Positions 1 through 64,000 of a DNA stretch of 64,000 nt are shown here, piece after piece. The stretch is from a virus. Made by a program: the position numbers and the translations under genes. The DNA is taken from UHGV virus genome UHGV-0332176. One strand, 5' to 3'. Positions within the stretch are counted from its first letter, which is position 1. Each line of letters opens with the position of its first letter. The notes beneath the pieces were generated by a model, which was given only the letters and a program-made list of their open reading frames with translations, did no database searches and was not told the origin of the DNA.

Positions 1-247
1 CGTTATGGAACTGAATTAAATATTGATGATGAAGATAGTAAACGAAAAATTATTAGTGATATAGCAATAAATGATGATGACGATGATGAAGAAGATAATG
101 ATGAAAAAACAACTGATTATGTCATTATTTCATTAGAAACATTAATATCCACAAATAAAAATACCTATGTTTATAATAGTGGTGGTTATCAAATTATTTT
201 AACAAAAAAAGAAATTGATACAACTGATATGTGGAGATATGCTGTTT
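1..247 (+). CDS. partial CDS (C-terminal part), acidic D/E-rich protein; 5' end lies outside the window
   Basis: Open frame 1 from the window edge to TAA at 245-247; coding-like composition. Confidence 0.45.
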
Positions 248-268
248 AATTATTTTGTAAAAAAATAC

Positions 269-297
269 TTGACATATAAAAATTATTATGTTATATA
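269..297 (+). promoter_or_regulatory. sigma70-like promoter with extended -10: TTGACA, 17 nt, TGtTATATA
   Basis: TTGACA at 269-274 and TATATA at 292-297 with TG at 289-290; the same architecture recurs at 2386, 4756, 7146, 14341 and 14798. Confidence 0.5.
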
Positions 298-399
298 TAA
301 TATTGTTCCTAATGATGAATTAGGTTAGATGAAAAATCTGTAAAAATTGTGTTTATTTTTAATAATTCAGAAAGGAGTTATATATCAGAATCATTCAAT

Positions 400-830
400 A
401 ATTGGTATTATTAACCAATAGGAAGCCTTTTTAAGGCAATGAGAGTAACCAATCTTTCTTTTGATATATTATAATTTGTTGTTACTTGAATAATGGGTCG
501 CCAGCCCATAAAAGTATACAGATGATAAACTGAAAAGTTTTGAAGGTAGTTGTGAGTAATATGAGCATAAGGTTGAAATAGCCACAGTTGGATAACTGTG
601 AGTGACGTAAGAACCAGACAAATCGTGGTTGAAGAATCTGATGGCTGTATCTGGTTGGGAGTAATCAATCTCCCCATCTATTAAGCAAAGGAGTAATTAA
701 CCTTTGTGGATGTGACTGAATAATGTGTGAATATGAGGGGCTTGTCGGTAGTCAGGAGTCCGACCAACAAATTATAACAGTTTGTGGCAGTCGTTCTGTT
801 AAAAACTCTGCCTTTTTATTTAAATTGATA
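400..830 (+). ncRNA. candidate structured non-coding RNA of unidentified family
   Basis: About 430 nt with GC near 40% against a 27% background, downstream of the promoter at 269-297. No credible ORF. Local hairpins include gggag/ctccc (about 652-675) and gtcgg/ccgac (about 744-768). Confidence 0.3.
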
Positions 831-900
831 GTAAGAAAAAGATTTACATAGATTAATTTTTGGTATTAATAACAACAAATTTTTTTCAGGGTTCTTCAAT
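826..900 (+). ncRNA. repeat module 0: GATAGTAAG box, 9 nt, TACATAG box, short insert, gttcttc box
   Basis: Degenerate copy of the AATAGTGAG-N9/10-TACATAG ... ATGTTCTTT module found six times between 826 and 2330. Confidence 0.3.
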
Positions 901-916
901 TTAAATAAAAATTGCG

Positions 917-1030
917 AATAGTGAGTTATTAGATTTACATAGCTAAATTGGTTAAAGCATCAAATTGTTAATTTGAGTATTGTAGGTTCAATTCCTACTG
1001 TAAACACAATCTAATAGAATGTTCTTTCGC
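917..1030 (+). ncRNA. repeat module A: conserved boxes plus a covarying flanking stem (tattagatt/aatctaata) enclosing a tRNA-like domain
   Basis: AATAGTGAG at 917-925 and TACATAG at 936-942. A 9-bp stem 927-935/1009-1017 flanks the tRNA-like element, with a 3' bulge CACAAT. ATGTTCTTT box at 1019-1027. Confidence 0.5.
933..1006 (+). tRNA. tRNA or tRNA-like with anticodon GTT (Asn) and A1.C72 mismatch, embedded in module A
   Basis: Hand-folded cloverleaf: acceptor 933-939/999-1005, D arm gcta..agc, anticodon stem tcaaa/tttga with loop ttGTTaa, T arm gtagg-ttcaatt-cctac. Confidence 0.5.
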
Positions 1031-1079
1031 TTTTTATTATTTTGACATTTTTAATTAAATGTTTTATAAATAAATTTAT

Positions 1080-1165
1080 GGAAGGCAACTGGCTGGATGA
1101 AGACACCGACTTGAAATCGGCTGGGCAGAGATGCTTTGGGGGTTCGAGTCCCTCGCCTTCCGCCA
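1080..1165 (+). tRNA. tRNA-Ser(UGA), class II with long variable arm and encoded CCA
   Basis: Acceptor ggaaggc/gccttcc, anticodon loop cTTGAaa (hand-folded), long variable arm, T arm ggttcgagtcc, 3' GCCA. Confidence 0.7.
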
Positions 1166-1182
1166 TTTTTTTGAGAAAAAAT

Positions 1183-1569
1183 ATGAAATGTTTAAATTGT
1201 GGTAAAGAAATATTTGATAAAAAACATAAAAATAGAAAATATTGTTGTAATAAATGTCAAAAAGAATTTGAATGGAAACAAACAAAACAATTAATTGAAA
1301 TTTATAATACATATCAATTAAAAAATTATAATGAATATACTGCAAGAAGGACAGCTAAAAAATATTTAATTGAAAAATATGGAAATAAATGTAGTATTTG
1401 TGGAACGACTCATTGGTTAGGAAAACCAATTTTATTAATTGCTGACCATATAGATGGAGATGCCACAAATAATTCAATAAATAATATTAGACTTATTTGT
1501 TCTAATTGTGATGCTACATTAGATACATATAAAGCTAAAAATAAAAGTACAAGAACAAGTCGTAAGTAG
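1183..1569 (+). CDS. HNH homing endonuclease, inserted between two tRNA genes
   Basis: Zn-ribbon CxxC pairs and the HNH motif ADHIDGDATNN...NIRLICSNCDA. The ORF-track start at 1042 runs through tRNA-Ser, so the first plausible ATG is 1183. Confidence 0.7.
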   Translation: MKCLNCGKEIFDKKHKNRKYCCNKCQKEFEWKQTKQLIEIYNTYQLKNYNEYTARRTAKKYLIEKYGNKCSICGTTHWLGKPILLIADHIDGDATNNSINNIRLICSNCDATLDTYKAKNKSTRTSRK

Positions 1570-1574
1570 TTTTT

Positions 1575-1649
1575 GCCTTCGTGGCTCAATGGTACAGCAG
1601 TCGATTTGTAATCGACCATTTCCTCGTTCAAGTCGGGGCGAAGGCACCA
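1575..1649 (+). tRNA. tRNA-Thr(UGU) with encoded CCA
   Basis: Acceptor gccttcg/cgaaggc, anticodon stem gtcga/tcgac with loop ttTGTaa, T arm cctcg-ttcaagt-cgggg, ACCA 3' end. Confidence 0.75.
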
Positions 1650-1876
1650 ATTTTTAAGAGCTGACAAGCTGTTCCGCTTCTTATATTAAATAATATATAG
1701 CTTCTCGAACAGCGTTTTAATAAACTCTCCCGCTAAAGATACTTTGTGTATACAGCGAATATGGATAAACGTTAAATCGTTTTAATAACTATAATATAAC
1801 ACGTGTGAAAAAGTTATTATGAGTAAAGAGTTTTCATCAATCTCTATAAACAAAATTGATGAAATTATTTAAATGG

Positions 1877-1957
1877 TAATAGTGAGAAATAGATTTACAT
1901 AGATACTAACATTCAAACTGTTACAATATTAAAGAATCTATTAATATGTTCTTTACC
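1877..1957 (+). ncRNA. repeat module B: short module without a tRNA-like insert
   Basis: AATAGTGAG 1877-1885, TACATAG, covarying stem aatagatt/aatctatt, terminal AATATGTTCTTT. Confidence 0.4.
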
Positions 1958-1973
1958 AATTAAATAATTTTGA

Positions 1974-2045
1974 CAATAGTGATATAAAGAATTACATAGA
2001 TAACTGATTATTATCTGCCAGAAAATATTTCTTTATTATTATTCT
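1974..2045 (+). ncRNA. repeat module C, variant
   Basis: CAATAGTGAT box, TACATAG box, stem aaagaat/attcttt. Confidence 0.35.
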
Positions 2046-2065
2046 TTGTCATATAAAAAATTAGC

Positions 2066-2200
2066 AATAGTGAGAGAAAGATTTACATAGGCTTGTAACC
2101 CGTAGGTAATTGGTTCGAATCCAATCAGATGAATGAAAATTCATTTGTAGCTCATATTGGTAGAGCAACGAAAAAAAGAATCTTTCAATATGTTCTTTGC
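2066..2200 (+). ncRNA. repeat module D: circularly permuted tRNA-like domain, ordered anticodon arm, T arm, 3' acceptor, loop, 5' acceptor, D arm, enclosed by a covarying stem
   Basis: AATAGTGAG 2066-2074 with stem gaaagatt/aatctttc. T arm attgg-ttcgaat-ccaat, then cagatga pairs with the downstream tcatttg (acceptor-like), then D arm gctc-atattggta-gagc. An upstream anticodon-like arm atagg-cttgtaa-cccgt is present. Confidence 0.5.
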
Positions 2201-2217
2201 TTAATAAATTTTTTGGT

Positions 2218-2330
2218 GATAGTGATTAATTAGGTTTACATAGTGAAATGGTTAACACATTTGTCTTGAAAACAAAGAAATGCAGGTTCGAGTCCTGCTG
2301 TAAATAACACCTAATTTTTTGTTCTTCACC
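2218..2330 (+). ncRNA. repeat module E: boxes plus covarying stem (aattaggt/acctaatt) enclosing a class-I tRNA-like element
   Basis: GATAGTGAT box, TTACATAG box, 8-bp flanking stem 2228-2235/2309-2316, bulge ATAAC, gttcttc box. Confidence 0.5.
2234..2306 (+). tRNA. tRNA-like with anticodon UGA but a short variable arm, so class I rather than the class II expected for Ser; probably a tRNA-mimic domain rather than a decoding tRNA
   Basis: Acceptor gtttaca/tgtaaat, anticodon stem tttgt/acaaa with loop cTTGAaa, T arm gcagg-ttcgagt-cctgc, all hand-folded. Confidence 0.4.
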
Positions 2331-2343
2331 TAACATTTTGCAA

Positions 2344-2372
2344 CCCAAGAACATATGTTCTTGGGTTTTTTT
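2344..2372 (+). terminator. rho-independent terminator closing the RNA island
   Basis: cccaagaac-atat-gttcttggg hairpin followed by T7. Confidence 0.6.
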
Positions 2373-2385
2373 ATTAAATAAATTC

Positions 2386-2414
2386 TTGACATATTTTATT
2401 TAATATGTTATAAA
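2386..2414 (+). promoter_or_regulatory. sigma70-like promoter upstream of the Ro60 gene
   Basis: TTGACA 2386-2391, 17-nt spacer, TG-n-TATAAA 2406-2414. Confidence 0.5.
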
Positions 2415-2454
2415 CAGGAATGTAAATTAACCTTAACTTATGGAGTGTTGAAAA

Positions 2455-3744
2455 ATGAAAACAAATAAAGCAATTAAAAAAGACCCAGTATATACTTATG
2501 AAGGTGGTAAAGCATCTCATATTTCTGAATTAGAAGAACTTAAAAGAGCAACAATGTCTTGTTTGCTTTGGGAAGATAATTTCTATGAAGATGGAGTATC
2601 TATTGCAGATAGAATTACCTCATTAGTTAAGGCTTGTATAGATAAAGGTCATTATGATGATGTTATTGATATTTTAAAGAAAGTTAAATTTGATATGAAA
2701 ATTCGTCATTGTCCTTTATGGATGATTGTTGCAATTTATAAAGCTGGTAAAACAATTTCTAAAGATGTTATTGCATCTATCTTAACAAGACCTGATGATA
2801 TGGGTGAATTGCTATCTTTATATAGAAAAGATAATGAAAAATCTCCTATTCCAAATGCTATTAAGAAAGGTATGGCTATTGCATTACAAAAATTTGATGA
2901 ATATCAATTAGCAAAATGGAATCGTAATGCAAATTATAAATTAGTTGATATTGTTAATATTTGCCATCCAAAGGTAACTGAAGCTATTGATAAATTAGTT
3001 AAAGGTACTTTAGAAACTCCTAAAACTTGGGAAGTTTTACTTTCAGCAGCAGGTTCAGATAAAGAAAAGAAAAAAGATGCTTGGAATGAATTAATTGAAT
3101 CTAATAAATTACCAGATATGGCTTTATTAAAGAATATTCGTGGTATGCTAGAAAGCGGTGTATCAAAAACTGTTATTGTTGATAGAATTAATATGATTAA
3201 AAGTGGTCGTTTACTACCAATTGATTATATTAGAGCTGCAGAAAATAATCCATCTTTAGAAAATGAAATTGAAAAGAAATTTCTAAATTGCTTTGAAAAA
3301 CCATCATTATACGGTAAAACTGCAATTCTTGTAGATGTTTCAGGTTCAATGGATGGTGAACGCTTAAAATATGCAAATGCATTGGCAATGATTGGACGTG
3401 AAATGTGCTCAGAAGTTGATATATATTCATTCTCTGATTATGTTAAATTTGTACCAAATCGTAGAGGTTTTGCATTAGCAGAAGCTATTGATAAATCTCA
3501 AACTCATTGGGGAACTAATATGTGGGATGCTATTACTGAAGTTGAAAAAGGACGTTATGATAGAATTATTGTTGTAACTGATGAACAAACTATGGGTAGT
3601 CCTCATAATGCTAAAATTAAAAATGCATATATGATTAATGTGGCATCTTATTCAAAAGGTGTTGGATATAACAATGGTTATAAACACATTAATGGTTTTT
3701 CAGATAAAGTATTCAATTACATTTCTGAAATTGAAAATGTATAA
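2455..3744 (+). CDS. Ro60/Rsr-like protein with TROVE-like N-terminal region and C-terminal vWA domain (MIDAS DVSGSM)
   Basis: 429 aa. vWA motif ILVDVSGSMDG plus later SFSD / TDEQ elements. The alpha-helical repeat-like N-terminal two-thirds is consistent with TROVE. It follows the tRNA-like RNA module array. Confidence 0.6.
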   Translation: MKTNKAIKKDPVYTYEGGKASHISELEELKRATMSCLLWEDNFYEDGVSIADRITSLVKACIDKGHYDDVIDILKKVKFDMKIRHCPLWMIVAIYKAGKTISKDVIASILTRPDDMGELLSLYRKDNEKSPIPNAIKKGMAIALQKFDEYQLAKWNRNANYKLVDIVNICHPKVTEAIDKLVKGTLETPKTWEVLLSAAGSDKEKKKDAWNELIESNKLPDMALLKNIRGMLESGVSKTVIVDRINMIKSGRLLPIDYIRAAENNPSLENEIEKKFLNCFEKPSLYGKTAILVDVSGSMDGERLKYANALAMIGREMCSEVDIYSFSDYVKFVPNRRGFALAEAIDKSQTHWGTNMWDAITEVEKGRYDRIIVVTDEQTMGSPHNAKIKNAYMINVASYSKGVGYNNGYKHINGFSDKVFNYISEIENV

Positions 3745-4068
3745 ATATTATTAACAAACCCGATAGGCTTCTTATTTAATTGAGTAGTATGGGTATATTA
3801 GATGACTTAATGCTCACTCCCCTCTGCTACTCTTTAAATTAAATATAGCACAATTATCTTTCTGGAATTGACCAGATAAGTTTATTAAAATTCCTAGGTT
3901 AAATTAATAAATGGGTAGATTTATAAAATTATCCTAAACACGCTCTGATACTTTAATAGTATTAACGCTTATTATATGAGATTACATATAACAATTATAA
4001 TTTCAGCTGTTCAGTTATAATTGGGATATTGGATTTAATCAATTTAACAAGAGAGATTAATTTCTTTC

Positions 4069-4320
4069 TTGTTAAATTATTTTTGTATAAAAGGAAATAA
4101 AATGTTAAATTTAAAAAGTATTTTAAATGATAATATGAGAGTAAAATTTGATTTTTATCGTGATGGTGCTTTATGGTATTCAACAATGAATGGATTTCAA
4201 TTTCCTGTTTCCGTAAAAACATTAGCTGGTACAACAATTTTAAAAGCTAATGATAAAGCATCAGCATTTAGTTATTATATTAAAAAATATTATAATGAAT
4301 TAAATAAAGATAAGGAATAA
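4069..4320 (+). CDS. hypothetical protein
   Basis: ORF with an upstream AAGGAAA ribosome-binding site. Confidence 0.4.
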   Translation: MLNYFCIKGNKMLNLKSILNDNMRVKFDFYRDGALWYSTMNGFQFPVSVKTLAGTTILKANDKASAFSYYIKKYYNELNKDKE

Positions 4321-4325
4321 TTTAG

Positions 4326-4742
4326 ATGAGATTACAATTTTATGTTCAAACAAAAGAAATATCAAAAAATAATCAATTATATGGTGTTATGACAATGATT
4401 GATGATAAGCCATTTGATTATTTGATTGGTAATATGGAAGGTGATAAAGAATATGTTATTGATAAAGTATCTAAAAATATTTTAATTAAAAATAAAACTG
4501 TTTTAAAAAATAATTATTATTCTTTTAAATATGATAATTTAGATATAACGAAAAAAATGTTATATAAATTTCATACTGAAGATTTTTATAAACAGTATTC
4601 AAAAGAACAACAAACATCATTAGATGCATTACCAGCTATTTTTCTTTCTGATTTGACTAAATTATCTAACTTAACAAAACGAATGAATAATTACGAACAA
4701 TTATTACAAAATAAATTTTATAATTCAAAAAATCGCATTTAA
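4326..4742 (+). CDS. hypothetical protein
   Basis: ORF followed by the terminator at 4729-4755. Confidence 0.45.
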   Translation: MRLQFYVQTKEISKNNQLYGVMTMIDDKPFDYLIGNMEGDKEYVIDKVSKNILIKNKTVLKNNYYSFKYDNLDITKKMLYKFHTEDFYKQYSKEQQTSLDALPAIFLSDLTKLSNLTKRMNNYEQLLQNKFYNSKNRI

Positions 4743-4755
4743 TGCGATTTTTTTG
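4729..4755 (+). terminator. rho-independent terminator
   Basis: aaatcgcatt/aatgcgattt hairpin plus T-run, immediately before the promoter at 4756. Confidence 0.55.
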
Positions 4756-4783
4756 TTGACAAGTATTTTTATTATGTTATATT
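4756..4783 (+). promoter_or_regulatory. sigma70-like promoter
   Basis: TTGACA 4756-4761, TG at 4775-4776, TATATT 4778-4783. Confidence 0.5.
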
Positions 4784-4889
4784 AATATCATCTTAAATGT
4801 TTTGGAGAAAAATAATGGTATATCTTTTCATTTTTTGTATTTTATATTTTATTATTTTTAATGATTCAATTAATTAATGGAGAAAAAAT

Positions 4890-5129
4890 ATGAAATGGTA
4901 CACACAAGCAGATATGCCTTATGGTAAAGAACCGATTGTTGTAAAAACTGTTGATAAACAAATTTATTTAGGAAATCATCAACATATTCATAATTCTAAT
5001 CTTAAACATACTTTTAAGAATGAAGAACAATGGGTATTAACAACTAATCAACAAAAAATTGAATGGTCAAAAATTAAAGAATGGCATTATGTTCGAAAAA
5101 TTGTTGATGTAATTGAAAGGAAATTTTAA
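4890..5129 (+). CDS. hypothetical protein
   Basis: ORF with GGAGAAAA ribosome-binding site. Confidence 0.45.
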   Translation: MKWYTQADMPYGKEPIVVKTVDKQIYLGNHQHIHNSNLKHTFKNEEQWVLTTNQQKIEWSKIKEWHYVRKIVDVIERKF

Positions 5130-5399
5130 ATGAAAAATTATTTGATAATGGTTTATAATTTTAGTCAATGGATGTGGGTTTATGATTTCCAAAATAAAAA
5201 ATGGAATAAATTTAATTGGGGTAATAATATTTCTCCTAAGCAATTTCTTGAAATTGCTGAAAAATATAATATGTTTTATTTTTCAGCTAAAGATGTAGAA
5301 GAATCATATTCTAAATTTGATAAAGATGAAATAGAATTTATGGGTTTTGATGACCCAAACTGGAAAGAAAAAGTGAGGATTATAAGTTATGTTGGCTAA
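5130..5399 (+). CDS. hypothetical protein
   Basis: ORF; GGAAA site upstream. Confidence 0.45.
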   Translation: MKNYLIMVYNFSQWMWVYDFQNKKWNKFNWGNNISPKQFLEIAEKYNMFYFSAKDVEESYSKFDKDEIEFMGFDDPNWKEKVRIISYVG

Positions 5400-5733
5400 A
5401 AAGAAAAATATTTTTAAAAAGATATTGTATTTTATTATAATCGTTGGTACTCTTATTTTAGGATTATCTATTAGTGATGCAAATGCTAAATATGTTATTG
5501 CTTCTCAATATTCTTTTGATACAGACACATTTGCACAAATTTTAGAGATATGTGAAATGAAAGGTTGTCAACTTAAAGGTAATTTGGTTTATAATTCTTA
5601 TGGAAAATATTTACAAGTATTAATGGATTGTCCATACATATTTGATTATGAATATATAACAGAAAAAATGTTTGAATATTGGTCACACGATATAGAAATT
5701 AAATTGCCACAAGATATATCTAAATTTCTATAA
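5389..5733 (+). CDS. hypothetical protein with N-terminal signal or transmembrane segment
   Basis: Hydrophobic stretch ILYFIIIVGTLILGLSISDANA. Confidence 0.45.
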   Translation: MLAKKKNIFKKILYFIIIVGTLILGLSISDANAKYVIASQYSFDTDTFAQILEICEMKGCQLKGNLVYNSYGKYLQVLMDCPYIFDYEYITEKMFEYWSHDIEIKLPQDISKFL

Positions 5734-5743
5734 ATATGAATAC

Positions 5744-5832
5744 GAATGGTGGATGTAGTCAAGTTGGTCGAAGACGTTAGATTGTGGCTCTAATACATAA
5801 GAAACATCGTGGGTTCAAATCCCACCATTCAC
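5744..5832 (+). tRNA. tRNA, class II with long variable arm; isotype not resolved by hand-folding (anticodon-loop candidate ttGTGgc)
   Basis: Acceptor gaatggt/accattc, T arm gtggg-ttcaaat-cccac, variable arm of about 15 nt. The anticodon stem ttaga/tctaa found by hand is ambiguous. Confidence 0.5.
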
Positions 5833-5925
5833 CCACCTCAATAATGCAATAACCTTTACGAGGTTTGAGGTATAAGTAATTCAATAGTTGGATGAAACTA
5901 ATAATTGCAAAATATTGAAAAATTT

Positions 5926-6002
5926 GGCTCGTTAGGCGAATTGGCATAGCCGTCTGTCTTAGGTACAGAAGTTTGGGGGTTCGAGTCCCTCACGAGCTAC
6001 CA
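5926..6002 (+). tRNA. tRNA with anticodon UAG as hand-folded (a Leu anticodon but class I shape); encoded CCA
   Basis: Acceptor ggctcgt/acgagct, anticodon stem tctgt/acaga with loop ctTAGgt, T arm ggggg-ttcgagt-ccctc, ACCA end. Confidence 0.55.
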
Positions 6003-6006
6003 ATAT

Positions 6007-6083
6007 GGGCAGATGACGGAATTGGTATACGTGCTACACTCAAAATGTAGATTTTGTGAGTTCAAATCTCACTCTGCCTACCA
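6007..6083 (+). tRNA. tRNA with anticodon CAA as hand-folded (class I shape); encoded CCA
   Basis: Acceptor gggcaga/tctgcct, anticodon stem ctaca/tgtag with loop ctCAAaa, T arm gtgag-ttcaaat-ctcac, ACCA end. Confidence 0.55.
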
Positions 6084-6244
6084 AGATAAATTAAAATTGT
6101 GGGGAAAAATGAGAACAGTTTATGAATATATAAAAGAATTTATTCTTCAAATTTGTTGGCTTTTTAAATAATTTTGTGGAGAAATAATATGTGCAAAGAG
6201 GAAAATGACATCAAGTAAGTTAATAACTTATAGGAGATGTCAAA

Positions 6245-6556
6245 ATGACAAAAGGAAAAGATGTTCGCATCTATAAATCTTACAAAAAAATAGTTCGCCG
6301 TTATAATCGTGATTCAGGTTATATTGAATTTTACGAAGAAGAAGACCGTTGGGATTTCCCTTTCATTCGTAGAAAAAATGGATATGCTAAACTCAAAAAA
6401 AATAATGTTACTTGTAAAGAATTTGGAGTTAAAGGTGTTCCTAATGAAGATGTTAGCAAATATGACCCTTATAATGATGACCGTGCCAGAGCTTATGCTG
6501 AAGCTAAGAGCTGGAAAAGAAACTCTAAAAGAAAGCATCAATGGAAGGAATTGTAA
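6245..6556 (+). CDS. hypothetical basic protein
   Basis: ORF with GGAG ribosome-binding site; K/R-rich. Confidence 0.5.
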   Translation: MTKGKDVRIYKSYKKIVRRYNRDSGYIEFYEEEDRWDFPFIRRKNGYAKLKKNNVTCKEFGVKGVPNEDVSKYDPYNDDRARAYAEAKSWKRNSKRKHQWKEL

Positions 6557-6726
6557 TAGCAACATTAAGTAAAGATTCTAAATATTATGATATTTCTAAT
6601 GGTAAGAAAAAATATATAAAATACATAACAAAAAGAAAAGCCAGAAGAAATTTTAAAAAAGGATTGATGGAAATAAATTCTAAAAAATTAGGTTGCCAGT
6701 TATATTACTATGATAGATATTGGTAA
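6541..6726 (+). CDS. small hypothetical basic protein
   Basis: ORF only. Confidence 0.25.
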   Translation: MEGIVIATLSKDSKYYDISNGKKKYIKYITKRKARRNFKKGLMEINSKKLGCQLYYYDRYW

Positions 6727-6775
6727 ATAAAAGAGATTAAAAATATTATTATGTCTAATTTAATTATTATAGGTT

Positions 6776-7066
6776 ATGGAAAATAAAGATAGTTTATTTT
6801 TTCAGATGTACCAGATACAAAATGGTAAAATATTTGATTCAAAGGATTGCATCCTGTTAATGGAATCAAAAGTTTATAAATATCCAGAAGAAAAATGTCC
6901 ATTTTGTAATAGTATATTGGAAGACGGTCATTCAAAAGATTGTATGATGTATGAATATCCAACTATTTCAATCTGGTGGTTTATTTTACCCATATTATTA
7001 CTCATTGCTAGTGGATATATATGGATAAAGTTTAAAATAAATGAATATAAAAAGCGAAAGAAGTAA
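6776..7066 (+). CDS. small protein with CxxC...C Zn-ribbon-like motif and a C-terminal transmembrane helix
   Basis: CPFCNS...HSKDC, then the hydrophobic stretch ISIWWFILPILLLIASGYIWI. Confidence 0.45.
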   Translation: MENKDSLFFQMYQIQNGKIFDSKDCILLMESKVYKYPEEKCPFCNSILEDGHSKDCMMYEYPTISIWWFILPILLLIASGYIWIKFKINEYKKRKK

Positions 7067-7145
7067 TGTTTTTACAATTAACTTTTTCATTTTTAGTGTA
7101 TTACTGCTTGTGAAAGTCGTATACACTTTTTTTATTATAAAGTTC

Positions 7146-7174
7146 TTGACAAATTGTATCTCCTTGTGTAGAAT
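7146..7174 (+). promoter_or_regulatory. sigma70-like promoter: TTGACA, 17 nt, TG-TAGAAT
   Basis: TTGACA 7146-7151, TAGAAT 7169-7174. It overlaps the inverted repeat at 7157-7188. Confidence 0.5.
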
Positions 7175-7188
7175 GACCTACACAAGGA
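7157..7188 (+). promoter_or_regulatory. perfect 13-bp inverted repeat tctccttgtgtag N6 ctacacaaggaga overlapping the -10 element and the ribosome-binding site
   Basis: Seen directly. The 3' arm contains the GGAG site of the ORF at 7198. Confidence 0.5.
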
Positions 7189-7197
7189 GATTTTTTT

Positions 7198-7641
7198 ATG
7201 TTAAAAACATATGATAAAACAAAATTAGTTTTAAAACCAATGTTTGATACCATTAAAATAGATTGGTATGCAGATGTTTATTATGGTGATACTTGCATCG
7301 GAAGAATTACTGACAGAAATGAAAAAGATATTGGTTATGATATGTATTCTATTAATATTAATGAGCATCAATATGAATGGTTTGACTTTCCAGAAATGAA
7401 TAATGAAAATAAACCTGAATTTGTTTTAGAAGAATATCTTAAACTTTGGAAAGAAATCAATAAAGATATTTTAGAAGTATGTTTAGAACAATTAAATGAA
7501 TTAAATGAACCAACAATAACAGCTCATACTGTTACTAAAATAATGAAAGAAACTGATAGAGGTCTTATACCTGTTAAAGAAGCATTAAGAAAAACAAATG
7601 GCAATATTGAAGAAGCAATTGAAATATTGAAAGGAAATTAA
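7198..7641 (+). CDS. hypothetical protein
   Basis: ORF downstream of the promoter and ribosome-binding site. Confidence 0.55.
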   Translation: MLKTYDKTKLVLKPMFDTIKIDWYADVYYGDTCIGRITDRNEKDIGYDMYSININEHQYEWFDFPEMNNENKPEFVLEEYLKLWKEINKDILEVCLEQLNELNEPTITAHTVTKIMKETDRGLIPVKEALRKTNGNIEEAIEILKGN

Positions 7642-7645
7642 AACT

Positions 7646-8503
7646 ATGGCAACTTTTAAAAATCCATCTCCAAAAATTATTGTTAGGATAGCAAGAGAAA
7701 AATTATTAGATGAATCAATGAACAATGCAATAGTTTTTCTTATGGATTGTTTAGATGGTATGGATGTTCATACAGCTCGTCAAATTATTTTAGGTAATTG
7801 GAATATTACAGAAGATTTTGACTTAGATGAAACACCTGATAAAGATTGGAAAGAAGAATTATCTAAAAATTTTCAATCAGTTTATAAAGATGGGTCAGAA
7901 AAGAAATTTTTTGAAATTATAAGTATGCCATCTACAAAATTTAGTCAACAATATTTAGATAAATTAAGATATTGTATTGAAAAAGGTAATTTAAATAATT
8001 ATATTGAAGCTGAATGGTTTAAATCTGTTAGTAGAAAGATTACACATCTTGAATTAAAAGAAATTGGAGATGTTTTTAATAGTTCTGTTGTTATTGGATA
8101 TTTAGATATTCCATATGATGAAGATTTACCAGTTCATTCTTTTTCAGAATTTACTGATAAAATTAAAAAAAGACATAATGACATTTATCATAATTTTAGT
8201 TCTGATAATTCTTATTATAAAGAAAATGCTGATATAGAATTTTTTAAATGTTATTGGTTAAATAAAGATGGAAATTTAACAATGGTTGAACATTATTGTC
8301 ACGAAAAGTATTGTGATGAAGTTAAACATATTCCTATTGAAATCTATGAAAAAAATAATGTTCGTATTCATTATATGGATTCATACCCATTAGTCGGTAA
8401 AACTTCATATATTGCATTAACGGAACAAAAACGATATACTGATAAGCAATTAGAAGTATTAATGAAAATGCCGTGGGTTAAACTTGACCCTGAAAAATTA
8501 TAA
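7646..8503 (+). CDS. hypothetical protein
   Basis: 285-aa ORF. Confidence 0.55.
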   Translation: MATFKNPSPKIIVRIAREKLLDESMNNAIVFLMDCLDGMDVHTARQIILGNWNITEDFDLDETPDKDWKEELSKNFQSVYKDGSEKKFFEIISMPSTKFSQQYLDKLRYCIEKGNLNNYIEAEWFKSVSRKITHLELKEIGDVFNSSVVIGYLDIPYDEDLPVHSFSEFTDKIKKRHNDIYHNFSSDNSYYKENADIEFFKCYWLNKDGNLTMVEHYCHEKYCDEVKHIPIEIYEKNNVRIHYMDSYPLVGKTSYIALTEQKRYTDKQLEVLMKMPWVKLDPEKL

Positions 8504-8514
8504 AAGGTGATTAA

Positions 8515-8778
8515 ATGGTTAAAATTGAAGTCGGAAAATGTTATCTTGCAAGAGATGGAAGAAAATGTTTTGTTTATTCTAAACCAAAATGTTTAGTTGA
8601 TACTTTTTTATTTGCAAGAGTAGAATATGATACTGATGAATTATGGGAAAATAAATTACACCATAATCATTATATGTGTAATTCTAATGGACTTATTTAT
8701 AAAGATGGATTTGATGAAAATGACCAAGAAATAATGGAAATTTTATCTTGGTTTGATTTAGTTAAGGAATGTGATTAA
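8515..8778 (+). CDS. hypothetical protein
   Basis: ORF. Confidence 0.45.
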   Translation: MVKIEVGKCYLARDGRKCFVYSKPKCLVDTFLFARVEYDTDELWENKLHHNHYMCNSNGLIYKDGFDENDQEIMEILSWFDLVKECD

Positions 8779-8948
8779 TGACAAAATATAAATGTATATA
8801 TGGTTTTACAGAAAAAATAATTGAAGCATCTGATGAAGATGAAGCCAGAGATGAATTTGCATATAATTTTATTGAAAATGAAGATGAAATAAATGATTTT
8901 TTATTACAAGATATAAAATTTTGTACAAAAGTTGAGGAATGCGAATAA
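8778..8948 (+). CDS. small acidic hypothetical protein, not in the ORF track
   Basis: ATG at 8778 overlaps the upstream stop (ATGA) and the frame is open to TAA at 8946-8948; 56 aa. Confidence 0.3.
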   Translation: MTKYKCIYGFTEKIIEASDEDEARDEFAYNFIENEDEINDFLLQDIKFCTKVEECE

Positions 8949-9424
8949 TGTATAAATGGGAAATGAATATTATTAATGATTTTAATAATGAAAAATATAA
9001 ATGGTTATCTAATTTTTATCCTTCAAAATTTATTGCTAATGGTAAGGAATTTTGTAGTGTTGAACAATATTACCAATATGAAAAAGCAATAGAATTTAAT
9101 GATTTTGAAACTGCTGATAAAATTCTTAATACTTCTTCACCAGGTAAAGCTAAATCATTAGGTCGAGATGTTAAAAATTTTGATGATTTAGTATGGAATA
9201 AGTATAAAATTAATATAATGAAAGATGGATTATATGCTAAATTTACACAAAATTCTGAATTATATAATTTATTATTATCAACAGGTTCTTCTATAATAAT
9301 TGAAGGTAATCTATGGCAAGATACTTTTTGGGGTGTTGTAAATGGTGAAGGGCAGAATAATTTAGGATTACTATTAATGTTATTGAGAAATGAATTAAGA
9401 ATGTTAAAGGAAAATGAATGTTAA
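8939..9424 (+). CDS. NADAR (YbiA/DUF1768) domain protein
   Basis: Pattern WLSNFYPS...FCSVEQYYQYEKA...GRDV..F....W......M..YAKFTQN.ELYNLLLSTG...IIEGN..D..WG.G..G.G.N.LG.LLM.LR. Confidence 0.65.
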   Translation: MRIMYKWEMNIINDFNNEKYKWLSNFYPSKFIANGKEFCSVEQYYQYEKAIEFNDFETADKILNTSSPGKAKSLGRDVKNFDDLVWNKYKINIMKDGLYAKFTQNSELYNLLLSTGSSIIIEGNLWQDTFWGVVNGEGQNNLGLLLMLLRNELRMLKENEC

Positions 9425-9702
9425 AAGACGAATTTTTAATACATTATAAACAATTATATAATTGTAAATGGTATCATTACATTTATTATTGGTTTTATAA
9501 TTTTTGGCAGTTGCTAAATTTTAAACATAAGCAATGTGTAACCATCTATCTTTGTCTTAAAGAAGATGAGCCATCTTCTGAAATGTTTTATGCCCCATAT
9601 ATTCCAATAGCAACAAATGATTTAAAAAAGGAATTACCAAAAGGAGTAATAAAGATAAACGATTGTTTTACAACAGATGAAAATGGTAGAGTATTGTATT
9701 AA
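9418..9702 (+). CDS. hypothetical protein with the aromatic motif KWYHYIYYWFYNFWQ; paralogue of 10716-11045
   Basis: Shares a roughly 45-nt near-identical segment with the ORF at 10716. Confidence 0.45.
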   Translation: MLKDEFLIHYKQLYNCKWYHYIYYWFYNFWQLLNFKHKQCVTIYLCLKEDEPSSEMFYAPYIPIATNDLKKELPKGVIKINDCFTTDENGRVLY

Positions 9703-9713
9703 AGGAAGACATA

Positions 9714-10280
9714 ATGAAAAATAATTTAGAAGATTTAATTGAACAGCATAATTTATTAAAAGAGCATCCATTTAGATTAGGTAATGATGAAAAATATCTT
9801 GGAAATTATGCCACAGAATTTCAATCATTTTATAAAAATGTATATGAATATTTAAAAAATGGTAAAACTTATACTGAAGCATATAATGATAAAAAATTTC
9901 AAGCTATGAGTAATATGTATCACGATTTTATGAAAATAACAAGTGATTTAAGGCATCGTATTAATGATATACCATTAGAAAAGAAAACAAATATTATTTT
10001 ATATTTAGAAATGATTTTAGGGTCTATTCATTTTTATTTGGATAATGGTTATTTTAAATCATATTATACATTTTCAGTATTAGAACCTAATAAGTATATG
10101 GTTTATGAATTTAAATATAGTAATAGAAATAAGTGGTCATTATATATGCCGAAAGATAAATTAAAAAAGACTTTAGATTATTATCTTGCTAAACCTCACG
10201 AAGATAACATTTATACATATATTGTTGAATATTATCAAGATTTATATGATAATTATGAAAAGGATTGGAAAGATGAGTGA
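9714..10280 (+). CDS. hypothetical protein
   Basis: ORF with AGGAAG ribosome-binding site. Confidence 0.55.
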   Translation: MKNNLEDLIEQHNLLKEHPFRLGNDEKYLGNYATEFQSFYKNVYEYLKNGKTYTEAYNDKKFQAMSNMYHDFMKITSDLRHRINDIPLEKKTNIILYLEMILGSIHFYLDNGYFKSYYTFSVLEPNKYMVYEFKYSNRNKWSLYMPKDKLKKTLDYYLAKPHEDNIYTYIVEYYQDLYDNYEKDWKDE

Positions 10281-10713
10281 TTATGAAATAATTAAACAAA
10301 TTATGAAACCATTTATGTCAAGAATTCATAAAGGATTAATAGCTGAAACATTAATTTCTGTAAATAAAATTAATGGTTCTATGACCGACTTATTAGCTCC
10401 CCAAATTATTCCAACTTACTATCAACAAATTCTTGATGATATAAAATTATATAAGAATAATATTCAAGTAATATTTTATGATGAAAGAAGTAATAGTATT
10501 AAAGGTTATATTGATTTAAAAAATTATAAAACTTATACAACAGAAGTTGAAGTAATTAAAGAAAAATATTTTAAACAATATAAACAAGATTTAAAATATA
10601 TCAATATTGTTTGTAATAAATTTAATGCTAAATCAGAATTTACAATAGACCGATTACATTCATCTATAATGGGTTGGAGTAATACAATTAATTTTGAAAT
10701 CAAAGGAAATTAA
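10273..10713 (+). CDS. hypothetical protein; start trimmed to ATG 10273, where ATGA overlaps the upstream stop
   Basis: In-frame ATG with AGGATTGGAAAG upstream. The ORF-track start at 10186 would overlap the preceding gene by 95 nt. Confidence 0.45.
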   Translation: MSDYEIIKQIMKPFMSRIHKGLIAETLISVNKINGSMTDLLAPQIIPTYYQQILDDIKLYKNNIQVIFYDERSNSIKGYIDLKNYKTYTTEVEVIKEKYFKQYKQDLKYINIVCNKFNAKSEFTIDRLHSSIMGWSNTINFEIKGN

Positions 10714-10715
10714 AA

Positions 10716-11045
10716 ATGGATTTTAAAGAATTTCAAACAATAGAATTTAAATGGAATAGTAAATGGTATCATTTCATTTACTATTGGTTTTATAATCGTT
10801 GGCAAAAATATATTAAAAAATCTAATAAATGGATTGGTTGTTGCAGAGGTGATGCTTCCCGACCATTAAAAACAAAATATACAGTTGAATTTATTAATGA
10901 TATTACTAAAAATCAAGTTTGTGAAATAGATAATCAGTTAGTAGATAATTTAGCAATAGATTTACAAAAATCTATTGATGATGCTATTAAAGATAGATTA
11001 AATATAACAGATAATTGTAAAAATTTAAAAATAAAGGAAAAATAA
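10716..11045 (+). CDS. hypothetical protein with the KWYHFIYYWFYNRWQ motif
   Basis: Paralogue of 9418-9702. Confidence 0.45.
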   Translation: MDFKEFQTIEFKWNSKWYHFIYYWFYNRWQKYIKKSNKWIGCCRGDASRPLKTKYTVEFINDITKNQVCEIDNQLVDNLAIDLQKSIDDAIKDRLNITDNCKNLKIKEK

Positions 11046-11278
11046 TGAATTACTTAAATATTAAAATGCCTTATCCAATGCCAGATGATTATAATATAGA
11101 ATTGGAAATTGGTGATTATATTGTTAAAGATAAAAATGGTGAATTCTTTATTGATAGTTGGGTAGATAATATAATGGGATTTTATTGTTGGGAATTGGAT
11201 GCCTTATCAGAAATCGTATGTAAATTACCTTCTTGTGAAGAATTACTTAAAATTTTGGAGAAAGAATATGCAGAATAA
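11045..11278 (+). CDS. hypothetical protein
   Basis: ORF. Confidence 0.4.
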   Translation: MNYLNIKMPYPMPDDYNIELEIGDYIVKDKNGEFFIDSWVDNIMGFYCWELDALSEIVCKLPSCEELLKILEKEYAE

Positions 11279-11717
11279 AATTTTAGATGAATATAAAAAA
11301 GCTGTCAAAGAAAATGATTTTTGGAGAAAGAAAGTTTTAACTACTTTACGCTCTGAAATTAAAAATATGGAAATTATGCTTCGTCCAAAAAATTTAACAC
11401 CAACTGATGCAGATATTCTTTGTGTTATTCAAAAAATTATTAAACAAGATAAAGAAGCACTTGGTATGTTTATTGAAAGTGGACGACAAGATTTGATTGA
11501 TGCAACTAATACTGAAATTACAATTCTTGAAGAATTTTTACCAACACAATTAACAAATGATGAAATTGATAATATCATCAAACAAGAAATTGAAAATAAT
11601 AGCTATTCATCAATGAAAGATATGGGCAAATTGATGGGATATTTTAAGAATAATTATTCTGGTCAATGTGATATGGGATATGTATCTAAGAAAATTAAGG
11701 AGATGTTAAATGGATAA
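11268..11717 (+). CDS. GatB/YqeY domain protein
   Basis: Motifs LRSEIKN, KQDKEALGMFIESGRQDLIDATNTEITILEEFLP and MGKLMGYFKNNYSGQCDMGYVSKKIKEML match the YqeY pattern. Start taken at ATG 11268. Confidence 0.6.
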   Translation: MQNKILDEYKKAVKENDFWRKKVLTTLRSEIKNMEIMLRPKNLTPTDADILCVIQKIIKQDKEALGMFIESGRQDLIDATNTEITILEEFLPTQLTNDEIDNIIKQEIENNSYSSMKDMGKLMGYFKNNYSGQCDMGYVSKKIKEMLNG

Positions 11718-11967
11718 TATATTTGCAGGATTATCTAAAAAGCAAATATTATTAATATTGATGATGGCATATAAATGTAGTACATTAGTATCTCCATTAG
11801 ATATGAAAAAAATTTACAATATTTCTTATGATAGAAATTTTTCAGAATTTTTAAAAGATTTATGTTATAAAATTGATAATAATGAAATAATGAATATTGA
11901 TAATGATTATTTTTATTCAAAAGTTTTAAATAATTTAGAAAATGAATTAATAAATGAGGAAAAATAA
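11710..11967 (+). CDS. hypothetical protein
   Basis: ORF. Confidence 0.4.
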   Translation: MDNIFAGLSKKQILLILMMAYKCSTLVSPLDMKKIYNISYDRNFSEFLKDLCYKIDNNEIMNIDNDYFYSKVLNNLENELINEEK

Positions 11968-12454
11968 AATGTTTAAACTAATCGGTAATACTATTGATAA
12001 AATGATGTCAAGTTTTGATAAATGTTTCGATAAATTCGATAAATTGGATAAATGTATAGATAAATTTGAAAGTAATTTTGCAGGTGGTACATTTACAAAT
12101 TGTAACTTTAAAAGTTTTAGAATTTCAAGTAAAGAAAAAAATAATATTCAAATTGGTAATAAAACGTATAATGGTAAAAATATTAGAGGTGTTAATAATA
12201 AAATTATTATTGATGATAATATTGTGCTTGATTCTTCTGAAATTCCTATAATTATTATTAATAGTGATGTTGATGGTATAGATGCCACTTCTGTAATAGT
12301 TAATGGTAATGTTAATGGAGATATTGATTGTACATCTATTAAAGTAGCTGGAAATGTAAAAGGTGATATAGATGGTACAAATGTTACTATTGAAGGAAAT
12401 TATGAAGGCAATATTGATGGACTAAATGTTACAATTAATAACAAAGGAAAATAA
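11954..12454 (+). CDS. bactofilin-like beta-helical repeat protein
   Basis: C-terminal repeats G-N-V-x-G-D-I-D-x-T-x-V, reminiscent of the bactofilin DUF583 domain. Confidence 0.5.
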   Translation: MRKNKMFKLIGNTIDKMMSSFDKCFDKFDKLDKCIDKFESNFAGGTFTNCNFKSFRISSKEKNNIQIGNKTYNGKNIRGVNNKIIIDDNIVLDSSEIPIIIINSDVDGIDATSVIVNGNVNGDIDCTSIKVAGNVKGDIDGTNVTIEGNYEGNIDGLNVTINNKGK

Positions 12455-12669
12455 TGAAAAACGAAAGTTGTATAATATCAGATGTTCTTGATTGTGATGG
12501 TTTATATCAAGTAACATATAATAGAAAATGCAATAATTGTGATTATCAGGAATTAAAAGATAGAAAATTTGTTCAAGTTTTAAAAAACGGAATTACTCAA
12601 GATATTGATAATTGGCATTGTCCGAAATGTAATATATTAAATATGACTCAAATTACTGTTGATAAATAA
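12454..12669 (+). CDS. small Zn-ribbon protein with CxxC...CPKC
   Basis: CNNCDY ... WHCPKCN. Confidence 0.45.
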   Translation: MKNESCIISDVLDCDGLYQVTYNRKCNNCDYQELKDRKFVQVLKNGITQDIDNWHCPKCNILNMTQITVDK

Positions 12670-12699
12670 ATGAAACATATTAAGTAAAAGGAGTCTAAA

Positions 12700-12987
12700 A
12701 TGACATTTAAAGAAATTTGGTCATCATTTTGTGATAAAACAAAAGAACAAGGAATCAAGGCTTGGGAAGGTATTAAACAAGTTTGTTCATCATCTTTTTC
12801 AATATTAAAAAATACTGTAATTGGATTTTTTACAGGTATATATAATTGGTTAGTTGATATTATTACTGGTGTTGGTAAAGTTGTAATTGCATTAGTATCT
12901 TTTGTTTTTTCAGCATTAGGTTCAGCTATTTTTGCAACATTAAAATTATGTTTAGATAAATTAATTGAATGGGTTACTAAATGGTAA
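12700..12987 (+). CDS. small membrane protein with two predicted transmembrane helices, holin-like topology
   Basis: Hydrophobic segments VIGFFTGIYNWLVDIITGV and VVIALVSFVFSALGSAIFATL. Confidence 0.45.
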   Translation: MTFKEIWSSFCDKTKEQGIKAWEGIKQVCSSSFSILKNTVIGFFTGIYNWLVDIITGVGKVVIALVSFVFSALGSAIFATLKLCLDKLIEWVTKW

Positions 12988-13022
12988 TATAATTTAAATT
13001 AGACTAATCTATACTATATAAA

Positions 13023-13061
13023 TAAATGCATAATAAGAGAAAGGATTTTTATTATGCATTT
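13023..13061 (+). promoter_or_regulatory. 11-bp inverted repeat aaatgcataat N17 attatgcattt spanning the ribosome-binding site and start codon of the 13054 gene
   Basis: Seen directly. The AAGGA site sits in the loop and ATG 13054 lies in the 3' arm. Confidence 0.35.
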
Positions 13062-13722
13062 TTTATTTTCAACAATAAGTGGATTTATTGAATCAATCTG
13101 GCGTAGATGGTATGGTGGTTGGGTAGAAGGAACAATGGAAAATAAGTTACCTAAATGGTTATATAAATTTTTATCTTCTCGTGGAACACAAACCATTTTT
13201 AATTTAATATTTTTATTTGGCATTTTTATGCTTAATCCAATATGGACAGCAACTCCATTATGTAATTGGTTAATTACTCACAGTATTGCAGATTGGTGTA
13301 TTGCATCAATTATGTCAATTATTATTCAATTTGAATTTTGGAGTAGAGGACACGGACCTGCTTTTGATGAAGGACGGGGTATTCCAACACAAGAAACCAT
13401 TGAAAGATACCAAAAAGTATGGTGGGTATTTATTCCTAATAAATTAATTCCTGAAGAACATTGGTATGGATTTTTATATGATTTCATATGGATGTGGACA
13501 AGATATACAATTGGTTTATTTTTAATGATACCATTTTTATGGTCATTTAACATTCTTTGGTTAGGATTAATCGCAACAAGTATATATGCATTGTGTTGGA
13601 CATTATATGAAAGAGAATCTTGGATATTTCCATTAATTCCTTGGCAAATGGCATCTGTTTCTACACAATTAGCTGAATTATTAGTTGGATTTATTGTAGG
13701 CTTTTGGTTAATGTGGTTTTAA
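13054..13722 (+). CDS. multi-pass membrane protein, Trp-rich, function unknown
   Basis: About five hydrophobic segments in a 222-aa ORF. Confidence 0.5.
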   Translation: MHFLFSTISGFIESIWRRWYGGWVEGTMENKLPKWLYKFLSSRGTQTIFNLIFLFGIFMLNPIWTATPLCNWLITHSIADWCIASIMSIIIQFEFWSRGHGPAFDEGRGIPTQETIERYQKVWWVFIPNKLIPEEHWYGFLYDFIWMWTRYTIGLFLMIPFLWSFNILWLGLIATSIYALCWTLYERESWIFPLIPWQMASVSTQLAELLVGFIVGFWLMWF

Positions 13723-13745
13723 ATTAAACACTTGACTAATAATTA

Positions 13746-13778
13746 AAACTGGAATATAATAATTCCAGTTTTATTTTT
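13746..13778 (+). terminator. rho-independent terminator
   Basis: aaaactggaat/attccagtttt hairpin plus T-run. Confidence 0.55.
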
Positions 13779-13789
13779 ATGAGGGTTTT

Positions 13790-14332
13790 ATGGAAGAATG
13801 GAAAGATATAAAAGGATATGAAGGTTTATATTTAATTAGTAGTTATGGTCGTTGTAAAACAACAAATTTTAGACCTGGTTATGGTCGTATACCAGAAAGT
13901 TCAGAATGTATTTTAAAAATTGAAAATCCTGATTATCATCAAGGATATGCTCTTGTATCATTATCTAAAAATGGAAAAAAGAAAAAATTTAGAATACATA
14001 GATTAGTTGCTGAAGCATTTATTCCAAATCCTAATAATTATCCGTGTGTTAATCATATTGATGGAAACAAATTAAATAATAATGTTAATAATTTAGAATG
14101 GTGTACAGAAAAGCAGAATATGGAACACGCTGCTAAATTTAATTTAGTTAATCGTGGAAAACGGCAATATGTTAAACAATTAACATTAGATGGTAAATTA
14201 ATAAAAATTCATAAATCAATCAGAGAAGCATCTCGTGAAACAAATATTTGTAGAGATTCTATTACTAAATGTTTAAAAGGTAAGCAAAAACAATGTGGTA
14301 ATTTTAAATGGGAATATGTAGAAAATAAATAA
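13790..14332 (+). CDS. HNH homing endonuclease with an N-terminal NUMOD4 motif
   Basis: WKDIKGYEGLYLISSYGR (NUMOD4) and VNHIDGNKLNNNVNNLEWCTEKQN (HNH_3). Confidence 0.7.
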   Translation: MEEWKDIKGYEGLYLISSYGRCKTTNFRPGYGRIPESSECILKIENPDYHQGYALVSLSKNGKKKKFRIHRLVAEAFIPNPNNYPCVNHIDGNKLNNNVNNLEWCTEKQNMEHAAKFNLVNRGKRQYVKQLTLDGKLIKIHKSIREASRETNICRDSITKCLKGKQKQCGNFKWEYVENK

Positions 14333-14340
14333 TTTTTCTC

Positions 14341-14368
14341 TTGACAAATAAAAAATATATCTTATATT
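14341..14368 (+). promoter_or_regulatory. sigma70-like promoter
   Basis: TTGACA 14341-14346 and TATATT 14363-14368. Confidence 0.45.
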
Positions 14369-14420
14369 ACACCTATCAAGGCAATTTGATAAGTTTTTAA
14401 TTTTTTATTGGAGAAAATGA

Positions 14421-14771
14421 ATGCTTGATACTACTAAATACGAAAACAAACTTTCTTATCCTAAAAGTATTAGTGAAGAAAGAACAGAGTATAGAAACCT
14501 TTTGGTAAAAGATAATCTTTCTCCTGCTCAAAAACTTCGTATTGAAGAATTGAAACCTATTGTTGATGAATTTGATGCTAAACGGAAAGCATATCGTGAT
14601 GAAGATAAACGTTTGTATGAACAATTCAAAAAAGATTTGTTTGAAGAATATGGAGTAACTAATAATCCAAAAGTTGAACAAGCATATTCTTTGGCTTATG
14701 CATATGGTCATTCTTGTGGCTTGAATGAAATTCAAAACTACTTTTCAGAATTGGTAGATTTAATTATCTAA
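14421..14771 (+). CDS. hypothetical protein
   Basis: ORF downstream of the promoter, with GGAG ribosome-binding site. Confidence 0.5.
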   Translation: MLDTTKYENKLSYPKSISEERTEYRNLLVKDNLSPAQKLRIEELKPIVDEFDAKRKAYRDEDKRLYEQFKKDLFEEYGVTNNPKVEQAYSLAYAYGHSCGLNEIQNYFSELVDLII

Positions 14772-14797
14772 TTTTTTGAAAAAATATATTTTACCTC

Positions 14798-14825
14798 TTG
14801 ACAAGTTAAAAACTGGTGTTATAAT
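14798..14825 (+). promoter_or_regulatory. sigma70-like promoter: TTGACA, 16 nt, TGtTATAAT
   Basis: Near-consensus, with TATAAT at 14820-14825. Confidence 0.55.
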
Positions 14826-14859
14826 GACATCAGTTTTTAACTTATATGGAGATGAACGA

Positions 14860-15399
14860 ATGACTATTTTAACAACTGTTTCTTGCTTAAATCCTTTCTT
14901 TATGAATGATAGGCAAATTACAAACATTATTTTTTATAATGATGAAGGAATTTTATTTGAAACTCATCACGGCTGGTTTGGAAATAGCAATAATGTTTTT
15001 AAATCATTTGACCTTGTTGATGAAGTAAAAGTTCGCAGAATTACAGCTTTAAATAAATTGGATAAAAAAGAAAACTTTGTTGTTTCTTCATCAATTGCTT
15101 ATTCAAATGATAAAGGGTATGATTTATATCTTTATATTGATGGTAAAAATATCAGTCTTGATAAAGAAGAATTTAAAGAAGAAAACTTTTCTTCTACACA
15201 AATTAGAAAATATGTTAATCGTTGTTTAACTATTTATAATAAAAAAATTGACTTGGAAGAAACTTTAAAATTTGTAGATACTGATTTTGGTCAAGAAGTT
15301 AAAAAGATTGAAGAAGAATTATCTTCATTGGGTATTAAAATTAATCAATATGATTTAACAAAACTTTTGAAAAATTATAATTTAGTAAAGCGGTCTTAA
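14860..15399 (+). CDS. hypothetical protein; start moved to ATG 14860 downstream of the promoter
   Basis: The ORF-track start at 14776 would contain the promoter. ATG 14860 has a GGAG site 10 nt upstream. Confidence 0.5.
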   Translation: MTILTTVSCLNPFFMNDRQITNIIFYNDEGILFETHHGWFGNSNNVFKSFDLVDEVKVRRITALNKLDKKENFVVSSSIAYSNDKGYDLYLYIDGKNISLDKEEFKEENFSSTQIRKYVNRCLTIYNKKIDLEETLKFVDTDFGQEVKKIEEELSSLGIKINQYDLTKLLKNYNLVKRS

Positions 15400-15412
15400 T
15401 GACCGCTTTTTT
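15388..15412. terminator. bidirectional terminator between convergent genes
   Basis: aagcggtc-ttaat-gaccgctt hairpin plus T6. Confidence 0.55.
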
Positions 15413-16112
15413 ATCTTTCACTCATTGGAACTTCTGAATTAGCATATATAAATCTATATTGAAAAATTTCAGTATTTGTTATGTTAGAATTTATTTTAAT
15501 ATAATCATTTTTAGATACAGGAAATAAACATCTCATAATAACATCTGCTCCATTATGATACCATCCCTGACCATAAATATTATTAGAAAATATTTCAATA
15601 TAATTTGTTGTATTAATATCCGTTTTTTTCTGTAATGATATATATCCATTTGCTATTGCTGTATAACCTGTCAATCCTTGATTCCAAGTATTATCAGTAA
15701 TATCAATATATTTTTTACTGGGCATATCTAAACCTGCACCAGAAATTTGATACCATTCTGTCCATACACCTGTTTCATTTTCATTATATGAATTATAAGT
15801 ACGAGCATAAAGATTTGTTCCAATATTTGTTGAAATTATACTATTTTGTGAGTGGGCATATTGCCAAATTGCCTTCCTTGTTGGCGATGATTTTTGCGTA
15901 TGAACTGTTATAAACCATACTGTTGAATTAAAATCAACAGGACAATGGGTAATATCAATACTTCCAAAATCAACAGGTACATAATATAAACCCGTCTCAA
16001 TTAATGTATCAAAATCAGTATTTTTATTTTTAATTATATAATTTGATTTAGAATTTAATATATCATTTAATCCATCAACACGTGAAATAGGTAATTTACT
16101 TGTATCAACCAT
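15411..16112 (-). CDS. short tail-fibre or receptor-binding protein; N-terminus DTSKLPISRVD shared with 38599-39003, C-terminal module shared with the 33243 and 34911 fibres
   Basis: Paralogy seen in the ORF translations: the MPSKKYI...G.SG..YTA.ANGY module. Confidence 0.55.
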   Translation of the reverse strand: MVDTSKLPISRVDGLNDILNSKSNYIIKNKNTDFDTLIETGLYYVPVDFGSIDITHCPVDFNSTVWFITVHTQKSSPTRKAIWQYAHSQNSIISTNIGTNLYARTYNSYNENETGVWTEWYQISGAGLDMPSKKYIDITDNTWNQGLTGYTAIANGYISLQKKTDINTTNYIEIFSNNIYGQGWYHNGADVIMRCLFPVSKNDYIKINSNITNTEIFQYRFIYANSEVPMSER

Positions 16113-16208
16113 AATTTTATCCCCTTTGAAGTTATTTAATAAATAACTTCAAACCTTTTTAATGAGAGTTCAATGAATAAATATTTGTATAGTTTTAAAG
16201 GTTTTTAA

Positions 16209-18890
16209 ATGGCTGAAATTTTAGGAAATAAATTAAAAATAAATTCAATTGATATTATCCCTTCAACTATCAATCATAATGATGAATATTTAAAAGTTTC
16301 TAGTGATGAAACAAAATATGAATATGTTTCTAATGAAGAAATTAAAAATGAGTTAGATATTTCTTATAATAAAAATGCAACCGTTAATAAAGGTTATAAT
16401 AAAGCATATGATTTATGTTTAACTAATTTTTCAACTGGCTTATTAACATCAAATTGCAGTAATGGATTTGTTATTACAACAAATGGTTCACAATTAGATG
16501 GAAATTGGTCAGTATTAAATTCTTATCGGGGAATAATATTAGATGAATGGTATTCTGCAAAAGCTGATAACATATATCTTCAAATTCAATGCCCAATACC
16601 AATGGCATATACTGGTTTATTAAGAAAAGTTACTGATTGGTATGATAATGTTAGAGCTTATGAACCTTTAAATTTCATAGTTGAAGCATCAAATGATGGA
16701 CAAACCTTTAATGAGATATTTAATCATACAGAAACTGTTTTAGTGCCTCTTAATGTATATACCTATAATTTTAATGAAAACAAAGTAAAATATTTATATT
16801 GGAGATTTAGATACCCTACTGGTGGTGTATCTGGACAGCGTTTTTCTATGATGTTTCTTGGAGAGATTGAACCAAATATTTTTACTCAAACTGAATTTCA
16901 AAAAAATAACATTATTAAAATGCACCCATTTTGGATGCAGGAATTAATACCATACAGAACGACATATACTGATGCAGAAAATAATGGTACTGTATCAGGA
17001 AGTGAAAATATTACTGAATATAATGCTAATAATCAAATGTGGCAAGCATTCCGTGGTCGTGTAGATACTTCAAATCAAGGGTGGATGTCAGCAAATACTC
17101 AAGCAGTTCCTTGTGAGTTAAGATATACACCAACAAACATATATACACCTGGTTATTATTCTTTTTCTTTTAGAAAAGGTATATGGGGTGATACTTGGGG
17201 ATATACACCAATAAATGTTGCTATTGTTATTGTAGATGAAAATGATGTAGAATATCCAGTATGGCATAGAGTTATGCATTTAATTAATCCAGCTACATTT
17301 TCATCAGAAATTCTTTATATACCATTTTCATTTAAACAAGTAAAATGGAGAATTGATGCTAAGTATTCAACACGCGTTTCAATGGGTCATTGCCAAATTT
17401 TAAAATGTGAAAATATTGATTCTTATAATGCTGGTAATGTTAGAGTAGATTATAATATTTTTACTGCAACAAAAGGTCATAATATAAGAGCAGGTGGATA
17501 TTTCCATTTACCAACAATTGAATATAATGTTAGTGAAGATAATCCTTTAGAAGTTACTTTTCCTGATAATTCAAAGAAAACTTTTACATCATTATCTTCT
17601 ATTACAATAAAACCTCAAAAGAAATTTAGATTAATTACTCCAAAACATTTAGATTCAGAAACTTATAATCCAGCAACATTTGGAGAAGTAAGTAATAATC
17701 AAGATTATGTTAACATTGTACAAGGAACTTGTACAGGTATTGGTTCACAATTAGATTCATCAAGATATTTTTGGAAAGCTATTTGTACAGATGTACGAGC
17801 AGTTGATGATTGTTGGTTAACATCAAATAATGGTGCATTAGGTGGACCAATTTATACTTGGAATCAATTAAAACCAAAAGGTAGATATGTATTTAAATTT
17901 AATACTGGTTGGTGGCGAGATACAAATGGTTATTCAGCATCTGAAGTTAGAGTTCACGTAAGAAATGGTGATTCAGATAGCTGGAAAACTGTTTGGAATG
18001 TTGTTAATATTCCAGCAGCATATTCTACTTATTGGTGGTCACCTGTAATTGATATTGATTTTGAATTTAATCAAGTATATTTTGAAATGGTTTCACGAAA
18101 TCAAAGTTATCACGGTGGATTAGCTTGTTGTGCTGTTTTTCAAGAATGTGATTATGATTATCAAATTGGAACTGGTTGGTTAGTTTCTGATGATATTCGT
18201 CAAATTTATGAAAGAGCATATCAATATGCGTATGATTATCAAGAATCTCAAAATTTATATTTAAAAAAAGATGGAACAACTTATGGATTATCTAATTTAG
18301 TATATAGACAATCAGAACAACCATTAGAGCCAAAAGAAAATGATATTTGGTATAATAATAAACAAGAACCTTTAAGAGTTTATCAATATAAAAATAATGA
18401 ATGGGTTGCTTTTAATGATGTATTATTAGGTAATTTTAATTTAGTTAATGGTGTAATTCAATCATTTTATGATAATCCATATAATGATAATGGAACTTAT
18501 AAAAATTCAGATTGTATTTGGTCAAGTGAATTATCATTAACTGATGAAGCAACAATTGTTGATGGTGATGTTTTTACAATTACTAATTTAATATCTAATG
18601 TTTATCATAATTTAAATATTCAAGATACAACTAAATATAAAGCTGAATGCTATTTAAAATGTGTTGCTGAAGATTGTGGTTATGAACCAGGTGATATTGC
18701 TATGGGTACAATGATAGTTTTAACAGCAACTTTATTTGCTCAACCAATTCCATATTTAACAAAAAATACAATTGGTATTTGGACATCTAATTTAAATAAT
18801 GGTTGGAGAATTATTCATAAATGGTCAGGTCAAGTTGTAGAAGCAAATTGTAATAATTGGAGATTAGTATTTAAAATAAGGGAATTATAA
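16209..18890 (+). CDS. large receptor-binding or tail-spike-like protein with a C-terminal GYEPGDIA...W(R/K)(I/L)(I/V)F(K/R)I module
   Basis: 893 aa. The C-terminus is paralogous to the next two genes. Confidence 0.65.
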   Translation: MAEILGNKLKINSIDIIPSTINHNDEYLKVSSDETKYEYVSNEEIKNELDISYNKNATVNKGYNKAYDLCLTNFSTGLLTSNCSNGFVITTNGSQLDGNWSVLNSYRGIILDEWYSAKADNIYLQIQCPIPMAYTGLLRKVTDWYDNVRAYEPLNFIVEASNDGQTFNEIFNHTETVLVPLNVYTYNFNENKVKYLYWRFRYPTGGVSGQRFSMMFLGEIEPNIFTQTEFQKNNIIKMHPFWMQELIPYRTTYTDAENNGTVSGSENITEYNANNQMWQAFRGRVDTSNQGWMSANTQAVPCELRYTPTNIYTPGYYSFSFRKGIWGDTWGYTPINVAIVIVDENDVEYPVWHRVMHLINPATFSSEILYIPFSFKQVKWRIDAKYSTRVSMGHCQILKCENIDSYNAGNVRVDYNIFTATKGHNIRAGGYFHLPTIEYNVSEDNPLEVTFPDNSKKTFTSLSSITIKPQKKFRLITPKHLDSETYNPATFGEVSNNQDYVNIVQGTCTGIGSQLDSSRYFWKAICTDVRAVDDCWLTSNNGALGGPIYTWNQLKPKGRYVFKFNTGWWRDTNGYSASEVRVHVRNGDSDSWKTVWNVVNIPAAYSTYWWSPVIDIDFEFNQVYFEMVSRNQSYHGGLACCAVFQECDYDYQIGTGWLVSDDIRQIYERAYQYAYDYQESQNLYLKKDGTTYGLSNLVYRQSEQPLEPKENDIWYNNKQEPLRVYQYKNNEWVAFNDVLLGNFNLVNGVIQSFYDNPYNDNGTYKNSDCIWSSELSLTDEATIVDGDVFTITNLISNVYHNLNIQDTTKYKAECYLKCVAEDCGYEPGDIAMGTMIVLTATLFAQPIPYLTKNTIGIWTSNLNNGWRIIHKWSGQVVEANCNNWRLVFKIREL

Positions 18891-20803
18891 TGACACAAAT
18901 TAATCCAAAAGTAGAATATGATAATTTAGAAGGATTTCCAACATATAATGGAAATGAAATTCATTATATTAAAAGTACCGATGATTTAATAAATTTAAAA
19001 GATGTTTCATTGGATACTGTAAAAACAGAAATGAATTTTAATAATCCACAAATATTAAATTATAATTATATTAAAGAAGCTCCAAAAAATATTTTACAAA
19101 ATATTCAAAAAGAAATTTTTACATTTCCTGTTATGACTGCTAATGAAACTGTTATTGGAGATTTAACATATATTGCATCAAGTTCATCACAATATAATGA
19201 TACTTATGCAGCGTGGAAAGCATTTACAGGTACATTTGCAGCTGAAACAGATGCTTGGCAATCTCAAGTATTACCAACAGTTGATGCACCACAATGGTTA
19301 AAAATTTATTGTGGTGGTCAAGATATATTTCCATTATATTGGATAATTGGAAATTGTGGTTCATATACTCGTTCAATGAAAAATTTTATTATTCAAGGCT
19401 CAAATGATGATTCTCAATGGACTGATTTAGTAACAGATATTAATTATTCTAATATAGCTAATGATACATTTTATGTTTATTCTACTATTAAAAATCAATC
19501 ATTTAAATATTTTAGAATTTATATTACAACAGGAAATGCTACTGATTTAGTAAAAGTTGGTAATTGGTCAATGGTTGGTTATTTAAATTCTTCTACAATT
19601 ACTATTCCTTCTAATATTAATGAACAAAACCCTTTAATTTATATTGATGATAATGGTGAATCTCATACAATTACAGATAATTTAACTATAAATGTTACAC
19701 CAACAAGTTATACAAATATTGTTCCTCATATGAATAGTAATGCTGAACAAGGTTGGACATTAACAAGTAATAGAATGAATGGTTATACTTATGCTCAACC
19801 ATATTATATGACAAATGGAATTAATACTCAAGGTTTCCATTGCAATACTGCAATTGCAACTAATAATATAAGTTATGTTTCATATACAAGAGATACATCA
19901 TTTACACCTGTTGCATTTAAAATTAAAAATAGATGGGATTATGGAAGTGATATTAGTTATGAAGCAATAGTTGGTTTTAATGTTAAAAATGAAAAATCAA
20001 ATGTTTTATATAGAACTAACCAACATTATCGTTTAGCTCAAAATACTTGGCAAGAATTTAGATTACAACGGATTGAACCTTGTATGTCATTTATAATTGA
20101 AGCATTTAATTCCGATAATACTAATGCTTATCATAATTATGGTAGAGGATTTGAAATTTTAGTAGAAGATAATAATGGTACAGATTTCTTAGAATGGAGT
20201 ACATCATATATCTTTTTAAATACAACTACTGAACAATTAGTAGAAGAAAAAGGTGATTTTATTATTTCTCAAGTAATGCCTTCAACACCTAAAAATAATG
20301 ATTTATGGTTAAGTATTTTAGATAAAGGTAGAGTTTATAAATTTAATGGTACTTCGTGGGATTTAACAACTTATATTCCTATTGCGATGATTGTATATAA
20401 CTATTATCAAATTTCATCAGTATATAATTATCCTTTAAATGCTAATTGGTATGATTTAACTACTAAATCAATGTGGAAATCTCCTGAATTAATGCCAGCA
20501 ACAAATAGTTGGATTATGTATCCTCATAATCAACAATTTCAAAATATTAAAACAAAATTTTATGATATGATTTTAATTAATAAAATTGCAGAATTTGGAT
20601 ATGAACCAGGTGATATTGCAGAAGGAGTGTCTATTGATTATGTAGCAACTGATAATCGTTATCCAACAGTATTTTTAGATAATAAATTTATTGGTATACA
20701 TACAGGAACATTAAATACAGGTATATCAATATTACAAAAAAATAGTTCAGTTGAACAATATATAACATTAGCCAATTGGCGTATAATATTTAGAATATGG
20801 TAA
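18890..20803 (+). CDS. receptor-binding protein with an F5/8 type C (discoidin/CBM32-like) carbohydrate-binding domain
   Basis: YAAWKAFTGT..DAWQSQVLP..PQWLKIYCGG..IQGSNDDSQWT. C-terminal GYEPGDIAEG...ANWRIIFRIW. Confidence 0.7.
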   Translation: MTQINPKVEYDNLEGFPTYNGNEIHYIKSTDDLINLKDVSLDTVKTEMNFNNPQILNYNYIKEAPKNILQNIQKEIFTFPVMTANETVIGDLTYIASSSSQYNDTYAAWKAFTGTFAAETDAWQSQVLPTVDAPQWLKIYCGGQDIFPLYWIIGNCGSYTRSMKNFIIQGSNDDSQWTDLVTDINYSNIANDTFYVYSTIKNQSFKYFRIYITTGNATDLVKVGNWSMVGYLNSSTITIPSNINEQNPLIYIDDNGESHTITDNLTINVTPTSYTNIVPHMNSNAEQGWTLTSNRMNGYTYAQPYYMTNGINTQGFHCNTAIATNNISYVSYTRDTSFTPVAFKIKNRWDYGSDISYEAIVGFNVKNEKSNVLYRTNQHYRLAQNTWQEFRLQRIEPCMSFIIEAFNSDNTNAYHNYGRGFEILVEDNNGTDFLEWSTSYIFLNTTTEQLVEEKGDFIISQVMPSTPKNNDLWLSILDKGRVYKFNGTSWDLTTYIPIAMIVYNYYQISSVYNYPLNANWYDLTTKSMWKSPELMPATNSWIMYPHNQQFQNIKTKFYDMILINKIAEFGYEPGDIAEGVSIDYVATDNRYPTVFLDNKFIGIHTGTLNTGISILQKNSSVEQYITLANWRIIFRIW

Positions 20804-20811
20804 GGTAAAAA

Positions 20812-22518
20812 ATGGCAAATAAAACAAGTTATACAAATGTAGAGGGTTTAGTACCATTAAAAAATAATGGAAATAAATTTATTGGTATTAAAAATAATCA
20901 ATTACAAGCAGTATCTAATGAAAATTTATTAGATTCATTTAATATTAGTCAAAGAATACCATTTAGTGTTAATACTTGTTCAGATACTTTTATTAAGCCA
21001 TATGGTATTATTTCAAGTGGAAATGAAATTATATTATATCCAATGAAATTAATGGATTCAAGTAATACTATTGAAATAAATTTAACTGAAACATTAACTA
21101 AAAATATGAATTTATTTGCTGAAGGAAATAATCAGGGTTGTAAAGATAATTCTTATACAAAATGGCAACAACCTGTTATGACTGGTGAATATACTCCTTA
21201 TGGTCATTGTTTTCAATCACAAGGAACAATGACATCAGCTCCTTATATGGCAATGGATGGTGTTATTGATTCTCCATTAAATCAATGGTTAGCATCTACA
21301 ATTAATTCAACTTGGATATATACAAATACTAATCCAATTATTGTTGAATCACTTTATTTACATAATACTAATACAGCTAATAGAAGTAGAGATTTAGATA
21401 TTTTTATTAATGAAGATATTAATCAAAAAATTTTAGAAAATTATGTATGTTCGCCAGATGTATATGATATTAATTATATTAATATTCCTGCTGAAAATAG
21501 AATTGAATCATCATCTATTGGTATTTTAGTTAAAACTGCTTTTGCAGGAACAACTGTTGGATTTACAGAAATTGAAATAAATGCTAAAACTAAATATGTT
21601 CAACCTAATACATACTACAATGTATTTTTAATTACAAATAAAGAACAAACTAAAGTTGATTTTATAATTACAACTGATAAACAACCAATTATGCCTTCTG
21701 GATTTGAAGATGGTTATTATGCTTATGTTAAACAAGTACAAACAGATTTAATTTATAATATTTTTGAAACATCTTTAGGTGATGGTTTAGTGTTTGATAT
21801 GAGTCGTCCATTAACTATTACAGATTGTAATAATCAAACAACCATTATTACAAATGAATTACCTATAATAAAATTTAATGATACTGATTTAACTAAGGAA
21901 ATTATTCATACTGTATATTGTAAAAGTGATGGAACAATATATGATAGAACCGCTAAATTTTATAAAAATTTAGATTCGTTACCAACTGCGTATCAAATTG
22001 GAGAAGTAGCTTTCATTACTGGTAATTATGCTAATGGAAAAGCATTTGAATGGGATGGAGAAAATTGGATAGACTTTAATGATGTTCCTATTTGTGAAGT
22101 ATATCGTTATAATAATAAATCCATAGCAATTAATCAATTTCCTTGCAATAACAATTTTTATATTAAATCTCTACAAAATGATGTATGGATTCACGAAGAA
22201 ACAATGAAATTAGGATTTAATTATATAATTCCTCATAATTTAAATATTGAAGATATTTCAGATTATAAATTTGATTGTCAAATGTTATGTATTCAAGCTG
22301 ATGCAGGTTATTTACCAGGTGAATTAGCAATGTGTCCAACATTAGTTTTTAATGCAACAAATAACATTCGTAATATTCAGCCATATTTAACAAAAAATTA
22401 CATTGGTTTAATGTCAGGAACAGTTAATACAGGTTTTTGGGTTGTAAACAAAACAAGAGGATATGCTTGGGATGCTAATCTTTCTTGTTGGAAACTCATA
22501 TTTAGAATTTGGAAATAG
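20812..22518 (+). CDS. receptor-binding protein with a discoidin-like domain
   Basis: MAMDGVIDSPLNQWLAST..STWIYTNTNPIIVESLYLHNTN. C-terminal GYLPGELAMCP...CWKLIFRIWK. Confidence 0.7.
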   Translation: MANKTSYTNVEGLVPLKNNGNKFIGIKNNQLQAVSNENLLDSFNISQRIPFSVNTCSDTFIKPYGIISSGNEIILYPMKLMDSSNTIEINLTETLTKNMNLFAEGNNQGCKDNSYTKWQQPVMTGEYTPYGHCFQSQGTMTSAPYMAMDGVIDSPLNQWLASTINSTWIYTNTNPIIVESLYLHNTNTANRSRDLDIFINEDINQKILENYVCSPDVYDINYINIPAENRIESSSIGILVKTAFAGTTVGFTEIEINAKTKYVQPNTYYNVFLITNKEQTKVDFIITTDKQPIMPSGFEDGYYAYVKQVQTDLIYNIFETSLGDGLVFDMSRPLTITDCNNQTTIITNELPIIKFNDTDLTKEIIHTVYCKSDGTIYDRTAKFYKNLDSLPTAYQIGEVAFITGNYANGKAFEWDGENWIDFNDVPICEVYRYNNKSIAINQFPCNNNFYIKSLQNDVWIHEETMKLGFNYIIPHNLNIEDISDYKFDCQMLCIQADAGYLPGELAMCPTLVFNATNNIRNIQPYLTKNYIGLMSGTVNTGFWVVNKTRGYAWDANLSCWKLIFRIWK

Positions 22519-22553
22519 TATAAATATTTTATATAAGAAATGAAGGATTATGT

Positions 22554-23279
22554 ATGTCTACAATTTATGATATAGCTGGTACAAGTGCAAATTCATTTAA
22601 TTTAAATGGTAAGGTAACATTATTACAAGGTGATGAAGCTCCACAAATATATCAAGGAGTTGATGGTGATGTTTATTTTAGAACAAATGGTTTAATTTAT
22701 TCTAAACAAAATGGAACTTGGTTAAACTTATCATCTGCATCATTACCAGATGCTGCAACAGGTGATGGTAAATTTATTGTTTCTAATGGACAAAACTATG
22801 AATTTTATGATTTATCTGTTAATGATATTGCATTTTTATCAAGAAATAATGTATTTACAGGTAGCAATACATTTAATAATGTTGTTCAAGGTACAGCATT
22901 CAGAACTTATTGGGGTGACTTAGCTGAAATTTATGAAACTGATAAGGAATATCCAAAAGGTACATTGGTTAAATTTGGTGGTGATAAAGAAATTACAATA
23001 GCCGATACACAAGTTAATGCAGTAATTTCTTCAGAACCTGGTTTAATTTTAAATACTCAAAATAAAACAGGTCAAGCTATTGCATTAATTGGTAGAGTTC
23101 CTGTTAGAGTTATTGGTAATTGTAAAAAATTTGATTATTTAACATTATCAGATGTTCCAGGTGTTGCAACTGTATTAGAAGATAATGAATTTCCATTAAA
23201 TGTTATTGCAAGAGCATTAGAAAATAAAGATTATGTTGAAGAAGGTCTAGTTCTTTGTGTTATAAAATTTGATTTATAA
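22554..23279 (+). CDS. hypothetical structural protein
   Basis: ORF within the structural block, followed by a terminator. Confidence 0.5.
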   Translation: MSTIYDIAGTSANSFNLNGKVTLLQGDEAPQIYQGVDGDVYFRTNGLIYSKQNGTWLNLSSASLPDAATGDGKFIVSNGQNYEFYDLSVNDIAFLSRNNVFTGSNTFNNVVQGTAFRTYWGDLAEIYETDKEYPKGTLVKFGGDKEITIADTQVNAVISSEPGLILNTQNKTGQAIALIGRVPVRVIGNCKKFDYLTLSDVPGVATVLEDNEFPLNVIARALENKDYVEEGLVLCVIKFDL

Positions 23280-23305
23280 TTTTTTATTTTTGCTTTCTTT
23301 TATTA

Positions 23306-23336
23306 AATCCTCTATATTTGTATAGGGGATTTTTTA
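23306..23336 (+). terminator. rho-independent terminator
   Basis: aatcctctata-tttg-tataggggatt hairpin plus T-run. Confidence 0.55.
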
Positions 23337-23368
23337 TAATAAATAATTAATATAATTGGAGAAAATAT

Positions 23369-24136
23369 ATGGTAAAATTTTCATATAAATTAGTAAAAAC
23401 AGATAAAATAGTTCGTAAAGATGAAAATAAACATAAAATAATTGAATTAATTCCTCATAATGATATTACAAAAGAGGAATTAATAGATTTATTAAAATAT
23501 GTTTATGATTTAGAAAATAATGAAAAATTTAAAGATAATATTTTATTAAAATTAAAAGGATTAAATACTGACTTAATTGAAGAATCTATTAAATATTCTT
23601 TGACAAGAGAAGATTTAAAAGACCCTTTAATGATTTTAAATATTATTAATTTAATTAAAATTTATAATAATTTAAATGATAATTTTTTCCAAGATGAAAA
23701 TATCTATATTGATTCAAAAAAGCAATTATTAGATATTAAAAAACATATTAAACAAGAATTAAAAGATTTTATTAAAAAATTAAGTATCTACTTTATTTCA
23801 ATAATTAAATCTTATAATAAAGTAACTTATACCTCTCTTGATACTTATACTGTTTTACCAAATATTTATAAAACAATATTTTTATCATCTGACTTTTTAA
23901 CATTAGCAGGTATTTTATCAGTATCAGATTCATTTAATACAGAAGAATGTGTTACTGTTAAGGATTCATTTACATATGTTTCTTCATTATTAACAAAAAA
24001 TTTATTAAGTATTAATTTAATGAATAACTTTTTTAAAGATTTTGATGAAAAAATAAAAAAGGATAAAAATGACAATAGCAACCAATCAAGTAATTGTTTA
24101 TCAAGATTTATTAGATTTTGTTTTAACAAATCTTAA
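23369..24136 (+). CDS. hypothetical K/N/I-rich protein
   Basis: 255-aa ORF with GGAGAAAA ribosome-binding site. Confidence 0.45.
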   Translation: MVKFSYKLVKTDKIVRKDENKHKIIELIPHNDITKEELIDLLKYVYDLENNEKFKDNILLKLKGLNTDLIEESIKYSLTREDLKDPLMILNIINLIKIYNNLNDNFFQDENIYIDSKKQLLDIKKHIKQELKDFIKKLSIYFISIIKSYNKVTYTSLDTYTVLPNIYKTIFLSSDFLTLAGILSVSDSFNTEECVTVKDSFTYVSSLLTKNLLSINLMNNFFKDFDEKIKKDKNDNSNQSSNCLSRFIRFCFNKS

Positions 24137-24689
24137 AGCAAAATGCTCAAATATTGATACTTTTGCAAGTAATGTTCCTGTTTCTTTACGAAATGGTTCA
24201 AGTTATGTATTAGCTTCTACTCCTGGCGGAAATGGAACAGTAACAGCAACTGGTACAGTTAATGATAGTTTATTAGTAACTGTTCCTACTGCAACAGTTG
24301 AACAACAATTGAATGATTTTTTAATTGCCAGAGGAATTAAAAACAAACCTGATAGAGTAGTTGCTTTTAAAGATATTATGAATTTTTATAATAATATTGC
24401 GTCATTTTTGGCTACAAAATTAATGTTTGTAAGTAATAGTTTTGGTAGTGGAACATTTATTTTTTATAATAGTGCAAATAATTCATATCCATCTGTAAAT
24501 TTAAATGTATCAGATATTAATTTTACTAATCCTGAAATTAAAACAAGCATTACAGATTTAATGAATGCAATTAATAATGTTTCAAATACTCACTATGCAG
24601 CAACAACTATTGTTTATACGTGTTCATCAAGTAGTTCATCAAGTTGTTCTTCATCAAGTTCAATGTTTATTGCATATATGGATATATAA
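24069..24689 (+). CDS. Ser/Thr/Asn-rich protein with a C-terminal poly-Ser/Cys tail (TCSSSSSSSCSSSSS); paralogue of the next gene
   Basis: AAGGAT ribosome-binding site; shared block ..FL..I....K.......F..F.N.I.SF..TKL.F.... Confidence 0.45.
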   Translation: MTIATNQVIVYQDLLDFVLTNLKAKCSNIDTFASNVPVSLRNGSSYVLASTPGGNGTVTATGTVNDSLLVTVPTATVEQQLNDFLIARGIKNKPDRVVAFKDIMNFYNNIASFLATKLMFVSNSFGSGTFIFYNSANNSYPSVNLNVSDINFTNPEIKTSITDLMNAINNVSNTHYAATTIVYTCSSSSSSSCSSSSSMFIAYMDI

Positions 24690-25240
24690 TGGCTTTACAA
24701 AATATTACATACAACGAAATAGTTGAAACAGTTAAAAATTATATTAAAACAAATTGTATGAATATTGCAAATTTTGGAGCAATTCCAGCTGCCTTTAAAG
24801 CAGGTTATACATTATCAGGAAATATTAGTTCTTCAGGTGATAGATATACTTCTAAATATGTTGTAACAATTACAAGAGCTGTTACACAGGTTGCATCAAG
24901 TGTTGTTGATACAGATATGAATAATTTTTTAACAACAATTAATGTAACTAATAAATTAAATAATAATATTCCTGCAAGTGAATTTATTAATTTTATTAAT
25001 GATATAGTTAGTTTTTGTTCAACAAAATTATGCTTTGCAACTAGTCAATATGATGGAAATAGATATTTAATTTATTATACACCTAATACTTCATATTCTT
25101 CAATTGTTTCAATTAATACAAATGAAAGTAATAAAATTGTTCAAGCAAATGATGTTAATTCAATATTAAATATGCTTTTGAATGTTATTAAACAAAATAT
25201 CAGAAATGTCCCTTGTACATATAATATTGCATTATCATAA
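24689..25240 (+). CDS. Ser/Thr/Asn-rich protein, paralogue of 24069-24689
   Basis: Start taken at MALQNITYNE, ATG 24689. Confidence 0.45.
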   Translation: MALQNITYNEIVETVKNYIKTNCMNIANFGAIPAAFKAGYTLSGNISSSGDRYTSKYVVTITRAVTQVASSVVDTDMNNFLTTINVTNKLNNNIPASEFINFINDIVSFCSTKLCFATSQYDGNRYLIYYTPNTSYSSIVSINTNESNKIVQANDVNSILNMLLNVIKQNIRNVPCTYNIALS

Positions 25241-25288
25241 TTTAATTGATATACTTTTCTTTAATAAAAATATTGAAGGAAACATATT

Positions 25289-26155
25289 ATGAATTGTAAA
25301 CCTGTTTATGAATTTTTATTATGGGATAATTGTAATAATCATTGTAAATTTTGCTGGCAACGAGAAAATCCTCGCTTATTTAATAAATCTCAACGAGAAA
25401 TCATTTTAAATAATGTAATTAAATTTATTAATAGTAATAAATTTAAAAAAGATAGTCATATTCTCATTGTTGGCGGAGAAATTTTTGATAATCCATCTGA
25501 TTTTGAATTATTAGATACATTTTTTTGCCAAATACTTGAATTTATGATTAATGGAACAATTGATTTATTATATATCAATACAAATCTAATATATAAAGAT
25601 TTAACAGGTATTATTCGTTTAATTAAACGAATAGAAACATTAAATTTATTTGATAGATTAAGATTTACAACATCCTTTGATATAGAAGGAAGATTTAAAT
25701 CAGAAGATGATAAACAATTAATGTTATCTAATTTAAAACTTTTAACAGGAATTTATGATAAATTGCAAGTTGTTACAAATATCATTTTAACTAAACCTAT
25801 GTGTCAAGCAATTATTAATGATAAATTTAGTGTTGGACAATTTATGAAAAAATATAAATGCTGGGTTAATCTAATTCCATATATTGTTTTAGATAATAAT
25901 TTAACAGCGGATAGAGAAGAAATATTTTCAACATTACAAAAAGTTGATGAAGAAAATAATGGTTATTTACAAAAATATATTACAAATTTAGATTTAGCAC
26001 AAGATAAGTTATTATATATGTATAAAGATAATAAATTTCAATTTTGTAGTTGTGAAAATTCTGAATGTGGACATTCAATAAACTTTAAGAAATATTCAGA
26101 TACTAATGATTGTTATATTTGTGATTTAAAGGAATTATTCAATGGAAAAATTTAA
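25289..26155 (+). CDS. radical SAM family protein (paralogue 1) with CNNHCKFC, GGE motif and a C-terminal CGH...CxxC cluster
   Basis: CxxxCxxC at residues 15-22, IVGGEIF, C-terminal CGHSINFKKYSDTNDCYICD. Confidence 0.65.
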   Translation: MNCKPVYEFLLWDNCNNHCKFCWQRENPRLFNKSQREIILNNVIKFINSNKFKKDSHILIVGGEIFDNPSDFELLDTFFCQILEFMINGTIDLLYINTNLIYKDLTGIIRLIKRIETLNLFDRLRFTTSFDIEGRFKSEDDKQLMLSNLKLLTGIYDKLQVVTNIILTKPMCQAIINDKFSVGQFMKKYKCWVNLIPYIVLDNNLTADREEIFSTLQKVDEENNGYLQKYITNLDLAQDKLLYMYKDNKFQFCSCENSECGHSINFKKYSDTNDCYICDLKELFNGKI

Positions 26156-27062
26156 AAATAAAAATCGTTTTATTCAATTTGAATTATGGAAAGACTGTAG
26201 TTTAGGTTGTAAATTTTGTTTTAATAAAAAACAAAAAGATGTTAATAAAATTGAATCTTTACAATTTGTTTTAAATAAATTAGATGATTCCGAAATGTTA
26301 GATTATAATGAAATTGGTTTTATTGGCGGAGAATTTTTTAATAATGAATTAAAAGATAATGATGTTAAACAACTTTTTTATAATTTATTTAAAAAACTTT
26401 CTACTATGCATTTTGAAAAAATATATATTACAGGAGCATTAATGTATGATATGCAACAATATCTTATCCCTTTTTTAAATTATTTAAAAAAATTAAAAAT
26501 ATTAGAAAAAGTTTTATTATGCACATCATATGATTTAAAATATCGTTTTTATACAAAAGAAAGAGAAGATTTATGGAAAAATAATATGTTAACACTTCAT
26601 AAATTATATCCAGAATTAAAATTACATACTGAAACAGTTATTACTCAATATTTTATTGATGCAGTTTTAAATGATGAATTTAGTATAACTGAATTTTGTA
26701 ATACATATCATACCAGATTAGATTATATTGAACCAACATCAGGATTATATTATAAAGATAAGCAAGAATGTATGAAAGATATTCCTGATTTTTTTCCAAC
26801 AAAAGATAGTTTTATTGATTTTATGATGAAAACAGGTGTAGAATCAAATGAAATAGATTTAAAAACATTTTTATCTATGGAAATACGTTCAAATAAATTA
26901 TATTATTTAGATGAAGGTATAAGATGTGTTTCAGCAAATAGACGTGAAAATGATGGAATGATTGTTCCAAAAGATAGTTCTATTAAATATGAAATTGGGT
27001 TTGCAGATTCTGATGATAATATGCCAGAATTAGTTAGAGATTTTTGTTTAACAGTAGGATAA
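26142..27062 (+). CDS. radical SAM family protein (paralogue 2, divergent, lacks the C-terminal Cys motif)
   Basis: FELWKDCSLGCKFCFN and GFIGGEFF. Confidence 0.6.
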   Translation: MEKFKNKNRFIQFELWKDCSLGCKFCFNKKQKDVNKIESLQFVLNKLDDSEMLDYNEIGFIGGEFFNNELKDNDVKQLFYNLFKKLSTMHFEKIYITGALMYDMQQYLIPFLNYLKKLKILEKVLLCTSYDLKYRFYTKEREDLWKNNMLTLHKLYPELKLHTETVITQYFIDAVLNDEFSITEFCNTYHTRLDYIEPTSGLYYKDKQECMKDIPDFFPTKDSFIDFMMKTGVESNEIDLKTFLSMEIRSNKLYYLDEGIRCVSANRRENDGMIVPKDSSIKYEIGFADSDDNMPELVRDFCLTVG

Positions 27063-27066
27063 TATT

Positions 27067-28056
27067 ATGAATTTAATAGATTGGTGGATTAATTTAAATC
27101 CTTTAAATTATAAAGAAGAATTAGCATTATTATCTACACGAAATGATGAATATACTGGTAATGAAACAGATTTACCAAGTAATGAGGAATTTTTTAATCG
27201 TTTGCCAATGTGTAATTTATCTAAACCATATAGTGTACGTGTTGATAAATGTGCAACAACTTTAATTCAAGGTTTATTTGATACTTATATTGATGATGAT
27301 ACACTTGTTATATATACTGAAAATGAACATTATAAAATTAAAGAAATTCTTAATACGTTTAAAAATAGATTAGTATTAAGTTATGATGATATTCTTAAAT
27401 TAAATATGTCTAAAATAGCTTCAAGTCTATCTAAATTTAAAAAAGTATTTGTATACATTATTGGGACACAATTATCTAGTGGAGAAATTACACCTCAATA
27501 TTTTTTTATTAAATTAAAAGAATTATTAAATACTTATAAATGCCATTATAAATTAGTTTTAGATGACGTACACGGAATGTATTTTGTTCCTCGTGATTAT
27601 AGTTTATTTGATTATATTATTGGTACAACTCACGCTTTAATTCCAACATATCATATGGGAATTTTAATTGGTAAAGAAAATATGAATAAGTTTGGTAAAA
27701 ATGGTTATCATTGGATAATTGATTATTTTGAAGCATTAGATGTATTATTAAGTAGAAAAGAAAAAATTTATCAATTTAATTATGTATTAGAGCAAAGTTT
27801 AGCTGATATTTTAGCAAAAGGGAAATGTCATTTATTAACTCAAAAAGCTCCTCATTTATTTGCTATTAAAACAGACCAAATAAACTTTAATCAAGAATTT
27901 AAAAATGAAATGGATGAATATGGAATACGTTTAGAAGGAGTAAATAATGAATTAAAATATATTCTTCTTAGAGTATCACAATTTATTATTAATCCTCAAA
28001 ATTTAAAAGAAGGTATAGAAACTTTAAAAATAGCATTAGATTATATGTATGAATAG
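27067..28056 (+). CDS. hypothetical protein embedded in the radical-SAM operon
   Basis: 329-aa ORF with no CxxxCxxC motif. Confidence 0.5.
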   Translation: MNLIDWWINLNPLNYKEELALLSTRNDEYTGNETDLPSNEEFFNRLPMCNLSKPYSVRVDKCATTLIQGLFDTYIDDDTLVIYTENEHYKIKEILNTFKNRLVLSYDDILKLNMSKIASSLSKFKKVFVYIIGTQLSSGEITPQYFFIKLKELLNTYKCHYKLVLDDVHGMYFVPRDYSLFDYIIGTTHALIPTYHMGILIGKENMNKFGKNGYHWIIDYFEALDVLLSRKEKIYQFNYVLEQSLADILAKGKCHLLTQKAPHLFAIKTDQINFNQEFKNEMDEYGIRLEGVNNELKYILLRVSQFIINPQNLKEGIETLKIALDYMYE

Positions 28057-28065
28057 GAAAAACAA

Positions 28066-29001
28066 ATGGATAATAAGCAAAATATGGTTCAATTTGGTGT
28101 ATGGAGTAATTGTTGTAATGCGTGCGATTTTTGTTTACGTGAAGAAAGAATTCCATATAGTAAAGAAAAGCAATTATATTATTTAGATATGATTAAAAAA
28201 AATATTGAATATATTGATTGGAAAGATAAATTTTCTTATGGTATCTCATTATTAGGCGGTGAATTATATTATATTACTGATAAAGATTTACAAAAATCAT
28301 TTTTAGAATTGATTGATGTTATTATTGAAAAAATTTTAAAAGTTTCTCCAAATCCAGAATGCAAATATTCAACAGTAACTAATGGATTATACGACCCAAC
28401 ATTTTTATATCAAGTAATTGATAAAATTGTTAAAGAAGTAGGATTAAAAGCAATTGATGTTAATTTTTCATATGATTTAAAATATAGATTTAAATCAGAA
28501 GAAGATAGATTAAAAGTTCTAAAAAATATTAATGATTTTCATAAAAGATATAATTATAATGTTGGTGTACAAATGATTATGACACAATATGTAATTAATG
28601 AATGGAAAGCTGGCAGATTTGATGTTAATAAATTTATGGAAGAAGAAATTCCTGGTAATTATTTAACATTTTTATATCCACATCCTATTAGAACAGGTAA
28701 AAAATTAGACGATTTTAATTTTAACCGAACAGACTTTTTAGATTTTATTCAATATTTAAAAGATGAATGTTATAATGTATATTTGTCATTTTTACATTCA
28801 ACTAAAAATTCAGGAACATTTAAATATACTGGTTTACAAAATCGTGTACATCCTTCAGTAGATGCTCAACCAGTTTTATCAGATGGAAAAGAAATAATTA
28901 ATGAAAATTGCGGGCACTCAATTATATATAAATGTTATAGTGATTGTGATGATTGTGTATTATGTGATTTAAAAGAATTTGATGAGGAAGTATATATATG
29001 A
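28066..29001 (+). CDS. radical SAM family protein (paralogue 3)
   Basis: WSNCCNACDFC, LLGGELY, C-terminal CGHSIIYKCYSDCDDCVLCDLKEF. Confidence 0.65.
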   Translation: MDNKQNMVQFGVWSNCCNACDFCLREERIPYSKEKQLYYLDMIKKNIEYIDWKDKFSYGISLLGGELYYITDKDLQKSFLELIDVIIEKILKVSPNPECKYSTVTNGLYDPTFLYQVIDKIVKEVGLKAIDVNFSYDLKYRFKSEEDRLKVLKNINDFHKRYNYNVGVQMIMTQYVINEWKAGRFDVNKFMEEEIPGNYLTFLYPHPIRTGKKLDDFNFNRTDFLDFIQYLKDECYNVYLSFLHSTKNSGTFKYTGLQNRVHPSVDAQPVLSDGKEIINENCGHSIIYKCYSDCDDCVLCDLKEFDEEVYI

Positions 29002-29984
29002 AAAAACAAATGCAATTTGAATTATGGGATGAATGTAATTCTAAATGTACTTTTTGTCATTTATGTAATAAAAATAATATAACACCAAATGAAACAAAAC
29101 TTAATATGATTCAAGATACTTTAGATAAAATATCTAATTTATCTATATATGATGAGTATGATACAATAGGTTTTATTGGTGGAGAATTTTTTCAAGGTCA
29201 ACTTAATACTCCTGAAATTAAATCTAAATTTATGGAATTAATGGATAAATCAAGATGGTTATTAGATAATGATTATATTGAGAATGTATGGATTAATATA
29301 ACTTTAACAATTGGAAACCAAAATGACTTATATGACGTTTTAAAGCGTTTTGAAGGGCATAAAGGAAATTTATGGTTACTTACTTCATATGATACGTTAG
29401 GACGCTTCCATAGCCAAAAAATGCTGGATAATTGGGATTATCATATGAAAAACATTCATAAGTTATATCCAGAAATTAAATTTAATATTACAAGTATATT
29501 AACAGGTGACTTTATTGAAAAGTATTTAAATAATGAAATAAATTTTACACAAATGATGGAAGAATATCATTGTTCATTATTTTTTAAAGTTCCTGCATTA
29601 CAAAAAGAATTCTATAAATCCAATAAAGAAATGAATAATGCCATTGGTCATTTTTTTCCAACAAGAGATTTATTTTTAGAATTTTTAACTACTTTTCGTC
29701 AAACAGAACATCCTGATTTATGGAATAAATTATTTAATATTGCATATCGGGCTGATACATTGTATTGTCAAGAGAATGGGGATGATATAGAAATTACTCG
29801 TAATAAAGATAATGATTATATGGAAATTATTATTGATAATACAACAAATAAACAACTAATTAGAGATAAAGAAAAACAAATGGATTATATTATGGATTGT
29901 GGACATTTAAGTACATATAATTCATATGTTGATGAAGATGGATGTGCAATTTGTGATAAATTAATGATAGAAGAATTAATATAA
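28998..29984 (+). CDS. radical SAM family protein (paralogue 4)
   Basis: FELWDECNSKCTFC, GFIGGEFFQGQLNTPEIKSKFMEL, C-terminal DCGHLSTYNSYVDEDGCAICDKLMIEEL. Confidence 0.65.
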   Translation: MKKQMQFELWDECNSKCTFCHLCNKNNITPNETKLNMIQDTLDKISNLSIYDEYDTIGFIGGEFFQGQLNTPEIKSKFMELMDKSRWLLDNDYIENVWINITLTIGNQNDLYDVLKRFEGHKGNLWLLTSYDTLGRFHSQKMLDNWDYHMKNIHKLYPEIKFNITSILTGDFIEKYLNNEINFTQMMEEYHCSLFFKVPALQKEFYKSNKEMNNAIGHFFPTRDLFLEFLTTFRQTEHPDLWNKLFNIAYRADTLYCQENGDDIEITRNKDNDYMEIIIDNTTNKQLIRDKEKQMDYIMDCGHLSTYNSYVDEDGCAICDKLMIEELI

Positions 29985-30003
29985 AAATTTTAAAGGATTA
30001 ATA

Positions 30004-30954
30004 ATGAGTAAACAATTACAATTTGAATTATGGCAAGAATGTAATTCTAAATGTAAATTTTGTTATTTAGGAAAAGAAAATTGTTATACGCCAAATGAAA
30101 TAAAATTACAATCATTACAAAATGCATTAGATAAAATATCAGATTTATCAATTTATAAAGAATATGATACATTATCATATTTAGGTGGAGAATTTTTTCA
30201 AGGTCAACTTAATACTCCTGAAATTAAATCTAAATTTATGGAATTAATGAAAAAAACAGCGTGGCTATATGAACATAACTACATTAAACACGTATGGATT
30301 TATGCTACTTTAACAATTGGTGACCAAAAAGATTTATATGAAACTTTAAATTTATTTAATAAAAAAGATGAATTATGGATTTTAACTTCATATGATACAA
30401 TTGGAAGATTTCATACACAAAAAATGTTAGATAATTGGGATTATCATATGAAAAACATTCATAATTTATATCCAGAAATTAAATTTAATATTACAACCAT
30501 ACTTTCTGAAGATTGTATAGACAAATATTTAAATGATAATTTATCATTTAAAAAAATGATGGAAGAATATCATTGTTCATTCTTTTTTAAACAATGCGGA
30601 AATGGACCATATTCAAAAGAAGAAATGAATACTATTCTTCCACATTTTTTTCCACCACGAGATAAATTTATAGATTTCCTACAAAAATTTCGTAATGAAG
30701 AAAACGATGAAATGTGGAATAAATTATTTAATATTCATTATAGAGCTGATAGTTTATATAGAAATTTTAATGATAAAAATCATCAAATGGAATTAAATGT
30801 ACGTCATAAGGATTCATTAAATGAAATTGAAAATAATAATAAAGATGAAATGGAAACAAATGATTGTGGACATTTAAAAGTTTATGCAGCTTATATAGAT
30901 TGTGATGATTGTGTATTATGTGATAAATTAATGATAGAAGAACTTTTAAAATAA
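30004..30954 (+). CDS. radical SAM family protein (paralogue 5)
   Basis: FELWQECNSKCKFC, YLGGEFFQGQLNTPEIKSKFMEL, C-terminal DCGHLKVYAAYIDCDDCVLCDKLMIEEL. Confidence 0.65.
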   Translation: MSKQLQFELWQECNSKCKFCYLGKENCYTPNEIKLQSLQNALDKISDLSIYKEYDTLSYLGGEFFQGQLNTPEIKSKFMELMKKTAWLYEHNYIKHVWIYATLTIGDQKDLYETLNLFNKKDELWILTSYDTIGRFHTQKMLDNWDYHMKNIHNLYPEIKFNITTILSEDCIDKYLNDNLSFKKMMEEYHCSFFFKQCGNGPYSKEEMNTILPHFFPPRDKFIDFLQKFRNEENDEMWNKLFNIHYRADSLYRNFNDKNHQMELNVRHKDSLNEIENNNKDEMETNDCGHLKVYAAYIDCDDCVLCDKLMIEELLK

Positions 30955-30964
30955 GGATTAATAA

Positions 30965-31441
30965 ATGATTACTATTGAAAATAATGATAAAGATATTACT
31001 ATTGAAAATGATAAAAATCAACCATATGTTAAAAAAATTATTTTAAATAAAGATTTAACAATTAAAGCTCAAACAAATACATCTTTTAATATTAATACAA
31101 TTTTTACTTTTTCAGATAATAATGATTTTGCATTTGTTGAAGGTGTTATTGTTGAAGCAAATGATTATTATATTGTTGGTGAAGTATATAGTTTAGACCG
31201 TGAAAATAATAAATTATCATTATTAATTGGGAATAATTCTAATAAATCTTATACAATTCCTGCTGGCACACATATTGGTAATATATATATTACATCAAAA
31301 AATTTGACAGGAAATGTTATTTATGATAATGGTAATTTAGCAGTTATTGATTATAATAATTTTTATAAAGTTGATAATACAACCTTAACTGAATATCCAG
31401 ATGGAAAAAAAGCTATTACTATTAACTTGGATAAAGAATAA
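30965..31441 (+). CDS. hypothetical protein in the radical-SAM operon
   Basis: 158-aa ORF with AAGGAT ribosome-binding site. Confidence 0.45.
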   Translation: MITIENNDKDITIENDKNQPYVKKIILNKDLTIKAQTNTSFNINTIFTFSDNNDFAFVEGVIVEANDYYIVGEVYSLDRENNKLSLLIGNNSNKSYTIPAGTHIGNIYITSKNLTGNVIYDNGNLAVIDYNNFYKVDNTTLTEYPDGKKAITINLDKE

Positions 31442-32397
31442 TGAGCTTACAAATACAATATGAATTATGGCGAGAGTGTAATTGTAACTGTACATATTGC
31501 ACTCTTGGTTTTGATAATCATAAAACCGAGAATAAATTAAAACTTCAATCAATGCAAACCGCTATTGATGAAATGAAAAACTTTGAACCAAATGAACATC
31601 AAACAGTAGGTTTTATTGGTGGAGAATTTTTTCAAGGTCAACTTAATACTCCTGAAATTAAATCCAAATTTATGGAATTAATTAAAGTAGCTAATGATTT
31701 ATTAAATAATCATATTGTTAAAGATTTATGGTTAAATGCTTCATTATTAATTGGTAATCAAAAAGATTTATATGAAGCTATTGATTTAATTGATGATAAA
31801 ACAAAATTATGGATTTTAACTTCATATGATAGTATTGGAAGATTTCATACTCCTAAAATGCTAGAAACTTGGCAATATCATATGAAAAATATTCATAATT
31901 TATATCCAGAAATTAAATTAAACACAACGAGCATATTAACAGGTGATTTTATTGAAAAATATTTAAATGATAATATTGATATTAAAGAATTTAAAGCAAC
32001 ATATCATACAAATTTATTTTTAAAAACAACTGTTAAACCAGGACATTTAAGTCATTTATCTAAACAAGAAATTAATGATAAAATTGGTAATTTCTTTCCT
32101 ACACAAGAAAGATTTCAAGAATTTTTGTTTACTTTTTATATGCGTGAAGGAGCAGAAGAATATCATAATTTATTCAGTAATGATTTAAGAGCAGATGAAG
32201 TTAGAAAAAATTATAATATTGATACAAAACGAAATATTAAATTTATTCGTGATAAACAAACATTAGAAGAAACTATTGATTTAATTGATGAACATATAGA
32301 TAATTTATCGTGCGGACATTCAACAATATATCAATGTTATGTTGATTCTGATGACTGTTGCATTTGTAATAAACAAGAAATAGGAGAATTATTTTGA
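31441..32397 (+). CDS. radical SAM family protein (paralogue 6)
   Basis: YELWRECNCNCTYC, GFIGGEFFQGQLNTPEIKSKFMEL, C-terminal SCGHSTIYQCYVDSDDCCICNKQEIGEL. Confidence 0.65.
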   Translation: MSLQIQYELWRECNCNCTYCTLGFDNHKTENKLKLQSMQTAIDEMKNFEPNEHQTVGFIGGEFFQGQLNTPEIKSKFMELIKVANDLLNNHIVKDLWLNASLLIGNQKDLYEAIDLIDDKTKLWILTSYDSIGRFHTPKMLETWQYHMKNIHNLYPEIKLNTTSILTGDFIEKYLNDNIDIKEFKATYHTNLFLKTTVKPGHLSHLSKQEINDKIGNFFPTQERFQEFLFTFYMREGAEEYHNLFSNDLRADEVRKNYNIDTKRNIKFIRDKQTLEETIDLIDEHIDNLSCGHSTIYQCYVDSDDCCICNKQEIGELF

Positions 32398-33017
32398 ACA
32401 AAGGTGATTATTATAAAGTAGTTGATAAAGCAACCAAAGAAATAATTTGTGCTGGACCTATTTCATTTATAAAAAATACTGCAAATATGTCAATTTTAAT
32501 AAGTTTTGATAATAAATATTTCTTCAAATTTGAAGGCACAATGAAGTATAAAGTGATTGAAAATTCTAAGCATTTAGAAATACCTTTAAAATTAGAATTT
32601 TTAAATAGATATGCTGTTTGCTTATATAAAGATTATTTTAAATATCCACACTATGATGTATATAGAGAATTTGATATAACTGAATTAGATAAACCTGTTA
32701 TCAAATTAGTTAAAGCATTAAATAAATTTGAAGGAATTGAAACCACAGGAAGTTGTTGCGGACACGATGAAAATATTTTATGGATTGATATAATGTTTTA
32801 TACAATACCAGCTTTAAATTTATTATTAGATATTTTAAATACAAATGAATATAACGATAAATTTATGTTGTGTAATTATTATACCCAGAAAAATGATTCA
32901 AATGAATCTGTTATGTTACGTTTAAGAACTTTTGCTATTGGAGAAAAAGCATATCAATATACAGATGATTTAGCTGATAAATTAGAAGAAATATATTCAT
33001 TATTATATAATTTATAA
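32394..33017 (+). CDS. hypothetical protein, last gene of the operon, with a TGSCCGHDE motif
   Basis: 207-aa ORF overlapping the upstream stop. Confidence 0.45.
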   Translation: MNKGDYYKVVDKATKEIICAGPISFIKNTANMSILISFDNKYFFKFEGTMKYKVIENSKHLEIPLKLEFLNRYAVCLYKDYFKYPHYDVYREFDITELDKPVIKLVKALNKFEGIETTGSCCGHDENILWIDIMFYTIPALNLLLDILNTNEYNDKFMLCNYYTQKNDSNESVMLRLRTFAIGEKAYQYTDDLADKLEEIYSLLYNL

Positions 33018-33242
33018 ATGATATTTACCTTTTAAATATTTAATAACTGATTCATTTTCTCGTTCAGTTAATTCACTATTATATAAAATAACTTCAGCAA
33101 TTTCACAAGCTAAAAATGGACTAAATGAAACAGTTCCATTTTCACTTACTGCCCAATTTATATATTCATTAGGTTTTAACCAATAACCACCTCTAAATAC
33201 TTTTGCAGTATTTGTTGCAGGGTCACCAAAATCCCTCTTTAA
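33012..33242 (-). pseudogene. 76-codon open frame lacking any start codon, in frame immediately after the TAA stop of the 33243-34547 fibre gene
   Basis: Hand translation after the stop gives LKRDFGDPATNTAKVFRGGYWLKPNEYINWAVSENGTVSFSPFLACEIAEVILYNSELTERENESVIKYLKGKYHL*. It has no ATG, GTG or TTG and is in the same frame as the upstream gene. Confidence 0.3.
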
Positions 33243-34547
33243 TTATTCACCTTGAGCAAAAATTAATCTAAAAGCAATAGTTTGTCCACCAAAAGTGTAA
33301 CCAATTATAAATTGTTGTCCTTTTCTAACAGGAAAATAAAGAACATCATTTACTCCACTTGTTGACCATTTTATAGCTATTGTATTTTCATCAACAGTTG
33401 TTGATGGTAAATTAGTATCATATGCAACAAGATATTGATTTGCAGCTGTTGCTTGTTTAACTAATTGAATATAACCATTAGCAACTGCTGTATAAACTGT
33501 GCCAGAAATACCTAACTCTAAATTAATATATTTTTTAGAAGGCATTGCTTGTTGAGCTACCCAACTAGAATTATTTTTATCTACTAATGATATAGGATGT
33601 TTAGGATTAAATAATACAATTTTACCATTTTCAATACGAGCAGAACCTACCCAAATATCATTTGAAATTCCTAAACCTGCATAATTATAATTATTAATTT
33701 CATCAAAGAAAATTAAATCAATTGTTGGTTTATCAAATGCTTGACTATTAATGGCTATTTTATTAGCATATAAATCTAATATAACATTTGCAGTTATATT
33801 TGGACAAGTATATGTTAAAATATTTTCAATTGATATAATATTATTTTTTTTAATTCCTGTTAAAGAATCATTACCATTTGGAGATAAACCTTTTATTCCT
33901 GGTAAAGCAAATATTGTTGAACCTACAAAGCCAAATCCATTAAATACTTGGTCAATAGAAACCCAAGAAGAAACTGTACTTGTTCCTAACGCAATTGGTA
34001 ATGAACATTCTTGCCAACCATCAGTAGTATCTAAATAGCATTTTTTATCAGTTGTATTATAATAAATTTTAAATGAAGCAGTTGAAGTAGGTAATTCAGA
34101 TACTGTTTCACCTGGTACAAAACCTGTTAATAAAACATCAAAATCTTTTGATAAAGCAATTAAAACTTGTCCATCATAATTAGCATTAACACTTGATATA
34201 TCTGTTGTTGTAGTTTTTAATACTCCATTACCATTATAAACTTTACTACCTGCTTTTAACGTAATTATTCCATTATTAATTTCTAACTTAATATCTTGTG
34301 GAATTTCTGTAATACAGTTAGTAATTTGATTATAACCTACTTGTTCATTACGCCAGCTTAAATTTGTACCATCATTGCTTAATACTTGTTGATTAGTATC
34401 AGTATTAACTTCTGGTATTGTTCCACCATCAGGAGTAATATAAAATTCATTTTCAACTAATTGACCAGCTTCTTTTAATTCATTATATTTAGCTGTACTC
34501 ATTTTATTAAATTTTAATTGAGGTATATCTACACTTGTTTGAGCCAT
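33243..34547 (-). CDS. tail fibre protein, paralogue of 34911-36176
   Basis: A roughly 130-aa block (ITNC.T.IPQDIKLE.NNG.ITLKAGSKVYNGNG..KTTTTDI...) is nearly identical to the neighbouring fibre. The C-terminal module is shared with 15411. Confidence 0.7.
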   Translation of the reverse strand: MAQTSVDIPQLKFNKMSTAKYNELKEAGQLVENEFYITPDGGTIPEVNTDTNQQVLSNDGTNLSWRNEQVGYNQITNCITEIPQDIKLEINNGIITLKAGSKVYNGNGVLKTTTTDISSVNANYDGQVLIALSKDFDVLLTGFVPGETVSELPTSTASFKIYYNTTDKKCYLDTTDGWQECSLPIALGTSTVSSWVSIDQVFNGFGFVGSTIFALPGIKGLSPNGNDSLTGIKKNNIISIENILTYTCPNITANVILDLYANKIAINSQAFDKPTIDLIFFDEINNYNYAGLGISNDIWVGSARIENGKIVLFNPKHPISLVDKNNSSWVAQQAMPSKKYINLELGISGTVYTAVANGYIQLVKQATAANQYLVAYDTNLPSTTVDENTIAIKWSTSGVNDVLYFPVRKGQQFIIGYTFGGQTIAFRLIFAQGE

Positions 34548-34611
34548 AATAAAATTTCCTTAATAAACTATAAAAATATTTATTAAAATAAAAGAGAGGT
34601 TATTTCCTCTC

Positions 34612-34911
34612 TTATTCTTTTGGATATTTTTCTTTAATTGATTTAATTAATGTTTGCCAGTTATTTGTTCCATCTTCTAAATCGTGATATATCATATCTA
34701 ACTGTTCAGTTAATGGTGGATATTCTTTTATTCTATTATTAATAGCAACAGCATTATGTGATTCAGATTCTTTAATATATTCTCCATTAACTAAAATATA
34801 TTTTTCATTTGTTTTCACTATTTTATCAAATTCCATAAGAGGAATAGATTCAATTTCTTTCTTTGTATTTTTAACTACAATAATCTTGTTATTTTGATAA
34901 CCTAACCACAT
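34612..34911 (-). CDS. small protein downstream of the fibre gene, possibly a fibre assembly or accessory factor
   Basis: 99-aa ORF; position only. Confidence 0.4.
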   Translation of the reverse strand: MWLGYQNNKIIVVKNTKKEIESIPLMEFDKIVKTNEKYILVNGEYIKESESHNAVAINNRIKEYPPLTEQLDMIYHDLEDGTNNWQTLIKSIKEKYPKE

Positions 34912-36176
34912 TATATTTCCCCTTTTGCATAGATAAATTTAAAACTAATTAAATTTGTAAATTCAGTATCAAACAATATTTGACAAATTTCACCTTTTAA
35001 AACAGGTATAATTGTTCTTAAATATTTGTCTGCACTTCTTGATGCATAACAATAACCATAATTTAAACCACTTCTTATAATAGCTATATCAACCCAGTTT
35101 GGCCCTTGCCCATCTATACTGAAATAACCATTTGCTGGAGCAATATAAGTTGCTCCTGATGCACCTAAAGTTAATGAAACATATTTACTACCTGGCATAA
35201 CTTGTTGTGTAATAAATGTAGTATCATTTTTATCAAATAATTGATATGCATTATTAAAACTAAATGTAGTAATTTTTCCAGAAGCATCAGTTAAAAATGT
35301 TCCAATTGGACATACTACCCAATCATTTAACCATCCATTTGAAATATCATTTAAAACATATTTCCATTTATTTTCATTTGGAGAATACCAAATAGAATAT
35401 GTAGATAATGTTGGTGCATTATTTTGATAATAAACTTTTGATGTTTCTAAAAACTCTAATTGTCTTTCATCATCTGAAACTCTAGCAAATAATGTATATG
35501 ATGTATTTGGAGCTAAAGATATTGTCCAATAAGTTAAAGTAGGTAAAATTTTTACAATATTATTTTGACTTCCATCATCATTGTTACCATTTGGAAATAT
35601 ATAAGTATTTCCACCATTTTTAATTATTGTATTTCCAATAAAACCAAATCCGTTAAATACTTGGTCAATAGATGTCCAAGATGTTGTAGTAGATGTTCCA
35701 ATAGCAAATGGAAAAGAACATTCTTGCCAACCATCAATTGTATCCAAATAACATTTTTTATCAGTTGTATTAAAATAAATTTTAAATGTTGCAGTTGATT
35801 CGGGTAATTCAGATACAGTTTCACCTGTTAAAAATCCAATTAATAATACATCATAATCTTTAGAAAGTGCTAACATAACTTGACCATCATAATTTGCATT
35901 TTCACTTGTAATATCTGTTGTGGTAGTTTTCATAATACCATTACCATTATAAACTTTACTACCTGCTTTAAGTGTAATTGTACCATTATTTAATTCAAGT
36001 TTAATATCTTGAGGTATTTTTGTTAAACAGTTTGTAATTTGACCATAAGTCCAATATGGTTTAGAACCATTATTACTTAACATCATTCCTGATGTTTCAT
36101 CATTCATTAATGGCATTTGAACACCATTTAACATAATTTTTTGACTAAGTTCATTGTTACCTAAATATAATGTCAT
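34911..36176 (-). CDS. tail fibre protein, paralogue of 33243-34547
   Basis: Shared internal block and C-terminal module. Confidence 0.7.
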   Translation of the reverse strand: MTLYLGNNELSQKIMLNGVQMPLMNDETSGMMLSNNGSKPYWTYGQITNCLTKIPQDIKLELNNGTITLKAGSKVYNGNGIMKTTTTDITSENANYDGQVMLALSKDYDVLLIGFLTGETVSELPESTATFKIYFNTTDKKCYLDTIDGWQECSFPFAIGTSTTTSWTSIDQVFNGFGFIGNTIIKNGGNTYIFPNGNNDDGSQNNIVKILPTLTYWTISLAPNTSYTLFARVSDDERQLEFLETSKVYYQNNAPTLSTYSIWYSPNENKWKYVLNDISNGWLNDWVVCPIGTFLTDASGKITTFSFNNAYQLFDKNDTTFITQQVMPGSKYVSLTLGASGATYIAPANGYFSIDGQGPNWVDIAIIRSGLNYGYCYASRSADKYLRTIIPVLKGEICQILFDTEFTNLISFKFIYAKGEI

Positions 36177-37933
36177 TATTCACCCCAATCTACTATTGTT
36201 GCCGCAATATATGTTTTTAAAATTTTGTACATTTCCATCCAATATGTTGTATTTGTTAATTCTGTTCCTGCTGGAATATTATCTTGTAATCCTAAATAAC
36301 CATATTGAGCTGTACTATCTTCATATGTTACAAAATCACTAGCAATATATGCTTTACTTGAATCCCAATCACCTTTAGGATTAATACCTTTACCACTTGT
36401 AATATTTACTGGAGTTGGGTTTTCTAAACCACCATCATTTGTCCAAGATAATGTATAACCATTTTCCATAGGAGTTAATTCTGGAGTAAATGTTATACCT
36501 TCTGTACCAATATTAAGATTGTAAAAATATTTTAAATCTACTAATGTTCCAGCAGTTAATCCAGAAACTAATGTAACTGTTTTTTTATCTGTTCCTAATG
36601 TATAAGCTGCAGAAGTCAATTCTGTATTTCCAACATTTACTGATAAAACAGATTTATCATAAATCTCGTGAGAAGCTACAAAAGTTGTTTGTCCTTCTGT
36701 GGCTGTAAATGATTCAACAATTCTTTGTGCATAGTTAGTATAAATGGAAATAGTTTCTGGATTTTCTAATTCTTTATTATTAGTAAAAGAAATTGTAGCT
36801 TCGTGAGCATCTTGAGTTGTATGTGGTGTATAAGTTACACCGTCAGAAATAATAACGTTTTCTGGATTTGGTAAACCAACATCATTTGTCCAAGATAATG
36901 TAGTATCTAATCCAACTTTAGTTTGTGATGGAGTAAAAGTCGCACCATCTTTAATAACAACATTTTCTGGATTATCTAAATTTCCATTGTTTGTCCAAGA
37001 TAATGTAGTTTCTGTACCTGTTTTAGATTGTGAAGGAACAAAAGTTACACCATCATAAATATGAGAATCAGCAGGATTTTCTAAACCGCCATCATTTGTC
37101 CAAGACAATGTAGTATCTCTATCAACTTTATTAATATGAGGTGTATAAGTTGCACCAACTTGAACTTCTAAATTATTAAACCAAGATAATTGAACTCTTG
37201 TACCAACAGGAACAGCATTTTTTAATATAACTGTATCTAATGTTTCATTTAAATCCCATTCAGAATTCATAATAACACTATTTTCAATATTAACAGTTAT
37301 TAAATCTTTTTTAAGAACTTTTTCTCCTAATGGAAATTCAGTTGTACTTTCTTCAGTTGTCGTAAATGATTTAGAAACAACTTGTGATACATTAGTTGGA
37401 ATAATCATATTACCATAAACAATTACTTCAATATTTGTTCCTGGTTCTATTGGTTCATTAAAAGTAAGTGTTTTACCATCATCAGCTAATGTATAGTTAT
37501 TAGATTGCAATAAAAGGTTATTAATGTTAACTGATAATGATTCTTTATTAGCAACAGCATCATCTAATACCACAGATGTAATTTCATTTACTGGGTCATA
37601 AAAGAATTTAGAAGTCTTAAAATAACCTGCTAATAATTGCCATTTATTAAAATCAAATGGTTCTTGTGCTACGTGTTCTTGACGACATTGAAATAAACTA
37701 TTGTTATAAGAAACAATATCTCCTACACGATATGTAACACCTGGTGTCCATATAGTTGATGTATTTTCACCACCAGAACCACCACCAATGTCTTGTGCAA
37801 CTTCATCAGGTGTTAAATATTGAGCTAATCCATCTTGACTAATTTTAATATAAGTATTTGGATTATCTTTAAATGGTGATTGAAATTCATCAATCATACT
37901 TGTTGTAATTTTTATATTTGGTGTTCCAACCAT
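36176..37933 (-). CDS. tail fibre protein with a CBM5/12-like motif and about five tandem 33-aa repeats of TLSWTN(D/N)GxLxNP
   Basis: WTPGVTYRVGDIVSYNNSLFQCRQEHVAQEPFDFNKW. The repeats run from DTTLSWTNDGGLENP to TISFTNNKELENP. Confidence 0.7.
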   Translation of the reverse strand: MVGTPNIKITTSMIDEFQSPFKDNPNTYIKISQDGLAQYLTPDEVAQDIGGGSGGENTSTIWTPGVTYRVGDIVSYNNSLFQCRQEHVAQEPFDFNKWQLLAGYFKTSKFFYDPVNEITSVVLDDAVANKESLSVNINNLLLQSNNYTLADDGKTLTFNEPIEPGTNIEVIVYGNMIIPTNVSQVVSKSFTTTEESTTEFPLGEKVLKKDLITVNIENSVIMNSEWDLNETLDTVILKNAVPVGTRVQLSWFNNLEVQVGATYTPHINKVDRDTTLSWTNDGGLENPADSHIYDGVTFVPSQSKTGTETTLSWTNNGNLDNPENVVIKDGATFTPSQTKVGLDTTLSWTNDVGLPNPENVIISDGVTYTPHTTQDAHEATISFTNNKELENPETISIYTNYAQRIVESFTATEGQTTFVASHEIYDKSVLSVNVGNTELTSAAYTLGTDKKTVTLVSGLTAGTLVDLKYFYNLNIGTEGITFTPELTPMENGYTLSWTNDGGLENPTPVNITSGKGINPKGDWDSSKAYIASDFVTYEDSTAQYGYLGLQDNIPAGTELTNTTYWMEMYKILKTYIAATIVDWGE

Positions 37934-37996
37934 TTTAAAATTCCTTATATCTTTGTATATAAGATATTTATAAAAATTCCAACCTCTAAATTAATG

Positions 37997-38023
37997 TTTG
38001 TTCTTATTTATTAAATAAGAACA
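37997..38023. promoter_or_regulatory. 13-bp perfect palindrome ttgttcttattta-tt-aaataagaacaa with the core TTATTTATTAAATAA, upstream of the collar gene
   Basis: Seen directly. The same core recurs at 38562-38590 and 45769-45797. Confidence 0.45.
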
Positions 38024-38034
38024 AAGGGGTTATT

Positions 38035-38559
38035 ATGAATGATATTAGTAAAATTAAGAGTAATAGAATTGATGATGGAATAAAACCTGGTGATTTATGT
38101 TATTCATTAAGAACAGAAAAAGAAGGATGGTTATTATGTGATGGAACAAGTTATTCAACAACTGATTATCCTGATTTATTTACTGTAATTGGTTATACAT
38201 TTGGTGGAAGTAATTCTCAATTTAATGTGCCTAATTGTTCTGGTAAATTTTTACAAATGGATACATCTAAAACCATAGGACAAAATATTGAAGCTGGTCT
38301 TCCAAATATTGATATGAGTGCATCATTTTATTTAATAGAAGCTCACGGTAGATTTATTGGCTTATCTAATAATACAGGTTCAGTATATGGTGAAGATGCA
38401 GGTGCAATAGAAAATGCTAATGGTGGTGGTGATGTTGGCAGTAATGCTCCAAGAAAAATTCATATAAATGGTAATTTAAATTCATATAATACAATTTATG
38501 GTAATTCAAACACAGTACAACCACCAGCTATAATTGTTAACTATTTTATCAAATATTAA
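38035..38559 (+). CDS. phage tail-collar domain protein
   Basis: LCDGTSYSTTDYPDLFTVIGYTFGG collar signature. About 120 nt are near-identical to 45821-46336. Confidence 0.65.
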   Translation: MNDISKIKSNRIDDGIKPGDLCYSLRTEKEGWLLCDGTSYSTTDYPDLFTVIGYTFGGSNSQFNVPNCSGKFLQMDTSKTIGQNIEAGLPNIDMSASFYLIEAHGRFIGLSNNTGSVYGEDAGAIENANGGGDVGSNAPRKIHINGNLNSYNTIYGNSNTVQPPAIIVNYFIKY

Positions 38560-38561
38560 GT

Positions 38562-38590
38562 TTATTTCTATTTATTAAATAGAAATAAAG
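38562..38590. promoter_or_regulatory. palindrome tttatttctattta-tt-aaatagaaataaa sharing the ATTTATTAAAT core
   Basis: Seen directly, about 9 nt before the start of 38599. Confidence 0.4.
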
Positions 38591-38598
38591 GATAAAAT

Positions 38599-39003
38599 AT
38601 GACAGATACAAGTAAATTACCTATTTCACGTGTTGATGAATTAATTGATAAATTAGATGAAATTAATATTAAATTAACCAATTTAGAAAATTCTCGTAGA
38701 ATTATTGAAACCTGGTCAGAAGGAACTGAATGGTATCGTGTGTGGTCAGATGGTTGGATTGAACAAGGTGGAACAACTGGATTAATAACATCAAGTGATG
38801 GTTATACAGCAACAACAATTCAATTTAAAAAATCATTTATTAATACAAATTATACTTTTACATCTTGTGCAAATAAATATTCATCTCAAAATGGATTAGG
38901 AACTGCTTATCCACCATTTATTTTTACAAAAAATAATAATTCAGTTATAATTGGAAAATATTCTTGGACAGATGGTTTAGATTGGTATGCTTGTGGATAT
39001 TAA
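38599..39003 (+). CDS. short tail-fibre-like protein: N-terminus DTSKLPISRVD shared with 15411, C-terminal WSDGW..Q...GY module shared with the fibres at 39000-42473
   Basis: Paralogy in the translations. Confidence 0.55.
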   Translation: MTDTSKLPISRVDELIDKLDEINIKLTNLENSRRIIETWSEGTEWYRVWSDGWIEQGGTTGLITSSDGYTATTIQFKKSFINTNYTFTSCANKYSSQNGLGTAYPPFIFTKNNNSVIIGKYSWTDGLDWYACGY

Positions 39004-40283
39004 TATCCTTCAGCTTGCCAATAACCAGCTGTAATAGTCATACCAGTTGTTGTAATATTTGTTGCTCCAACAGTTGTTGTTACTGGTATATTTTCAAAAG
39101 CAACAGGAAATACTGGATTAACATTATTACCCCATTGTTCTTTCCAACCATCTGAATAAATTCTATAACCAATAGTTCCAAGAGATTCTGCAATTATAAA
39201 ATGATTTTCAAAACTTTCAATCAAATCTTCGGTTGGAAAATAAGAACTTAATTGTGATGATGTAGCTTTAAATCTACCAATCCATTTACTTTTATTTGTA
39301 GGTTCAACGTTAGTATAAATAAAATCATTAACAACAAAATCATAATAAACATTATATGTTACATTTATACCTAAAGATTGTGTATTAAAATATTCAATTT
39401 TCATATATCCTGATGAACCAGCATAAGCAACTGTATTACTACCAGCGGTATTTGAATCACCACCTTTTCCATAATTTTCAAATATAGGTGTTCCACCATT
39501 TTTATAACCGCCATTTGCTCCATAACCACCAGAAACACCATTTAAATTAAATACTTCTTCTTCAATTGTGAAATTTGTAACTGTTGTTAATCCACCTGTT
39601 TTTGCAGCTTCTGCTCCACTTCTCCACCAAGAGTGTCCACCAAAACCACCAGGTGTAGAGATAATTTCATTATCAGATAATTTAAATATTGTACTTCCAC
39701 CTGTACCACCAGTTGCATTCATATCTAATCCATAACGAGCTTCACCGCCAGCACCAACAGTTAATGTATAATCTCCTTCAGCTAAGAAAAGTTTACATTG
39801 ATATGCTGAACCAGATGCACCTGCTGATGATGCAGATGAATTACTTGATTGTGTTCCTGCACCACCACCGCCAGCACCAACTAATGTAATAATATAAAAT
39901 CCAGATGGTAAAAATTTTTGTATTGTTTGAGGTACATCACTTTCAAATAAAATTTCACCAGAAGTTAAATCAATTTCACTTTCATCAGCAAATTTAAGAG
40001 TTTTTGTAGTTGGCTTATTAAAAACATATAATTTATTATCTTCTGTATCAAAAAATGAACCTTCATTAATAATTAATCTATTTCCATAATTTTTTAAAGT
40101 TAAACCATTAATATATTCTCTTAAATTCATTAATGAACTTAAACTATCTTGTGAAATATAATCAATAGTTTTATTATTAACAAATGTTGCAATATAATCA
40201 GGATTATTAAAAGGATTAATTTTTAATTCTAATCTATCATTTGATACTTTTATACTCATTTTTAATAACCTTTCGCAAACCAA
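39000..40283 (-). CDS. tail fibre protein with a Gly-rich central region and a shared C-terminal module GYRIYSDGWKEQWGNNVNPVFPVAF.NIP...GAT..T.TGMTI.AGYW.AEGY
   Basis: The C-terminal module is nearly identical in 40262-41302 and 41289-42473. Confidence 0.7.
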   Translation of the reverse strand: MVCERLLKMSIKVSNDRLELKINPFNNPDYIATFVNNKTIDYISQDSLSSLMNLREYINGLTLKNYGNRLIINEGSFFDTEDNKLYVFNKPTTKTLKFADESEIDLTSGEILFESDVPQTIQKFLPSGFYIITLVGAGGGGAGTQSSNSSASSAGASGSAYQCKLFLAEGDYTLTVGAGGEARYGLDMNATGGTGGSTIFKLSDNEIISTPGGFGGHSWWRSGAEAAKTGGLTTVTNFTIEEEVFNLNGVSGGYGANGGYKNGGTPIFENYGKGGDSNTAGSNTVAYAGSSGYMKIEYFNTQSLGINVTYNVYYDFVVNDFIYTNVEPTNKSKWIGRFKATSSQLSSYFPTEDLIESFENHFIIAESLGTIGYRIYSDGWKEQWGNNVNPVFPVAFENIPVTTTVGATNITTTGMTITAGYWQAEGY

Positions 40284-41302
40284 TAACCAGCAGCAATTGT
40301 CATTCCAGTACGAGTTACTGCTGTTGCTCCTCTAACAACAGATAAAGGTATTTCATTAAATGCTACTGGAAAAACAGGATTTACTAAATTCCCCCATTGT
40401 TCTTTCCAACCATCTGAATAAATTCTATAACCTGTTGTACCTGATTGTTCTTTAATTATATATCTGCTTTGATATGATGAAGCTAAATCTTCCATTGGAT
40501 AATAACGAATAATATTATCAGCATTATCAGAAGCAGTTATAAAATCACCGATTTTTTTACATTTTAATTTATTATGAAATATATTACCAAATTCATTTCC
40601 ATAAGTAATAAAAAATTCTTTATTTTCATTTAACCAAATTTCATATTTCATTAAAGGATAATGAGTTGACCACGCTGTTGTTAAATCAATTATTGTATCA
40701 TTTTCAAACTCAATAAATTTTTTATCTAAAATTTTTTTTAAATGATAACCTGTTTCAATTGGTATATAATATAATAATGTATCACCTTCATTCATTATTG
40801 GTTTATCAGCATAACTAGAAATAATCATATCAAATTCATTCATATAATTTTTAATATGACAAAGATAATGTTTTAATGTTGTTCCAGATGAAGAATCAAT
40901 TCCACCTGCTCCATTTGTATTATATAATAAAGTTGAATATCTTGTTTCATAATTTCCAATATTTAAATCCATTGGTTGAAATTGATATGTAGATGTAATA
41001 TCCCATAATGGATATTTTAAATGAAAATCTTGCTTTTTTGTTTGATTATTATGAAGAAAATAGTCACATATTTTGTCTAAATATGTATAACCTTTTTTAA
41101 TAATTAATTGATTTCCAGAAATTTTTAATGTTAATCCTTTTGAAGAATTTGACAAATTATATTTTTCTGAAATATTAATTGGATTAATAAAAGTTAAATC
41201 GGTTGCATTTTCATTAACTTTTAAAATTCCATTTTCATTAGTTGGAATTGAGCGTTCAAATCTATTAATTTTTACTTTATTAGTCATATTAATATCCTTC
41301 AA
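40262..41302 (-). CDS. tail fibre protein, same C-terminal module
   Basis: C-terminal GYRIYSDGWKEQWGNLVNPVFPVAFNEIP... Confidence 0.7.
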   Translation of the reverse strand: MKDINMTNKVKINRFERSIPTNENGILKVNENATDLTFINPINISEKYNLSNSSKGLTLKISGNQLIIKKGYTYLDKICDYFLHNNQTKKQDFHLKYPLWDITSTYQFQPMDLNIGNYETRYSTLLYNTNGAGGIDSSSGTTLKHYLCHIKNYMNEFDMIISSYADKPIMNEGDTLLYYIPIETGYHLKKILDKKFIEFENDTIIDLTTAWSTHYPLMKYEIWLNENKEFFITYGNEFGNIFHNKLKCKKIGDFITASDNADNIIRYYPMEDLASSYQSRYIIKEQSGTTGYRIYSDGWKEQWGNLVNPVFPVAFNEIPLSVVRGATAVTRTGMTIAAGYWFAKGY

Positions 41303-42473
41303 CTTTCCAATTTCTTGCTGTAATTGTCATTCCAGTTGTTGTTACATTTGTTGCATCTCTTTCAACAATTTGTGGAATATTTGTAAAAGCTACTGGAAAT
41401 GTTGGATTAGCATTATTACCCCATTGAATTTTCCATCCATCTGAATAAATTCTATAACCAATTGTTTCTAATGATTCAGCAATAACATTTCCGTGAGAAA
41501 ATGCTTCTGTTAAAGTTAATGTTGGATAATAATAATTAGTTATATTCATATTATTAACATTAAAAAATCCTATTTTTGCAAATTCTGTATATCCATCTGG
41601 TAATGTTGGTATTTCATCAATAGAAGTTAAAATTTTACTTTCACCGTTATCATTACCAATTGCAAAAATATTATAATATTGACTTGGAATTCTATAATCG
41701 TGATAATATGCAACAATAATAAAACGACTAATTCCTATTAATCCTGCTGCTCTATTTGATAACAATCCATTATATCTAAAATAAGAATATTCTTTTAAAG
41801 TTTCTTTAGCTTGATATTCATTAATTGCATTTGCTGCTGTATTAGGAACTATATCTTTATTATTAACTGAAACTAATGTATCCCAATTTATTCCATCTTG
41901 AGATGCTAAAATATCAAATACAATTCCGCAAGAAGTTGCTTCATTTCTATTTTGAATAACAAATTTTTCAACTCTAACTGGAAAAGGTATTTTAATTTGT
42001 AACCAATGTGGATAAGCTGTATTATTTAATGATGCCCACGCATCTGATTCTGATGAATTTGTTCCATTAAATGCTTTCCAAGCATCATATGTTGTACTTG
42101 TTATATCACTTGCCGATGCTTCACAATTATTACTAATATTACTTGTTAATATTGGTTGATTCCATAAACGTTCAGTTATTTTATCAGCTGTACCACCATC
42201 ATTAATACTTTTACTTACATCAAATGTCCCACCAGTAAAATTAATCATTTTATTATTTTGGCTTAATACAGAACCATTTGTTATAGTAATGGTTGTTCCA
42301 TTAATAGCAGTAATTTTAAATGAATTAACTGTATTATCAATATACATTAAATTGGATATTTTTGTTTTATCTATATATGATATGTCATTTGAATTGTTCA
42401 CAATTAGTTTTCCAACATTATTTTCTAATGCAGGTAATTTTTCAACTAATCTTGAAATCTTTATTTTATCCAT
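41289..42473 (-). CDS. tail fibre protein with a discoidin-like domain and the shared C-terminal module
   Basis: YDAWKAFNGTNSSESDAWASLNNTAYPHWLQIKIPFPVRVEKFVIQNR. C-terminal GYRIYSDGWKIQWGNNANPTFPVAF... Confidence 0.7.
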   Translation of the reverse strand: MDKIKISRLVEKLPALENNVGKLIVNNSNDISYIDKTKISNLMYIDNTVNSFKITAINGTTITITNGSVLSQNNKMINFTGGTFDVSKSINDGGTADKITERLWNQPILTSNISNNCEASASDITSTTYDAWKAFNGTNSSESDAWASLNNTAYPHWLQIKIPFPVRVEKFVIQNRNEATSCGIVFDILASQDGINWDTLVSVNNKDIVPNTAANAINEYQAKETLKEYSYFRYNGLLSNRAAGLIGISRFIIVAYYHDYRIPSQYYNIFAIGNDNGESKILTSIDEIPTLPDGYTEFAKIGFFNVNNMNITNYYYPTLTLTEAFSHGNVIAESLETIGYRIYSDGWKIQWGNNANPTFPVAFTNIPQIVERDATNVTTTGMTITARNWKVEGY

Positions 42474-42481
42474 AAAAAACC

Positions 42482-42949
42482 TTATAATTTTGCTAATTCA
42501 TTTCGTTTATGTTGATATGCTTTTTCATAAATTTCTGCTAAAAATTTTGTTAAATCTGTTAATTCTTTTTTTGTCATTTTTTTACTATTTTCTATTGTTC
42601 CACTAACATCCCAAATAGTTAATGTCATATCATCATCTAAATATTTTTGTAATAAAGTATAATATTGTTGAGAATATTCTGGTTCATAATACAATCCATT
42701 AGTATATTTAACAGGTGTTGTAATTGCAAATTGAAACCAATCTTCAATTTCTTGAATTTTCTTATTTGTTTCTTCATCTAAATTAATATTTGTATATGGA
42801 TAACCATCTTCAGTTTCTTGAAGAATATAACCTTTACTCATATCTTCACAAATTTTCTTATGTTGTTCTTCAGTAATTTCAACAGCACCATCAGGAATAT
42901 ATGTATTAATTCCTTCAAAATAAAAACCTTTTTTATAAAATATTCTCAT
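42482..42949 (-). CDS. hypothetical protein between fibre genes, possibly a chaperone or assembly factor
   Basis: 155-aa ORF. Confidence 0.45.
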   Translation of the reverse strand: MRIFYKKGFYFEGINTYIPDGAVEITEEQHKKICEDMSKGYILQETEDGYPYTNINLDEETNKKIQEIEDWFQFAITTPVKYTNGLYYEPEYSQQYYTLLQKYLDDDMTLTIWDVSGTIENSKKMTKKELTDLTKFLAEIYEKAYQHKRNELAKL

Positions 42950-42950
42950 A

Positions 42951-45707
42951 TTAATAACCTTTCGCTATCCAATTAACTGGGTCTGTAATATTTGTATCAA
43001 TAGTAAAACCCGTTTTATCAAAAGTCAAAATTTTTACACCATTTGCCATTACATATAAAGTTTTATTTATAAATGCTTCTGGAAAAGTAATAACTCCTGA
43101 AACTGGTGTAGAAGTTCCCCATTGTTCAATAATTTTTGTTGCAAATTTATTTTCATCTTCTACCCAATTTTCAATTTTATTAGAATATAAAATACCACCA
43201 AAGCCACCACTTTGAGCAATTGTATTTAAATCTTGAGTTGGGTAATTATCATATAAATGCCATTCATTATTACTTATAAATGACCCAATTTTTGCATATT
43301 TTGTATAACCAGATGGTAATACAGGTATTTCTTTTGTATCTGTACCAATATCTACAATACTACCATCATCATTACCAATTACAAATACATTAAATTTAGT
43401 ATTACGTTTCATACTATTTGAAAAAGTTGCTACAATATCAATTTCATTTGCACCAACAGCAATACCATATGAATTTTTAATTGTAATACCAATTGTTTTA
43501 TCTATTTGTGGAGTTGGAATTTCTACGTGTGAATGACCATAATCTTCATTTAATGCAGTAAATGAAGCTACAACATTACTTGGTTCACGAACCCAAATAT
43601 CAATATCTTTTGAACGATTTTCTAAACCTGAACCTTGATTATAAAAATCAATTGCTGTAACTCTTAATGGATATATTGCAGTATAATACCAAGTTGCTGA
43701 TGTAACATCAGTTAACCAACCATTACCTGTTTGTTTTAATCCATCCATTGCTCTATAACCTTCACGGTCAGTTTGTGCAGATGAAGTTATAACAGTACCT
43801 AATGGTTGAGTATTACTTGTCATTACTGGTTGTAACCAAGTTTCTTGTTCATCTTCTAATGAACTACCATTATTATTTCCTGATGTAAAAGGTTTATTAG
43901 GATTCTTAGTAATAATAGAACTAATTTCTAATAAAACTGTACCTGTTGAATCCATAATTGAACCTGGTTGAATAATAATTGTATCATTAGCTTCAATTTG
44001 ATATTCAGGATATGGTTGAGATATTGTACCATAAGTAATTGATGAAGTAAAACCATTTTGTGTATTTCTTAATTTAATATCACCTGCTAAAGTTTTTGTA
44101 TCAACTAAATTAAAATCTGATGCATCTTCATTAACTTGTGGAATTTTACCAGCATTATTAGTAAATGTTGTTAAAGATTTAATATTTAAATCTTCTTTTA
44201 AAGTATCTTTAGTAATTAACTCATAACCACTTTCATCTTGTTTTACTCTTAAATATTCTAATGAATGTGATGTTGGTCTTGGTAATTCTGTATTTATTAA
44301 AGTCATATTACCAAAAATTGTTACTTCAACTCGTGCTCCGCTTTCAATATTATCAGTAAATGTAATAATTGTTCCTGTTGTATCAATATTATAATTATCA
44401 GATTGAATTAAAGTATTACCAATATTAATCATTAATGAATTTTTATCATTAACTGAAACTGGTAATGTAATAGTATTTGTTTCATTAACTATATCAAAGA
44501 AATAATTTAATTTATTATAACCTGCTAAGAGTTGCCATTTTGAATTATCAAAAGGTTCGGAAGCAATATTATCTTCAAGACAAATATACATTGCATTATC
44601 ATAAATACAAACATTTCCTTTTGCAAATGATAATCCGACTTGCCATTGTATAATATTAGCTCTTTCATCATATGTATGCAATACCATATTTCCCATAGAT
44701 AAAACTTCAATTATTACACCAGCTGGAATTGGTTTAATAAAAGTAATTGTTTTATGGTCAGGTTCTAATGTATAATTTTGAGATTGTTGTAAAATGCCCC
44801 CAGCATTAATAATTACAACTTCTTTATTAGGAATTTCATCGGTTAAAGTAATTGAAGTTGTTTCTTCAGTTGCATTATAAAAAAATTCTCTTGCTGCTGA
44901 AAAACCTGCTAAAATTTTCCATTTACTTTCATCAAATCCAACATCAGATGTATGGTCTTCAATACATTCAAATAATGCATTTTCATAAATAACAACCGTT
45001 CCTTGTGAATATTCAGTATTTGGTGTCCAGTCAACTAATGTTGCATCATTTGTACCAATAATTGTAAAATTAGGATAATCACCAGTAATAGCAATATTTT
45101 TACCAGGATTTAATGAAATAATTTGGTCAGGTTTAGTATTTGTAACAATATTATCACGAGAAATTGCAATACCATCACCAGCTGTATAACTATTATTACT
45201 TGCTGAAATTAACACATTGTTTGAATCAGGAGAATATTCAACAGTAATATTTTGATTACCTGGCTTAATATTTTGTTGAACTAAATATTTTGAACTATCA
45301 GGAAAATTAACTTTAAGAGAAACAGTATTATCAGTTTCACTAGGTGTTACTGTAATAGAATCATCAGTCGCTTTAATATCTTCTTTTGTTAAAAAATCTT
45401 CTACTGGATGGTCAGTTGTTGAAATTGTAACTTTATTAGTATCTGGGTCAGTAGTTACAGTAATATTTGCACCTGCAACAATATCTTCAGATTTCAAATT
45501 ATCTTTTGTTAAATCTTCAACATCTTCAGCTGTTAAGTGAATTGATTTATTATCAATGTGTTCTTGAACAGTTTTTTCTGTTTCAGTTGTTGTTCCAGTA
45601 ACATCTTCAACAATAGTTGCTAAAGTTTCTGGATTAATTTTTTGATAATCATCACCATTTTTAACAACTAATTCAGCAATTGTTTTATTATCTAAAATAC
45701 TAACCAT
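42951..45707 (-). CDS. large tail fibre protein with two CBM5/12-like motifs and a C-terminal discoidin-like domain
   Basis: WTPNTEYSQGTVVIYENALFECIEDHTSDVGFDESKW and WQVGLSFAKGNVCIYDNAMYICLEDNIASEPFDNSKWQ. C-terminal REGYRAMDGLKQTGNGWLTDVTSATWYYTAIYPLRVTAIDFYN. Confidence 0.7.
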   Translation of the reverse strand: MVSILDNKTIAELVVKNGDDYQKINPETLATIVEDVTGTTTETEKTVQEHIDNKSIHLTAEDVEDLTKDNLKSEDIVAGANITVTTDPDTNKVTISTTDHPVEDFLTKEDIKATDDSITVTPSETDNTVSLKVNFPDSSKYLVQQNIKPGNQNITVEYSPDSNNVLISASNNSYTAGDGIAISRDNIVTNTKPDQIISLNPGKNIAITGDYPNFTIIGTNDATLVDWTPNTEYSQGTVVIYENALFECIEDHTSDVGFDESKWKILAGFSAAREFFYNATEETTSITLTDEIPNKEVVIINAGGILQQSQNYTLEPDHKTITFIKPIPAGVIIEVLSMGNMVLHTYDERANIIQWQVGLSFAKGNVCIYDNAMYICLEDNIASEPFDNSKWQLLAGYNKLNYFFDIVNETNTITLPVSVNDKNSLMINIGNTLIQSDNYNIDTTGTIITFTDNIESGARVEVTIFGNMTLINTELPRPTSHSLEYLRVKQDESGYELITKDTLKEDLNIKSLTTFTNNAGKIPQVNEDASDFNLVDTKTLAGDIKLRNTQNGFTSSITYGTISQPYPEYQIEANDTIIIQPGSIMDSTGTVLLEISSIITKNPNKPFTSGNNNGSSLEDEQETWLQPVMTSNTQPLGTVITSSAQTDREGYRAMDGLKQTGNGWLTDVTSATWYYTAIYPLRVTAIDFYNQGSGLENRSKDIDIWVREPSNVVASFTALNEDYGHSHVEIPTPQIDKTIGITIKNSYGIAVGANEIDIVATFSNSMKRNTKFNVFVIGNDDGSIVDIGTDTKEIPVLPSGYTKYAKIGSFISNNEWHLYDNYPTQDLNTIAQSGGFGGILYSNKIENWVEDENKFATKIIEQWGTSTPVSGVITFPEAFINKTLYVMANGVKILTFDKTGFTIDTNITDPVNWIAKGY

Positions 45708-45768
45708 TTAATAATTCCTCTTGTAAATCTATAAAAGTATTTATTCACAGTTTGAAGTATTAAAAAGG

Positions 45769-45797
45769 TTTGAAGTTATTTATTAAATAACTTCAAA
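45769..45797. promoter_or_regulatory. 12-bp perfect palindrome tttgaagttatt-tatt-aaataacttcaaa with the same TTATTTATTAAATAA core, in a divergent promoter region
   Basis: Seen directly; preceded by a direct repeat gtttgaagt x2. Confidence 0.45.
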
Positions 45798-45820
45798 GGA
45801 TAAAATTTAAGGATTTAATA

Positions 45821-46336
45821 ATGGCATTATATCTCGGAAGTAATGAAGTTTCTCAAAAAGTTTTATTATTAGGTGGAAATAAAAGTGATATAGAAGTTGG
45901 TGATTTATGTTATTCATTAAGAACAGAAAAAGAAGGATGGTTATTATGTGATGGAGCAAGTTATTCAACAACTGATTATCCTGACTTATTTGCTGTAATT
46001 GGTTATACTTTTGGTGGTTCAGAAAATAATTTTAACGTTCCAAATTATAAAGGTAAATTTCTTCAAATGATTAATGATAATCAAACAATAGGTCAAAATA
46101 TTGAAGCTGGTTTGCCTAATATTACAGGTAATTTTAGTGCATATAATAATGCTGGTATAGATACTGCTAATGGGTCATTTTATTTATCTAATGCACAACA
46201 TATAAACTATGCTGGTAGGTCAGAAAGAGATACATATCTTTGTAATTTTGATGTATCTCGTTCTTCTTCAATATATGGAAAATCAAATACAGTACAACCA
46301 CCTGCTTCTATTGTTAATTATTTTATCAAATATTAG
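45821..46336 (+). CDS. phage tail-collar domain protein, paralogue of 38035-38559
   Basis: LCDGASYSTTDYPDLFAVIGYTFGG; C-terminus NTVQPPASIVNYFIKY nearly identical to 38035. Confidence 0.65.
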   Translation: MALYLGSNEVSQKVLLLGGNKSDIEVGDLCYSLRTEKEGWLLCDGASYSTTDYPDLFAVIGYTFGGSENNFNVPNYKGKFLQMINDNQTIGQNIEAGLPNITGNFSAYNNAGIDTANGSFYLSNAQHINYAGRSERDTYLCNFDVSRSSSIYGKSNTVQPPASIVNYFIKY

Positions 46337-46422
46337 CGACAAATAACGATGACACACAATTTATTAGTAATTTCAATAACTTATTTCATTTTTCGGTTAT
46401 TAAACAAATAATAATGACATAA

Positions 46423-46767
46423 AAACAAAGCTCCCAAATGGGAGCTTAACTTATTTATGTATTATTTCAGTCGCAGTCATTTCTGTTGCAAGGATAACTG
46501 TTTCCCCACTAAACATAAAAGCATTCATCCGTTAGGATTAAGCAGCAATTACATTATAGTTATAGTTAACGTTTTCGTTAGCATTCATTTTATTTTGAAC
46601 CGATATTGGTGGTATCTCGCCAGGTACATTATAGCCATTTTCAATAATGTTCAAAATTCCGTCCGCCCCTAATACATTGATTTTTCATAATATTTTCCTG
46701 GTGGAGCGGCTGGGAGTTAAACCCAGGTCACTATCATTTACTTTGGGATAATTTATCAGCACCATTC
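46423..46767 (-). ncRNA. ssrA: circularly permuted two-piece tmRNA precursor: acceptor piece, then about 29 nt of intervening sequence, then coding piece
   Basis: Minus strand. The acceptor piece ends with T arm ctggg-tttaact-cccag, 3' acceptor ccgctcc and ACCA (to 46699). The coding piece begins with GGGGCGG at 46669, which pairs with ccgctcc through a G3.U70 wobble. Tag ORF 46581-46537 reads GCT AAC GAA AAC GTT AAC TAT AAC TAT AAT GTA ATT GCT GCT TAA (ANENVNYNYNVIAA*). The terminator hairpin gctcccatttgggagc plus T-run ends at 46423. Confidence 0.75.
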
Positions 46768-46774
46768 AAAATTA

Positions 46775-46803
46775 TTTATAAATTATTTTATTTTAATTGT
46801 CAA
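46775..46803 (-). promoter_or_regulatory. sigma70-like promoter for the tmRNA gene
   Basis: On the minus strand: TTGACA (plus coordinates 46803-46798), 17-nt spacer, TATAAA (46780-46775). Confidence 0.5.
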
Positions 46804-46864
46804 TAAAATAATTTAGGACATAAATACAGTTATAAGCAATTCACAAATTTAATAAAGGATTATA

Positions 46865-47668
46865 ATGATATATTATGTTTATCAAATAACAAATAAAATT
46901 AATAATAAAATTTACATTGGAAAAAGAAAATATAAAGGAGAAAATCCTTTATTAGATTCATATATGGGGTCAGGAAAATTAATTAAAGAAGCAATTAAAA
47001 AATATGGAAAAAATAATTTTCAAAAAAATATTATTCAAAGTTTTGATAATGAAAATGATGCTTTTAAATTAGAAAAAGAACTTGTAACAAAAGAATTCTG
47101 TAACAGAAAAGATACTTATAATATTCACGAAGGTGGTACAGGAAGTTTTTCTCACATTAATAATAAACCAATTGAAAAAAGAGAAAATATTATAGCTGTT
47201 AGAAAATTATTAAATTCAGGAGTAAAATTTGGTGGAAAAAAATATTTTACAGAAGAAACTTATCAAAAAATTAGTAATTTTAATAAAGAACGATGGAAAA
47301 CTTGGAAAGAAAAACCAGAATTAATGCCAGATTTTTATATAAAACCTCGTACAGAAAAATTTAAACAACATTTATCAGAAATTTTTAAAGGTCAAAATAA
47401 TCCTAATTTTGGTAAACATTGGTATATTCATAAAAAAGCTATTAATATTAATGAAAAGAAAATGTTTTTTGATAATGAAATACCACAAGGTTTTATTACA
47501 GTAAAAGAATGGAAAGATTTACATAAAAATAAGAAAAATAAAGCATATGGAAAACATTGGTATAATGATGGTAAACAAAATTATTTTTTATCCCCAGATG
47601 ATGAAAAAATTAAAATATTAAGTAAAGGGCGTATTGGTACTCTTTTTAAAAAAATTGAAAGTAATTAG
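46865..47668 (+). CDS. GIY-YIG homing endonuclease with NUMOD-like repeats
   Basis: IYYVYQITNKINNKIYIGK (GIY..YIG). FTEETYQKISNFNKERW and NPNFGKHWY / AYGKHWY repeats. Confidence 0.7.
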   Translation: MIYYVYQITNKINNKIYIGKRKYKGENPLLDSYMGSGKLIKEAIKKYGKNNFQKNIIQSFDNENDAFKLEKELVTKEFCNRKDTYNIHEGGTGSFSHINNKPIEKRENIIAVRKLLNSGVKFGGKKYFTEETYQKISNFNKERWKTWKEKPELMPDFYIKPRTEKFKQHLSEIFKGQNNPNFGKHWYIHKKAININEKKMFFDNEIPQGFITVKEWKDLHKNKKNKAYGKHWYNDGKQNYFLSPDDEKIKILSKGRIGTLFKKIESN

Positions 47669-47707
47669 AAAAAGATTTATATTAAATTTTAATGGTTCAA
47701 AGTTTAT

Positions 47708-47822
47708 TCGTTTTGCAAGCTGGTGGTAATTGGAATGATTCATCTAACTACGGAGTTGGTTCTCGTAATAGTAACAATTCTCGTGCTAATTTGAACGACA
47801 ATAACTCGGTGCGAGGGCTTGA
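47708..47822 (+). repeat. DGR template repeat (TR)
   Basis: Translates to ...AGGNWNDSSNYGVGSRNSNNSRANLNDNNSVRGL; AAC/AAT-rich. It matches the VR at 49401-49515 (minus strand) except at TR adenines. Confidence 0.85.
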
Positions 47823-47948
47823 TATAATCTCTTTTTTGAGCATTAGCTGAATTTTGAACCTTGTCTTAATAGGCTAAACATCAAAATTGTAAAAATAATA
47901 TTAGTAAAAGAATTTGAAAATATTATTTTTCAATTAGAGTAAAAATAA

Positions 47949-49298
47949 ATGAAAAGAATTAATAATTTATGGGAAGAATTTACTTCACAAGAACATTGGT
48001 TTGAAGCAAGAAAAAGAGCTTTACGAGGTAAAGTTAAAAAATATTGTGTCAAAGCTATTATGAGAAAAGGTGACGAATATTTAGAAAAAATTCGTCAAGA
48101 TGTTATTAATGGTACTTTTGAATTTAAGGGTTATAAAGAACATACTATTTATGAACCTAAAGAACGTAAAATATTTGTAGCAAGAATTGAAGAAAGAATT
48201 TATCATTGGGCATCAATGATGATTACTGAAAGAATTTTTGAACCAACATTTATATTTGATAGCTATTGTTGCCGTAAAAATAAAGGACAACATAAATGTT
48301 CAGATAAATGCAAAGAAATTGTTAAACATAATAATTATTGTTTAAAATTAGATATTTCTAAATTTTATCCAAATATTAATCATAAAATATTAAAAGAGTG
48401 TTTAGCAAGAAAAATTAAAGATATAAGATTTCTCAATGCTTTATACGCAATTATTGATAGTCATAATAAGGATACTGGAAAAGGTATTCCAATTGGTAAT
48501 TATTCTTCTCAAATTTTTGGAAATATTTATATGACTAAATTAGATATGTTTGTTAAGCACACTTTAAAATGCAAACATTATTTAAGATATTGTGATGATT
48601 TTTGTTTATTTTCAAATGATAAAAAGTATTTAAATTGGTGCAAAGAAAAAATTATTGAATTTGTTACTAATGAATTAGATATGAAATTAAGCAAATGTGA
48701 TTTATTTAAAACTAAACAAGGTGTTGATTTTGTTGGATATAGACATTTTCCTCAATATACTTTAGTTAGAAAAAGAACTGCTAAAAAAGTTAAAAAGAGA
48801 ATGTTAAAAATTCAATATAAATTAAAAAATTATGAATTAACTCAAAAAGAATTATTTAGAATGAATGGGCAAGTTGCCAGCTCATATGGTTGGTGTAAAC
48901 ACGCTGATTCTTATAGATTTATGAAAAAATATAAAATTGAAGAATGTTTAAAGGAGATTATAATGAGATATGCAGAATTTAAAAACAAATTACATACAAA
49001 TAAAATGTTATCAATGAAAATTAATGATTTTATTAATAAAGAAATAACAATAACAGGTTGGGAATATTATAAAAAGAATGATAATAATGAAGATGATAAA
49101 AATAAAGAAGCAGTTAAAACTGTTAAAATACATTTAATATATAATGGTGAAGAAAAAATTATTATAACTAAAGCATCGGTTATTATCAGAGATTTAGAAG
49201 AAATTTCACAATTAGAAAAAGAAGAAAATACAAAGATATTTCCCTTTGATGCAACATTAAAGAAAGATACTAAACGAAATTATTTTTATTTTGAATAA
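47949..49298 (+). CDS. diversity-generating retroelement reverse transcriptase
   Basis: RT motifs: EPKERKIFVA (motif 2), LKLDISKFYPNINH (motif A), GIPIGNYSSQIFGNIY (the DGR-specific IGxxxSQ form of motif B), YLRYCDDFCLF (YxDD). It has a C-terminal extension of about 110 aa. Confidence 0.85.
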   Translation: MKRINNLWEEFTSQEHWFEARKRALRGKVKKYCVKAIMRKGDEYLEKIRQDVINGTFEFKGYKEHTIYEPKERKIFVARIEERIYHWASMMITERIFEPTFIFDSYCCRKNKGQHKCSDKCKEIVKHNNYCLKLDISKFYPNINHKILKECLARKIKDIRFLNALYAIIDSHNKDTGKGIPIGNYSSQIFGNIYMTKLDMFVKHTLKCKHYLRYCDDFCLFSNDKKYLNWCKEKIIEFVTNELDMKLSKCDLFKTKQGVDFVGYRHFPQYTLVRKRTAKKVKKRMLKIQYKLKNYELTQKELFRMNGQVASSYGWCKHADSYRFMKKYKIEECLKEIIMRYAEFKNKLHTNKMLSMKINDFINKEITITGWEYYKKNDNNEDDKNKEAVKTVKIHLIYNGEEKIIITKASVIIRDLEEISQLEKEENTKIFPFDATLKKDTKRNYFYFE

Positions 49299-49372
49299 AG
49301 ACGGGCATCGCAAGGCTGCCCTGTCGTTTGCTATATGACCGCACAAGGCGGTCTAAAAAGAAAAGGATTTGA

Positions 49373-49395
49373 GTTTTACTCAAATCCCTTAGCAT
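49373..49395. promoter_or_regulatory. 9-bp stem hairpin ggatttgag-tttta-ctcaaatcc immediately 3' of the VR on the target strand; candidate DGR target-recognition hairpin and terminator. Two more GC-rich hairpins sit at 49309-49333 and 49346-49360.
   Basis: Seen directly. It lies between the convergent RT and target genes. Confidence 0.45.
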
Positions 49396-50455
49396 TAGCA
49401 GCAAGCCCCCGCACCGAGCTACCGTCGCTCAAAGTAGCACGAGAAGCGTTACAATCACGAGAACCAACCCCGCAGATAGATGAACCATCCCAAGTACCAC
49501 CAGCCCGCAAAACGAAACCTTCACCGTAAAAAGAACCTTTACCCATATCAGTATTAATAACAGTCCAACCACTTCCACCAGATGCACCAGTTGAATTTAA
49601 ATATTGCCATAAAGCACCGCAACAATCTTCTATACCATAAACAGAAATCATTCTTCTACCAGCAGTATCTACGTGTCCACCAGTTGTTACTGGGTCAGCA
49701 GCACCAGAAATAGCAGTTCCTTGATTAGAACCAAATGCATATGCAGTAAATTCATTATCATTAGCTAAATGTTTACCAACTGAAAATAAATCTTCTACGT
49801 GATTTTGATAATAACGAGTATCAGTAATTGTTGCACCAAAAACTGATTTGGTATTTAATCCAGTTCCTGATTGTAAATAAATATCACACCATTTATCAAT
49901 TACATCAATATATGCCATTCCATCAACATCAGCAAATCGTGGACGAAATGAGATACAAGATATTGAATTTGGTAATATATCGCCAGCATTATATCCAGAT
50001 AATAAATGTCCAGAAATTGTTCCAACATTAGCACATACAGTATGGAATGAAGATAACCATTGAGTATTAGATGTTGTATATCCTGTTGGAGCATCTGAAT
50101 TTAATGAACAAATTAATTCTTTATCAGAAGTAATATAAATGTAATAAGTTTTTCCAGCTTGTAAAGATGTTCCAGTATCTAAAATAGAAACGGGATTAAT
50201 TTCTTTGGCTTCATAATTTTCATAATTAACTAATTCATTATTAAAAACTAAAGGTATATTACAAGGTTCAAGAATAATTGTTGTTTTATCAAAACAATTA
50301 GTTTTACCTTCTCTAAATAATTGAGTATAAGATTTACCTTTAATTGTATTATCTAATTCTTTAATATGAACAAAACGAAATGTAGGAGCAAATCCGCCTA
50401 ATAATGTTTGTAATCCATATATACGATTAATTTGAACTTTTGAAATATCTATCAT
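49376..50455 (-). CDS. DGR target protein (C-type-lectin-fold variable protein), likely a receptor-binding protein
   Basis: The C-terminus ...GEGFVLRAGGTWDGSSICGVGSRDCNASRATLSDGSSVRGLAANAKGFE* is encoded by the VR. Confidence 0.8.
   Translation of the reverse strand: MIDISKVQINRIYGLQTLLGGFAPTFRFVHIKELDNTIKGKSYTQLFREGKTNCFDKTTIILEPCNIPLVFNNELVNYENYEAKEINPVSILDTGTSLQAGKTYYIYITSDKELICSLNSDAPTGYTTSNTQWLSSFHTVCANVGTISGHLLSGYNAGDILPNSISCISFRPRFADVDGMAYIDVIDKWCDIYLQSGTGLNTKSVFGATITDTRYYQNHVEDLFSVGKHLANDNEFTAYAFGSNQGTAISGAADPVTTGGHVDTAGRRMISVYGIEDCCGALWQYLNSTGASGGSGWTVINTDMGKGSFYGEGFVLRAGGTWDGSSICGVGSRDCNASRATLSDGSSVRGLAANAKGFE
49401..49515 (-). repeat. DGR variable repeat (VR) at the 3' end of the target gene
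   Basis: About 103 nt align with the reverse complement of the TR and mismatch only at TR-adenine positions (about 23 substitutions). The 3' end GGGGGCTTG (VR) versus GAGGGCTTG (TR) corresponds to the IMH region. Confidence 0.85.
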
Positions 50456-50551
50456 TGTAATACCTTTTATTTATATTTAATATTTATTAAATAAAAAACC
50501 CACCAATATTTTTAATTAGTGGGTAATATTTGGAGATAATAACAATATATT

Positions 50552-50950
50552 TTAATTTTCAATTAATTCAACAGTTTGTTTTCCTAATTCTATAATCATT
50601 GAATTAACAATTTTTTCTTCATTTTCACAATCATATGTTGGATGAGAACCATTAGCATCATAATATTTAATATTACATACAAATTCTTCTAAATCTTCAG
50701 AAGGTAATGCACTTTCATAAATTTCATCAGTTCTTTTATCCCTAATATAAATGGTTAATATATATTCATCTAAATGAGCTTCAACAATTTCAAAATCTTT
50801 TGTAAGTTTTTTTGGAAATACTTGTTCAACACCATTTACGGATTTAATTTCCGTTGGTTTATCATTAATTAAAAACCAACTAACACAAGAAATCAAAAAT
50901 GCAATTAATACCACTAAACCAAATTCTTGAAATTTTTTAATAACTTTCAT
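50552..50950 (-). CDS. membrane-anchored hypothetical protein with an N-terminal transmembrane segment
   Basis: VVLIAFLISCVSWFLI. Confidence 0.5.
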   Translation of the reverse strand: MKVIKKFQEFGLVVLIAFLISCVSWFLINDKPTEIKSVNGVEQVFPKKLTKDFEIVEAHLDEYILTIYIRDKRTDEIYESALPSEDLEEFVCNIKYYDANGSHPTYDCENEEKIVNSMIIELGKQTVELIEN

Positions 50951-50954
50951 TTTT

Positions 50955-51118
50955 TAATCCTTTTCTAAAATTCCTTTGTATGTTCTATAAGAATATTTGT
51001 CATTGGGGTTAAATTTACAACGATAAAATCCATTAAGTTTCTTTAACCATTTAGCATATTCTCTCTTTTCTTTTTCTTTTTGTTCTTTTAATTTTTCTTC
51101 TAATGTTTTTTCTTCCAT
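50955..51118 (-). CDS. small K/E-rich hypothetical protein, not in the ORF track
   Basis: GGAG site 5 nt upstream of ATG; MEEKTLEEKLKEQKEKEKREYAKWLKKLNGFYRCKFNPNDKYSYRTYKGILEKD*. Confidence 0.35.
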
Positions 51119-51133
51119 TTCATTCTCCTAATA

Positions 51134-51385
51134 TTAAGCATTAATTAATTTCCCTACTGACCGAATACCATAATCTAAATCAAATTTTAAATTTTCAACA
51201 GAATCATATTGATAAGTTATTTGATAATTAACAGTATTATACTTATGATATAATCCATTCATTTTAAAAATAACAGGAATTATTTTACGACCACCAACAA
51301 CCATATCAAATGGAATCTTTTCAACATTTTTATGAGTTTTATTATCTGTAATAATAGCCAAGCCTTTAATTCTTTGACGTTTCAT
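51134..51385 (-). CDS. hypothetical protein
   Basis: ORF. Confidence 0.45.
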   Translation of the reverse strand: MKRQRIKGLAIITDNKTHKNVEKIPFDMVVGGRKIIPVIFKMNGLYHKYNTVNYQITYQYDSVENLKFDLDYGIRSVGKLINA

Positions 51386-51557
51386 TTGTTTTCTCCAATG
51401 TTAACAATTTACAATTTTCTTTAGGTTCAATATATGTTTGTTTACCATTTAATCTTGTTGGTACAGAAATAACGTATACCTTATCTGATTCCATTATGAT
51501 TTTTCCAGCAAATCCTTTTTCTTCATTAAAAATAGCATATTTTCCAACATTAGTCAT
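51366..51557 (-). CDS. small hypothetical protein; start trimmed to an internal ATG to avoid overlapping 51562-51981
   Basis: The 104-aa ORF-track call overlaps the upstream gene by 119 nt out of frame. The internal Met (MTNVGKYAIF...) starts just after the upstream stop. Confidence 0.35.
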   Translation of the reverse strand: MTNVGKYAIFNEEKGFAGKIIMESDKVYVISVPTRLNGKQTYIEPKENCKLLTLEKTNETSKN

Positions 51558-51561
51558 TTCA

Positions 51562-51981
51562 TTAAGCCCAATCAATATTATTATAATAAATACCCCATTT
51601 ATCATCAGCTTCATCCATAAAGCCACAAACAGAATCTTGATTATTTTTAATTGTAAAAACTTCTGAATGCTGTTCAACATAATTAATAACTTGATTAAAT
51701 AAGTTTATTAATTTATTGTCATATTCTTTATCATTATAAATTTCAACCATACTTTCAATGTGTGATTTAAAACCATTTTCAGCTAAAAAGAAAGCACTAC
51801 TTCCGCACGTTTCAATTCCATAACCTTCCCAAAATTTATCACCATCATTGTACCAACGATAATTTATTTTGGCAAAAGCACGAATAATTTCACCACCTAA
51901 TGTATCACATTTACCTATATCAGGAACATATTGATTAAACAATTTATAATATTTCTTTTCAGTTTCTGTTTTCTTTACCAT
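51562..51981 (-). CDS. hypothetical protein
   Basis: 139-aa ORF. Confidence 0.5.
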   Translation of the reverse strand: MVKKTETEKKYYKLFNQYVPDIGKCDTLGGEIIRAFAKINYRWYNDGDKFWEGYGIETCGSSAFFLAENGFKSHIESMVEIYNDKEYDNKLINLFNQVINYVEQHSEVFTIKNNQDSVCGFMDEADDKWGIYYNNIDWA

Positions 51982-52056
51982 ATTTTTATCTTTTAAAAAA
52001 ATAAAAACCTATCAAATTATTTTGATAGGTTTAATATATCAAATAAAATTTATTTG

Positions 52057-52704
52057 TCAAGAAATAAAATTAAATTTTTTCATTAATTTTTCAATATTAG
52101 ACATTTTATTTAGAAAATAATTTTCGTTATAAAAACTACTCCATTCCCAAGTAATATATTTTGTAACAACTCTTTTATGTGGTTTTATTTTACAAAATAA
52201 TTCACGACTGCCATCATTCCAAATAACACGACAATCATCATAAAATGTTCCCGAATTTGCATCAACAAAAAATGTATTGCCATCAAATTTTGTAATTTCA
52301 TATTGATAAATTTCTTCAGTTTCATAATGTAATTTAAATGTATTTAAAGAAACTTCTAACATTAGTTGAGTAAATAACCATTTAAAATTTTTAAATTTTT
52401 CTGATGGAGTTTCTCCTTTTAAAAACTTACGTTTAATAAGTTCTTTTGAATATAAACTATATTTAGATAAAAATTCTTCATATTTTTTAAAATTTTCATT
52501 GGACAAACAATTTAAATAAGGTTGAGCATCTTTTTTATACCAAGTAGAGAGAATATCTAATCCTGTTATACACATATCCATATCAGTATTGATAGATATT
52601 TCTGCTTTCCACTTTATATTTTTTAATTTTCTTTTATAATTTAATGCTCGCAATTTAGACATTAATATATTATCGGAATTATAAATTCTTTTAAAAATAT
52701 TCAT
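52057..52704 (-). CDS. hypothetical protein
   Basis: 215-aa ORF. Confidence 0.5.
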   Translation of the reverse strand: MNIFKRIYNSDNILMSKLRALNYKRKLKNIKWKAEISINTDMDMCITGLDILSTWYKKDAQPYLNCLSNENFKKYEEFLSKYSLYSKELIKRKFLKGETPSEKFKNFKWLFTQLMLEVSLNTFKLHYETEEIYQYEITKFDGNTFFVDANSGTFYDDCRVIWNDGSRELFCKIKPHKRVVTKYITWEWSSFYNENYFLNKMSNIEKLMKKFNFIS

Positions 52705-52852
52705 TATTCATTTCTCCCATATAATTTGTTTAAGAGATTTTAATCTCTTTCTATTATAAATTTTTTTAGATTTAATAACTTTTTGTTTATATAAAGGATT
52801 ATTCCATAATTCAAAAGCCATCATATCTCGTTTTTTAAGAGGATTTTTAATT

Positions 52853-53452
52853 TTAATTAATAGCTTTGACATATTCTTCTCTTTCATAATATAAATAACT
52901 TTTTGTTAAATCAATATTTAATATTAATGGTGTTTCTTCTTCAAAATAAAAAACTAATTGATTATTTTTATAATCTATTTTATCAATATGTTTCTTAAAA
53001 ATATTTGAAATTTCACCTTTTAATATTTTAATAGGTTCATTTGATATAATCTTAAATATAAATTGTGTCATTGGTAAATCACAACATATATGAAATTTTA
53101 TTTTATTTTCATCAAGAGTAATAGTATTAATTTTATTTTCTTTTAATAATATTAAATCTTCCAAACTAACATCATATAAATGTTTAACTTTATTATATTG
53201 AAAATGAAAAGAATTAATAGCATCCATCCAATTATCAAATTTAATAATAAAATTATCAGAATTAATATATGAATATTCGTTTTCTGTTAATAACGAATAT
53301 GTTTCAAAATCAACTTTTCCATTATTATATAATTTATGAATTCCTAATGTACCATAGCCAACTTGATTTGATTGATATGTATCTATACAAGTAATAACAA
53401 ATTTATCATCTAATTCAGAATAAATTTGCCCAACTTCAATTTTCATTTTCAT
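52853..53452 (-). CDS. hypothetical protein
   Basis: 199-aa ORF. Confidence 0.5.
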   Translation of the reverse strand: MKMKIEVGQIYSELDDKFVITCIDTYQSNQVGYGTLGIHKLYNNGKVDFETYSLLTENEYSYINSDNFIIKFDNWMDAINSFHFQYNKVKHLYDVSLEDLILLKENKINTITLDENKIKFHICCDLPMTQFIFKIISNEPIKILKGEISNIFKKHIDKIDYKNNQLVFYFEEETPLILNIDLTKSYLYYEREEYVKAIN

Positions 53453-53762
53453 CTTCCTCTTGATAATCTATTTCAATTTTTGTAATAATTTCATTAAATA
53501 TTTTTTCAAATTTTCTAACTGCTTTTTCAAATTCAATTTCAAAATCATCAATACTTAATGTATGTGAAAAATCTTTTTTAAATTCATAATTATTATCACC
53601 AAATTTAGCATCTGCTGTTAAAATAGTATACATTTTATTAAAATAATCACTATAAAAGTGAGAAATATGATATTTAATAAAAGTTTTTCCAATTTTCTTT
53701 TTAAAATTGTATTTTTTATCTTTTAATCCTTTTTCATCTATATCATTTAATGTTATTGTCAT
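53436..53762 (-). CDS. hypothetical protein
   Basis: 108-aa ORF. Confidence 0.45.
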   Translation of the reverse strand: MTITLNDIDEKGLKDKKYNFKKKIGKTFIKYHISHFYSDYFNKMYTILTADAKFGDNNYEFKKDFSHTLSIDDFEIEFEKAVRKFEKIFNEIITKIEIDYQEEDENEN

Positions 53763-53830
53763 AAATTAATACCTCTATATTTTTTATAGAGGTATTATAA
53801 AAAATTTATTTTAACTTGTCAATGATTTTT

Positions 53831-53906
53831 TGGCACTCCCAAGAGGATTCGAACCCCTAATTTAACGTCCGTAGCGTTATGGTTTTTCCAGTTAGCCTAT
53901 AGGAGC
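53831..53906 (-). tRNA. tRNA-Arg(ACG) with encoded CCA
   Basis: Reverse complement gctccta..taacg-ctACGga-cgtta..agggg-ttcgaat-cctct..tgggagt-g-cca, hand-folded. Confidence 0.65.
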
Positions 53907-53910
53907 AATT

Positions 53911-54567
53911 TTATTCATAATCATCAATAAAATCTAAATCACCTTCTCTTGATTCTATTGCACGAATGCATTGATTACATAATAAACCTAAATCTTTTTC
54001 ACGATGTAATTCAGACATTGGATATTCTTCACCACACCAACTACATTCTGCATATTCTTCAAAATCTTCATTATCAAAATTATCTTCATTAATATTTTCT
54101 GTATGTTCTTCTTGTTGAGGATTATCACCCCAAAGTTTATTTTGAACTAACATTACAATATTTCCTAATCTTTGTTTAGCAGTTGGTTCATCAATTTTAC
54201 CATCTTCTAATGCACGATAAATTTCTTCAGCTTTTTTTACTAATTCATCATTATGAGGTAAATTACTATTAATAAATTGTAATTGCATCCAAGGATTAAC
54301 TTCAGAACGATGTTCATATTCTACCAACATTTTTTTAATTACTGGGTCAGCAACTTCATTAACATTAGTATAATTTTCAACATTTTCTGTTAATACAGAA
54401 TAAACACCATCTTCTAAACCAGAAGCTATTTCATTATTTTTTTCTTTTGCTTCTGAAATAATATTTTCAATAACATTGATTGATTTATTTTCATTTAATA
54501 ATTTACGACCATAAATATATCCAAATGCATATTCTCTTGTTTTATCTTTTAATTGATTAATATCCAT
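53911..54567 (-). CDS. acidic protein with a C-terminal Zn-ribbon (CSWCG...CNQC)
   Basis: 218-aa ORF. Confidence 0.5.
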   Translation of the reverse strand: MDINQLKDKTREYAFGYIYGRKLLNENKSINVIENIISEAKEKNNEIASGLEDGVYSVLTENVENYTNVNEVADPVIKKMLVEYEHRSEVNPWMQLQFINSNLPHNDELVKKAEEIYRALEDGKIDEPTAKQRLGNIVMLVQNKLWGDNPQQEEHTENINEDNFDNEDFEEYAECSWCGEEYPMSELHREKDLGLLCNQCIRAIESREGDLDFIDDYE

Positions 54568-54609
54568 TTTTTAAAATCTCCATAATATATATTATTATTT
54601 ATATTAATA

Positions 54610-54969
54610 TTAACAAGAACGATTTTTAATATGTTTAATTAATTTATCAAAAGAATCAAATACCCAATAGTCATAACCATATGATAAAATATAGTCTTTA
54701 TGAAAATATCCATTTTCTTCTAATTTATTTTTAAGTTCTTTTAATAATTTTAATTGTTCTTTTGTTTGGATATACCGATAATCAATCATTAATGAAGATG
54801 AACCATTAACAATTCTAATCCAACCCAAATCTAATGTTTGTTGTGTAGCATCTTCATCAGAATTAAATGTTTTTTCTAAAACTTTTTCAATAAATTGTTT
54901 ATGACCGAAATCATTCATTATTGTAAAAACTTCATTTGTTGGTGAAATCCAAAATCCATATGGTTTCAT
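54610..54969 (-). CDS. hypothetical protein
   Basis: ORF. Confidence 0.45.
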   Translation of the reverse strand: MKPYGFWISPTNEVFTIMNDFGHKQFIEKVLEKTFNSDEDATQQTLDLGWIRIVNGSSSLMIDYRYIQTKEQLKLLKELKNKLEENGYFHKDYILSYGYDYWVFDSFDKLIKHIKNRSC

Positions 54970-55151
54970 TAATTTTGTTCCTTAAATTTACAAAATAGTG
55001 GATTAGTATCTCCACCGCCTACATAACAAACAACTTCTTCATTTTCACATCTAAGTATTGGAATATAAGTAAAATTACCTTCTCTCACTATTTCACAAGT
55101 CATTGTTAAACCAATTATTAAACAAAACAATTTTTTCATTTTATTCTCCAA
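54969..55151 (-). CDS. small putative lipoprotein or secreted protein
   Basis: MKKLFCLIIGLTMTC signal or lipobox-like N-terminus. Confidence 0.4.
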   Translation of the reverse strand: MENKMKKLFCLIIGLTMTCEIVREGNFTYIPILRCENEEVVCYVGGGDTNPLFCKFKEQN

Positions 55152-55203
55152 TAAATTATTTAAATAAAATATATCATAAAAAAATTATTTGTCAATAGAA
55201 AAA

Positions 55204-56151
55204 TTAAAATGGATATTTCCCTATTATTTTTTTGATTTCAATAATGCAAGATATAAAATTAATATCTGGAAAAGCTACAAAATTATGCTGATATAAATAT
55301 TTGGCAATTATAATTAAAATATCATCATATAATTTTTCTTCCGTTGTAATCATTGATAAATGATTATACATAAATTGATATAATGATTCATATTCTTCAT
55401 TAGCAATATTTTGAGCTAATAATTTTTTAAGTGTAAAGCAATCATTATTAATATTATTAATTACTTCACTAAATTTATCATATGCATATGCTGCATCATT
55501 TTTTAAAGGTTGTAAAATATTATTAATTGTATTTTGGTCAATTGCATTAATACAAGCTCTTAAATCAGGCTGATAAATTTCAACATATTTAACGACATCA
55601 TTCATATCATTAACAATAATACGTTCATCTTGTAAAATTTTTGCAATACGTCCAACAAATTCTTCAAATTTTAATGTATTAAAATGATAACGTTGACATC
55701 TTGATGTAATAGCAACATCAATTTGAGCAATATTATTTGTTGTAAAAATAAATCTACACCAATTAGAATATTCTTCTAATACATATTTTAATGATGATTG
55801 AGCTTGTTTAGAAGCTCTTTCAAATTCTTCTAAAATAATAAGTTTTACAGTATCTTTTTCTAATGGTGGAACAGATGCATAATCAATAACTTTACGCATA
55901 TCATCAATAGAAGTCTTATCAGACATATTATAACGAATATAATCAGTTAATTGTAATTCATTAATTAAAACATTAATCGATGAAGATTTTCCTGTTCCAG
56001 GAGGACCATAAAAAATTAAATGTGAATCAATAGTTTTATTAGCAATCCACGTTTTAAATTTATTTTCATATTCATCATTAATATATACTAAATCAGAAAC
56101 AGTTTTTGGTCTATATTTTTCAGTTAATATTTGGTTCATTTTCTTCCTCAT
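55204..56151 (-). CDS. clamp-loader ATPase (RFC small subunit / T4 gp44-like / DnaX-like AAA+)
   Basis: EKYRPKTVSDLV ... HLIFYGPPGTGKSS Walker A; LIILEEFE Walker B-like; SRC motif TSRCQ. Confidence 0.7.
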   Translation of the reverse strand: MRKKMNQILTEKYRPKTVSDLVYINDEYENKFKTWIANKTIDSHLIFYGPPGTGKSSSINVLINELQLTDYIRYNMSDKTSIDDMRKVIDYASVPPLEKDTVKLIILEEFERASKQAQSSLKYVLEEYSNWCRFIFTTNNIAQIDVAITSRCQRYHFNTLKFEEFVGRIAKILQDERIIVNDMNDVVKYVEIYQPDLRACINAIDQNTINNILQPLKNDAAYAYDKFSEVINNINNDCFTLKKLLAQNIANEEYESLYQFMYNHLSMITTEEKLYDDILIIIAKYLYQHNFVAFPDINFISCIIEIKKIIGKYPF

Positions 56152-56590
56152 TAATAATTTCTAAAGGTTTAATATCAAAAGCACATTCTGGGTATACAGC
56201 AACCCCTTTTATATCATAATCATAAATTTCATTTTTTTCATTAATATTTCCAACACCGAATGAACAACAATATAAAGAAATGTTATTAGATAACATATTA
56301 TTAACTATGTTAGAAGCAACAGAAAATTTTTCACTACAAATTTCTCCCTCAATCCATAAATTATTATTTTCCATATAAACTTTTGATACTTTACCACAAA
56401 TAATTTCAGGTGGTATAAAACCATCTGAAGAAGGAAAATCTAATGTAATAGGAATTACATTGTTTTTTAAATTATTATATACCTTTTCCACTTCTTTTAA
56501 TGGATATATTCTATTATTCCTATTTAATTCATCTGCTTTTAAACAACAACTTTTAATTTTTACATTTTTATTCATTTGATATTTCCTCAT
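56120..56590 (-). CDS. hypothetical protein
   Basis: ORF. Confidence 0.45.
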   Translation of the reverse strand: MRKYQMNKNVKIKSCCLKADELNRNNRIYPLKEVEKVYNNLKNNVIPITLDFPSSDGFIPPEIICGKVSKVYMENNNLWIEGEICSEKFSVASNIVNNMLSNNISLYCCSFGVGNINEKNEIYDYDIKGVAVYPECAFDIKPLEIINEEENEPNIN

Positions 56591-56873
56591 TATTTTTATA
56601 AATGCTAAAACTATCTGAAATTAATTTTGCATCACCTCTGACATAAGATTCACTATAATCAATATCAAAATCAACTTCTTTTAAAAATTTTAAAAACTTT
56701 TTTTCATTAACATCTTTAAATTCGCAAATATCTTCAATTGTTGATTTTTCTAGCAATACAAATGCAACATTACCTTCTTTATCAAATTGCATTTGATAAA
56801 TTGGAATTGAAAAACGTCTGTTATCATAAATAAAATCACAAAACATACTAAATTCTGGCATTTTTTCAGTCAT
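56568..56873 (-). CDS. hypothetical protein
   Basis: ORF. Confidence 0.45.
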   Translation of the reverse strand: MTEKMPEFSMFCDFIYDNRRFSIPIYQMQFDKEGNVAFVLLEKSTIEDICEFKDVNEKKFLKFLKEVDFDIDYSESYVRGDAKLISDSFSIYKNNEEISNE

Positions 56874-56877
56874 TATT

Positions 56878-57246
56878 TTACCTCATTAATATTAAACCAA
56901 ATATTCCTAAACAACATATACCAATAAATGATAAAATTGTCAAGAAAATTATTTTTAACGGATTGAATTTCTTTTTCGTTGTATTCCATTCTTCCCAATG
57001 TTTTTGAACAAAACATTTTAATTCAATATCATTTGGTAAATGGTCTTTTCCAAATAAAGCATATAATTCTGGATATTTTCTTTTATCAAAAATTTTATTT
57101 GGAACCCATTTAATATAACTTTCGGGAACTGCTCCATCAACAGTCATCGTAAAACCAATTGGAGTTGTATCTTCAATAGGAATATTTTTATTAAAATCCC
57201 ATAAATCTTTTCTTTTGGTAGCTTTAATAACCGTAATTCTTTCCAT
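56878..57246 (-). CDS. hypothetical protein with a C-terminal transmembrane helix
   Basis: IIFLTILSFIGICCLGIFGLIL. Confidence 0.45.
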   Translation of the reverse strand: MERITVIKATKRKDLWDFNKNIPIEDTTPIGFTMTVDGAVPESYIKWVPNKIFDKRKYPELYALFGKDHLPNDIELKCFVQKHWEEWNTTKKKFNPLKIIFLTILSFIGICCLGIFGLILMR

Positions 57247-57258
57247 AATATTAATCCT

Positions 57259-57636
57259 TTATGTATTATTGAATATACCAAATACTTTTTCTTTTTCCCA
57301 ACACGCAACTGAACCTTCTTCACTACCATCGGGAAGTTTAAAACAATCAGTATCTCTTAAAACATCTCCTAATGATGTATAAACAAATTTCCAACCTGAT
57401 TCTTTTAATTTATTAATTTTTTCTTCTGATTCTTTTAAATAATCTATCCATTCTTGATTAAAAGGGAGTCCATATTTTTCAGAATCTTCTTTTTGAACTT
57501 GAATTTCTTCTTCAATAGTTCTAAAATTCTCAGGAACACATAAATCTGGTTGTTCTGTATATACTTCCCATTCTTCAAAATCAGGATATTCTTCCATTCT
57601 TTTTTGAATTTCTTTTAATAATGTTTTAACTTTCAT
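57259..57636 (-). CDS. hypothetical protein
   Basis: ORF. Confidence 0.45.
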   Translation of the reverse strand: MKVKTLLKEIQKRMEEYPDFEEWEVYTEQPDLCVPENFRTIEEEIQVQKEDSEKYGLPFNQEWIDYLKESEEKINKLKESGWKFVYTSLGDVLRDTDCFKLPDGSEEGSVACWEKEKVFGIFNNT

Positions 57637-57910
57637 TTGAATATCTCTTTGCTTTAATTGTTAAACCATCTGCCATTATATTTGTAATTTTAAAAGGTAT
57701 ACCTGAATCAGAATTAAATATATATCCTATTTGAATTTTAGATGGTAATAAATTTTTTCTAAATTCCATTGATTTTTTATTAGGAACTGCATATAAAGAT
57801 TCCCAATAATATTCTAATTCTTGTGCATCTTCTTTTGAAATTATTACGTGATAATTTCTTTTCTTTTCAAAGTATGTTTTATTAAAAATTTTTAATAACC
57901 ATTTAAACAT
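57626..57910 (-). CDS. hypothetical protein
   Basis: ORF. Confidence 0.4.
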   Translation of the reverse strand: MFKWLLKIFNKTYFEKKRNYHVIISKEDAQELEYYWESLYAVPNKKSMEFRKNLLPSKIQIGYIFNSDSGIPFKITNIMADGLTIKAKRYSNES

Positions 57911-58319
57911 TTTTCAATTCCTCATTTAAAATTTGTTGAGCATATTCACCTCTATCAGCAATTCTTTCAATAATTCGTGCTGAAGGGTCATTTGTATTCA
58001 TCATAGCATACTTTAATGTTTCAGTATCTTTATAAATATGCTTTCCTGTTGCATAAAAATTTAATCCTTTTATAAGAGTTTCAATTATATCATTACATTG
58101 ACATACTTGATAAATTAAATCATCCAAATAACACCATTCATCACAATGTTCTAAATAATTCCAAGCTATATCTGTACCAACACCTCTATCATTAAGATAG
58201 AAACAATCATATTTTGGTTCTTGATTGTCTATATCATCACCAAAAGGTGTATTAAATTTAAATACAATGTAAGAATAAGTTATAGGTTCTTCTTTATTTG
58301 TATGCCAAATATTATCCAT
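57903..58319 (-). CDS. hypothetical protein
   Basis: ORF. Confidence 0.45.
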   Translation of the reverse strand: MDNIWHTNKEEPITYSYIVFKFNTPFGDDIDNQEPKYDCFYLNDRGVGTDIAWNYLEHCDEWCYLDDLIYQVCQCNDIIETLIKGLNFYATGKHIYKDTETLKYAMMNTNDPSARIIERIADRGEYAQQILNEELKNV

Positions 58320-58677
58320 TATTTTCTCCTGAATATTGAACTTTTATATTAAATATTTGTCCTGTTAATTTTGTTAAAGGTGCAACTGTAACTAAAGTAT
58401 GATGACACCATACAGGAAAACAATAACCTAATATTTTTTGACAATATTTTTTATACCTTCTCCAAGATATTTTATTAAAATGAGTCTGAAAATATAAAAA
58501 ATCGGGATGTTCTTGGCAAAAAATATCATAATCAATTTCCCTGCTTAAATGTCTAAAAGCATATTCTTCACTAAAAATATTATACCCAATACGGTCTTCA
58601 AACATTGTTTTTTTATATTCTCGTTGAGAAAAAATATCTTTTAAAATATCATAAAGTCGTATCATCAATAATTCCAA
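58312..58677 (-). CDS. hypothetical protein
   Basis: ORF. Confidence 0.45.
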   Translation of the reverse strand: MELLMIRLYDILKDIFSQREYKKTMFEDRIGYNIFSEEYAFRHLSREIDYDIFCQEHPDFLYFQTHFNKISWRRYKKYCQKILGYCFPVWCHHTLVTVAPLTKLTGQIFNIKVQYSGENNG

Positions 58678-59035
58678 ATTCTTTTAATTGTGTTGGCATT
58701 GTTTTAGAAACAGCCATTAAACCTTCTTTTAATGATTTAGGAGAAATATACCATAAAGTTTCATCTTTTTCATTAATTGTCATAGCCATTGAAGTTGACC
58801 AATGTCCGTGTCTTAATAAAACCCAATCTCCAACATCAATATAATTAATATTATCAGATTTATAAAAAACCTTTGCCCATCGTGGTCTAGCAAAATGTCC
58901 TTCATAATCCATTTTTTCAGCTGGTACAATAAAACCAGATTTTAAAGTTCTTTCACCATATTCTATATTTTTAACAAATAATGAATTTGGTAAACATTCA
59001 ATATAATGTGGTATAGTTACTCCAAAATCAATCAT
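58649..59035 (-). CDS. hypothetical protein; possibly a GroES/gp31-like co-chaperonin, weak
   Basis: Beta-rich; GFIVPAEK...RPRWAKVF...VGDWVLL resembles the cpn10 pattern. Low certainty. Confidence 0.4.
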   Translation of the reverse strand: MIDFGVTIPHYIECLPNSLFVKNIEYGERTLKSGFIVPAEKMDYEGHFARPRWAKVFYKSDNINYIDVGDWVLLRHGHWSTSMAMTINEKDETLWYISPKSLKEGLMAVSKTMPTQLKEFGIIDDTTL

Positions 59036-59043
59036 TTTAATCC

Positions 59044-59397
59044 TTAATTTTCTTCTTTAGTTTCATTTTCATCTGTTGCTTCAATTTTCTTTTTTGATGG
59101 TTTTGCAACTTTAATAGTTTGGTTTTTAATTAATGATTCAACAGTCATATCTTTTAACTCATCTTCAATTTTTGCGTTTTCTTCAATATTATCTTTCATA
59201 TTAACAGTTGCTTGCTGAATCGTATTAGCATTATAATATTTTTCGAGCATTTCTTCTCTGGTTTCAACAATTTTTCCACCACGACCGAGCCTATCACCAC
59301 GACCATTCATATGAGCATTCCCTAATGCAACAGTTTTTTCATTTTTTTTAGCTAAAGAAATCATATCAACTTCTTTACCTCTATAACTTTTAACCAT
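59044..59397 (-). CDS. hypothetical basic protein
   Basis: ORF. Confidence 0.45.
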   Translation of the reverse strand: MVKSYRGKEVDMISLAKKNEKTVALGNAHMNGRGDRLGRGGKIVETREEMLEKYYNANTIQQATVNMKDNIEENAKIEDELKDMTVESLIKNQTIKVAKPSKKKIEATDENETKEEN

Positions 59398-59771
59398 TAT
59401 TTTTCTCCTTTTTCAAACATTTTACAATGACAATGACCTGTTTTTTCCATATCTTCTTTAATGAATACACAAGGACACCTAATATCTTCTAATTCACTCG
59501 GTTTATTTTTTTGATATATGGTATATTTACAAGGACAATAACCTTCACATTTGTTTACAGCATCATACATTTTGTCAAAAATTTTACCTAATTTGTATCC
59601 ATTTTCTTTTGCATAATTTTCATACCATTCTTTTGTATGTAATTGAGCTTCATTTTGAATATTATAAATAAATTCAATTATTTTTATCTTTTTTTCTTCT
59701 GATATTCCATCACCTAAAAACTCGTTCATTTTCGGTAATAAAATATTAACATAATCTTCTTTTTTTAACAT
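59397..59771 (-). CDS. Cys-rich protein with a CPC...CPC...CHC motif, resembling the ferredoxin-thioredoxin-reductase catalytic subunit
   Basis: CEGYCPCKYTIYQKNKPSELEDIRCPCVFIKEDMEKTGHCHC. Confidence 0.45.
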   Translation of the reverse strand: MLKKEDYVNILLPKMNEFLGDGISEEKKIKIIEFIYNIQNEAQLHTKEWYENYAKENGYKLGKIFDKMYDAVNKCEGYCPCKYTIYQKNKPSELEDIRCPCVFIKEDMEKTGHCHCKMFEKGEK

Positions 59772-60239
59772 TTAATTTTCTCCATTATTTTTTAATGATT
59801 TTACATCAAAAACAAACCCTTTACAATATAATTCATCATCTTCTATAATATCAAACCATTCACAAGGAATATTTGTTTCATATTTAAATTGAGCATCAGA
59901 AGGATGTTTAATTTTAATAAATGTATTTTCATTTAATTTTAAAGCATTTTTAATTGTTTTATAAAAAACAGGATAATCATAATTAATTGTATCTAATAAA
60001 TCATCAATTTTCTTAATACTTACAAATTCAGATTCTTCTGGATACCAAATAAAATGTGCATCTGAATAACAATCATATTCAAGTCGTAATGCTCCATTTA
60101 ATTCAAATAAATCATCGCTATAACCATATGCAATAACTATTCCATTTTCTTTCATTTCTTGAAGTAAATCTTTATCAAAATTATCACCATAATTATGATT
60201 ATTTAATAAGTCAGCATATTCTTTTAATGTTCTTTTCAT
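59772..60239 (-). CDS. hypothetical protein
   Basis: ORF. Confidence 0.45.
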   Translation of the reverse strand: MKRTLKEYADLLNNHNYGDNFDKDLLQEMKENGIVIAYGYSDDLFELNGALRLEYDCYSDAHFIWYPEESEFVSIKKIDDLLDTINYDYPVFYKTIKNALKLNENTFIKIKHPSDAQFKYETNIPCEWFDIIEDDELYCKGFVFDVKSLKNNGEN

Positions 60240-60251
60240 CTTTCAATTTCC

Positions 60252-61277
60252 TTATAAATCATCAGTATCTATTATTAAGTTTGGATTAAATTTTACATCA
60301 TTTTCTTTAAATGGTTCACCATATGCACAATAACCCATTGCATTAATAATATATCGTTTATTATTACCAAACACAAAATCTTTTCGGCAATGAACGTGTC
60401 CAGAAATTACTAATTTAATATTATCAAATTCATTAACCCAATCTTCTAAATCAGAAACATAACTAGCATTTGCTTTATGATGTTTGTACGTGTCATCAAT
60501 ACATTGTGGAGATAAACAATGATGTGTTAATAAAATAATTTTGCATTTAGGATTAATTGCTAAAATTTCATTATAACATCTTTTAACTTCCTCTTTTGCT
60601 TTATTATGTAATTCTAAATATAAATTTGGAGTAATGTTTCTTGATGGAGTTTCCCACCCCCATTTAAAATCATTTAATGATTCTTTAGCAACTAACATAT
60701 TTTCTCTAAATATCATTTCAGGAGTTAATTCGGTTGCAGGTACATATTCCTTACCTTTATCCCCTAAATACATATTAATCCAAATATTATATGCTTTCTG
60801 TCGATTATTATATTCTTCAAGTGTTAAATCAGTATATTCATAATTAGTAAAGAATGTTGAACCAATAACTGCAACATCTTCTTTATTTGATAGAAATGTC
60901 CAATCATTTTCCAGATATGTATAATACATATGAGTTTTAGGATATGCTTGTCTTAATTCATCCTGTAATTCATATATAGTTTTTCTTCCTTTTTGATAAA
61001 CTAAATGATTCCCTTCAATAAATATAACTCTTTCATTCGGAAAAAAACCTTCTAAAAATGCTTGAGTATAATCTAAACCTGTTGCCATATCACCTGCAAT
61101 CAATGTTACACAATCATCTTCGTGTTTAAGTTTTCTTTTATAATAGTGGTAAAAAGATGAATGATTAATAGGTAAATTACCATTAATTCCATCTGTAAAA
61201 TGTATATCACTCATTATTCTAATTTTCATAATAAACTCCATATTAATAATACTAATAATATTAAGCATATAAACCAT
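60252..61277 (-). CDS. calcineurin-like metallophosphoesterase
   Basis: IMSDIHF, AGDMATG, IEGNHL, LLTHH, SGHVH. Confidence 0.65.
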   Translation of the reverse strand: MVYMLNIISIINMEFIMKIRIMSDIHFTDGINGNLPINHSSFYHYYKRKLKHEDDCVTLIAGDMATGLDYTQAFLEGFFPNERVIFIEGNHLVYQKGRKTIYELQDELRQAYPKTHMYYTYLENDWTFLSNKEDVAVIGSTFFTNYEYTDLTLEEYNNRQKAYNIWINMYLGDKGKEYVPATELTPEMIFRENMLVAKESLNDFKWGWETPSRNITPNLYLELHNKAKEEVKRCYNEILAINPKCKIILLTHHCLSPQCIDDTYKHHKANASYVSDLEDWVNEFDNIKLVISGHVHCRKDFVFGNNKRYIINAMGYCAYGEPFKENDVKFNPNLIIDTDDL

Positions 61278-61381
61278 ATAATATATTCTATATCTAATTC
61301 ATCACTAAATGAATCAAACTTTCCTAATTCTATGTCATATTCATTTTCTTCATTATACATAAAATTTCTCAAAAAATAAAA

Positions 61382-62209
61382 TTATTTTATATTAAAATAT
61401 TCATCAAAATGAATTTCTAACACTTTAGCTTTTAAATCTTCGATTGTGCCATTATTTTCAAAAATATGCGTTGGATTATCAATGCCAACCCATCTCCATT
61501 CAGATTCGTGGATATTTTTAATTTCTGAAATTTCATCTTCTATAATCCAGTGTGCTGTGTTAGTATTACCATCAAAAGAACATAACCAATGTTCACCGTT
61601 ATACATATAATCTGATTTGGTACTAATAATTGAGCAAGTATTATATTTTTTTAATTTAATAGAAGATGGAATTTCTTTAAAATTCTTATAAGTTCCAATA
61701 AAGTTCGCATTTTCTGGAAAATTATTCCAAATTTTTCTATGTTCTTCAACTTTTCTAAACCATTTTGGTAATTTCCCACGCTCAACTCGCCAAATTTCAC
61801 CACCAATTCTTTTAATCATTTCAATTTCATTTGGAAAACGAACATCAGTAATAACAATATTTTTATCACTTTCCAAAATCTTTCTTTCAAGACAATCAAC
61901 CCAAATATTTTGATGTAATTGATTTCTTAAAAGATTAGTTCCTAAAAATTGTAAAGCATATCTTGGTGTAAAATCTTTACCCATTTTTTCTGACCAAAAT
62001 TTATCTGGTTGTTCTCTAATAGCTCTATCTTCAGGTGTTTCACCAGCAAGCATTTTCCTATCAAAACCAAATAATAGTGATGCTACATCTTTTAAATGAC
62101 TCGCAAATGACATTTTTTCCCAATTAGGTAAATTGTTAACTAAAATATCACCAACTGTATCTTTGCCAGCTCCCGCTAAACCACAAATACCAATAATTTT
62201 TTTATTCAT
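61382..62209 (-). CDS. deoxynucleoside monophosphate kinase (T4 gp1-like)
   Basis: P-loop GICGLAGAGKDT and the ITDVRFPNE motif. Confidence 0.65.
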   Translation of the reverse strand: MNKKIIGICGLAGAGKDTVGDILVNNLPNWEKMSFASHLKDVASLLFGFDRKMLAGETPEDRAIREQPDKFWSEKMGKDFTPRYALQFLGTNLLRNQLHQNIWVDCLERKILESDKNIVITDVRFPNEIEMIKRIGGEIWRVERGKLPKWFRKVEEHRKIWNNFPENANFIGTYKNFKEIPSSIKLKKYNTCSIISTKSDYMYNGEHWLCSFDGNTNTAHWIIEDEISEIKNIHESEWRWVGIDNPTHIFENNGTIEDLKAKVLEIHFDEYFNIK

Positions 62210-62296
62210 ATTTTTTCCTTACACTCATATATTCTTATAATTTTTAACATACAAAAATGCCTTTGTCAAGTTAATTTAACAAAGGCATTAAATATA

Positions 62297-63247
62297 TTAT
62301 CTAATAAGTAATGATTCATATGGTGTGAGATTTTCCCAACTTGAAAAAACATATATATCACTTTCATCTTTAAATGCAAATTCCATATTAATTATAACAA
62401 GTCTGTCCAAGCTATTTATATTAATATTTTTAATTCTTGCAGTTAAATTATTAGGAAGATATTGACAAAATTTATTAACAATATGTTGAGAGTGAGTTGC
62501 AATATCTTCATCTAAATTGAAATTCCATTCAGTTGTTGTTTCATCAGAATTTTTTAAAAATTCTTTCATTGCTTTTTTAATTTTTTTATTTCCCCATTTA
62601 TTCATTTCAAGTCTAGCTTTATTTAATTCAAATTTATTTTCTTTATCATAAAAATCATTATTATTAAAATCCTCAATGGATAAAATTGAATTTTCTAAAA
62701 ATTGTTTATCATCATCATTATGATTATATTTAGAATGATACATTAATGGTGTACCTGTTAAAGTTATTTTTTTTAAATATTCAGAATTTAAATCAATTGT
62801 ACGAAATTGTTTATTTAATTCTGTTTGCTTTGTAGGATTAATTTCTCCACCATATTTTTTAAAAGCATCAGCAAATGTTATGGGTTTTTCTTTCTTTTTA
62901 ATTTTTTTTAAAATTTTTTTTGTAAAATCTTTAACTTTTGAAAAGAAAATATCTAATTTTTTATTATTTTTTGAAATTTTATTAATTGGATTTTTAAAAT
63001 TAGAATTTTGATAATATTTTTCTAACGCATCCATAACATCATTATTAATATAATTTGTTATAATATCATTTGAAATACCTGAATTTACAATTTGTTCATA
63101 TTCTATATTCTCTTTAATAGACTGCGGTGATACTCCTGAATTATATAAAATTTTTGCAATAAGTTGAAGAAATTCATTTTTATATTTCTTCCATATTTTA
63201 TCATCATTTTTATACATATTTTTATATACTTTAAATAAACTAAACAT
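62297..63247 (-). CDS. hypothetical K/N-rich protein
   Basis: 316-aa ORF. Confidence 0.5.
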   Translation of the reverse strand: MFSLFKVYKNMYKNDDKIWKKYKNEFLQLIAKILYNSGVSPQSIKENIEYEQIVNSGISNDIITNYINNDVMDALEKYYQNSNFKNPINKISKNNKKLDIFFSKVKDFTKKILKKIKKKEKPITFADAFKKYGGEINPTKQTELNKQFRTIDLNSEYLKKITLTGTPLMYHSKYNHNDDDKQFLENSILSIEDFNNNDFYDKENKFELNKARLEMNKWGNKKIKKAMKEFLKNSDETTTEWNFNLDEDIATHSQHIVNKFCQYLPNNLTARIKNININSLDRLVIINMEFAFKDESDIYVFSSWENLTPYESLLIR

Positions 63248-63437
63248 TTTTTATCTCTCCTTAAAAAGTTAATAAGCAAAGTTAAACTTTTTACTCGTAA
63301 AAGTTAAATTTTAAATCTAACTTTGCTCAATTAGTTTATTTAGTATAATAAATAGGAAAAAATTAATCAAAATAAAAAATAGTATTTTTTACTTCTATTT
63401 TTGCAAGTATATTGGGGAAATTAAATCAAAGATAAAA

Positions 63438-63524
63438 TGGTGGGCATACCGAGAGTCGAACTCGGATGAGGATACCCCCGACAGATTTTAAGTCTGTTGC
63501 GTCTACCAATTCCGCCATACGCCC
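63438..63524 (-). tRNA. tRNA-Leu(UAA), class II with long variable arm and encoded CCA
   Basis: Reverse complement gggcgta..acaga-ctTAAaa-tctgt..cgggggtatcctcatccg..gag-ttcgact-ctc..tatgccc-a-cca. Confidence 0.65.
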
Positions 63525-63765
63525 TTAATAATTTTATTTATATTATATTTAAATATTATTATCAATATATTATAAATCACTTCTGCTCTGCAAAAACATT
63601 TTTGCTTGTATATTTAAATTATCATCCTTATTTAACTGCTACCTCAATTAACGGACATATTATTTGCAAGAGTAATTAATCCTTGGAAAATAAATGGTAG
63701 CTTTATTTCTGTAACTAATTACTGTGATTACCTCTACGTTCATATATATAACATTATATTTTTTA

Positions 63766-64000
63766 ATTGTCAATACTTTTTTTATTATTTTTTTTACTTA
63801 CTAATTTATTTAAAAATTTCATTAATTGTTGTTTATCACAATCCATTAAATCGTTAAAATTTTTATAACTCATATGATTAAGTAAATCGTGATAACATCC
63901 TTCACAAACCTCTATTCCAAATAAATCAAATAAAGGTTCATCATCTTCATTCGGACATAAAAAACATCTTCCTTTTTTATTTAAATTATCTTTTTCATAA
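63766..64000 (-). CDS. partial CDS (C-terminal part) with a CxxC Zn-ribbon-like motif; continues beyond the window
   Basis: Minus-strand frame ...FGIEVCEGCYHDLLNHMSYKNFNDLMDCDKQQLMKFLNKLVSKKNNKKSIDN*. Confidence 0.35.

Follow-up and report, generated by a model that had tools for sequence, protein, structure and literature searches.

The window analysed here is a stretch of 64,000 nucleotides (64 kb) of the virus genome UHGV-0332176. Its + strand carries six tandem modules, and a Ro60 gene starts 125 nt downstream of the array. The six modules lie where the first-pass annotation had placed them. The pattern ATAGTGA-N8-12-TACATAG occurs five times in the window vs 0.01 times expected by chance; the module at 824 falls outside this pattern and has UAGUAAG in its place. 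No ORF of at least 60 aa lies over the modules, and the spacers between them are 12-14 nt long and AU-rich. The array stands in tRNA-rich surroundings (tRNA-Thr, His and two Leu). The suggestion that 1650-1860 and 3745-4068 hold further members was not borne out, since the scaffold shared by the six modules was absent from both stretches.

Three modules are plain hairpins, one has a YrlA-type permuted tRNA mimic as its head, and two contain complete cloverleaves, in agreement with the inserts first proposed. Module 0 (824-900, + strand) is a hairpin-type, Y-RNA-like unit with the closing stem AUUGA/UCAAU, the 5' box UAGUAAG and the 7-nt loop UUUUGGU. The closing stem and the upper stem were both recovered in its MFE fold. 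Modules 2 (1875-1957, + strand; closing stem GGUAA/UUACC) and 3 (1972-2050, + strand; closing stem GACAA/UUGUC, 3' box AUUCU, 7-nt loop CUGAUUA) are also of the hairpin type. The MFE structure of module 2 was an alternative fold rather than the scaffold, and this module is missing from the relatives L121 and L122 (86-87%). In module 1 (914-1030, + strand), the scaffold surrounds a complete class-I cloverleaf at 933-1006 (Rfam tRNA model, 66.7 bits; anticodon GUU; 3' bulge ACAC). Module 5 (2215-2330, + strand) likewise surrounds a class-I cloverleaf, at 2234-2306 (70.7 bits; anticodon UGA; 3' bulge AUAAC). Module 4 (2063-2201, + strand) is a YrlA-type unit, whose scaffold bears two elements, a small hairpin (loop CUUGUAA) and a tRNA-like domain permuted to the order T arm, closed acceptor-like stem and D arm.

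Three promoter-like sites were noted by eye on the + strand. The putative site at 269-297 (TTGACA-N17-TATATA, with TG at -14) could drive an upstream structured RNA and modules 0-1. It was not listed by the consensus promoter scan because the scan demands a -10 hexamer with T as its sixth base. The TTGACA-N17-TATAWA form was seen again, as TTGACA-N17-TATAAA, at 1042-1070 and 2386-2414. The former candidate precedes a tRNA-like gene, an HNH ORF, tRNA-Thr and modules 2-5, and the latter may serve the Ro60 gene. An intrinsic terminator (2342-2367, + strand; 11-bp stem followed by a T run) closes the array and is kept in the relatives L121 and L132.

The ORF at 2455-3744 (+ strand, 429 aa) had been described as a TROVE-plus-vWA protein. 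The TROVE assignment held (Pfam TROVE, 57.4 bits; cutoff, 23), whereas the vWA profile match was below threshold. The alignment with phage phiLo Ro60 (PDB 9KOP/9L5Y; E 1.9e-11) was full length, from residue 13 to 427, and took in the DxSxS MIDAS motif, here DVSGSM. Thus, judged by homology, the product is a Ro60 homologue with a TROVE ring and a vWA domain. Ro60 homologues were present in 95 phage records.

All six modules share one scaffold, which consists of a 5-bp closing stem, a 5' box UAGUGAK, a variable stem of 8-10 bp, UUACAUAG and a 3' box RUUCU. The boxes of the first-pass annotation were indeed shared, but not in fixed form: the 5' box in the window is [AG]AUAGU[GA]A[GU] instead of an invariant AATAGTGAG, and the longer 3' box AATATGTTCTTT is limited to two modules (1875 and 2063). 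The module at 1972 has the 3' box AUUCUU, and the remaining five have GUUCUU. The variable helix was also present as described, and every complementary spacer pair quoted for it was correct; two elements had been overlooked. The first is the closing stem: in 6/6 modules, the 5 nt following the 3' box are the exact complement of the 5 nt ahead of the 5' box, even though the 5-mers are all different (ATTGA, GCGAA, GGTAA, GACAA, AGCAA and GGTGA). The second is a pair between position 2 of the 5' box and the final base of the 3' box.

The covariation claimed for the helix was upheld. All 13 scaffold pairs (13/13) change on both sides, and 99.4% of their cells are paired vs 57.5% when shuffled and 34-53% when the partners are slid, although the modules of this table had been selected for closure and their upper stems had been fitted in register, so that separate control analyses were made. 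The covariation score of the scaffold was 1.115 vs 0.266 and was matched by 0 of 500 shuffles. Seven cells of the table hold G-U pairs, which would be A-C mismatches if read on the other strand. As a control for the closing stem without selection for closure, 43 distinct units were picked by the 5' box alone. Forty of the 43 were closed by TTCY and the exact complement of their own 5-mer, in comparison with 16/1694 for foreign 5-mers. Over 72 distinct modules, the box-to-box pair was A-U in 41 and G-C in 31, with no A-C and no G-U; both versions are present inside the single loci L125 and L147. Folding energies of the modules showed only a modest gain over shuffles (z -1.2 to -2.1).

Of 58 divergent Ro60 loci, 42 had a module on the same strand no more than 2.5 kb from Ro60, among them those of phages CcrColossus, Tenjo and crAss001. 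At the 58 loci, 120 modules were on the Ro60 strand vs 3 on the opposite strand. Their density was 0.56 per kb near Ro60 vs 0.009 per kb far away, a 60-fold enrichment. In L148, L157, L164 and L172, an exact copy of the published bacterial Ro60-binding motif GNCGAAN0-1G (UGGCGAAG) occupies the position of the 5' box. Modules with the boxes of the window were not found in L123 and L144-L146, whose Ro60 is 59-64% identical. The reading of the boxes as a promoter/terminator pair was rejected, because comparison of the sequences points to a conserved bulged helix, which recurs beside Ro60 genes merely ~35-45% identical to that of the window.

YrlA (Rfam RF02553) is a Y RNA that mimics tRNA and occurs in Salmonella, Mycobacterium and some phages (Chen et al. 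2014, PMC4201824; Wang et al. 2018, bioRxiv 10.1101/312249). As at YrlA loci, the RNAs lie a few kb from Ro60 on the same strand, several per locus being possible; their ends form a stem with a conserved motif on its 5' strand, and the UUAC of the window box fits the YUAY conserved after the YrlA stem (PMC4201824). Module 4 has the same permuted core of T arm, closed acceptor and D arm. The claim of YrlA likeness was sustained in part: the Rfam model matched module 4 at 2101-2172 (36.6 bits, E 2e-5 to 2e-6, model positions 23-87) and the equivalent modules of Tenjo (55.9 bits) and CcrColossus (42.3 bits), but 36.6 bits, the best score in the window, is below the gathering score of 69, and the search gave no match at all for the other five modules. 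Tenjo and CcrColossus have arrays built on the scaffold of the window, and CcrColossus has been named as a phage bearing a Y RNA (PMC12135203, citing PMC4201824). The window differs from YrlA in its 5' motif (UAGUGAK instead of GNCGAAN0-1G), in the conserved 3' box RUUCU with the covarying box-bridging pair, and in that only one of six modules has the YrlA head. For YrlA of Salmonella and Mycobacterium, a recognisable motif was reported for the 5' strand only.

The other heads resemble the Y RNAs of Deinococcus radiodurans (PMC4201824). Modules 0, 2 and 3 resemble Yrn2, a plain long hairpin. Modules 1 and 5 have the non-permuted order of Yrn1, in which an anticodon-like arm separates the D-like arm from the T arm; however, Yrn1 resembles tRNA only in part (it has a 6-nt loop and lacks a full D arm and a variable region), whereas modules 1 and 5 contain complete cloverleaves of 67-71 bits. 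In addition, the Ro60-binding helix of Deinococcus resembles the metazoan one. In Thermus phage phiLo, Yrl1 and Yrl2 lie just upstream of phiRo60 and have a stem, bulge, stem architecture (PMC12135203; PDB 9KOP, 9L5Y), as in the window. They are two RNAs instead of six, carry CGAA instead of UGAG/UGAU, and have no described tRNA-like heads. Binding to Ro60 and host PNPase was shown experimentally for phiLo (PMC12135203), whereas Ro60 binding in the window is predicted. Single-base mutants in the CGAA core of Yrl2 bound 3- to 4-fold less (PMC12135203); UAGUGAK departs from GNCGAAN0-1G at the C and one A, both inside this core.

Based on these results, we consider it probable that the six modules are tandem small noncoding RNA genes of the Y-RNA class and that their RNAs dock on the downstream Ro60. 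The Y-RNA interpretation of the first-pass annotation was thus supported, and none of the computational tests set beforehand to refute it did so. The array would be an unusually large and varied form of the known Ro60/Y-RNA partnership in a gut phage. We infer that the modules are transcribed and processed into stable RNAs that bind Ro60 and have a role in the cell. Polycistronic transcripts would probably start from the promoter-like sites at 269 and 1042 and end at the terminator, and cuts in the AU-rich spacers would release the individual RNAs. At the base of each RNA, both ends would pair as the closing stem. Above it, the 5' UAGUGAK and the 3' RUUCU would come together in a conserved bulged helix or internal loop, in the order of a bulged U, two box-bridging pairs (A-U, then G-C) and non-canonical positions. 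The free-sequence stem, the conserved UUACAUAG and the variable head would follow. The conserved basal part is a putative docking site for the phage Ro60 and may correspond to GNCGAAN0-1G in derived form, and the role of effector or mimic would fall to the head. During infection, particles of Ro60 and RNA may engage host tRNA-binding or RNA-decay factors. A precedent is PNPase, to which the Ro60/Y-RNA complexes of Deinococcus, Salmonella and phiLo bind.

A narrower version of the Y-RNA explanation, compatible with it, is possible but unlikely: Ro60 may serve as a platform on which the array displays tRNA or anticodon-stem-loop mimics. Against host nucleases that cleave tRNAs in the anticodon loop, these would act as decoys, sensors or repair templates, and their anticodon arms would be swapped as host defences change. 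Consistent with this, the cloverleaf anticodons vary among close relatives on one conserved scaffold (GUU, GUA, UGA, AAC, AAU and GAU), and variation is highest in the anticodon arm (0.43 differences per site vs 0.19 in the T arm and 0 in the acceptor strands). Between module 1 and its L121 orthologue, 10/17 positions of the anticodon arm differ vs one each in the D and T arms. Such variable arms could, however, simply be unconstrained. Heads also recombine between scaffolds (L142 3167). In the clade of the window, 7-nt hairpin loops have U at position 2 (UUUUGGU, UUCAAAC, CUGAUUA, CUUUUAA and CUGUAAA), as has CUUCUAA of a crAss001 hairpin module, but in AU-rich sequence this is weak evidence. 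Hairpin heads of the wider family mostly have tetraloops (GCAA, GAAA and UUCG) or irregular loops; therefore, anticodon mimicry is not general. Ro60 and Y RNA are genetically linked to an RNA repair operon induced by damaged tRNAs (PMC7790460). A scan of ~40 ORFs revealed no RNA ligase, kinase-phosphatase or nuclease inhibitor.

It is improbable that the array consists of ordinary phage tRNA genes and their remnants, near Ro60 by chance, with flanks that signal processing by RNase III, E, P or Z as extended leader-trailer duplexes. In Deinococcus, Y RNAs and tRNAs are known to share polycistronic precursors (PMC4201824), the region is rich in tRNAs, and the two high-scoring cloverleaves (67 and 71 bits) could be processed into tRNAs. 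Nevertheless, the full scaffold is kept in the four of six modules without a tRNA, is missing from the free-standing tRNAs of the same phage, and follows Ro60 with the enrichment and strand bias given above. The cloverleaves have a single all-A/U acceptor stem regardless of anticodon. Among them are also 'Ser' and 'Tyr' forms of class I and anticodons with A34, in conflict with the identity rules of bacterial tRNAs.

DNA-level repeats (recombination sites, miniature mobile elements or operators) or a cis-acting leader regulating Ro60 mRNA are very improbable: the units are tandem, have inverted-repeat ends, lie upstream of Ro60 and change in number between relatives, but their stems differ per copy yet stay complementary, G-U pairs included, the strand bias is strict, array and Ro60 have a terminator and a separate promoter-like site between them, two ORFs intervene in L121, and the crAss001 array is downstream of Ro60.

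As for whole-tRNA likeness, the modules with cloverleaves may also be compared with b7a-tRNA, a predicted RNA strongly like a whole tRNA, beside Band-7 and RtcB genes and occasionally Rsr, and linked to the Ro60/RNA-repair neighbourhood (Burroughs and Aravind 2016, as cited in bioRxiv 10.1101/312249). The citing text does not mention a Y-type scaffold around it. Neither a Band-7 nor an RtcB gene was found in the window. In crAss001, an SPFH/Band-7 gene lies ~2.3 kb from its Ro60.

On the + strand of the window, six units were found at 824-900, 914-1030, 1875-1957, 1972-2050, 2063-2201 and 2215-2330 (modules 0 to 5). From 5′ to 3′, a unit starts with a 5-nt arm and the 5′ box UAGUGAK. A free stretch of 8-10 nt comes next, followed by the box UUACAUAG and a variable insert. 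On the 3′ side are the complement of this free stretch, a further 4-6 nt, the 3′ box RUUCU and the exact complement of the 5-nt arm. In the first unit (824), the 5′ box is UAGUAAG, not UAGUGAK. The first-pass annotation had described the units correctly in other respects, but it gave the boxes as invariant and overlooked the outer closing stem. The DNA pattern ATAGTGA-N8-12-TACATAG matched five times in 64 kb, against 0.01 matches expected. The units form two blocks, inside which the spacers are AU-rich and 12-14 nt long. Between the blocks lie a promoter-like site, a class-II tRNA-like gene, an HNH ORF (Pfam HNH_3 score below the cutoff), a tRNA-Thr and a conserved hairpin region. No ORF of at least 60 aa was found over the six units. 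A strong terminator (2342-2367) is present 3′ of the last unit, and a promoter-like TTGACA-N17-TATAAA, recognized by eye, precedes the Ro60 ORF (2455-3744). The modules are located 125-1630 nt upstream of this ORF on the same (+) strand.

The promoter-like form TTGACA-N17-TATAWA with ATGT in front (TG at -14) recurs at 269-297, 1042-1070 and 2386-2414, and also in two of the viral loci compared with the window, L121 and L132. This form suggests that the host may use sigma-70-type rather than Bacteroidota-type promoters. The conserved hairpin region CUCCCGCUAAAGAUACUUUGUGUAUACAGCGAAUAUGG (1728-1800) lies just 3′ of the tRNA-Thr, is kept in L121 (3836-3900) and is without scaffold boxes. Further members of the array had been proposed at 1650-1860 and 3745-4068; neither stretch contained scaffold boxes or an Rfam match.

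In most of 36 distinct units from the window and its relatives, the ViennaRNA folds contained both stems, closing and upper; an alternative fold was favoured for unit 1875. Since the folding energies were only modestly better than those of shuffled sequences (z -1.2 to -2.1), the case for an RNA structure rests on covariation. The scaffold was detected by regular expressions, with shuffled and foreign-partner controls, in place of a covariance model, because heads of 25-90 nt would overrun the model window. In an alignment of the scaffold only, made from 26 distinct units, all of the 13 scaffold pairs vary on both sides. Standard pairs occupied 99.4% of the cells, versus 57.5% in shuffled and 34-53% in slid alignments. 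The covariation score (1.115 versus 0.266) was reached in 0/500 shuffles. Closure was a selection criterion for these 26 units and the register of the upper stem was fitted; therefore, two independent controls were run. First, TTCY plus the exact complement of the unit's own 5-mer closed 40 of the 43 distinct units that were found by the 5′ box alone, whereas foreign 5-mers gave closure in 16/1694. Second, under an identical fitting procedure, 8/8 pairs were formed in 34 of 36 units with their own partners and in 14% of cases with foreign partners. Thus, the covarying helix claimed in the first-pass annotation is supported, the shuffled, slid and foreign-partner controls being far lower.

The two boxes are bridged by a pair between position 2 of the 5′ box and the final base of the 3′ box. 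Among 72 distinct units, this bridge is A-U in 41 and G-C in the other 31; A-C and G-U were each seen in none. Since both forms coexist inside single loci (L125 and L147), the bridge reflects more than a lineage effect. From the closing stem, the scaffold core is predicted to run through a bulged U, then an R-Y pair and a G-C pair, to a non-canonical run and the upper stem. A K-turn or loop-E reading of the internal loop was rejected, as tandem G-A pairs are absent, by eye, at the required positions.

The protein encoded at 2455-3744 (429 aa) gave a match of 57.4 bits to Pfam PF05731 (TROVE), well over the cutoff of 23, in agreement with the TROVE domain initially assigned to it. Residues 13-427 were aligned with the Ro60 of Thermus phage phiLo (PDB 9KOP/9L5Y) with an E value of 1.9e-11. 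The Pfam VWA_2 score was 19.3 bits, under the cutoff of 27, and the MIDAS motifs DVSGSM (DxSxS) and TDEQT line up with those of phiLo Ro60. Both hallmarks of the Ro60 family, the TROVE domain (a HEAT-repeat ring) and a C-terminal vWA domain with a MIDAS motif, are found in the protein. Homologues with 33-42% identity were present in 95 phage records, the carriers including RsoM2USA, the Xanthomonas Tenjo group, Caulobacter and Brevundimonas jumbo phages, and crAss001.

A scan of viral contigs with the DNA pattern ATAGTGA-N8-12-TACATAG returned chance matches, and no complete module was present among the matches listed in loci L001-L120. The relatives were instead found via the Ro60 protein, which led to 53 further loci with Ro60 identities from 98% to 31%. 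The window phage originates from the human gut, and its closest relatives are human gut metagenome contigs of 190-290 kb (the largest, 287 kb). Among close relatives, units are gained and lost while the array itself is kept. A same-strand unit was found within 2.5 kb of Ro60 in 42 of 58 loci. Over the 58 loci, 120 units are on the Ro60 strand versus 3 on the opposite strand, and the unit density is 0.56 per kb near Ro60 versus 0.009 per kb elsewhere. The G-U pairs and this strict strand bias argue for RNA, not DNA. Scaffolds with variant boxes also adjoin Ro60 genes that are only about 35-45% identical. The variants are UAGUGAAG...AUUCU in L147, UGGUGAAG/UGGUGUAG...RUUCC in Tenjo, UGGCGUAG...GUUCC in CcrColossus and UAGUGUAU...GUUCU in crAss001, downstream of Ro60. 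Counted by eye, Tenjo has five such units and CcrColossus about eight.

The modules share with YrlA, the bacterial Y RNA family, a position on the same strand within about 4 kb of Ro60. A terminal stem is present in them and covaries. The published Ro60-binding motif, GNCGAAN0-1G, is near the 5′ end of the end-to-end stem (PMC4201824); in the window, the motif is UAGUGAK, not GNCGAAN0-1G. The 5′ box UGGCGAAG of four loci (L148, L157, L164 and L172) contains the exact published motif, and 5′ boxes at the equal scaffold position make up a graded series: UGGCGAAG, UGGCGUAG (CcrColossus), UGGUGAAG (Tenjo) and UAGUGAAG (L147). In addition, the box UUAC is the predicted counterpart of the conserved YUAY in YrlA. 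On these grounds, we read the UAGUGAK of the window as a derived GNCGAAN0-1G, in which a G-to-A change at position 2 would be offset by a C-to-U change in the 3′ box.

Among the six modules, only module 4 was matched by the Rfam YrlA model (RF02553; model positions 23-87). Its score of 36.6 bits did not reach the gathering threshold of 69 bits, nor did those of modules of Tenjo (55.9 bits) and CcrColossus (42.3 bits). PMC12135203, citing PMC4201824, names CcrColossus among phages with YrlA-like RNAs. The permuted YrlA order (T arm, closed acceptor-like stem, D arm) was observed in module 4; the heads of the other five window modules are of other kinds. In Tenjo and CcrColossus, the Rfam alignment places the first helix of the model on the upper stem and leaves the 5′ box just outside the match. 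This register was judged to be an artefact because YUAY (model positions 20-23) corresponds to UUAC, and because an exact GGCGAAG occupies the 5′-box position in L148, L157, L164 and L172. We infer a corrected mapping of the boxes to YrlA from these sequences.

The anatomy, covariation, homology and genomic association of the array are observed. We regard the six units, with good confidence, as tandem Y RNAs that are partners of Ro60; we are much less confident about any specific downstream role.

In crAss001 (NC_049977; locus L175), a 144-nt "tRNA" (5624-5767; Rfam 46.6 bits) has its anticodon region replaced by a hairpin in which the 3′ box of the Y scaffold comes before the 5′ box. It is the topological inverse of YrlA, with open tRNA ends and a loop-closed Ro60-type module. 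Ordinary hairpin modules (5449-5528 and 5543-5616) are present ahead of it.

Units 824, 1875 and 1972 of the window carry a single short hairpin as the head, and unit 2063 carries a small hairpin and the YrlA core. Units 914 and 2215 (modules 1 and 5) contain complete class-I cloverleaves (66.7 and 70.7 bits, respectively, with the Rfam tRNA model), which were called Asn-GTT and Ser-TGA by ARAGORN and which possess the conserved D-loop and T-loop nucleotides. The acceptor stem of the cloverleaf runs on into the scaffold, with a bulge of 4-5 nt at the place of the discriminator and CCA. In these two modules, CCA is not encoded, and the scaffold pairs the leader with the trailer.

The acceptor strands, all A/U, do not vary among 13 distinct cloverleaf units, whose anticodons are GTT, GTA, TGA, AAC, AAT and GAT. 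No single anticodon or identity is conserved among the orthologues of either module (GTT, GTA and TGA for module 1; TGA, AAC and AAT for module 5). Under bacterial identity rules, a long variable arm is expected of tRNAs for Ser and Tyr, and A34 anticodons are unusual in bacteria. The "Ser" and "Tyr" cloverleaves are without a long variable arm. Free-standing tRNAs of the window phage have G/C-rich acceptor stems and no scaffold. Since the A/U acceptor is fixed while the anticodon varies, the long arm is absent, A34 occurs and the free tRNAs differ, the cloverleaves of units 914 and 2215 are unlikely to be ordinary decoding tRNAs.

The anticodon arm was the most variable region (0.43 differences per site versus 0.19 in the T arm). 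Between unit 914 of the window and its L121 orthologue, 10 of the 17 anticodon-arm positions differ, versus one in the D arm and one in the T arm. In locus L142, the scaffold is that of unit 914, and the anticodon and T arms are those of unit 2215. This hybrid and the arm-specific divergence indicate that heads and arms are swapped as cassettes. Complete cloverleaves in unpermuted order were observed in the gut-phage clade of the window alone; in more distant loci, the heads are hairpins or follow the permuted YrlA order.

In L132 (OLGE01013652.1), G+C-rich bacterial DNA with a CodY-like gene, tRNA-Pro and the 5′ part of tRNA-Arg-TCT passes, at about 2095-2200, into the 3′ part of the last module of the phage. 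The switch point is inside a shared T-arm 20-mer, TGCAGGTTCGAGTCCTGCTG. A prophage junction or a real recombination at an embedded tRNA was considered; an assembly chimera via the shared 20-mer is more likely.

The quick, cassette-like turnover of anticodon arms also fits a more specific reading, in which the array would be a panel of tRNA and anticodon-arm mimics on a common Ro60-docking scaffold, acting as decoys, sensors or repair platforms against host anticodon-loop nucleases, and recombination would trade arms from module to module and from phage to phage. The 7-nt, anticodon-like loops of the gut clade fit this idea as well. However, anticodon-loop mimicry by the hairpin heads was rejected as a family-wide property, finding no support outside the AT-rich gut clade, and no supporting repair or nuclease genes were found among roughly 40 ORFs scanned. 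We consider such a panel rather improbable; if it were true, Ro60/Y RNA would have a definite part to play in the struggle between phage and host over tRNA. A reading of the units as pre-tRNA processing cassettes does not account for the close linkage to Ro60 or for the four units that have no tRNA. DNA repeats or a cis-acting leader are contradicted by the compensatory changes and the strand bias, by the terminator and promoter-like site that intervene between the array and Ro60, and by relatives whose arrays are apart from or downstream of Ro60.

For tandem Ro60-partner Y RNAs, polycistronic precursors would be transcribed from the promoter-like sites at 269 and 1042, and would be cut in the AU-rich spacers. 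A polycistronic precedent is the Yrn2-tRNA-Yrn1 of Deinococcus (PMC4201824). The phage Ro60 may dock on the conserved basal helix, and the heads may contact host factors. In Deinococcus, Salmonella and phage phiLo, PNPase is documented as a partner of Ro60/Y-RNA particles (PMC4201824, PMC12135203).

Phage Ro60, phage Y-like RNAs, tRNA mimicry and more than one Y RNA per locus are already known. Ro60 and Y RNAs are conserved from bacteria to humans. In the literature searched, we found no scaffold repeated in arrays of six to eight units, no core of paired 5′ and 3′ boxes with a covarying bridge, no UAGUGAK variant, and no Y-type scaffold with a complete-cloverleaf head and a fast-changing anticodon arm. 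In the phage arrays, a single scaffold is shared by as many as about eight Y-type RNAs; their heads are interchangeable, and the existing YrlA model misses most of these heads. The predicted docking module is sharpened to the closing stem, the bulged U, two bridging pairs (one covarying A-U/G-C), the 3′ box RUUCY and the YUAY box. It is open to compensatory mutagenesis, and the phage Ro60 is related to a solved structure. The subtype with a whole-tRNA head, in which the anticodon arm changes fast among near-identical phages, makes it easier to approach the long-standing question of tRNA mimicry by Y RNAs. In the gut clade, the variable part points to the anticodon arm as the business end.

The region 300-823 is ORF-free. 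Its part at 470-823 (about 350 nt), directly upstream of the first module, is G+C-richer (38-42%). Relatives have kept it far better than its flanks, with a few compensatory changes. The Rfam search gave a single hint in it, a weak manA-motif match at 686-774 (25.8 bits). This part is probably a large structured RNA, new to description and co-transcribed with the array. An unannotated class-II tRNA-like gene at 1079-1165 has the anticodon loop CUUGAAA and a GCCA end. It was missed by ARAGORN and the Rfam tRNA model, the sole match being a sub-threshold tRNA-Sec (31 bits). Its counterpart in the Streptomyces phages BRock and pSt2308, 76-81% identical, is also unannotated.

Three ORFs resemble homing endonucleases: 1183-1569 (a weak HNH match under the Pfam cutoff), 13790-14332 (HNH-NUMOD) and 46865-47668 (GIY-YIG-like, at or just below the cutoff). 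The first of these divides the Y-RNA array; at its position, the ORF is absent in L122 and a different ORF is present in L121. A few kb downstream of the Ro60 locus are a NADAR-domain ORF (8939-9424; 136 bits) and a YqeY-like ORF (11199-11717; 131 bits). On the minus strand, 46469-46807 encodes a permuted two-piece tmRNA (Rfam tmRNA_permuted, 87.5 bits; alpha_tmRNA, 77.4 bits; both over threshold). The region 47949-50455 is likely a diversity-generating retroelement. It contains a reverse transcriptase ORF (47949-49298; PHROG 1423, E 1.8e-101) and an Mtd-like ORF that lies on the other strand (49376-50455; Pfam mtd_2nd, E 1.3e-10). A tail-collar ORF (45821-46336) is located near the retroelement.

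What the first reader, a model, noticed from the sequence alone, without database searches (positions are those of the whole stretch)
2066..2200. Circularly permuted tRNA-like domain inside module D
Reading 5' to 3' the elements are: an anticodon-like arm (atagg-cttgtaa-cccgt), variable region aggta, T arm attgg-TTCGAAT-ccaat, 3' acceptor cagatga, A, a 7-nt connector, 5' acceptor tcatttg (pairing 7/7 with one G.U), TA, D arm gctc-atattGGTAgagc. All tRNA parts are present but in permuted order, broken at the D/anticodon junction, and the whole is closed by the module's covarying stem. Permuted tRNA genes are otherwise known from a red alga and from archaea. Here it more likely represents a tRNA-mimic effector domain as seen in YrlA-type Y RNAs.
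Basis: seen in the sequence. Interest (0 to 1): 0.6.

Follow-up and report, generated by a model that had tools for sequence, protein, structure and literature searches.

The report
Phage Y RNA with tRNA-like domain
The permuted tRNA look-alike at 2064-2200 is the tRNA-mimic domain of a YrlA-type Y RNA, a known kind of small RNA that partners the Ro60 protein, whose gene lies just downstream in this uncultured gut phage; it is a new example, not a new kind of element.

Summary
At 2064-2200(+) a T arm, a closed acceptor-like hairpin and a D arm occur in the order T, acceptor, D. All three form together in the minimum-free-energy fold, with pair probabilities of 0.75-0.99. The region is non-coding and lies 254 nt upstream of, and on the same strand as, a TROVE/Ro60 gene (2455-3744). 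Rfam's YrlA model matches the core at 36.6 bits, below its 69-bit threshold. YrlA-type elements beside the Ro60 genes of phages CcrColossus and Neville also score only 30-44 bits. A covariance model built here finds full-length homologues next to Ro60 genes in dozens of phage contigs. On 50 distinct sequences, 87% of cells are paired (40-49% in slid controls) and 33 of 35 pairs show compensatory changes. Two corrections are needed. The "7-nt connector" is two more base pairs plus a GAAA tetraloop. The anticodon-like arm is real, but its 5' strand is split: nt 27-29 come from ACG after the D arm and nt 30-31 from the 5' hairpin. The break is therefore at 29|30, not 26|27. Module D is one of six tandem Y-RNA modules. 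Verdict: a new member of the YrlA family with a divergent Ro60 motif (UAGUGAG where YrlA has GNCGAA), and not a decoding permuted tRNA.

The parts
2064..2200 (+). Module D: the complete YrlA-type Y RNA (Ro60-binding stem plus tRNA-like domain)
   Evidence: R1 covariance-model hit over the full model, 151.6 bits (the model includes this sequence). Homologues lie next to Ro60 genes in other phages at E 1e-15 to 1e-5.
2064..2070 (+). Closing stem, 5' strand: GCAA, bulged U2068, then AG. Pairs with 2195-2200 (CU-UUGC).
   Evidence: Helix 1 is 95.8% paired with 4-5 pair types per pair. The AG/CU step is 86.5% paired and covaries A-U / G-C.
2068..2074 (+). UAGUGAG: the conserved 5' motif in the internal loop and the presumed Ro60 contact. 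It corresponds to GNCGAA(N)G of YrlA.
   Evidence: Present in 5 of the 6 window modules (module 0 has ATAGTAA) and nowhere else in the 64 kb (0.01 expected). Sister clades have AGGCGAG/AGGCGAAU and UGGCG/UGGUG at the same position. The role in Ro60 binding is inferred from PMC4201824 and PMC12135203.
2076..2083 (+). Stem 2, 5' strand (GAAAGAUU). Pairs with 2179-2186 (AAUCUUUC).
   Evidence: All 8 pairs show compensatory changes and 82% of cells are paired. The window's AAAGAUU/AAUCUUU becomes AAGGAUU/AAUCCUU in L001.
2082..2090 (+). UUUACAUAG: conserved linker (the 'YUAY' of YrlA, UUAC) leading into the hairpin.
   Evidence: UUACAUAG is present in all window modules; the first position of the 9-mer varies (A in module C, G in module E). 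Distant homologues have GUUACUUCG.
2090..2100 (+). Lower anticodon-arm mimic: G30 G31, 7-nt loop CUUGUAA, C39 C40.
   Evidence: The two pairs are 94% paired and covary. The loop is 7 nt in 38 of 48 homologues, with U33 in 37/38, a purine at 37 in 37/38 and A38 in 38/38.
2101..2103 (+). C41 G42 U43: the 3' strand of the upper anticodon stem. Pairs with A27 C28 G29 at 2168-2170.
Evidence: 27:43 is paired in 46/47 sequences with 6 pair types, 28:42 in 44/48 and 29:41 in 38/48. This is the same helix as in the Rfam YrlA consensus.
2104..2108 (+). Variable loop AGGUA (nt 44-48).
   Evidence: There are 10 nt from the loop to the T stem in 43 of 48 homologues. Position 48 covaries with D-loop position 15: G:C in 8, U:A in 5 (the window clade), A:U in 3.
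2109..2125 (+). T arm AUUGG-UUCGAAU-CCAAU.
   Evidence: 100% of cells paired, and 4 of 5 pairs show compensatory changes. Pair probabilities 0.75-0.93.
2126..2147 (+). Acceptor-like hairpin CAGAUGAAU-GAAA-AUUCAUUUG: 9 bp, closed.
   Evidence: Pair probabilities 0.79-0.99. All 7 modelled pairs covary. Stem length is 5-11 bp across the family.
2148..2166 (+). U8 A9 and the D arm GCUC-AUAUUGGUA-GAGC.
   Evidence: Pair probability 0.94. Matches the Rfam YrlA and tRNA consensus GCUCA..GGUAGAGC.
2167..2178 (+). A26, A27 C28 G29 (upper anticodon stem, 5' strand), then the A-rich linker AAAAAAAG.
   Evidence: for the pairing. The linker varies in length among homologues.
2187..2196 (+). AAUAUGUUCU: conserved 3' strand of the internal loop (URUUCY across the family).
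2455..3744 (+). Ro60/Rsr orthologue (TROVE and vWA domains), the presumed protein partner.
   Evidence: Pfam TROVE E = 1.9e-15. PDB 9KOP/9L5Y phage phiLo Ro60, E = 1.9e-11, aligned over residues 13-427. 95 phage records encode relatives.
825..899 (+). Module 0: a Y-RNA-like module with an ATAGTAA variant motif and no tRNA-like domain.
   Evidence: R1 hit over the flanks, 25.2 bits; sequence read.
914..1030 (+). Module A: the same flanks around a full cloverleaf in normal tRNA order (called tRNA-Asn GTT).
1876..1956 (+). Module B: a Y-RNA-like module without a tRNA-like domain.
   Evidence: 43.9 bits over the flanks.
1973..2049 (+). Module C: a Y-RNA-like module without a tRNA-like domain.
2215..2330 (+). 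Module E: the same flanks around a class-I cloverleaf in normal order (called tRNA-Ser TGA).
   Evidence: The orthologous 'anticodon' is AAC in L001, AAT in L002 and TGA in L253/L255.
2342..2367 (+). Intrinsic-terminator-like hairpin plus a T run, ending the module array before the Ro60 gene.
   Evidence: 11-bp stem, 5 G-C pairs. Conserved in L001/L002.

Best explanation
Module D (2064-2200, + strand) is a YrlA-type Y RNA of an uncultured, AT-rich human-gut phage.

Its two ends pair into a bulged stem, an internal loop and a second stem that carry the conserved motifs UAGUGAG (5') and UGUUCU (3'). This part is inferred to bind the Ro60 protein encoded 254 nt downstream.

The interior folds into a tRNA-shaped domain whose parts come in circularly permuted order:
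- lower anticodon hairpin
- 3' strand of the anticodon stem
- 5-nt variable loop
- T arm
- acceptor-like hairpin closed by a GAAA tetraloop
- U8 A9
- D arm
- A26
- 5' strand of the upper anticodon stem

The Ro60-binding stem leaves the tRNA shape through a three-way junction between nt 29 and 30.

By analogy with characterised Y RNAs, the RNA tethers Ro60 to a tRNA-recognising or RNA-degrading partner. Host PNPase is the documented partner in D. radiodurans, S. Typhimurium and Thermus phage phiLo. The RNA may also gate Ro60's central cavity.

Shown here: the sequence elements, the secondary structure through covariation, and the linkage to Ro60 genes. Inferred: Ro60 binding, the L-shaped tertiary fold, the identity of the effector, and any processing.
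For: - Linkage to a Ro60 gene on the same strand.
- The Rfam YrlA model aligns T arm, acceptor hairpin, D arm and the flanking helix at 36.6 bits, E = 8e-6. YrlA-type elements next to the Ro60 genes of CcrColossus and Gordonia phage Neville score 30-44 bits with the same model.
- CM R1 finds full-length homologues adjacent to Ro60 in loci whose Ro60 is only 31-44% identical: L290, L008, L284, L280, L267, L009, L274, L277, L004 and CcrColossus.
- Covariation on 50 distinct sequences: 86.9% of cells paired against 40-49% in slid controls; 33/35 pairs with compensatory changes; covariation score 0.70 against 0.17 in shuffles.
- tRNA tertiary-contact positions are present: U8, A14, G18 G19, U54 U55 C56, A58. 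The 15:48 Levitt pair covaries.
- All three arms have high pair probability.
- No ORF of 50 aa or more lies on either strand between 1667 and 2455.
- Literature: YrlA is defined as a Ro60-linked RNA resembling a circularly permuted tRNA, and was found in 22 phages (PMC4201824; 10.1101/312249). Phage Ro60 binds upstream Y-like RNAs and host PNPase (PMC12135203).
Against: - The Rfam score is below the gathering threshold (36.6 vs 69).
- The canonical 5' motif GNCGAAN0-1G is absent from the window modules (UAGUGAG instead).
- No expression, Ro60-binding or modification data exist for this phage.
- The thermodynamic z-score of the whole module is only -1.8.
- The alignments used for pair counts were fitted to the model, which favours the model's structure.
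Confidence: 0.85

Rival explanations
1. A true circularly permuted tRNA gene. The transcript would be circularised or ligated and re-cut at the acceptor end to give a decoding tRNA-Thr(UGU), as in Cyanidioschyzon merolae or Thermofilum.
For: All cloverleaf parts are present with tRNA dimensions: a 5-bp anticodon stem, a 7-nt loop with U33, A37 and A38, a 5-nt variable loop, and 7 or more bp in the acceptor. The anticodon UGU is conserved within the window clade.
Against: - The junction is a conserved stem / internal loop / stem linked to Ro60, not a bulge-helix-bulge.
- The 'anticodon' changes between near-identical relatives: UUU in L003 vs GAU in L265. It is scattered over 14 triplets in the family.
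- The acceptor helix is closed by a tetraloop and is 5-11 bp long across the family.
- A normal tRNA-Thr(UGU) is already encoded at 1575-1649.
- No splicing endonuclease is known in phage or bacterial systems (general knowledge).
Confidence: 0.03
2. A two-piece, RNase P-processed variant, as in M. smegmatis YrlA. RNase P would cut 5' of U2141, and the 5' piece would be trimmed and receive CCA after A2133. The result is a nicked tRNA mimic with a free CCA end that still holds Ro60.
For: Seven acceptor pairs followed by A73 are present. M. smegmatis YrlA, with a 7-bp stem, is cleaved by RNase P and CCA-tailed in vivo (PMC4201824).
Against: - Here the helix continues for two more pairs (A2133-U2140, U2134-A2139) into a GAAA tetraloop, so positions -1 and 73 are paired.
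- Stem length is not conserved at 7 bp in the family.
- S. [quoted passage not shown]
Confidence: 0.1
3. A decayed junction of two tandem tRNA genes (3' half of one and 5' half of the next) with no function of its own.
For: Tandem tRNA junctions give partial R1 hits covering model positions 27-107. The phage has many tRNA genes nearby. A dimeric-tRNA origin of YrlA has been proposed (10.1101/312249).
Against: - The two acceptor strands pair with each other and covary.
- The flanks pair and covary.
- The element is conserved next to Ro60 over Ro60 identities down to about 31%.
Confidence: 0.02

Closest known systems
YrlA (Y RNA-like A), Rfam RF02553: S. Typhimurium, M. smegmatis and phage homologues (Chen et al. 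2014, PMC4201824; Wang et al. 2018, 10.1101/312249)
   Same: - Encoded near Ro60 on the same strand.
- Terminal stem with a 5' motif in an internal loop.
- Interior in the order T arm, closed acceptor-like hairpin, UA, D arm.
- The same short helix directly flanking the V loop and the D arm.
- Conserved elbow nucleotides.
   Different: - The 5' motif is UAGUGAG, not GNCGAA(N)G.
- Where the Rfam consensus continues the anticodon stem as a long two-strand helix (uggGgaa/uucCcca), this lineage has UUAC plus a local hairpin with a 7-nt anticodon-like loop. The Ro60 stem therefore branches off at a three-way junction.
- It scores 36.6 bits against a threshold of 69.
YrlA-type modules upstream of the Ro60 gene of Caulobacter phage CcrColossus, and next to that of Gordonia phage Neville
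   Same: The same architecture, including the hairpin with a 7-nt loop. They occur in tandem arrays (four in CcrColossus) and are likewise sub-threshold for Rfam, at 30-44 bits.
   Different: They are GC-rich and have UGGCG motifs. One CcrColossus module is annotated in GenBank as tRNA-Gln.
Thermus phage phiLo Yrl1/Yrl2 with phiRo60 (PMC12135203)
   Same: Phage Ro60 with Y-like RNAs encoded upstream. Each RNA is a stem / internal bulge / stem with the motif in the bulge. The window's Ro60 has phiRo60 as its best PDB match.
   Different: The paper as read does not describe a tRNA-like domain for Yrl1/Yrl2, and their motif is CGAA.
D. radiodurans Yrn1
   Same: A Y RNA with a tRNA-like portion, tethering Ro60 to PNPase.
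   Different: Its arms are in D, anticodon, T order with the Ro60 stem at the acceptor position. That resembles window modules A and E, not module D.
Circularly permuted tRNA genes (Cyanidioschyzon merolae; Thermofilum)
   Same: The 3' half of the cloverleaf is encoded before the 5' half.
   Different: Those genes yield decoding tRNAs through a circular intermediate and splicing-type junctions. Here the acceptor is a closed hairpin, the junction is a Ro60-binding stem, and the anticodon is not conserved.
Two-piece (permuted) tmRNA
   Same: A permuted tRNA-like domain. One is encoded in this same window at 46469-46807(-).
   Different: tmRNA has a free CCA acceptor end and a tag reading frame, and it partners SmpB rather than Ro60.

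Membership tests
YrlA-type Y RNA | Encoded within about 4 kb of a TROVE/Ro60 gene on the same strand | tested here: met
   Module D ends at 2200 and Ro60 starts at 2455, both on the + strand.
YrlA-type Y RNA | Interior ordered T arm, acceptor-like stem-loop, UA, D arm, with tRNA-like T and D loops | tested here: met
   Covariation.
YrlA-type Y RNA | Nucleotides for tRNA tertiary contacts (U8:A14, G18:U55, G19:C56, U54:A58, Levitt 15:48) | tested here: met
   All are present by direct reading. The 15:48 pair is U:A in the window clade, G:C in 8 homologues and A:U in 3. The 3D fold itself was not tested.
YrlA-type Y RNA | Helix formed by the nucleotides just 5' of the V loop and just 3' of the D arm (top of the anticodon stem) | tested here: met
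   CGU 2101-2103 pairs with ACG 2168-2170. Pairing is 98%, 92% and 79% for the three pairs, with multiple pair types.
YrlA-type Y RNA | 5' motif GNCGAAN0-1G | tested here: not met
   The window has UAGUGAG. The sister clade L003 has GGCGAAUG/GGCGAG, and other phages have UGGCG or UGGUG at the same position.
YrlA-type Y RNA | Rfam RF02553 gathering score (69 bits) | tested here: not met
   36.6 bits over model positions 23-87. The CcrColossus and Gordonia phage elements also fail, at 30-44 bits. None of the 29 related phage loci scanned at the gathering threshold reached 69 bits.
YrlA-type Y RNA | Bound by Ro60/Rsr; carries pseudouridine 55 and dihydrouridine | not testable with these tools
   Needs co-immunoprecipitation or gel shift, and modification mapping.
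Circularly permuted tRNA gene (decoding) | 3' half encoded upstream of the 5' half | tested here: met
   Order read.
Circularly permuted tRNA gene (decoding) | Splicing-type (bulge-helix-bulge) junction and free acceptor ends after processing | tested here: not met
   The junction is an 8-bp stem, an 8 x 10 internal loop and a bulged 6-bp stem. The acceptor is a closed 9-bp hairpin with a GAAA loop.
Circularly permuted tRNA gene (decoding) | Anticodon conserved among orthologues | tested here: not met
   UUU in L003 vs GAU in L265, with otherwise near-identical modules. Fourteen different triplets occur across the family.
D. radiodurans Yrn1-type Y RNA | tRNA-like part in D, anticodon, T order, with the Ro60 stem at the acceptor position | tested here: not met
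   Module D has the opposite order. Modules A and E of the same array have the Yrn1-like order.

The most novel reading that the evidence does not exclude
In this phage lineage the YrlA domain may be a complete tRNA mimic, unlike the S. Typhimurium YrlA, which lacks an anticodon loop. It would have a 5-bp / 7-nt anticodon arm assembled across a three-way junction, with the Ro60 stem inserted between nt 29 and 30.

The same fold also exists in natural tRNA order, with the Ro60 module as an internal branch, in crAss001 (L295 4124-4267 and 4379-4518). The window's array additionally carries two full cloverleaves attached to Ro60 stems through the acceptor end.

The phage would then deploy a panel of Ro60-tethered whole-tRNA decoys or baits. 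Possible roles are to absorb or sense host anticodon nucleases and other tRNA-targeting defences, or to recruit tRNA repair or modification enzymes.
Probability: 0.2. Interest if true: 0.7.

Novelty: new member of a known kind. Interest (0 to 1): 0.4.

Why it matters
Practical point: tRNA finders and Rfam thresholds handle this locus badly.
- ARAGORN and Rfam call two of the Y-RNA modules tRNA-Asn and tRNA-Ser.
- GenBank calls one CcrColossus module tRNA-Gln.
- Rfam's YrlA threshold misses every phage example tested here.

As a result, phage tRNA counts are inflated and phage Y RNAs go unannotated.

Biological point: the locus adds a large human-gut phage, with six tandem modules, to the short list of viruses carrying a Ro60/Y RNA system. 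The comparative data also give a testable structural model in which the anticodon arm is split by the Ro60 stem and both circular permutations of the fold exist. That model could help identify the still-unknown effector that reads the YrlA tRNA-like domain.

Tried and rejected
Its outer three pairs are rejected in favour of the long-range CGU:ACG pairing (vs 42, 69). Nearest-neighbour energies cannot separate the two (-22.5 vs -22.1 kcal/mol; pair probability about 0 for both).
- Alternative hairpin TTACA-TAGGCT-TGTAA (2083-2097), read as a remnant of the acceptor stem seen in modules A and E. Not conserved in L003/L265 (TTACA...TTTAA), so rejected.
- Promoter reading of module C's TTGACA-17 nt-TACATA. 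The other modules lack a -35 element, and the promoter scan is at chance level (14 found vs 15.6 expected).
- Viral-collection scan with ATAGTGAN{6,16}TTACATAG. Returned mostly single chance matches.
- The MAFFT alignment of the 8 seed modules misaligned the acceptor hairpin. Pair counts were therefore made on CM-fitted alignments, with the stated bias.
- No RNA-repair genes (RtcB, RtcA, Pnkp) were found among the ten largest window ORFs scanned. Smaller ORFs were not scanned.
- The Annual Review on bacterial Ro60 (PMC10870794) is not held in the library.
- The megaphage locus L298 has no Y-RNA module.

Full report
**What is at the coordinates**

The window is AT-rich (22-30% G+C). It carries phage-type genes: tail-fibre-like proteins with CBM_5_12 domains and a diversity-generating retroelement. 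Close relatives are human-gut metagenome contigs and IMG/VR viral contigs of 217-287 kb.

No ORF of 50 aa or more overlaps 1667-2455 on either strand. The sequence at 2064-2200 contains, in this order:
- a closing stem GCAA-U-AG
- the motif UAGUGAG
- a second stem
- UUUACAUAG
- a small hairpin GG-CUUGUAA-CC
- CGU
- AGGUA
- the T arm AUUGG-UUCGAAU-CCAAU
- CAGAUGA-A-U-GAAA-A-U-UCAUUUG
- UA
- the D arm GCUC-AUAUUGGUA-GAGC
- A, then ACG
- an A-rich linker
- the 3' strands of the two stems, with AUGUUCU between them

**Is it more than chance, and does it fold?**

The MFE structure forms the T arm, the acceptor hairpin and the D arm together inside the module stem. In the partition function their pair probabilities are 0.75-0.93, 0.79-0.99 and 0.94. 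The pattern 'T loop, 18-48 nt, D arm' occurs once in 64 kb and never in 100 shuffles.

The whole-module z-score is modest (-1.8). This is usual for AT-rich RNAs whose stability depends on tertiary structure and protein.

**What it is**

A 429-aa TROVE-domain protein is encoded at 2455-3744 on the same strand (Pfam E = 1.9e-15). Its best solved relative is the Ro60 of Thermus phage phiLo, aligned over nearly its full length (E = 1.9e-11). Ninety-five phage records encode relatives.

Rfam's YrlA model (RF02553) aligns 2101-2172 to model positions 23-87. This covers the short helix, V loop, T arm, acceptor hairpin, UA and D arm. The score is 36.6 bits, E = 8e-6 for the 2.2 kb searched, below the 69-bit gathering score.

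The sub-threshold score does not exclude membership. The YrlA-type elements next to the Ro60 genes of Caulobacter phage CcrColossus and Gordonia phage Neville score only 30-44 bits. None of the 29 related phage loci scanned at the gathering threshold reaches 69 bits.

The literature defines YrlA as a Ro60-linked RNA whose effector domain has T, acceptor-like and D stem-loops in that order. Chen et al. 2014 (PMC4201824) found it within 4 kb of Ro60 in 254 bacteria and 22 phages.

**Comparative evidence**

The Ro60 protein retrieved loci with 98% down to 31% identity. The orthologous module in L001/L002 differs from the window by compensatory changes:
- Stem 2: AAAGAUU/AAUCUUU becomes AAGGAUU/AAUCCUU.
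- Acceptor: CAGAUGAAU/AUUCAUUUG becomes CAAGUAAU/AUUAUUUG.
- CGUA..AACG, with an A.A mismatch, becomes CGUU..AACG.

A covariance model (R1) was built from eight modules. It finds full-length hits immediately upstream of Ro60, on the same strand, in many distant loci. It also finds three strong hits and one weaker hit upstream of the CcrColossus Ro60 gene.

Pair counts on 50 distinct sequences:
- 86.9% of cells form standard pairs, against 40-49% when partners are slid by 1-3 columns.
- 33 of 35 pairs show changes on both sides.
- The covariation score is 0.70, against 0.17 in shuffles.
- The T arm is 100% paired, the closing stem 96%, stem 2 82% and the acceptor 86%.
- The D arm's 65% reflects register slips in the fitted alignment; its sequence is almost invariant.

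These alignments were fitted to the model, so they lean towards its structure. The slid controls and the number of pair types argue that the signal is real.

**The anticodon-like arm: a correction**

In the window, the outer three of those pairs are A-U, U.G and A.C.

Across the family, the three nucleotides after the hairpin pair instead with the three nucleotides that follow A26 after the D arm:
- 27:43 is paired in 46 of 47 sequences: G-C 24, U-A 12, A-U 4, C-G 4, plus wobbles.
- 28:42 is paired in 44 of 48: G-C 20, A-U 11, C-G 11.
- 29:41 is paired in 38 of 48.

The local alternative gives 31/42, 31/45 and 25/43, and its 5' partners are nearly invariant U's. This long-range helix is also the one in the Rfam YrlA consensus.

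- The loop is 7 nt in 38 of 48 homologues.
- U is at loop position 2 in 37/38, a purine at position 6 in 37/38, and A at position 7 in 38/38.
- Exactly 10 nt separate the loop from the T stem in 43/48.

Together these give a 5-bp stem with a 7-nt loop. Its 3' strand is continuous (C39 C40 C41 G42 U43). Its 5' strand is made of two pieces: A27 C28 G29 from the 3' part of the RNA, and G30 G31 from the 5' part. The Ro60-binding stem emerges between them.

Coaxial stacking of the two short helices is my inference and was not tested.

Chen et al. call a hairpin in this position the 'V' stem-loop, begun by a conserved YUAY (here UUAC). In the Rfam consensus the corresponding segment instead continues the anticodon stem as a two-strand helix.

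Independent support comes from Bacteroides phage crAss001. Downstream of its Ro60 gene lie two simple Y-like modules and two elements in natural tRNA order (L295 4124-4267 and 4379-4518). In the first of these, the order is acceptor 5' strand, D arm, A26, GUA, then a Ro60-type module closed by a loop (UGUUCC..UGGUGUAG..GAGUUACUUC), then the hairpin, UAC, V loop, T arm and acceptor 3' strand. This is the circular permutation of window module D. The second element has the acceptor strands, the loop-closed Ro60-type module and the T arm, but a D arm is not evident.

**Other corrections and details**

The acceptor helix continues two pairs beyond the seven listed and is capped by GAAA. Its length ranges from 5 to 11 bp in the family, as reported for YrlA. 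RNase P cleavage with CCA addition, seen in M. smegmatis where the stem is exactly 7 bp, is therefore possible but not favoured.

The Levitt pair 15:48 covaries: G:C in 8 sequences, A:U in 3, and U:A in the five window-clade sequences. This supports an L-shaped fold.

The 5' motif is UAGUGAG in the window clade, AGGCGAG or AGGCGAAU in the L003 clade (which fits GNCGAA), and UGGCG or UGGUG elsewhere. The 3' strand carries a conserved URUUCY. The motif lies in an 8 x 10 internal loop between two stems. That matches the stem / bulge / stem Ro60 site described for phage phiLo Yrl RNAs (PMC12135203).

**Context**

Module D is one of six tandem modules with the same flanks. Five carry ATAGTGA..TTACATAG (0.01 expected by chance), and one variant lies at 825-899. 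None occurs elsewhere in the window.

Modules 0, B and C have short interiors. Modules A and E enclose full cloverleaves in normal order, which ARAGORN and Rfam call tRNA-Asn(GTT) and tRNA-Ser(TGA). The orthologue of E reads AAC in L001 and AAT in L002, and E lacks the long variable arm of tRNA-Ser. These too are tRNA mimics attached to a Ro60 stem, in the orientation described for D. radiodurans Yrn1.

A terminator-like hairpin at 2342-2367 ends the array.

**Mechanism and rivals**

The most likely reading (confidence 0.85) is this. The paired termini, with the UAGUGAG / UGUUCU loop, bind the phage Ro60. The tRNA-shaped domain serves as the effector or protective module. As in the characterised systems, the RNP probably engages host PNPase or a tRNA-binding factor.

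A decoding permuted tRNA is very unlikely:
- The anticodon is unconserved (UUU in L003 vs GAU in L265).
- The acceptor is closed.
- The junction is Ro60-type.
- A normal tRNA-Thr(UGU) lies at 1575-1649.

A decayed tandem-tRNA junction is excluded by the covariation. A nicked, CCA-tailed two-piece form remains a minor possibility.

**Novelty**

This is a new member of a known family, in an unannotated gut phage. Three lineage-specific features deserve experimental follow-up but do not make a new kind of system:
- a divergent Ro60 motif
- the anticodon-arm mimic at a three-way junction
- an unusually rich six-module array

Noticed in passing
window 472-851 (+); also L262 724-1107, L001 1238-1623, L002 1911-2296, L298 ~1410-1730: A conserved non-coding element of about 380 nt lies immediately 5' of the Y-RNA array. 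It is 86-89% identical in relatives whose Ro60 protein is only 70-87% identical. A diverged copy occurs in the 735-kb uncultured megaphage LR756501, with visible compensatory changes in several hairpins. The only Rfam similarity is a weak manA RNA match at 686-774 (25.8 bits vs 55.2). It is probably an undescribed large structured phage RNA.
   Followed up: partly
L030 8971-9751: A ROOL RNA (298 bits) is followed within 8 nt by a Y-RNA-like module (9626-9751), and another module lies at 11171-11305. The arrangement 'large ornate RNA followed directly by a Y-RNA module' is the same as in the window.
   Followed up: no
window 914-1030 and 2215-2330: The ARAGORN/Rfam calls tRNA-Asn(GTT) and tRNA-Ser(TGA) are full cloverleaves embedded in Y-RNA flanks (modules A and E). 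The 'anticodon' of the E orthologue is AAC, AAT or TGA in close relatives, so these are probably Ro60-tethered tRNA mimics in normal tRNA order, not decoding tRNAs.
   Followed up: partly
L295 (Bacteroides phage crAss001, NC_049977) 3928-4522: An unannotated 900-nt gap downstream of the crAss001 Ro60 gene holds two simple Y-like modules. It also holds two tRNA-order elements in which a Ro60-type module closed by a loop is inserted in the anticodon-stem 5' strand. They are the circular permutation of window module D. Rfam calls one of them tRNA (46.6 bits).
   Followed up: partly
L294 (Caulobacter phage CcrColossus) 1454-2257: Four tandem YrlA-type modules lie upstream of the Ro60 gene. The GenBank 'tRNA-Gln' at 1628-1695 is part of the second module.
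   Followed up: partly
window 46469-46807 (-): A circularly permuted (two-piece) tmRNA gene: RF04321 at 87.5 bits and alpha_tmRNA at 77.4 bits. It is a second permuted tRNA-like RNA in the same phage.
   Followed up: no
window 1080-1165 (+): A tRNA-Ser(UGA)-like gene with a long variable arm and an encoded CCA. ARAGORN missed it, and Rfam matched it only weakly as tRNA-Sec (31 bits). A counterpart exists in L262 at 1339-1421.
   Followed up: no
window 1183-1569 (+): An HNH-endonuclease-like ORF sits between the tRNA genes inside the RNA gene cluster. L001 has a different, longer ORF at this place and L002 has none, so it looks like a mobile insertion.
   Followed up: no
window 1650-1870 (+): A conserved non-coding stretch after tRNA-Thr (..CTCCCGCTAAAGATACTTTGTGTATACAGCGAATATGG..). 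It is also present in L001, L002 and L262. No Rfam match.
   Followed up: no
window 47949-50455: Components of a diversity-generating retroelement: a reverse transcriptase (47949-49298, +) and an Mtd-like target protein (49376-50455, -).
   Followed up: no

Follow-up and report, generated by a model that had tools for sequence, protein, structure and literature searches.

Radical-SAM (rSAM) enzymes that mature peptides and proteins, such as anSME/AtsB, SkfB, CteA-SCIFF, PapB, the epimerase YydG/EpeE, SuiB and ChlB, have in common a CX3CX2C + GGE core. The side chains modified by anSME are precisely those of Ser and Cys. Ser-rich C-terminal acceptor tails are the sites of post-translational decoration in mycobacteriophage virion glycosylation, serine-rich-repeat glycoproteins and siderophore-microcins, where glycosyltransferases or MceIJ-type enzymes are used. 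Arrays of rSAM genes, which an earlier note on the locus described here had called uncommon in phages, have a precedent in Campylobacter phage CP220. The large virulent phages CP220 and CPt10 (Firehammervirus) carry 11-12 rSAM genes, among them a block of five (CPT_0080-0087) that adjoins two GT-A-like glycosyltransferases and an amidinotransferase.

The 64,000-nt stretch of DNA analysed here (the window) belongs to a common gut jumbo phage, and carries a conserved cassette of rSAM genes and a Ser/Cys-tailed protein, F1-long. The cassette shares the CX3CX2C + GGE core with the maturases, and resembles CteA-SCIFF in that the rSAMs are co-encoded with a protein bearing a Cys/Ser-rich C-terminal segment. 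It differs from them in that no SPASM motif or RRE was recognised, that four distinct rSAM types occur together, and that, instead of a short leader-core peptide, it has as candidate substrate a folded protein of ~200 aa, which carries a homopolymer-like Ser/Cys tract and a follower-like motif at its C-terminus. Its likeness to the Ser-rich acceptor systems lies in the Ser-rich C-terminal segment itself and in GT2 genes found inside the cassette in some relatives; its enzymes are rSAM arrays instead, and whereas known acceptor tracts tolerate Thr, Ala and Gly, the tract here is 99.5% Ser/Cys with a fixed hydrophobic octapeptide end. The CP220/CPt10 rSAMs are distant structural relatives of this family (Foldseek, TM about 0.4-0.5). 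At E <= 0.01 the family HMM picks up none of those in the CP220 module, and the 100 kb of CP220 examined contain no F1/F2 homologue or Ser/Cys-tailed ORF. A tblastn search of 50,697 GenBank phage records with ORF4, ORF6 and F1-long returned no match, and the literature and GenBank phage records searched hold no description of the cassette.

Organization of the Cassette

The nine tightly packed plus-strand ORFs described in the earlier note occupy 25289-33017, where neighbors either overlap by 1-14 nt or lie 4-19 nt apart. The unit does not begin at 25289, however; a larger conserved cassette spans 23369-33017, with these ORFs as its enzyme half and F2, F1-long and F1-short as the other half. 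All features described below lie on the plus strand. A terminator-like hairpin followed by a T-run (23305..23332) is probably the upstream boundary of the transcription unit; it lies exactly within the intergenic gap between F2 and the preceding gene. It is the sole terminator-like site in 22400-33400, which is weak evidence since shuffled sequences give about 1.5. By PHROG tail-fibre matches and NCBI name, the preceding gene, X0 (22554..23279), is similar to tail-fibre or 'preneck appendage' proteins in their C-terminal part, and in 9 loci it immediately precedes the cassette. The flanks vary among loci between tail fibres and SbcCD-like genes; the receptor-binding-protein neighborhood proposed earlier is not conserved. 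A dNMP kinase gene lies elsewhere in the window.

Four Types of a Divergent Radical-SAM Family

Six of the nine genes encode rSAM paralogues of 288-328 aa: ORF1 (25289..26155, 288 aa, type T1), ORF2 (26142..27062, 306 aa, T2), ORF4 (28066..29001, 311 aa, T4), and three copies of T6, namely ORF5 (28998..29984, 328 aa), ORF6 (30004..30954, 316 aa, the protein chosen for structure modeling) and ORF8 (31441..32397, 318 aa). Both superfamily hallmarks are present, with CX3CX2C at residues 13-22 (own numbering) in 6/6 and GGE ~40 residues on. The proposal that these are genuine rSAM enzymes is borne out by the motifs, the alignment to the YydG core, and the fold. G62, G63 and E64 are invariant in 6/6 and align to 'GGEvf' of YydG, which is the best PDB sequence-profile match of the family (5.8e-5); S129, D131, R135 and F136 are family-specific invariants of the six. 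The family is divergent, scoring 14-28 bits against Pfam PF04055 and so not reaching the gathering cut-off of 29.5, for which the fold evidence compensates.

No characterized family fits, as had been suspected: NCBIfam models give 9-23 bits against cut-offs of 126-650. All NCBIfam maturase models are far under their cut-offs, and the curated models PapB, ScmF, HxsC and QhpD reach at best 12-21 bits (cut-offs 268-453). Viperin was rejected on the NF038283 equivalog model, with scores of 18-23 bits (cut-off 180) over the N-terminal ~65 residues only; one rSAM copy gives the best PADLOC pVip match, at 1.7e-8, and the match of viperin structures to the rSAM profile (E 2e-4) takes in a stretch past the cluster motif. 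MoaA was likewise rejected, with models at 9-13 bits against 231-325 and the MoaA-type C-terminal [4Fe-4S] motif absent. As a further difference from nucleotide- and sugar-acting rSAM enzymes, among which BlsE and DesII also count, sugar genes are missing from most cassettes.

Five of the six paralogues end in the expected C-terminal cluster, C-G-H-x12-C-x2-C. It is lacking in ORF2 and consistently missing in T2, with the motif in only 3/36 proteins of that type. Neither a SPASM motif (7-8 Cys, two auxiliary clusters) nor a twitch half-motif was detected, T1, T4 and T6 having only C-x-H-x12-C-x2-C and T2 nothing; the cluster (3 Cys + 1 His), which may bind Zn or an Fe-S cluster, is not a SPASM domain. 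Identity between types is 21-33%, compared with 47-58% (pairwise) among ORF5, ORF6 and ORF8. What had been read as six different paralogues are indeed paralogous, but they represent four ancient types, of which T6 (the ORF6 type) is triplicated here. Among 32 loci, T1 was found in 27, T2 in 25, and T4 and T6 in 31 each; in many loci every type is present as a single copy. T1, T2, T4 and T6 form an ancestral quartet of ancient, non-redundant types.

A Protein With a Ser/Cys-Only Tail

F1-long (24069..24689, 206 aa) is proposed as the candidate substrate of the cassette. Its globular domain of ~184 aa leads into a tract made only of Ser and Cys, and the protein closes with a conserved octapeptide; its family forms 198 clusters at 50% identity. 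The tract, CSSSSSSSCSSSSS (24621..24662), has 14 residues, encoded by a mixture of the Ser codons TCA, TCT and AGT with Cys TGT; this mixing of both Ser codon families argues for protein-level selection. Near-identical strains have a tract allele of 23 residues, a 9-residue indel (SSSSSSSSC) being the difference between the 206-aa and 215-aa F1-long alleles, and across relatives tract length ranges from 12 to 32 residues. In the tracts of 86 tailed representatives, 1495 residues are Ser, 312 are Cys and 9 are something else (Ser/Cys 1807/1816, 99.5%). Thr is strictly excluded, the other single-nucleotide neighbors of Ser codons are not tolerated either, and the tract stays Ser/Cys while the globular domain has diverged to <50% identity. 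The positions of Cys within it are not conserved. Selection on the chemistry of the tail is strict. The tract is followed by MFIAYMDI and the stop (24663..24689), with a family consensus of Φ-F-I-A-Y-M-x-[I/L] and a length of exactly 8 residues in 52/86 representatives.

The F1-long stop overlaps by one base the ATG of F1-short (24689..25240), a 183-aa, tail-less paralogue of the F1 globular domain that shares 29% identity with F1-long and ends ...IRNVPCTYNIALS. Poly-Ser/Cys tails had been attributed to both proteins upstream of the array. This is correct for 24069-24689 and incorrect for the second, whose true start is ATG 24689 and which ends ...NVPCTYNIALS. Most cassettes hold F1-short, and in some a second F1-long takes its place. 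F2 (23369..24136) is a 255-aa orphan, helical-looking and Lys/Asn-rich with no recognizable domain, named 'hypothetical protein' by NCBI and with no relatives in Pfam, PDB or PHROG. By jackhmmer, it adjoins F1-long in almost every locus.

Linkage and Modularity in Relatives

Linkage was assessed from the rSAM side, using 25 IMG/VR loci fetched by rSAM patterns only (rSAM identity 25-92%). F1-long is found beside the rSAM array in 22/25, nearly always with F2, and contig ends cut two of the three loci without it. A distant F1-long representative (E 2e-6) lies within an F1-short/F1-long/F2/rSAM/rSAM block, and all five DNA-motif matches for ...FIAYMDI adjoin family rSAMs. The tailed protein and the rSAM array thus travel together in dozens of divergent loci, which lends strong comparative support to the earlier suggestion that the upstream Ser-rich protein is a possible substrate. 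As in RiPP loci, a gene-encoded candidate substrate with a distinct core segment is co-located with modifying enzymes. The block behaves as a module, occurring as tandem whole-unit copies (L037, L050) and in inverted arrangements (L005, L038).

Further enzymes are found among the rSAM genes of some relatives: an NDP-sugar 4,6-dehydratase and a DegT aminotransferase are interleaved with them in L020, two GT2 glycosyltransferases and a DegT in L052, NodU/CmcH carbamoyltransferases occur in six loci, and a MiaB/RimO-like rSAM is added in others. One locus (L014) has the rSAM quartet with no F1 in 2.8 kb upstream, and another (L040) has a lone rSAM. Since every locus stems from a single broad phage lineage, inherited gene order may account for some of the linkage.

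PLP-Fold and Accessory Proteins

Three partner genes had been listed as unknown. One of them, ORF3 (27067..28056), has a recognizable fold-type-I PLP-enzyme fold of the class-V aminotransferase/NifS-like kind, whereas ORF7 and ORF9 have weak signatures only. The ORF3 window protein has no Pfam match. Its PLP-ring contacts are kept (H88, D166, H189), including the Asp to the pyridine N and the stacking His. The Schiff-base Lys position holds Ala190, in T-T-H189-A190 as against S-x-H-K, with a family consensus of T-A-H-A-L (YTAHAL). Because the hhalign E-value is weak (0.055), support for this assignment comes chiefly from the fold match. A cysteine desulfurase was rejected, as the Schiff-base Lys is replaced by Ala family-wide and the 73-sequence alignment contains no invariant or near-invariant Cys of the desulfurase catalytic type; the same two differences separate ORF3 from NifS, IscS, SufS, selenocysteine lyase and CqsA. 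ColD is a Lys-less, PMP-dependent sugar enzyme with a non-Lys residue at the Schiff-base position and chemistry on carbonyls, and ORF3 may be likened to it. ORF3 is missing from several cassettes.

ORF7 (F8; 30965..31441) is a 158-aa accessory protein that some cassettes have and others lack. Its dUTPase-fold signature is weak (E 0.024-0.6 against PDB dUTPases, motif 'I.I.N.S....I..gt.IA.i'; E 0.05 against Pfam Herpes_ORF11). ORF9 (F9; 32394..33017) is a variable 207-aa accessory protein with an N-terminal TYW3/Taw3 signature only (E-x-D...LN...TTGSCCGH; E 0.011 against PDB 2drv). A TYW3/Taw3 methyltransferase was rejected, as 27-50 N-terminal residues match, at 14-18 bits against 27 (Pfam) and 190-200 (NCBIfam). 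ORF9 has only 7 homologue clusters, and a minority of surveyed cassettes carry the gene.

A Candidate Pathway for Maturation of the Tail

Because the rSAM types adjoin the tailed protein in nearly every locus, a new protein-modification pathway probably has the tail as its target. We give roughly even odds (about 0.5) to the cassette being a RiPP-like maturation pathway that acts on the Ser/Cys tail of F1-long. The interpretation in the earlier note, a multi-enzyme modification system, is supported in part, and the observation behind it is confirmed. T1, T2, T4 and T6 would abstract hydrogen atoms from residues of the tract, with the invariant-like Φ-F-I-A-Y-M-x-[I/L] end, the F1 globular domain and/or F2 providing recognition or a scaffold; the conserved octapeptide and the orphan F2 are the candidate recognition elements. 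Plausible chemistry on the -CH2OH/-CH2SH side chains includes anSME-like oxidation to formylglycine, Cys-to-carbon thioether cross-links, and epimerization. ORF3, with its Lys-less PLP/PMP fold, cannot use a peptide alpha-amine, and its substrate would therefore be a carbonyl or a small-molecule intermediate. Optional tailoring may come from ORF7 and ORF9 and, among relatives, from the carbamoyltransferase, the GT2/sugar enzymes and the MiaB/RimO-like rSAM, a pattern of variable enzymes around a constant core reminiscent of RiPP gene clusters.

Several observations count against a RiPP-like reading. SPASM and RRE are common in peptide-modifying rSAMs, whereas the rSAMs here lack the former, and no RRE or PqqD match was recognized among the cassette proteins scanned. 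Internal peptide residues are inaccessible to a PLP-fold enzyme, and F1-long, at ~200 aa, is large for a precursor. The quartet of L014, the lone rSAM of L040 and the single broad lineage belong here also.

The sugar-pathway genes and glycosyltransferases of some relatives likewise fit a small-molecule pathway, in which the rSAMs, ORF3 and accessory enzymes would build an unusual sugar, nucleoside or cofactor-like molecule by radical chemistry of the sort seen in BlsE, DesII, AprD4, viperin and MoaA. F1-long would still be the final target, the product being attached to hydroxyls or thiols of the Ser/Cys tract of what would be a virion-associated protein, by O-/S-glycosylation or similar. Ser-rich tracts are classic O-glycosylation sites; a tail-fibre-like gene often precedes the cassette, and in having lost its Schiff-base Lys, ORF3 is reminiscent of PMP-dependent sugar enzymes, ColD among them. 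Yet neither the window's cassette nor most others contain a recognizable glycosyltransferase or sugar-nucleotide enzyme, no nucleotidyltransferase was recognized among the scanned cassette genes, and the constant parts are the rSAM quartet, F1-long and F2. Strict exclusion of Thr would also be odd for a glycosylation site, and we regard this route as unlikely, if the least unlikely of the alternatives.

Somewhat more doubtful is that the array has no functional link to the tail, being an auxiliary metabolic, nucleotide-modifying or anti-defense module (e.g. DNA/RNA base hypermodification, or a viperin-like nucleotide analogue) that adjoins F1/F2 through inherited gene order, with the Ser/Cys tail a structural linker or adhesin feature. 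The weak N-terminal matches to viperin models, the viperin structures matching the rSAM profile, the dUTPase-fold signal of ORF7, the tRNA-modification motif of ORF9, the dNMP kinase, and the many rSAMs of unknown role in Campylobacter phages are all consistent with this. Viperin membership nevertheless fails on score, and the scanned cassette proteins match no hydroxymethylase, transglycosylase, aminoacyl/phospho-transferase or other base-modification enzyme; nucleotide hypermodification, one of the functions floated earlier, finds no recognizable enzyme in or beside any examined cassette. Moreover, duplication, inversion and relocation involve the whole block, F1-long and F2 included, and the tail composition is far stricter than would be expected of a flexible linker. 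It is highly improbable that ORF3 is a NifS-like cysteine desulfurase loading the rSAM clusters with the Cys/Ser tail as a sulfur or cluster carrier, given the Ala at its Schiff-base position, the lack of a conserved catalytic Cys in its alignment, the cassettes without ORF3, and the unconserved Cys positions of the tract.

A Shared Tract Among the T6 Copies

A 66-nt block in ORF5 (29178..29243) is identical to 30184-30249 in ORF6 and 2 positions off 31618-31683 in ORF8. The exact identity that had been reported for all three copies therefore holds for ORF5 and ORF6 and not for ORF8. Overall nucleotide identity among the T6 paralogues is only 70-77%, and orthologues in other phages have at least 13 of the 66 block positions changed. 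The block is a local gene-conversion tract homogenizing the three T6 copies.

Four radical-SAM enzyme types make up the array

Nine closely packed plus-strand ORFs (ORF1-ORF9) occupy positions 25289-33017 of the window, whose G+C content is approximately 25%. Six of them, ORF1, 2, 4, 5, 6 and 8, are paralogues of 288-328 aa that can be aligned from end to end, with an invariant CX3CX2C near the N-terminus, an invariant GGE approximately 40 residues later, and the motif S-x-D-x3-R-F, which is specific to the family. All but ORF2 also possess a C-terminal C-G-H-x12-C-x2-C site. The operon described in the earlier note is thus borne out with small corrections. Radical-SAM (rSAM) types were assigned by best hit over 32 loci: T1 (ORF1 here) was found in 27, T2 (ORF2) in 25, and T4 (ORF4) and T6 (ORF5, ORF6 and ORF8) in 31 each, with exactly one of each type in many loci. 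The six genes are therefore paralogues as proposed, but really comprise a T1/T2/T4/T6 quartet with T6 triplicated. Identity is 21-33% between types and 47-58% among ORF5, ORF6 and ORF8, and the Cys/His site is present in only 3 of 36 T2 proteins. As far as best-hit typing can tell, these data show that the four types are ancient.

The segment of about 66 nt, previously read as exact in three copies, is identical between ORF5 (29178) and ORF6 (30184), but its ORF8 counterpart (31618) carries two mismatches. The DNA identity of the T6 paralogues is only 70-77% overall, and at least 13 of the 66 positions are different in orthologues from other phages. On sequence comparison, the block is a local gene-conversion tract.

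Relationship to characterized radical-SAM enzymes

The Pfam families Radical_SAM and Fer4_12 give real matches to the paralogues, mostly under the gathering score, and four of the six match PHROG 1802 ('radical SAM domain-containing protein'). A profile built from all six matched the YydG/EpeE epimerase with an E-value of 5.8e-5 and both the cluster and GGE motifs correctly aligned, followed by the viperins (2e-4). CX3CX2C and GGE thus align to the rSAM core, and the rSAM fold of these enzymes is certain. Their family is harder to place: every curated NCBIfam model scored 9-23 bits against cut-offs of 126-650, and searches of NCBIfam, PADLOC, Pfam and PHROGs returned only sub-threshold or generic rSAM matches. 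The earlier view that these are not obviously viperin, MoaA, QueE, NrdG or PflA therefore stands, and each of these identities was rejected. A SPASM maturase was also rejected, since the C-terminal site comprises only three Cys and one His. Structural comparison with individual rSAM proteins gave values of 14.9 for anSME, 14.3 for SkfB, 13.5 for ChlB, 13.1 for SuiB, 12.3 for YydG and 12.1 for CteA, which act on peptides, and of 14.0 for BlsE, 13.8 for viperin and 13.1 for MoaA, which act on nucleotides or sugars. The cassette enzymes are equidistant from the two groups.

A Ser/Cys-tailed protein belongs to the conserved block

Clustering the ORFs of all fetched loci, followed by iterative searches, assigned three genes upstream of the previously described start to the conserved block: the orphan F2 (255 aa; 23369-24136), F1-long (206 aa; 24069-24689) and F1-short (183 aa; 24689-25240). 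The ATG of F1-short shares one base with the stop codon of F1-long. A terminator-like hairpin lies just upstream of F2 at 23305-23332. The F2/F1-long overlap is 68 nt here (24069-24136) as opposed to 0-20 nt in relatives, and the C-terminal extension of F2 in this phage (…NCLSRFIRFCFNKS) may be strain-specific.

F1-long and F1-short have in common a globular domain of approximately 180 aa, and neither F1 nor F2 has relatives in PDB, Pfam or PHROG. Both upstream proteins had been described as ending in poly-Ser/Cys tails; this is correct for F1-long, which here ends CSSSSSSSCSSSSS-MFIAYMDI-stop, but F1-short lacks the tail. With only the globular part as query, an exhaustive search returned 198 F1 clusters at 50% identity. 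In the 86 tailed representatives the Ser/Cys tract spans 12-32 residues (median 21) and totals 1495 Ser, 312 Cys and 9 other residues; it is followed by Φ-F-I-A-Y-M-x-[I/L], at exactly eight residues in 52 of the 86. The Ser codons of the tract come from both the TCN and the AGY family, so that selection acts on it as protein, and Cys is the sole single-nucleotide neighbour of Ser codons that is tolerated. This mixing of codon families, together with the tolerance of Cys only, led us to reject a slippage-prone simple repeat. Near-identical strains differ in the tract by a 9-codon unit, giving F1-long alleles of 206 and 215 aa.

The block behaves as a module

IMG/VR was queried with rSAM patterns only, which retrieved 25 loci with rSAM identities of 25-92%; F1-long flanks the rSAM array in 22 of them, nearly always with F2. 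Of the remaining three, two are truncated where the contig stops, and the third, L040, has a single rSAM gene on its own. ENA and GTDB loci display the same linkage, with the exception of locus L014. Starting from F1 instead, a distant representative of F1-long was located within an F1-short/F1-long/F2/rSAM/rSAM block, and all five matches to the …FIAYMDI ending, used as a DNA query, adjoin family rSAMs. Moreover, the whole block is tandemly duplicated in loci L037 and L050, is split into inverted halves in L005 and L038, and has either tail-fibre-like or SbcCD-like genes as neighbours, depending on the phage. Duplication, inversion and placement as a unit favour a functional module over a purely inherited gene order, an argument limited in strength by the origin of all loci in one broad lineage. 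In L037 and L050, each of the two to three tandem F1-long/F1-short/F2/rSAM units per genome has its own tail protein.

Around the cassette of this phage (23369-33017) lie several paralogous tail-fibre-like gene families at 15411-16112, 33243-34547 and 34911-36176 (all minus strand), 18890-22518 and 41289-45707. Collar, CBM_5_12 and F5/8 type C domains are found nearby, and these surroundings are consistent with a large modular receptor-binding region.

ORF3 and the accessory enzymes

The ORF3 family profile was aligned to IscS (hhalign E 0.055). N-E-H88 of ORF3 aligns with T-E-H104, whose His stacks on the PLP ring, and D166 with D180, which contacts the pyridine N; these ring contacts are kept in the family. 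T-T-H189-A190 aligns with S-G-H-K206, so that the position of the Schiff-base Lys, K206, is Ala throughout, and the family alignment contains no conserved catalytic Cys. These differences rule out a classical desulfurase or aminotransferase for ORF3, and a working cysteine desulfurase was rejected on the same grounds; the cofactor may be used in a PMP-type or a non-covalent mode. ORF7 has a weak dUTPase-fold signature. ORF9 has only an N-terminal TYW3/Taw3 signature and just seven homologue clusters, and a minority of surveyed cassettes carry it.

Relatives add variable enzymes to the core: NodU/CmcH carbamoyltransferases in six loci, a MiaB/RimO-like methylthiotransferase rSAM in six loci, and further rSAMs. 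The cassette of L052 contains two GT2 glycosyltransferases and a DegT aminotransferase, and that of L020 an NDP-sugar 4,6-dehydratase and DegT. The most divergent cassettes, L018 and L052, encode double-length proteins (~690-740 aa) matching the rSAM family (L018 6855-9077 and 12095-14179; a 688-aa rSAM in L052), which may be fusions. Immediately upstream of the F1 genes on one small contig, L026, is a 352-aa protein rich in Cys (498-1556) that matches Peptidase_U32 weakly (E 7e-4).

Proposed function

Our preferred reading, given a probability of roughly one half, is that radical chemistry takes place directly on the F1-long Ser/Cys tract; the reasons are the layout of constant core and variable tailoring genes, the extreme selectivity of the tract, and the peptide-modifying structural neighbours of the enzymes. 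These neighbours oxidise, cross-link or epimerise peptide residues, and the substrates of anSME are exactly Ser and Cys. In this mechanism the rSAM quartet would act directly on the tract, one or more of the terminal octapeptide, F1 domain and F2 would provide recognition, and tailoring of the intermediates would fall to ORF3 and the variable enzymes. In the main rival, F1-long is again the target, but the radical reaction takes place on a sugar or nucleoside, which is afterwards attached to the tract. The sugar genes of some relatives and the similarity to BlsE, viperin and MoaA speak for it, and the tract selectivity and peptide-modifying neighbours for direct chemistry; we consider the rival considerably less probable. 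A nucleotide or metabolic role unlinked to F1-long is slightly less probable again, and a part for ORF3 in sulfur logistics is very improbable.

The cassette could represent a novel class of phage protein maturation, in which a SPASM-less rSAM quartet converts a poly-Ser/Cys tract, marked by the Φ-F-I-A-Y-M-x-[I/L] C-terminus, into a new, polymer-like post-translational structure on a phage protein; we hold this only tentatively. Candidate products are poly-formylglycine, poly-amino side chains, a thioether cross-link ladder, or a framework carrying carbamoyl or glycosyl groups, which in the gut could serve adhesion, virion stability or immune evasion. Should the tail be the substrate, it would constitute a new precursor class, possibly with new radical chemistry on Ser/Cys, encoded by a virus, and would suggest a possible role for at least one of those multi-copy rSAM modules whose presence in large phages has been remarked on for years. 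It offers enzymologists a defined peptide as a testable target, and the tail signature is a simple handle for finding more such systems.

Comparison with known systems

The nearest analogy is rSAM-dependent RiPP maturation (SCIFF/CteA, anSME, YydG). The cassette differs in having neither a SPASM domain nor a recognisable RRE, in grouping four enzyme types predicted to act jointly, and in its proposed substrate, a folded protein whose core resembles a homopolymer and which carries a follower motif. Literature searches on gut and jumbo-phage rSAMs, polyserine and the tail motif found nothing describing the cassette, which we regard as a variant form of rSAM protein maturation; there is a fair chance, though clearly below even, that its chemistry is categorically new. 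Many rSAMs in one phage are not unprecedented, since the Campylobacter phages CP220 and CPt10 carry 11-12, five of them in one block with two GT-A genes, although the cassette itself is distinct. CP220 was rejected as the same system: the 100 kb examined contain no F1 and no Ser/Cys-tail protein, and its block rSAMs are unmatched by the family HMM. The CP220 block, CPT_0080-0087 (70690-79273; 20690-29273 in our record L059), encloses an amidinotransferase and is followed by two GT-A-like genes, a layout that loosely parallels L052.

Distribution in databases

Proteins 100% identical to ORF6 are encoded on metagenomic contigs of ~286-293 kb, and other window proteins are individually found on more than 400 metagenomic contigs. 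NCBI entries are exclusively 'MAG TPA ... Caudoviricetes sp.', mostly labelled hypothetical, and 50,697 GenBank phage records in INPHARED gave no match to the operon (megablast) or to ORF4, ORF6 and F1-long (tblastn). GTDB species representatives yielded 13 hits, all on MAG contigs assigned to many unrelated taxa, with no clearly bacterial home among them; as several contigs are 245-283 kb, these look like mis-binned phage. The core proteins of the cassette (the four rSAM types, F2 and the Ser/Cys-tailed F1 family) thus match neither a curated family nor a GenBank phage record, yet the phage that encodes them is common.

Other features of the window

The window contains a complete diversity-generating retroelement (DGR), comprising a 115-nt template repeat (47707-47821), a reverse transcriptase (47949-49298, plus strand) and a target gene with an Mtd-type domain (49376-50455, minus strand), whose 3' end holds the 115-nt variable repeat (49402-49516). 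All 18 differences between the repeats fall at adenines in the template. A permuted two-piece tmRNA gene lies at 46469-46807 on the minus strand (Rfam RF04321, 87.5 bits; alpha_tmRNA, 77.4 bits), where ARAGORN made no call. Eight tRNA genes (Asn, Thr, Ser(tga), His, three Leu and Arg) are located at 933-6083, 53831-53906 and 63438-63524; the tRNA-Ser(tga) reads UCA, the commonest Ser codon of the Ser/Cys tract. A TROVE (Ro60-like) domain protein (2455-3744, plus strand) adjoins the tRNA cluster, and Rfam called no Y-RNA at its gathering threshold. Precomputed Pfam hits on the matching contig place, at approximate coordinates, a NADAR-domain gene at ~8939-9424 (plus strand) and a dNMP-kinase-like (DNMK) gene at ~61382-62209 (minus strand).
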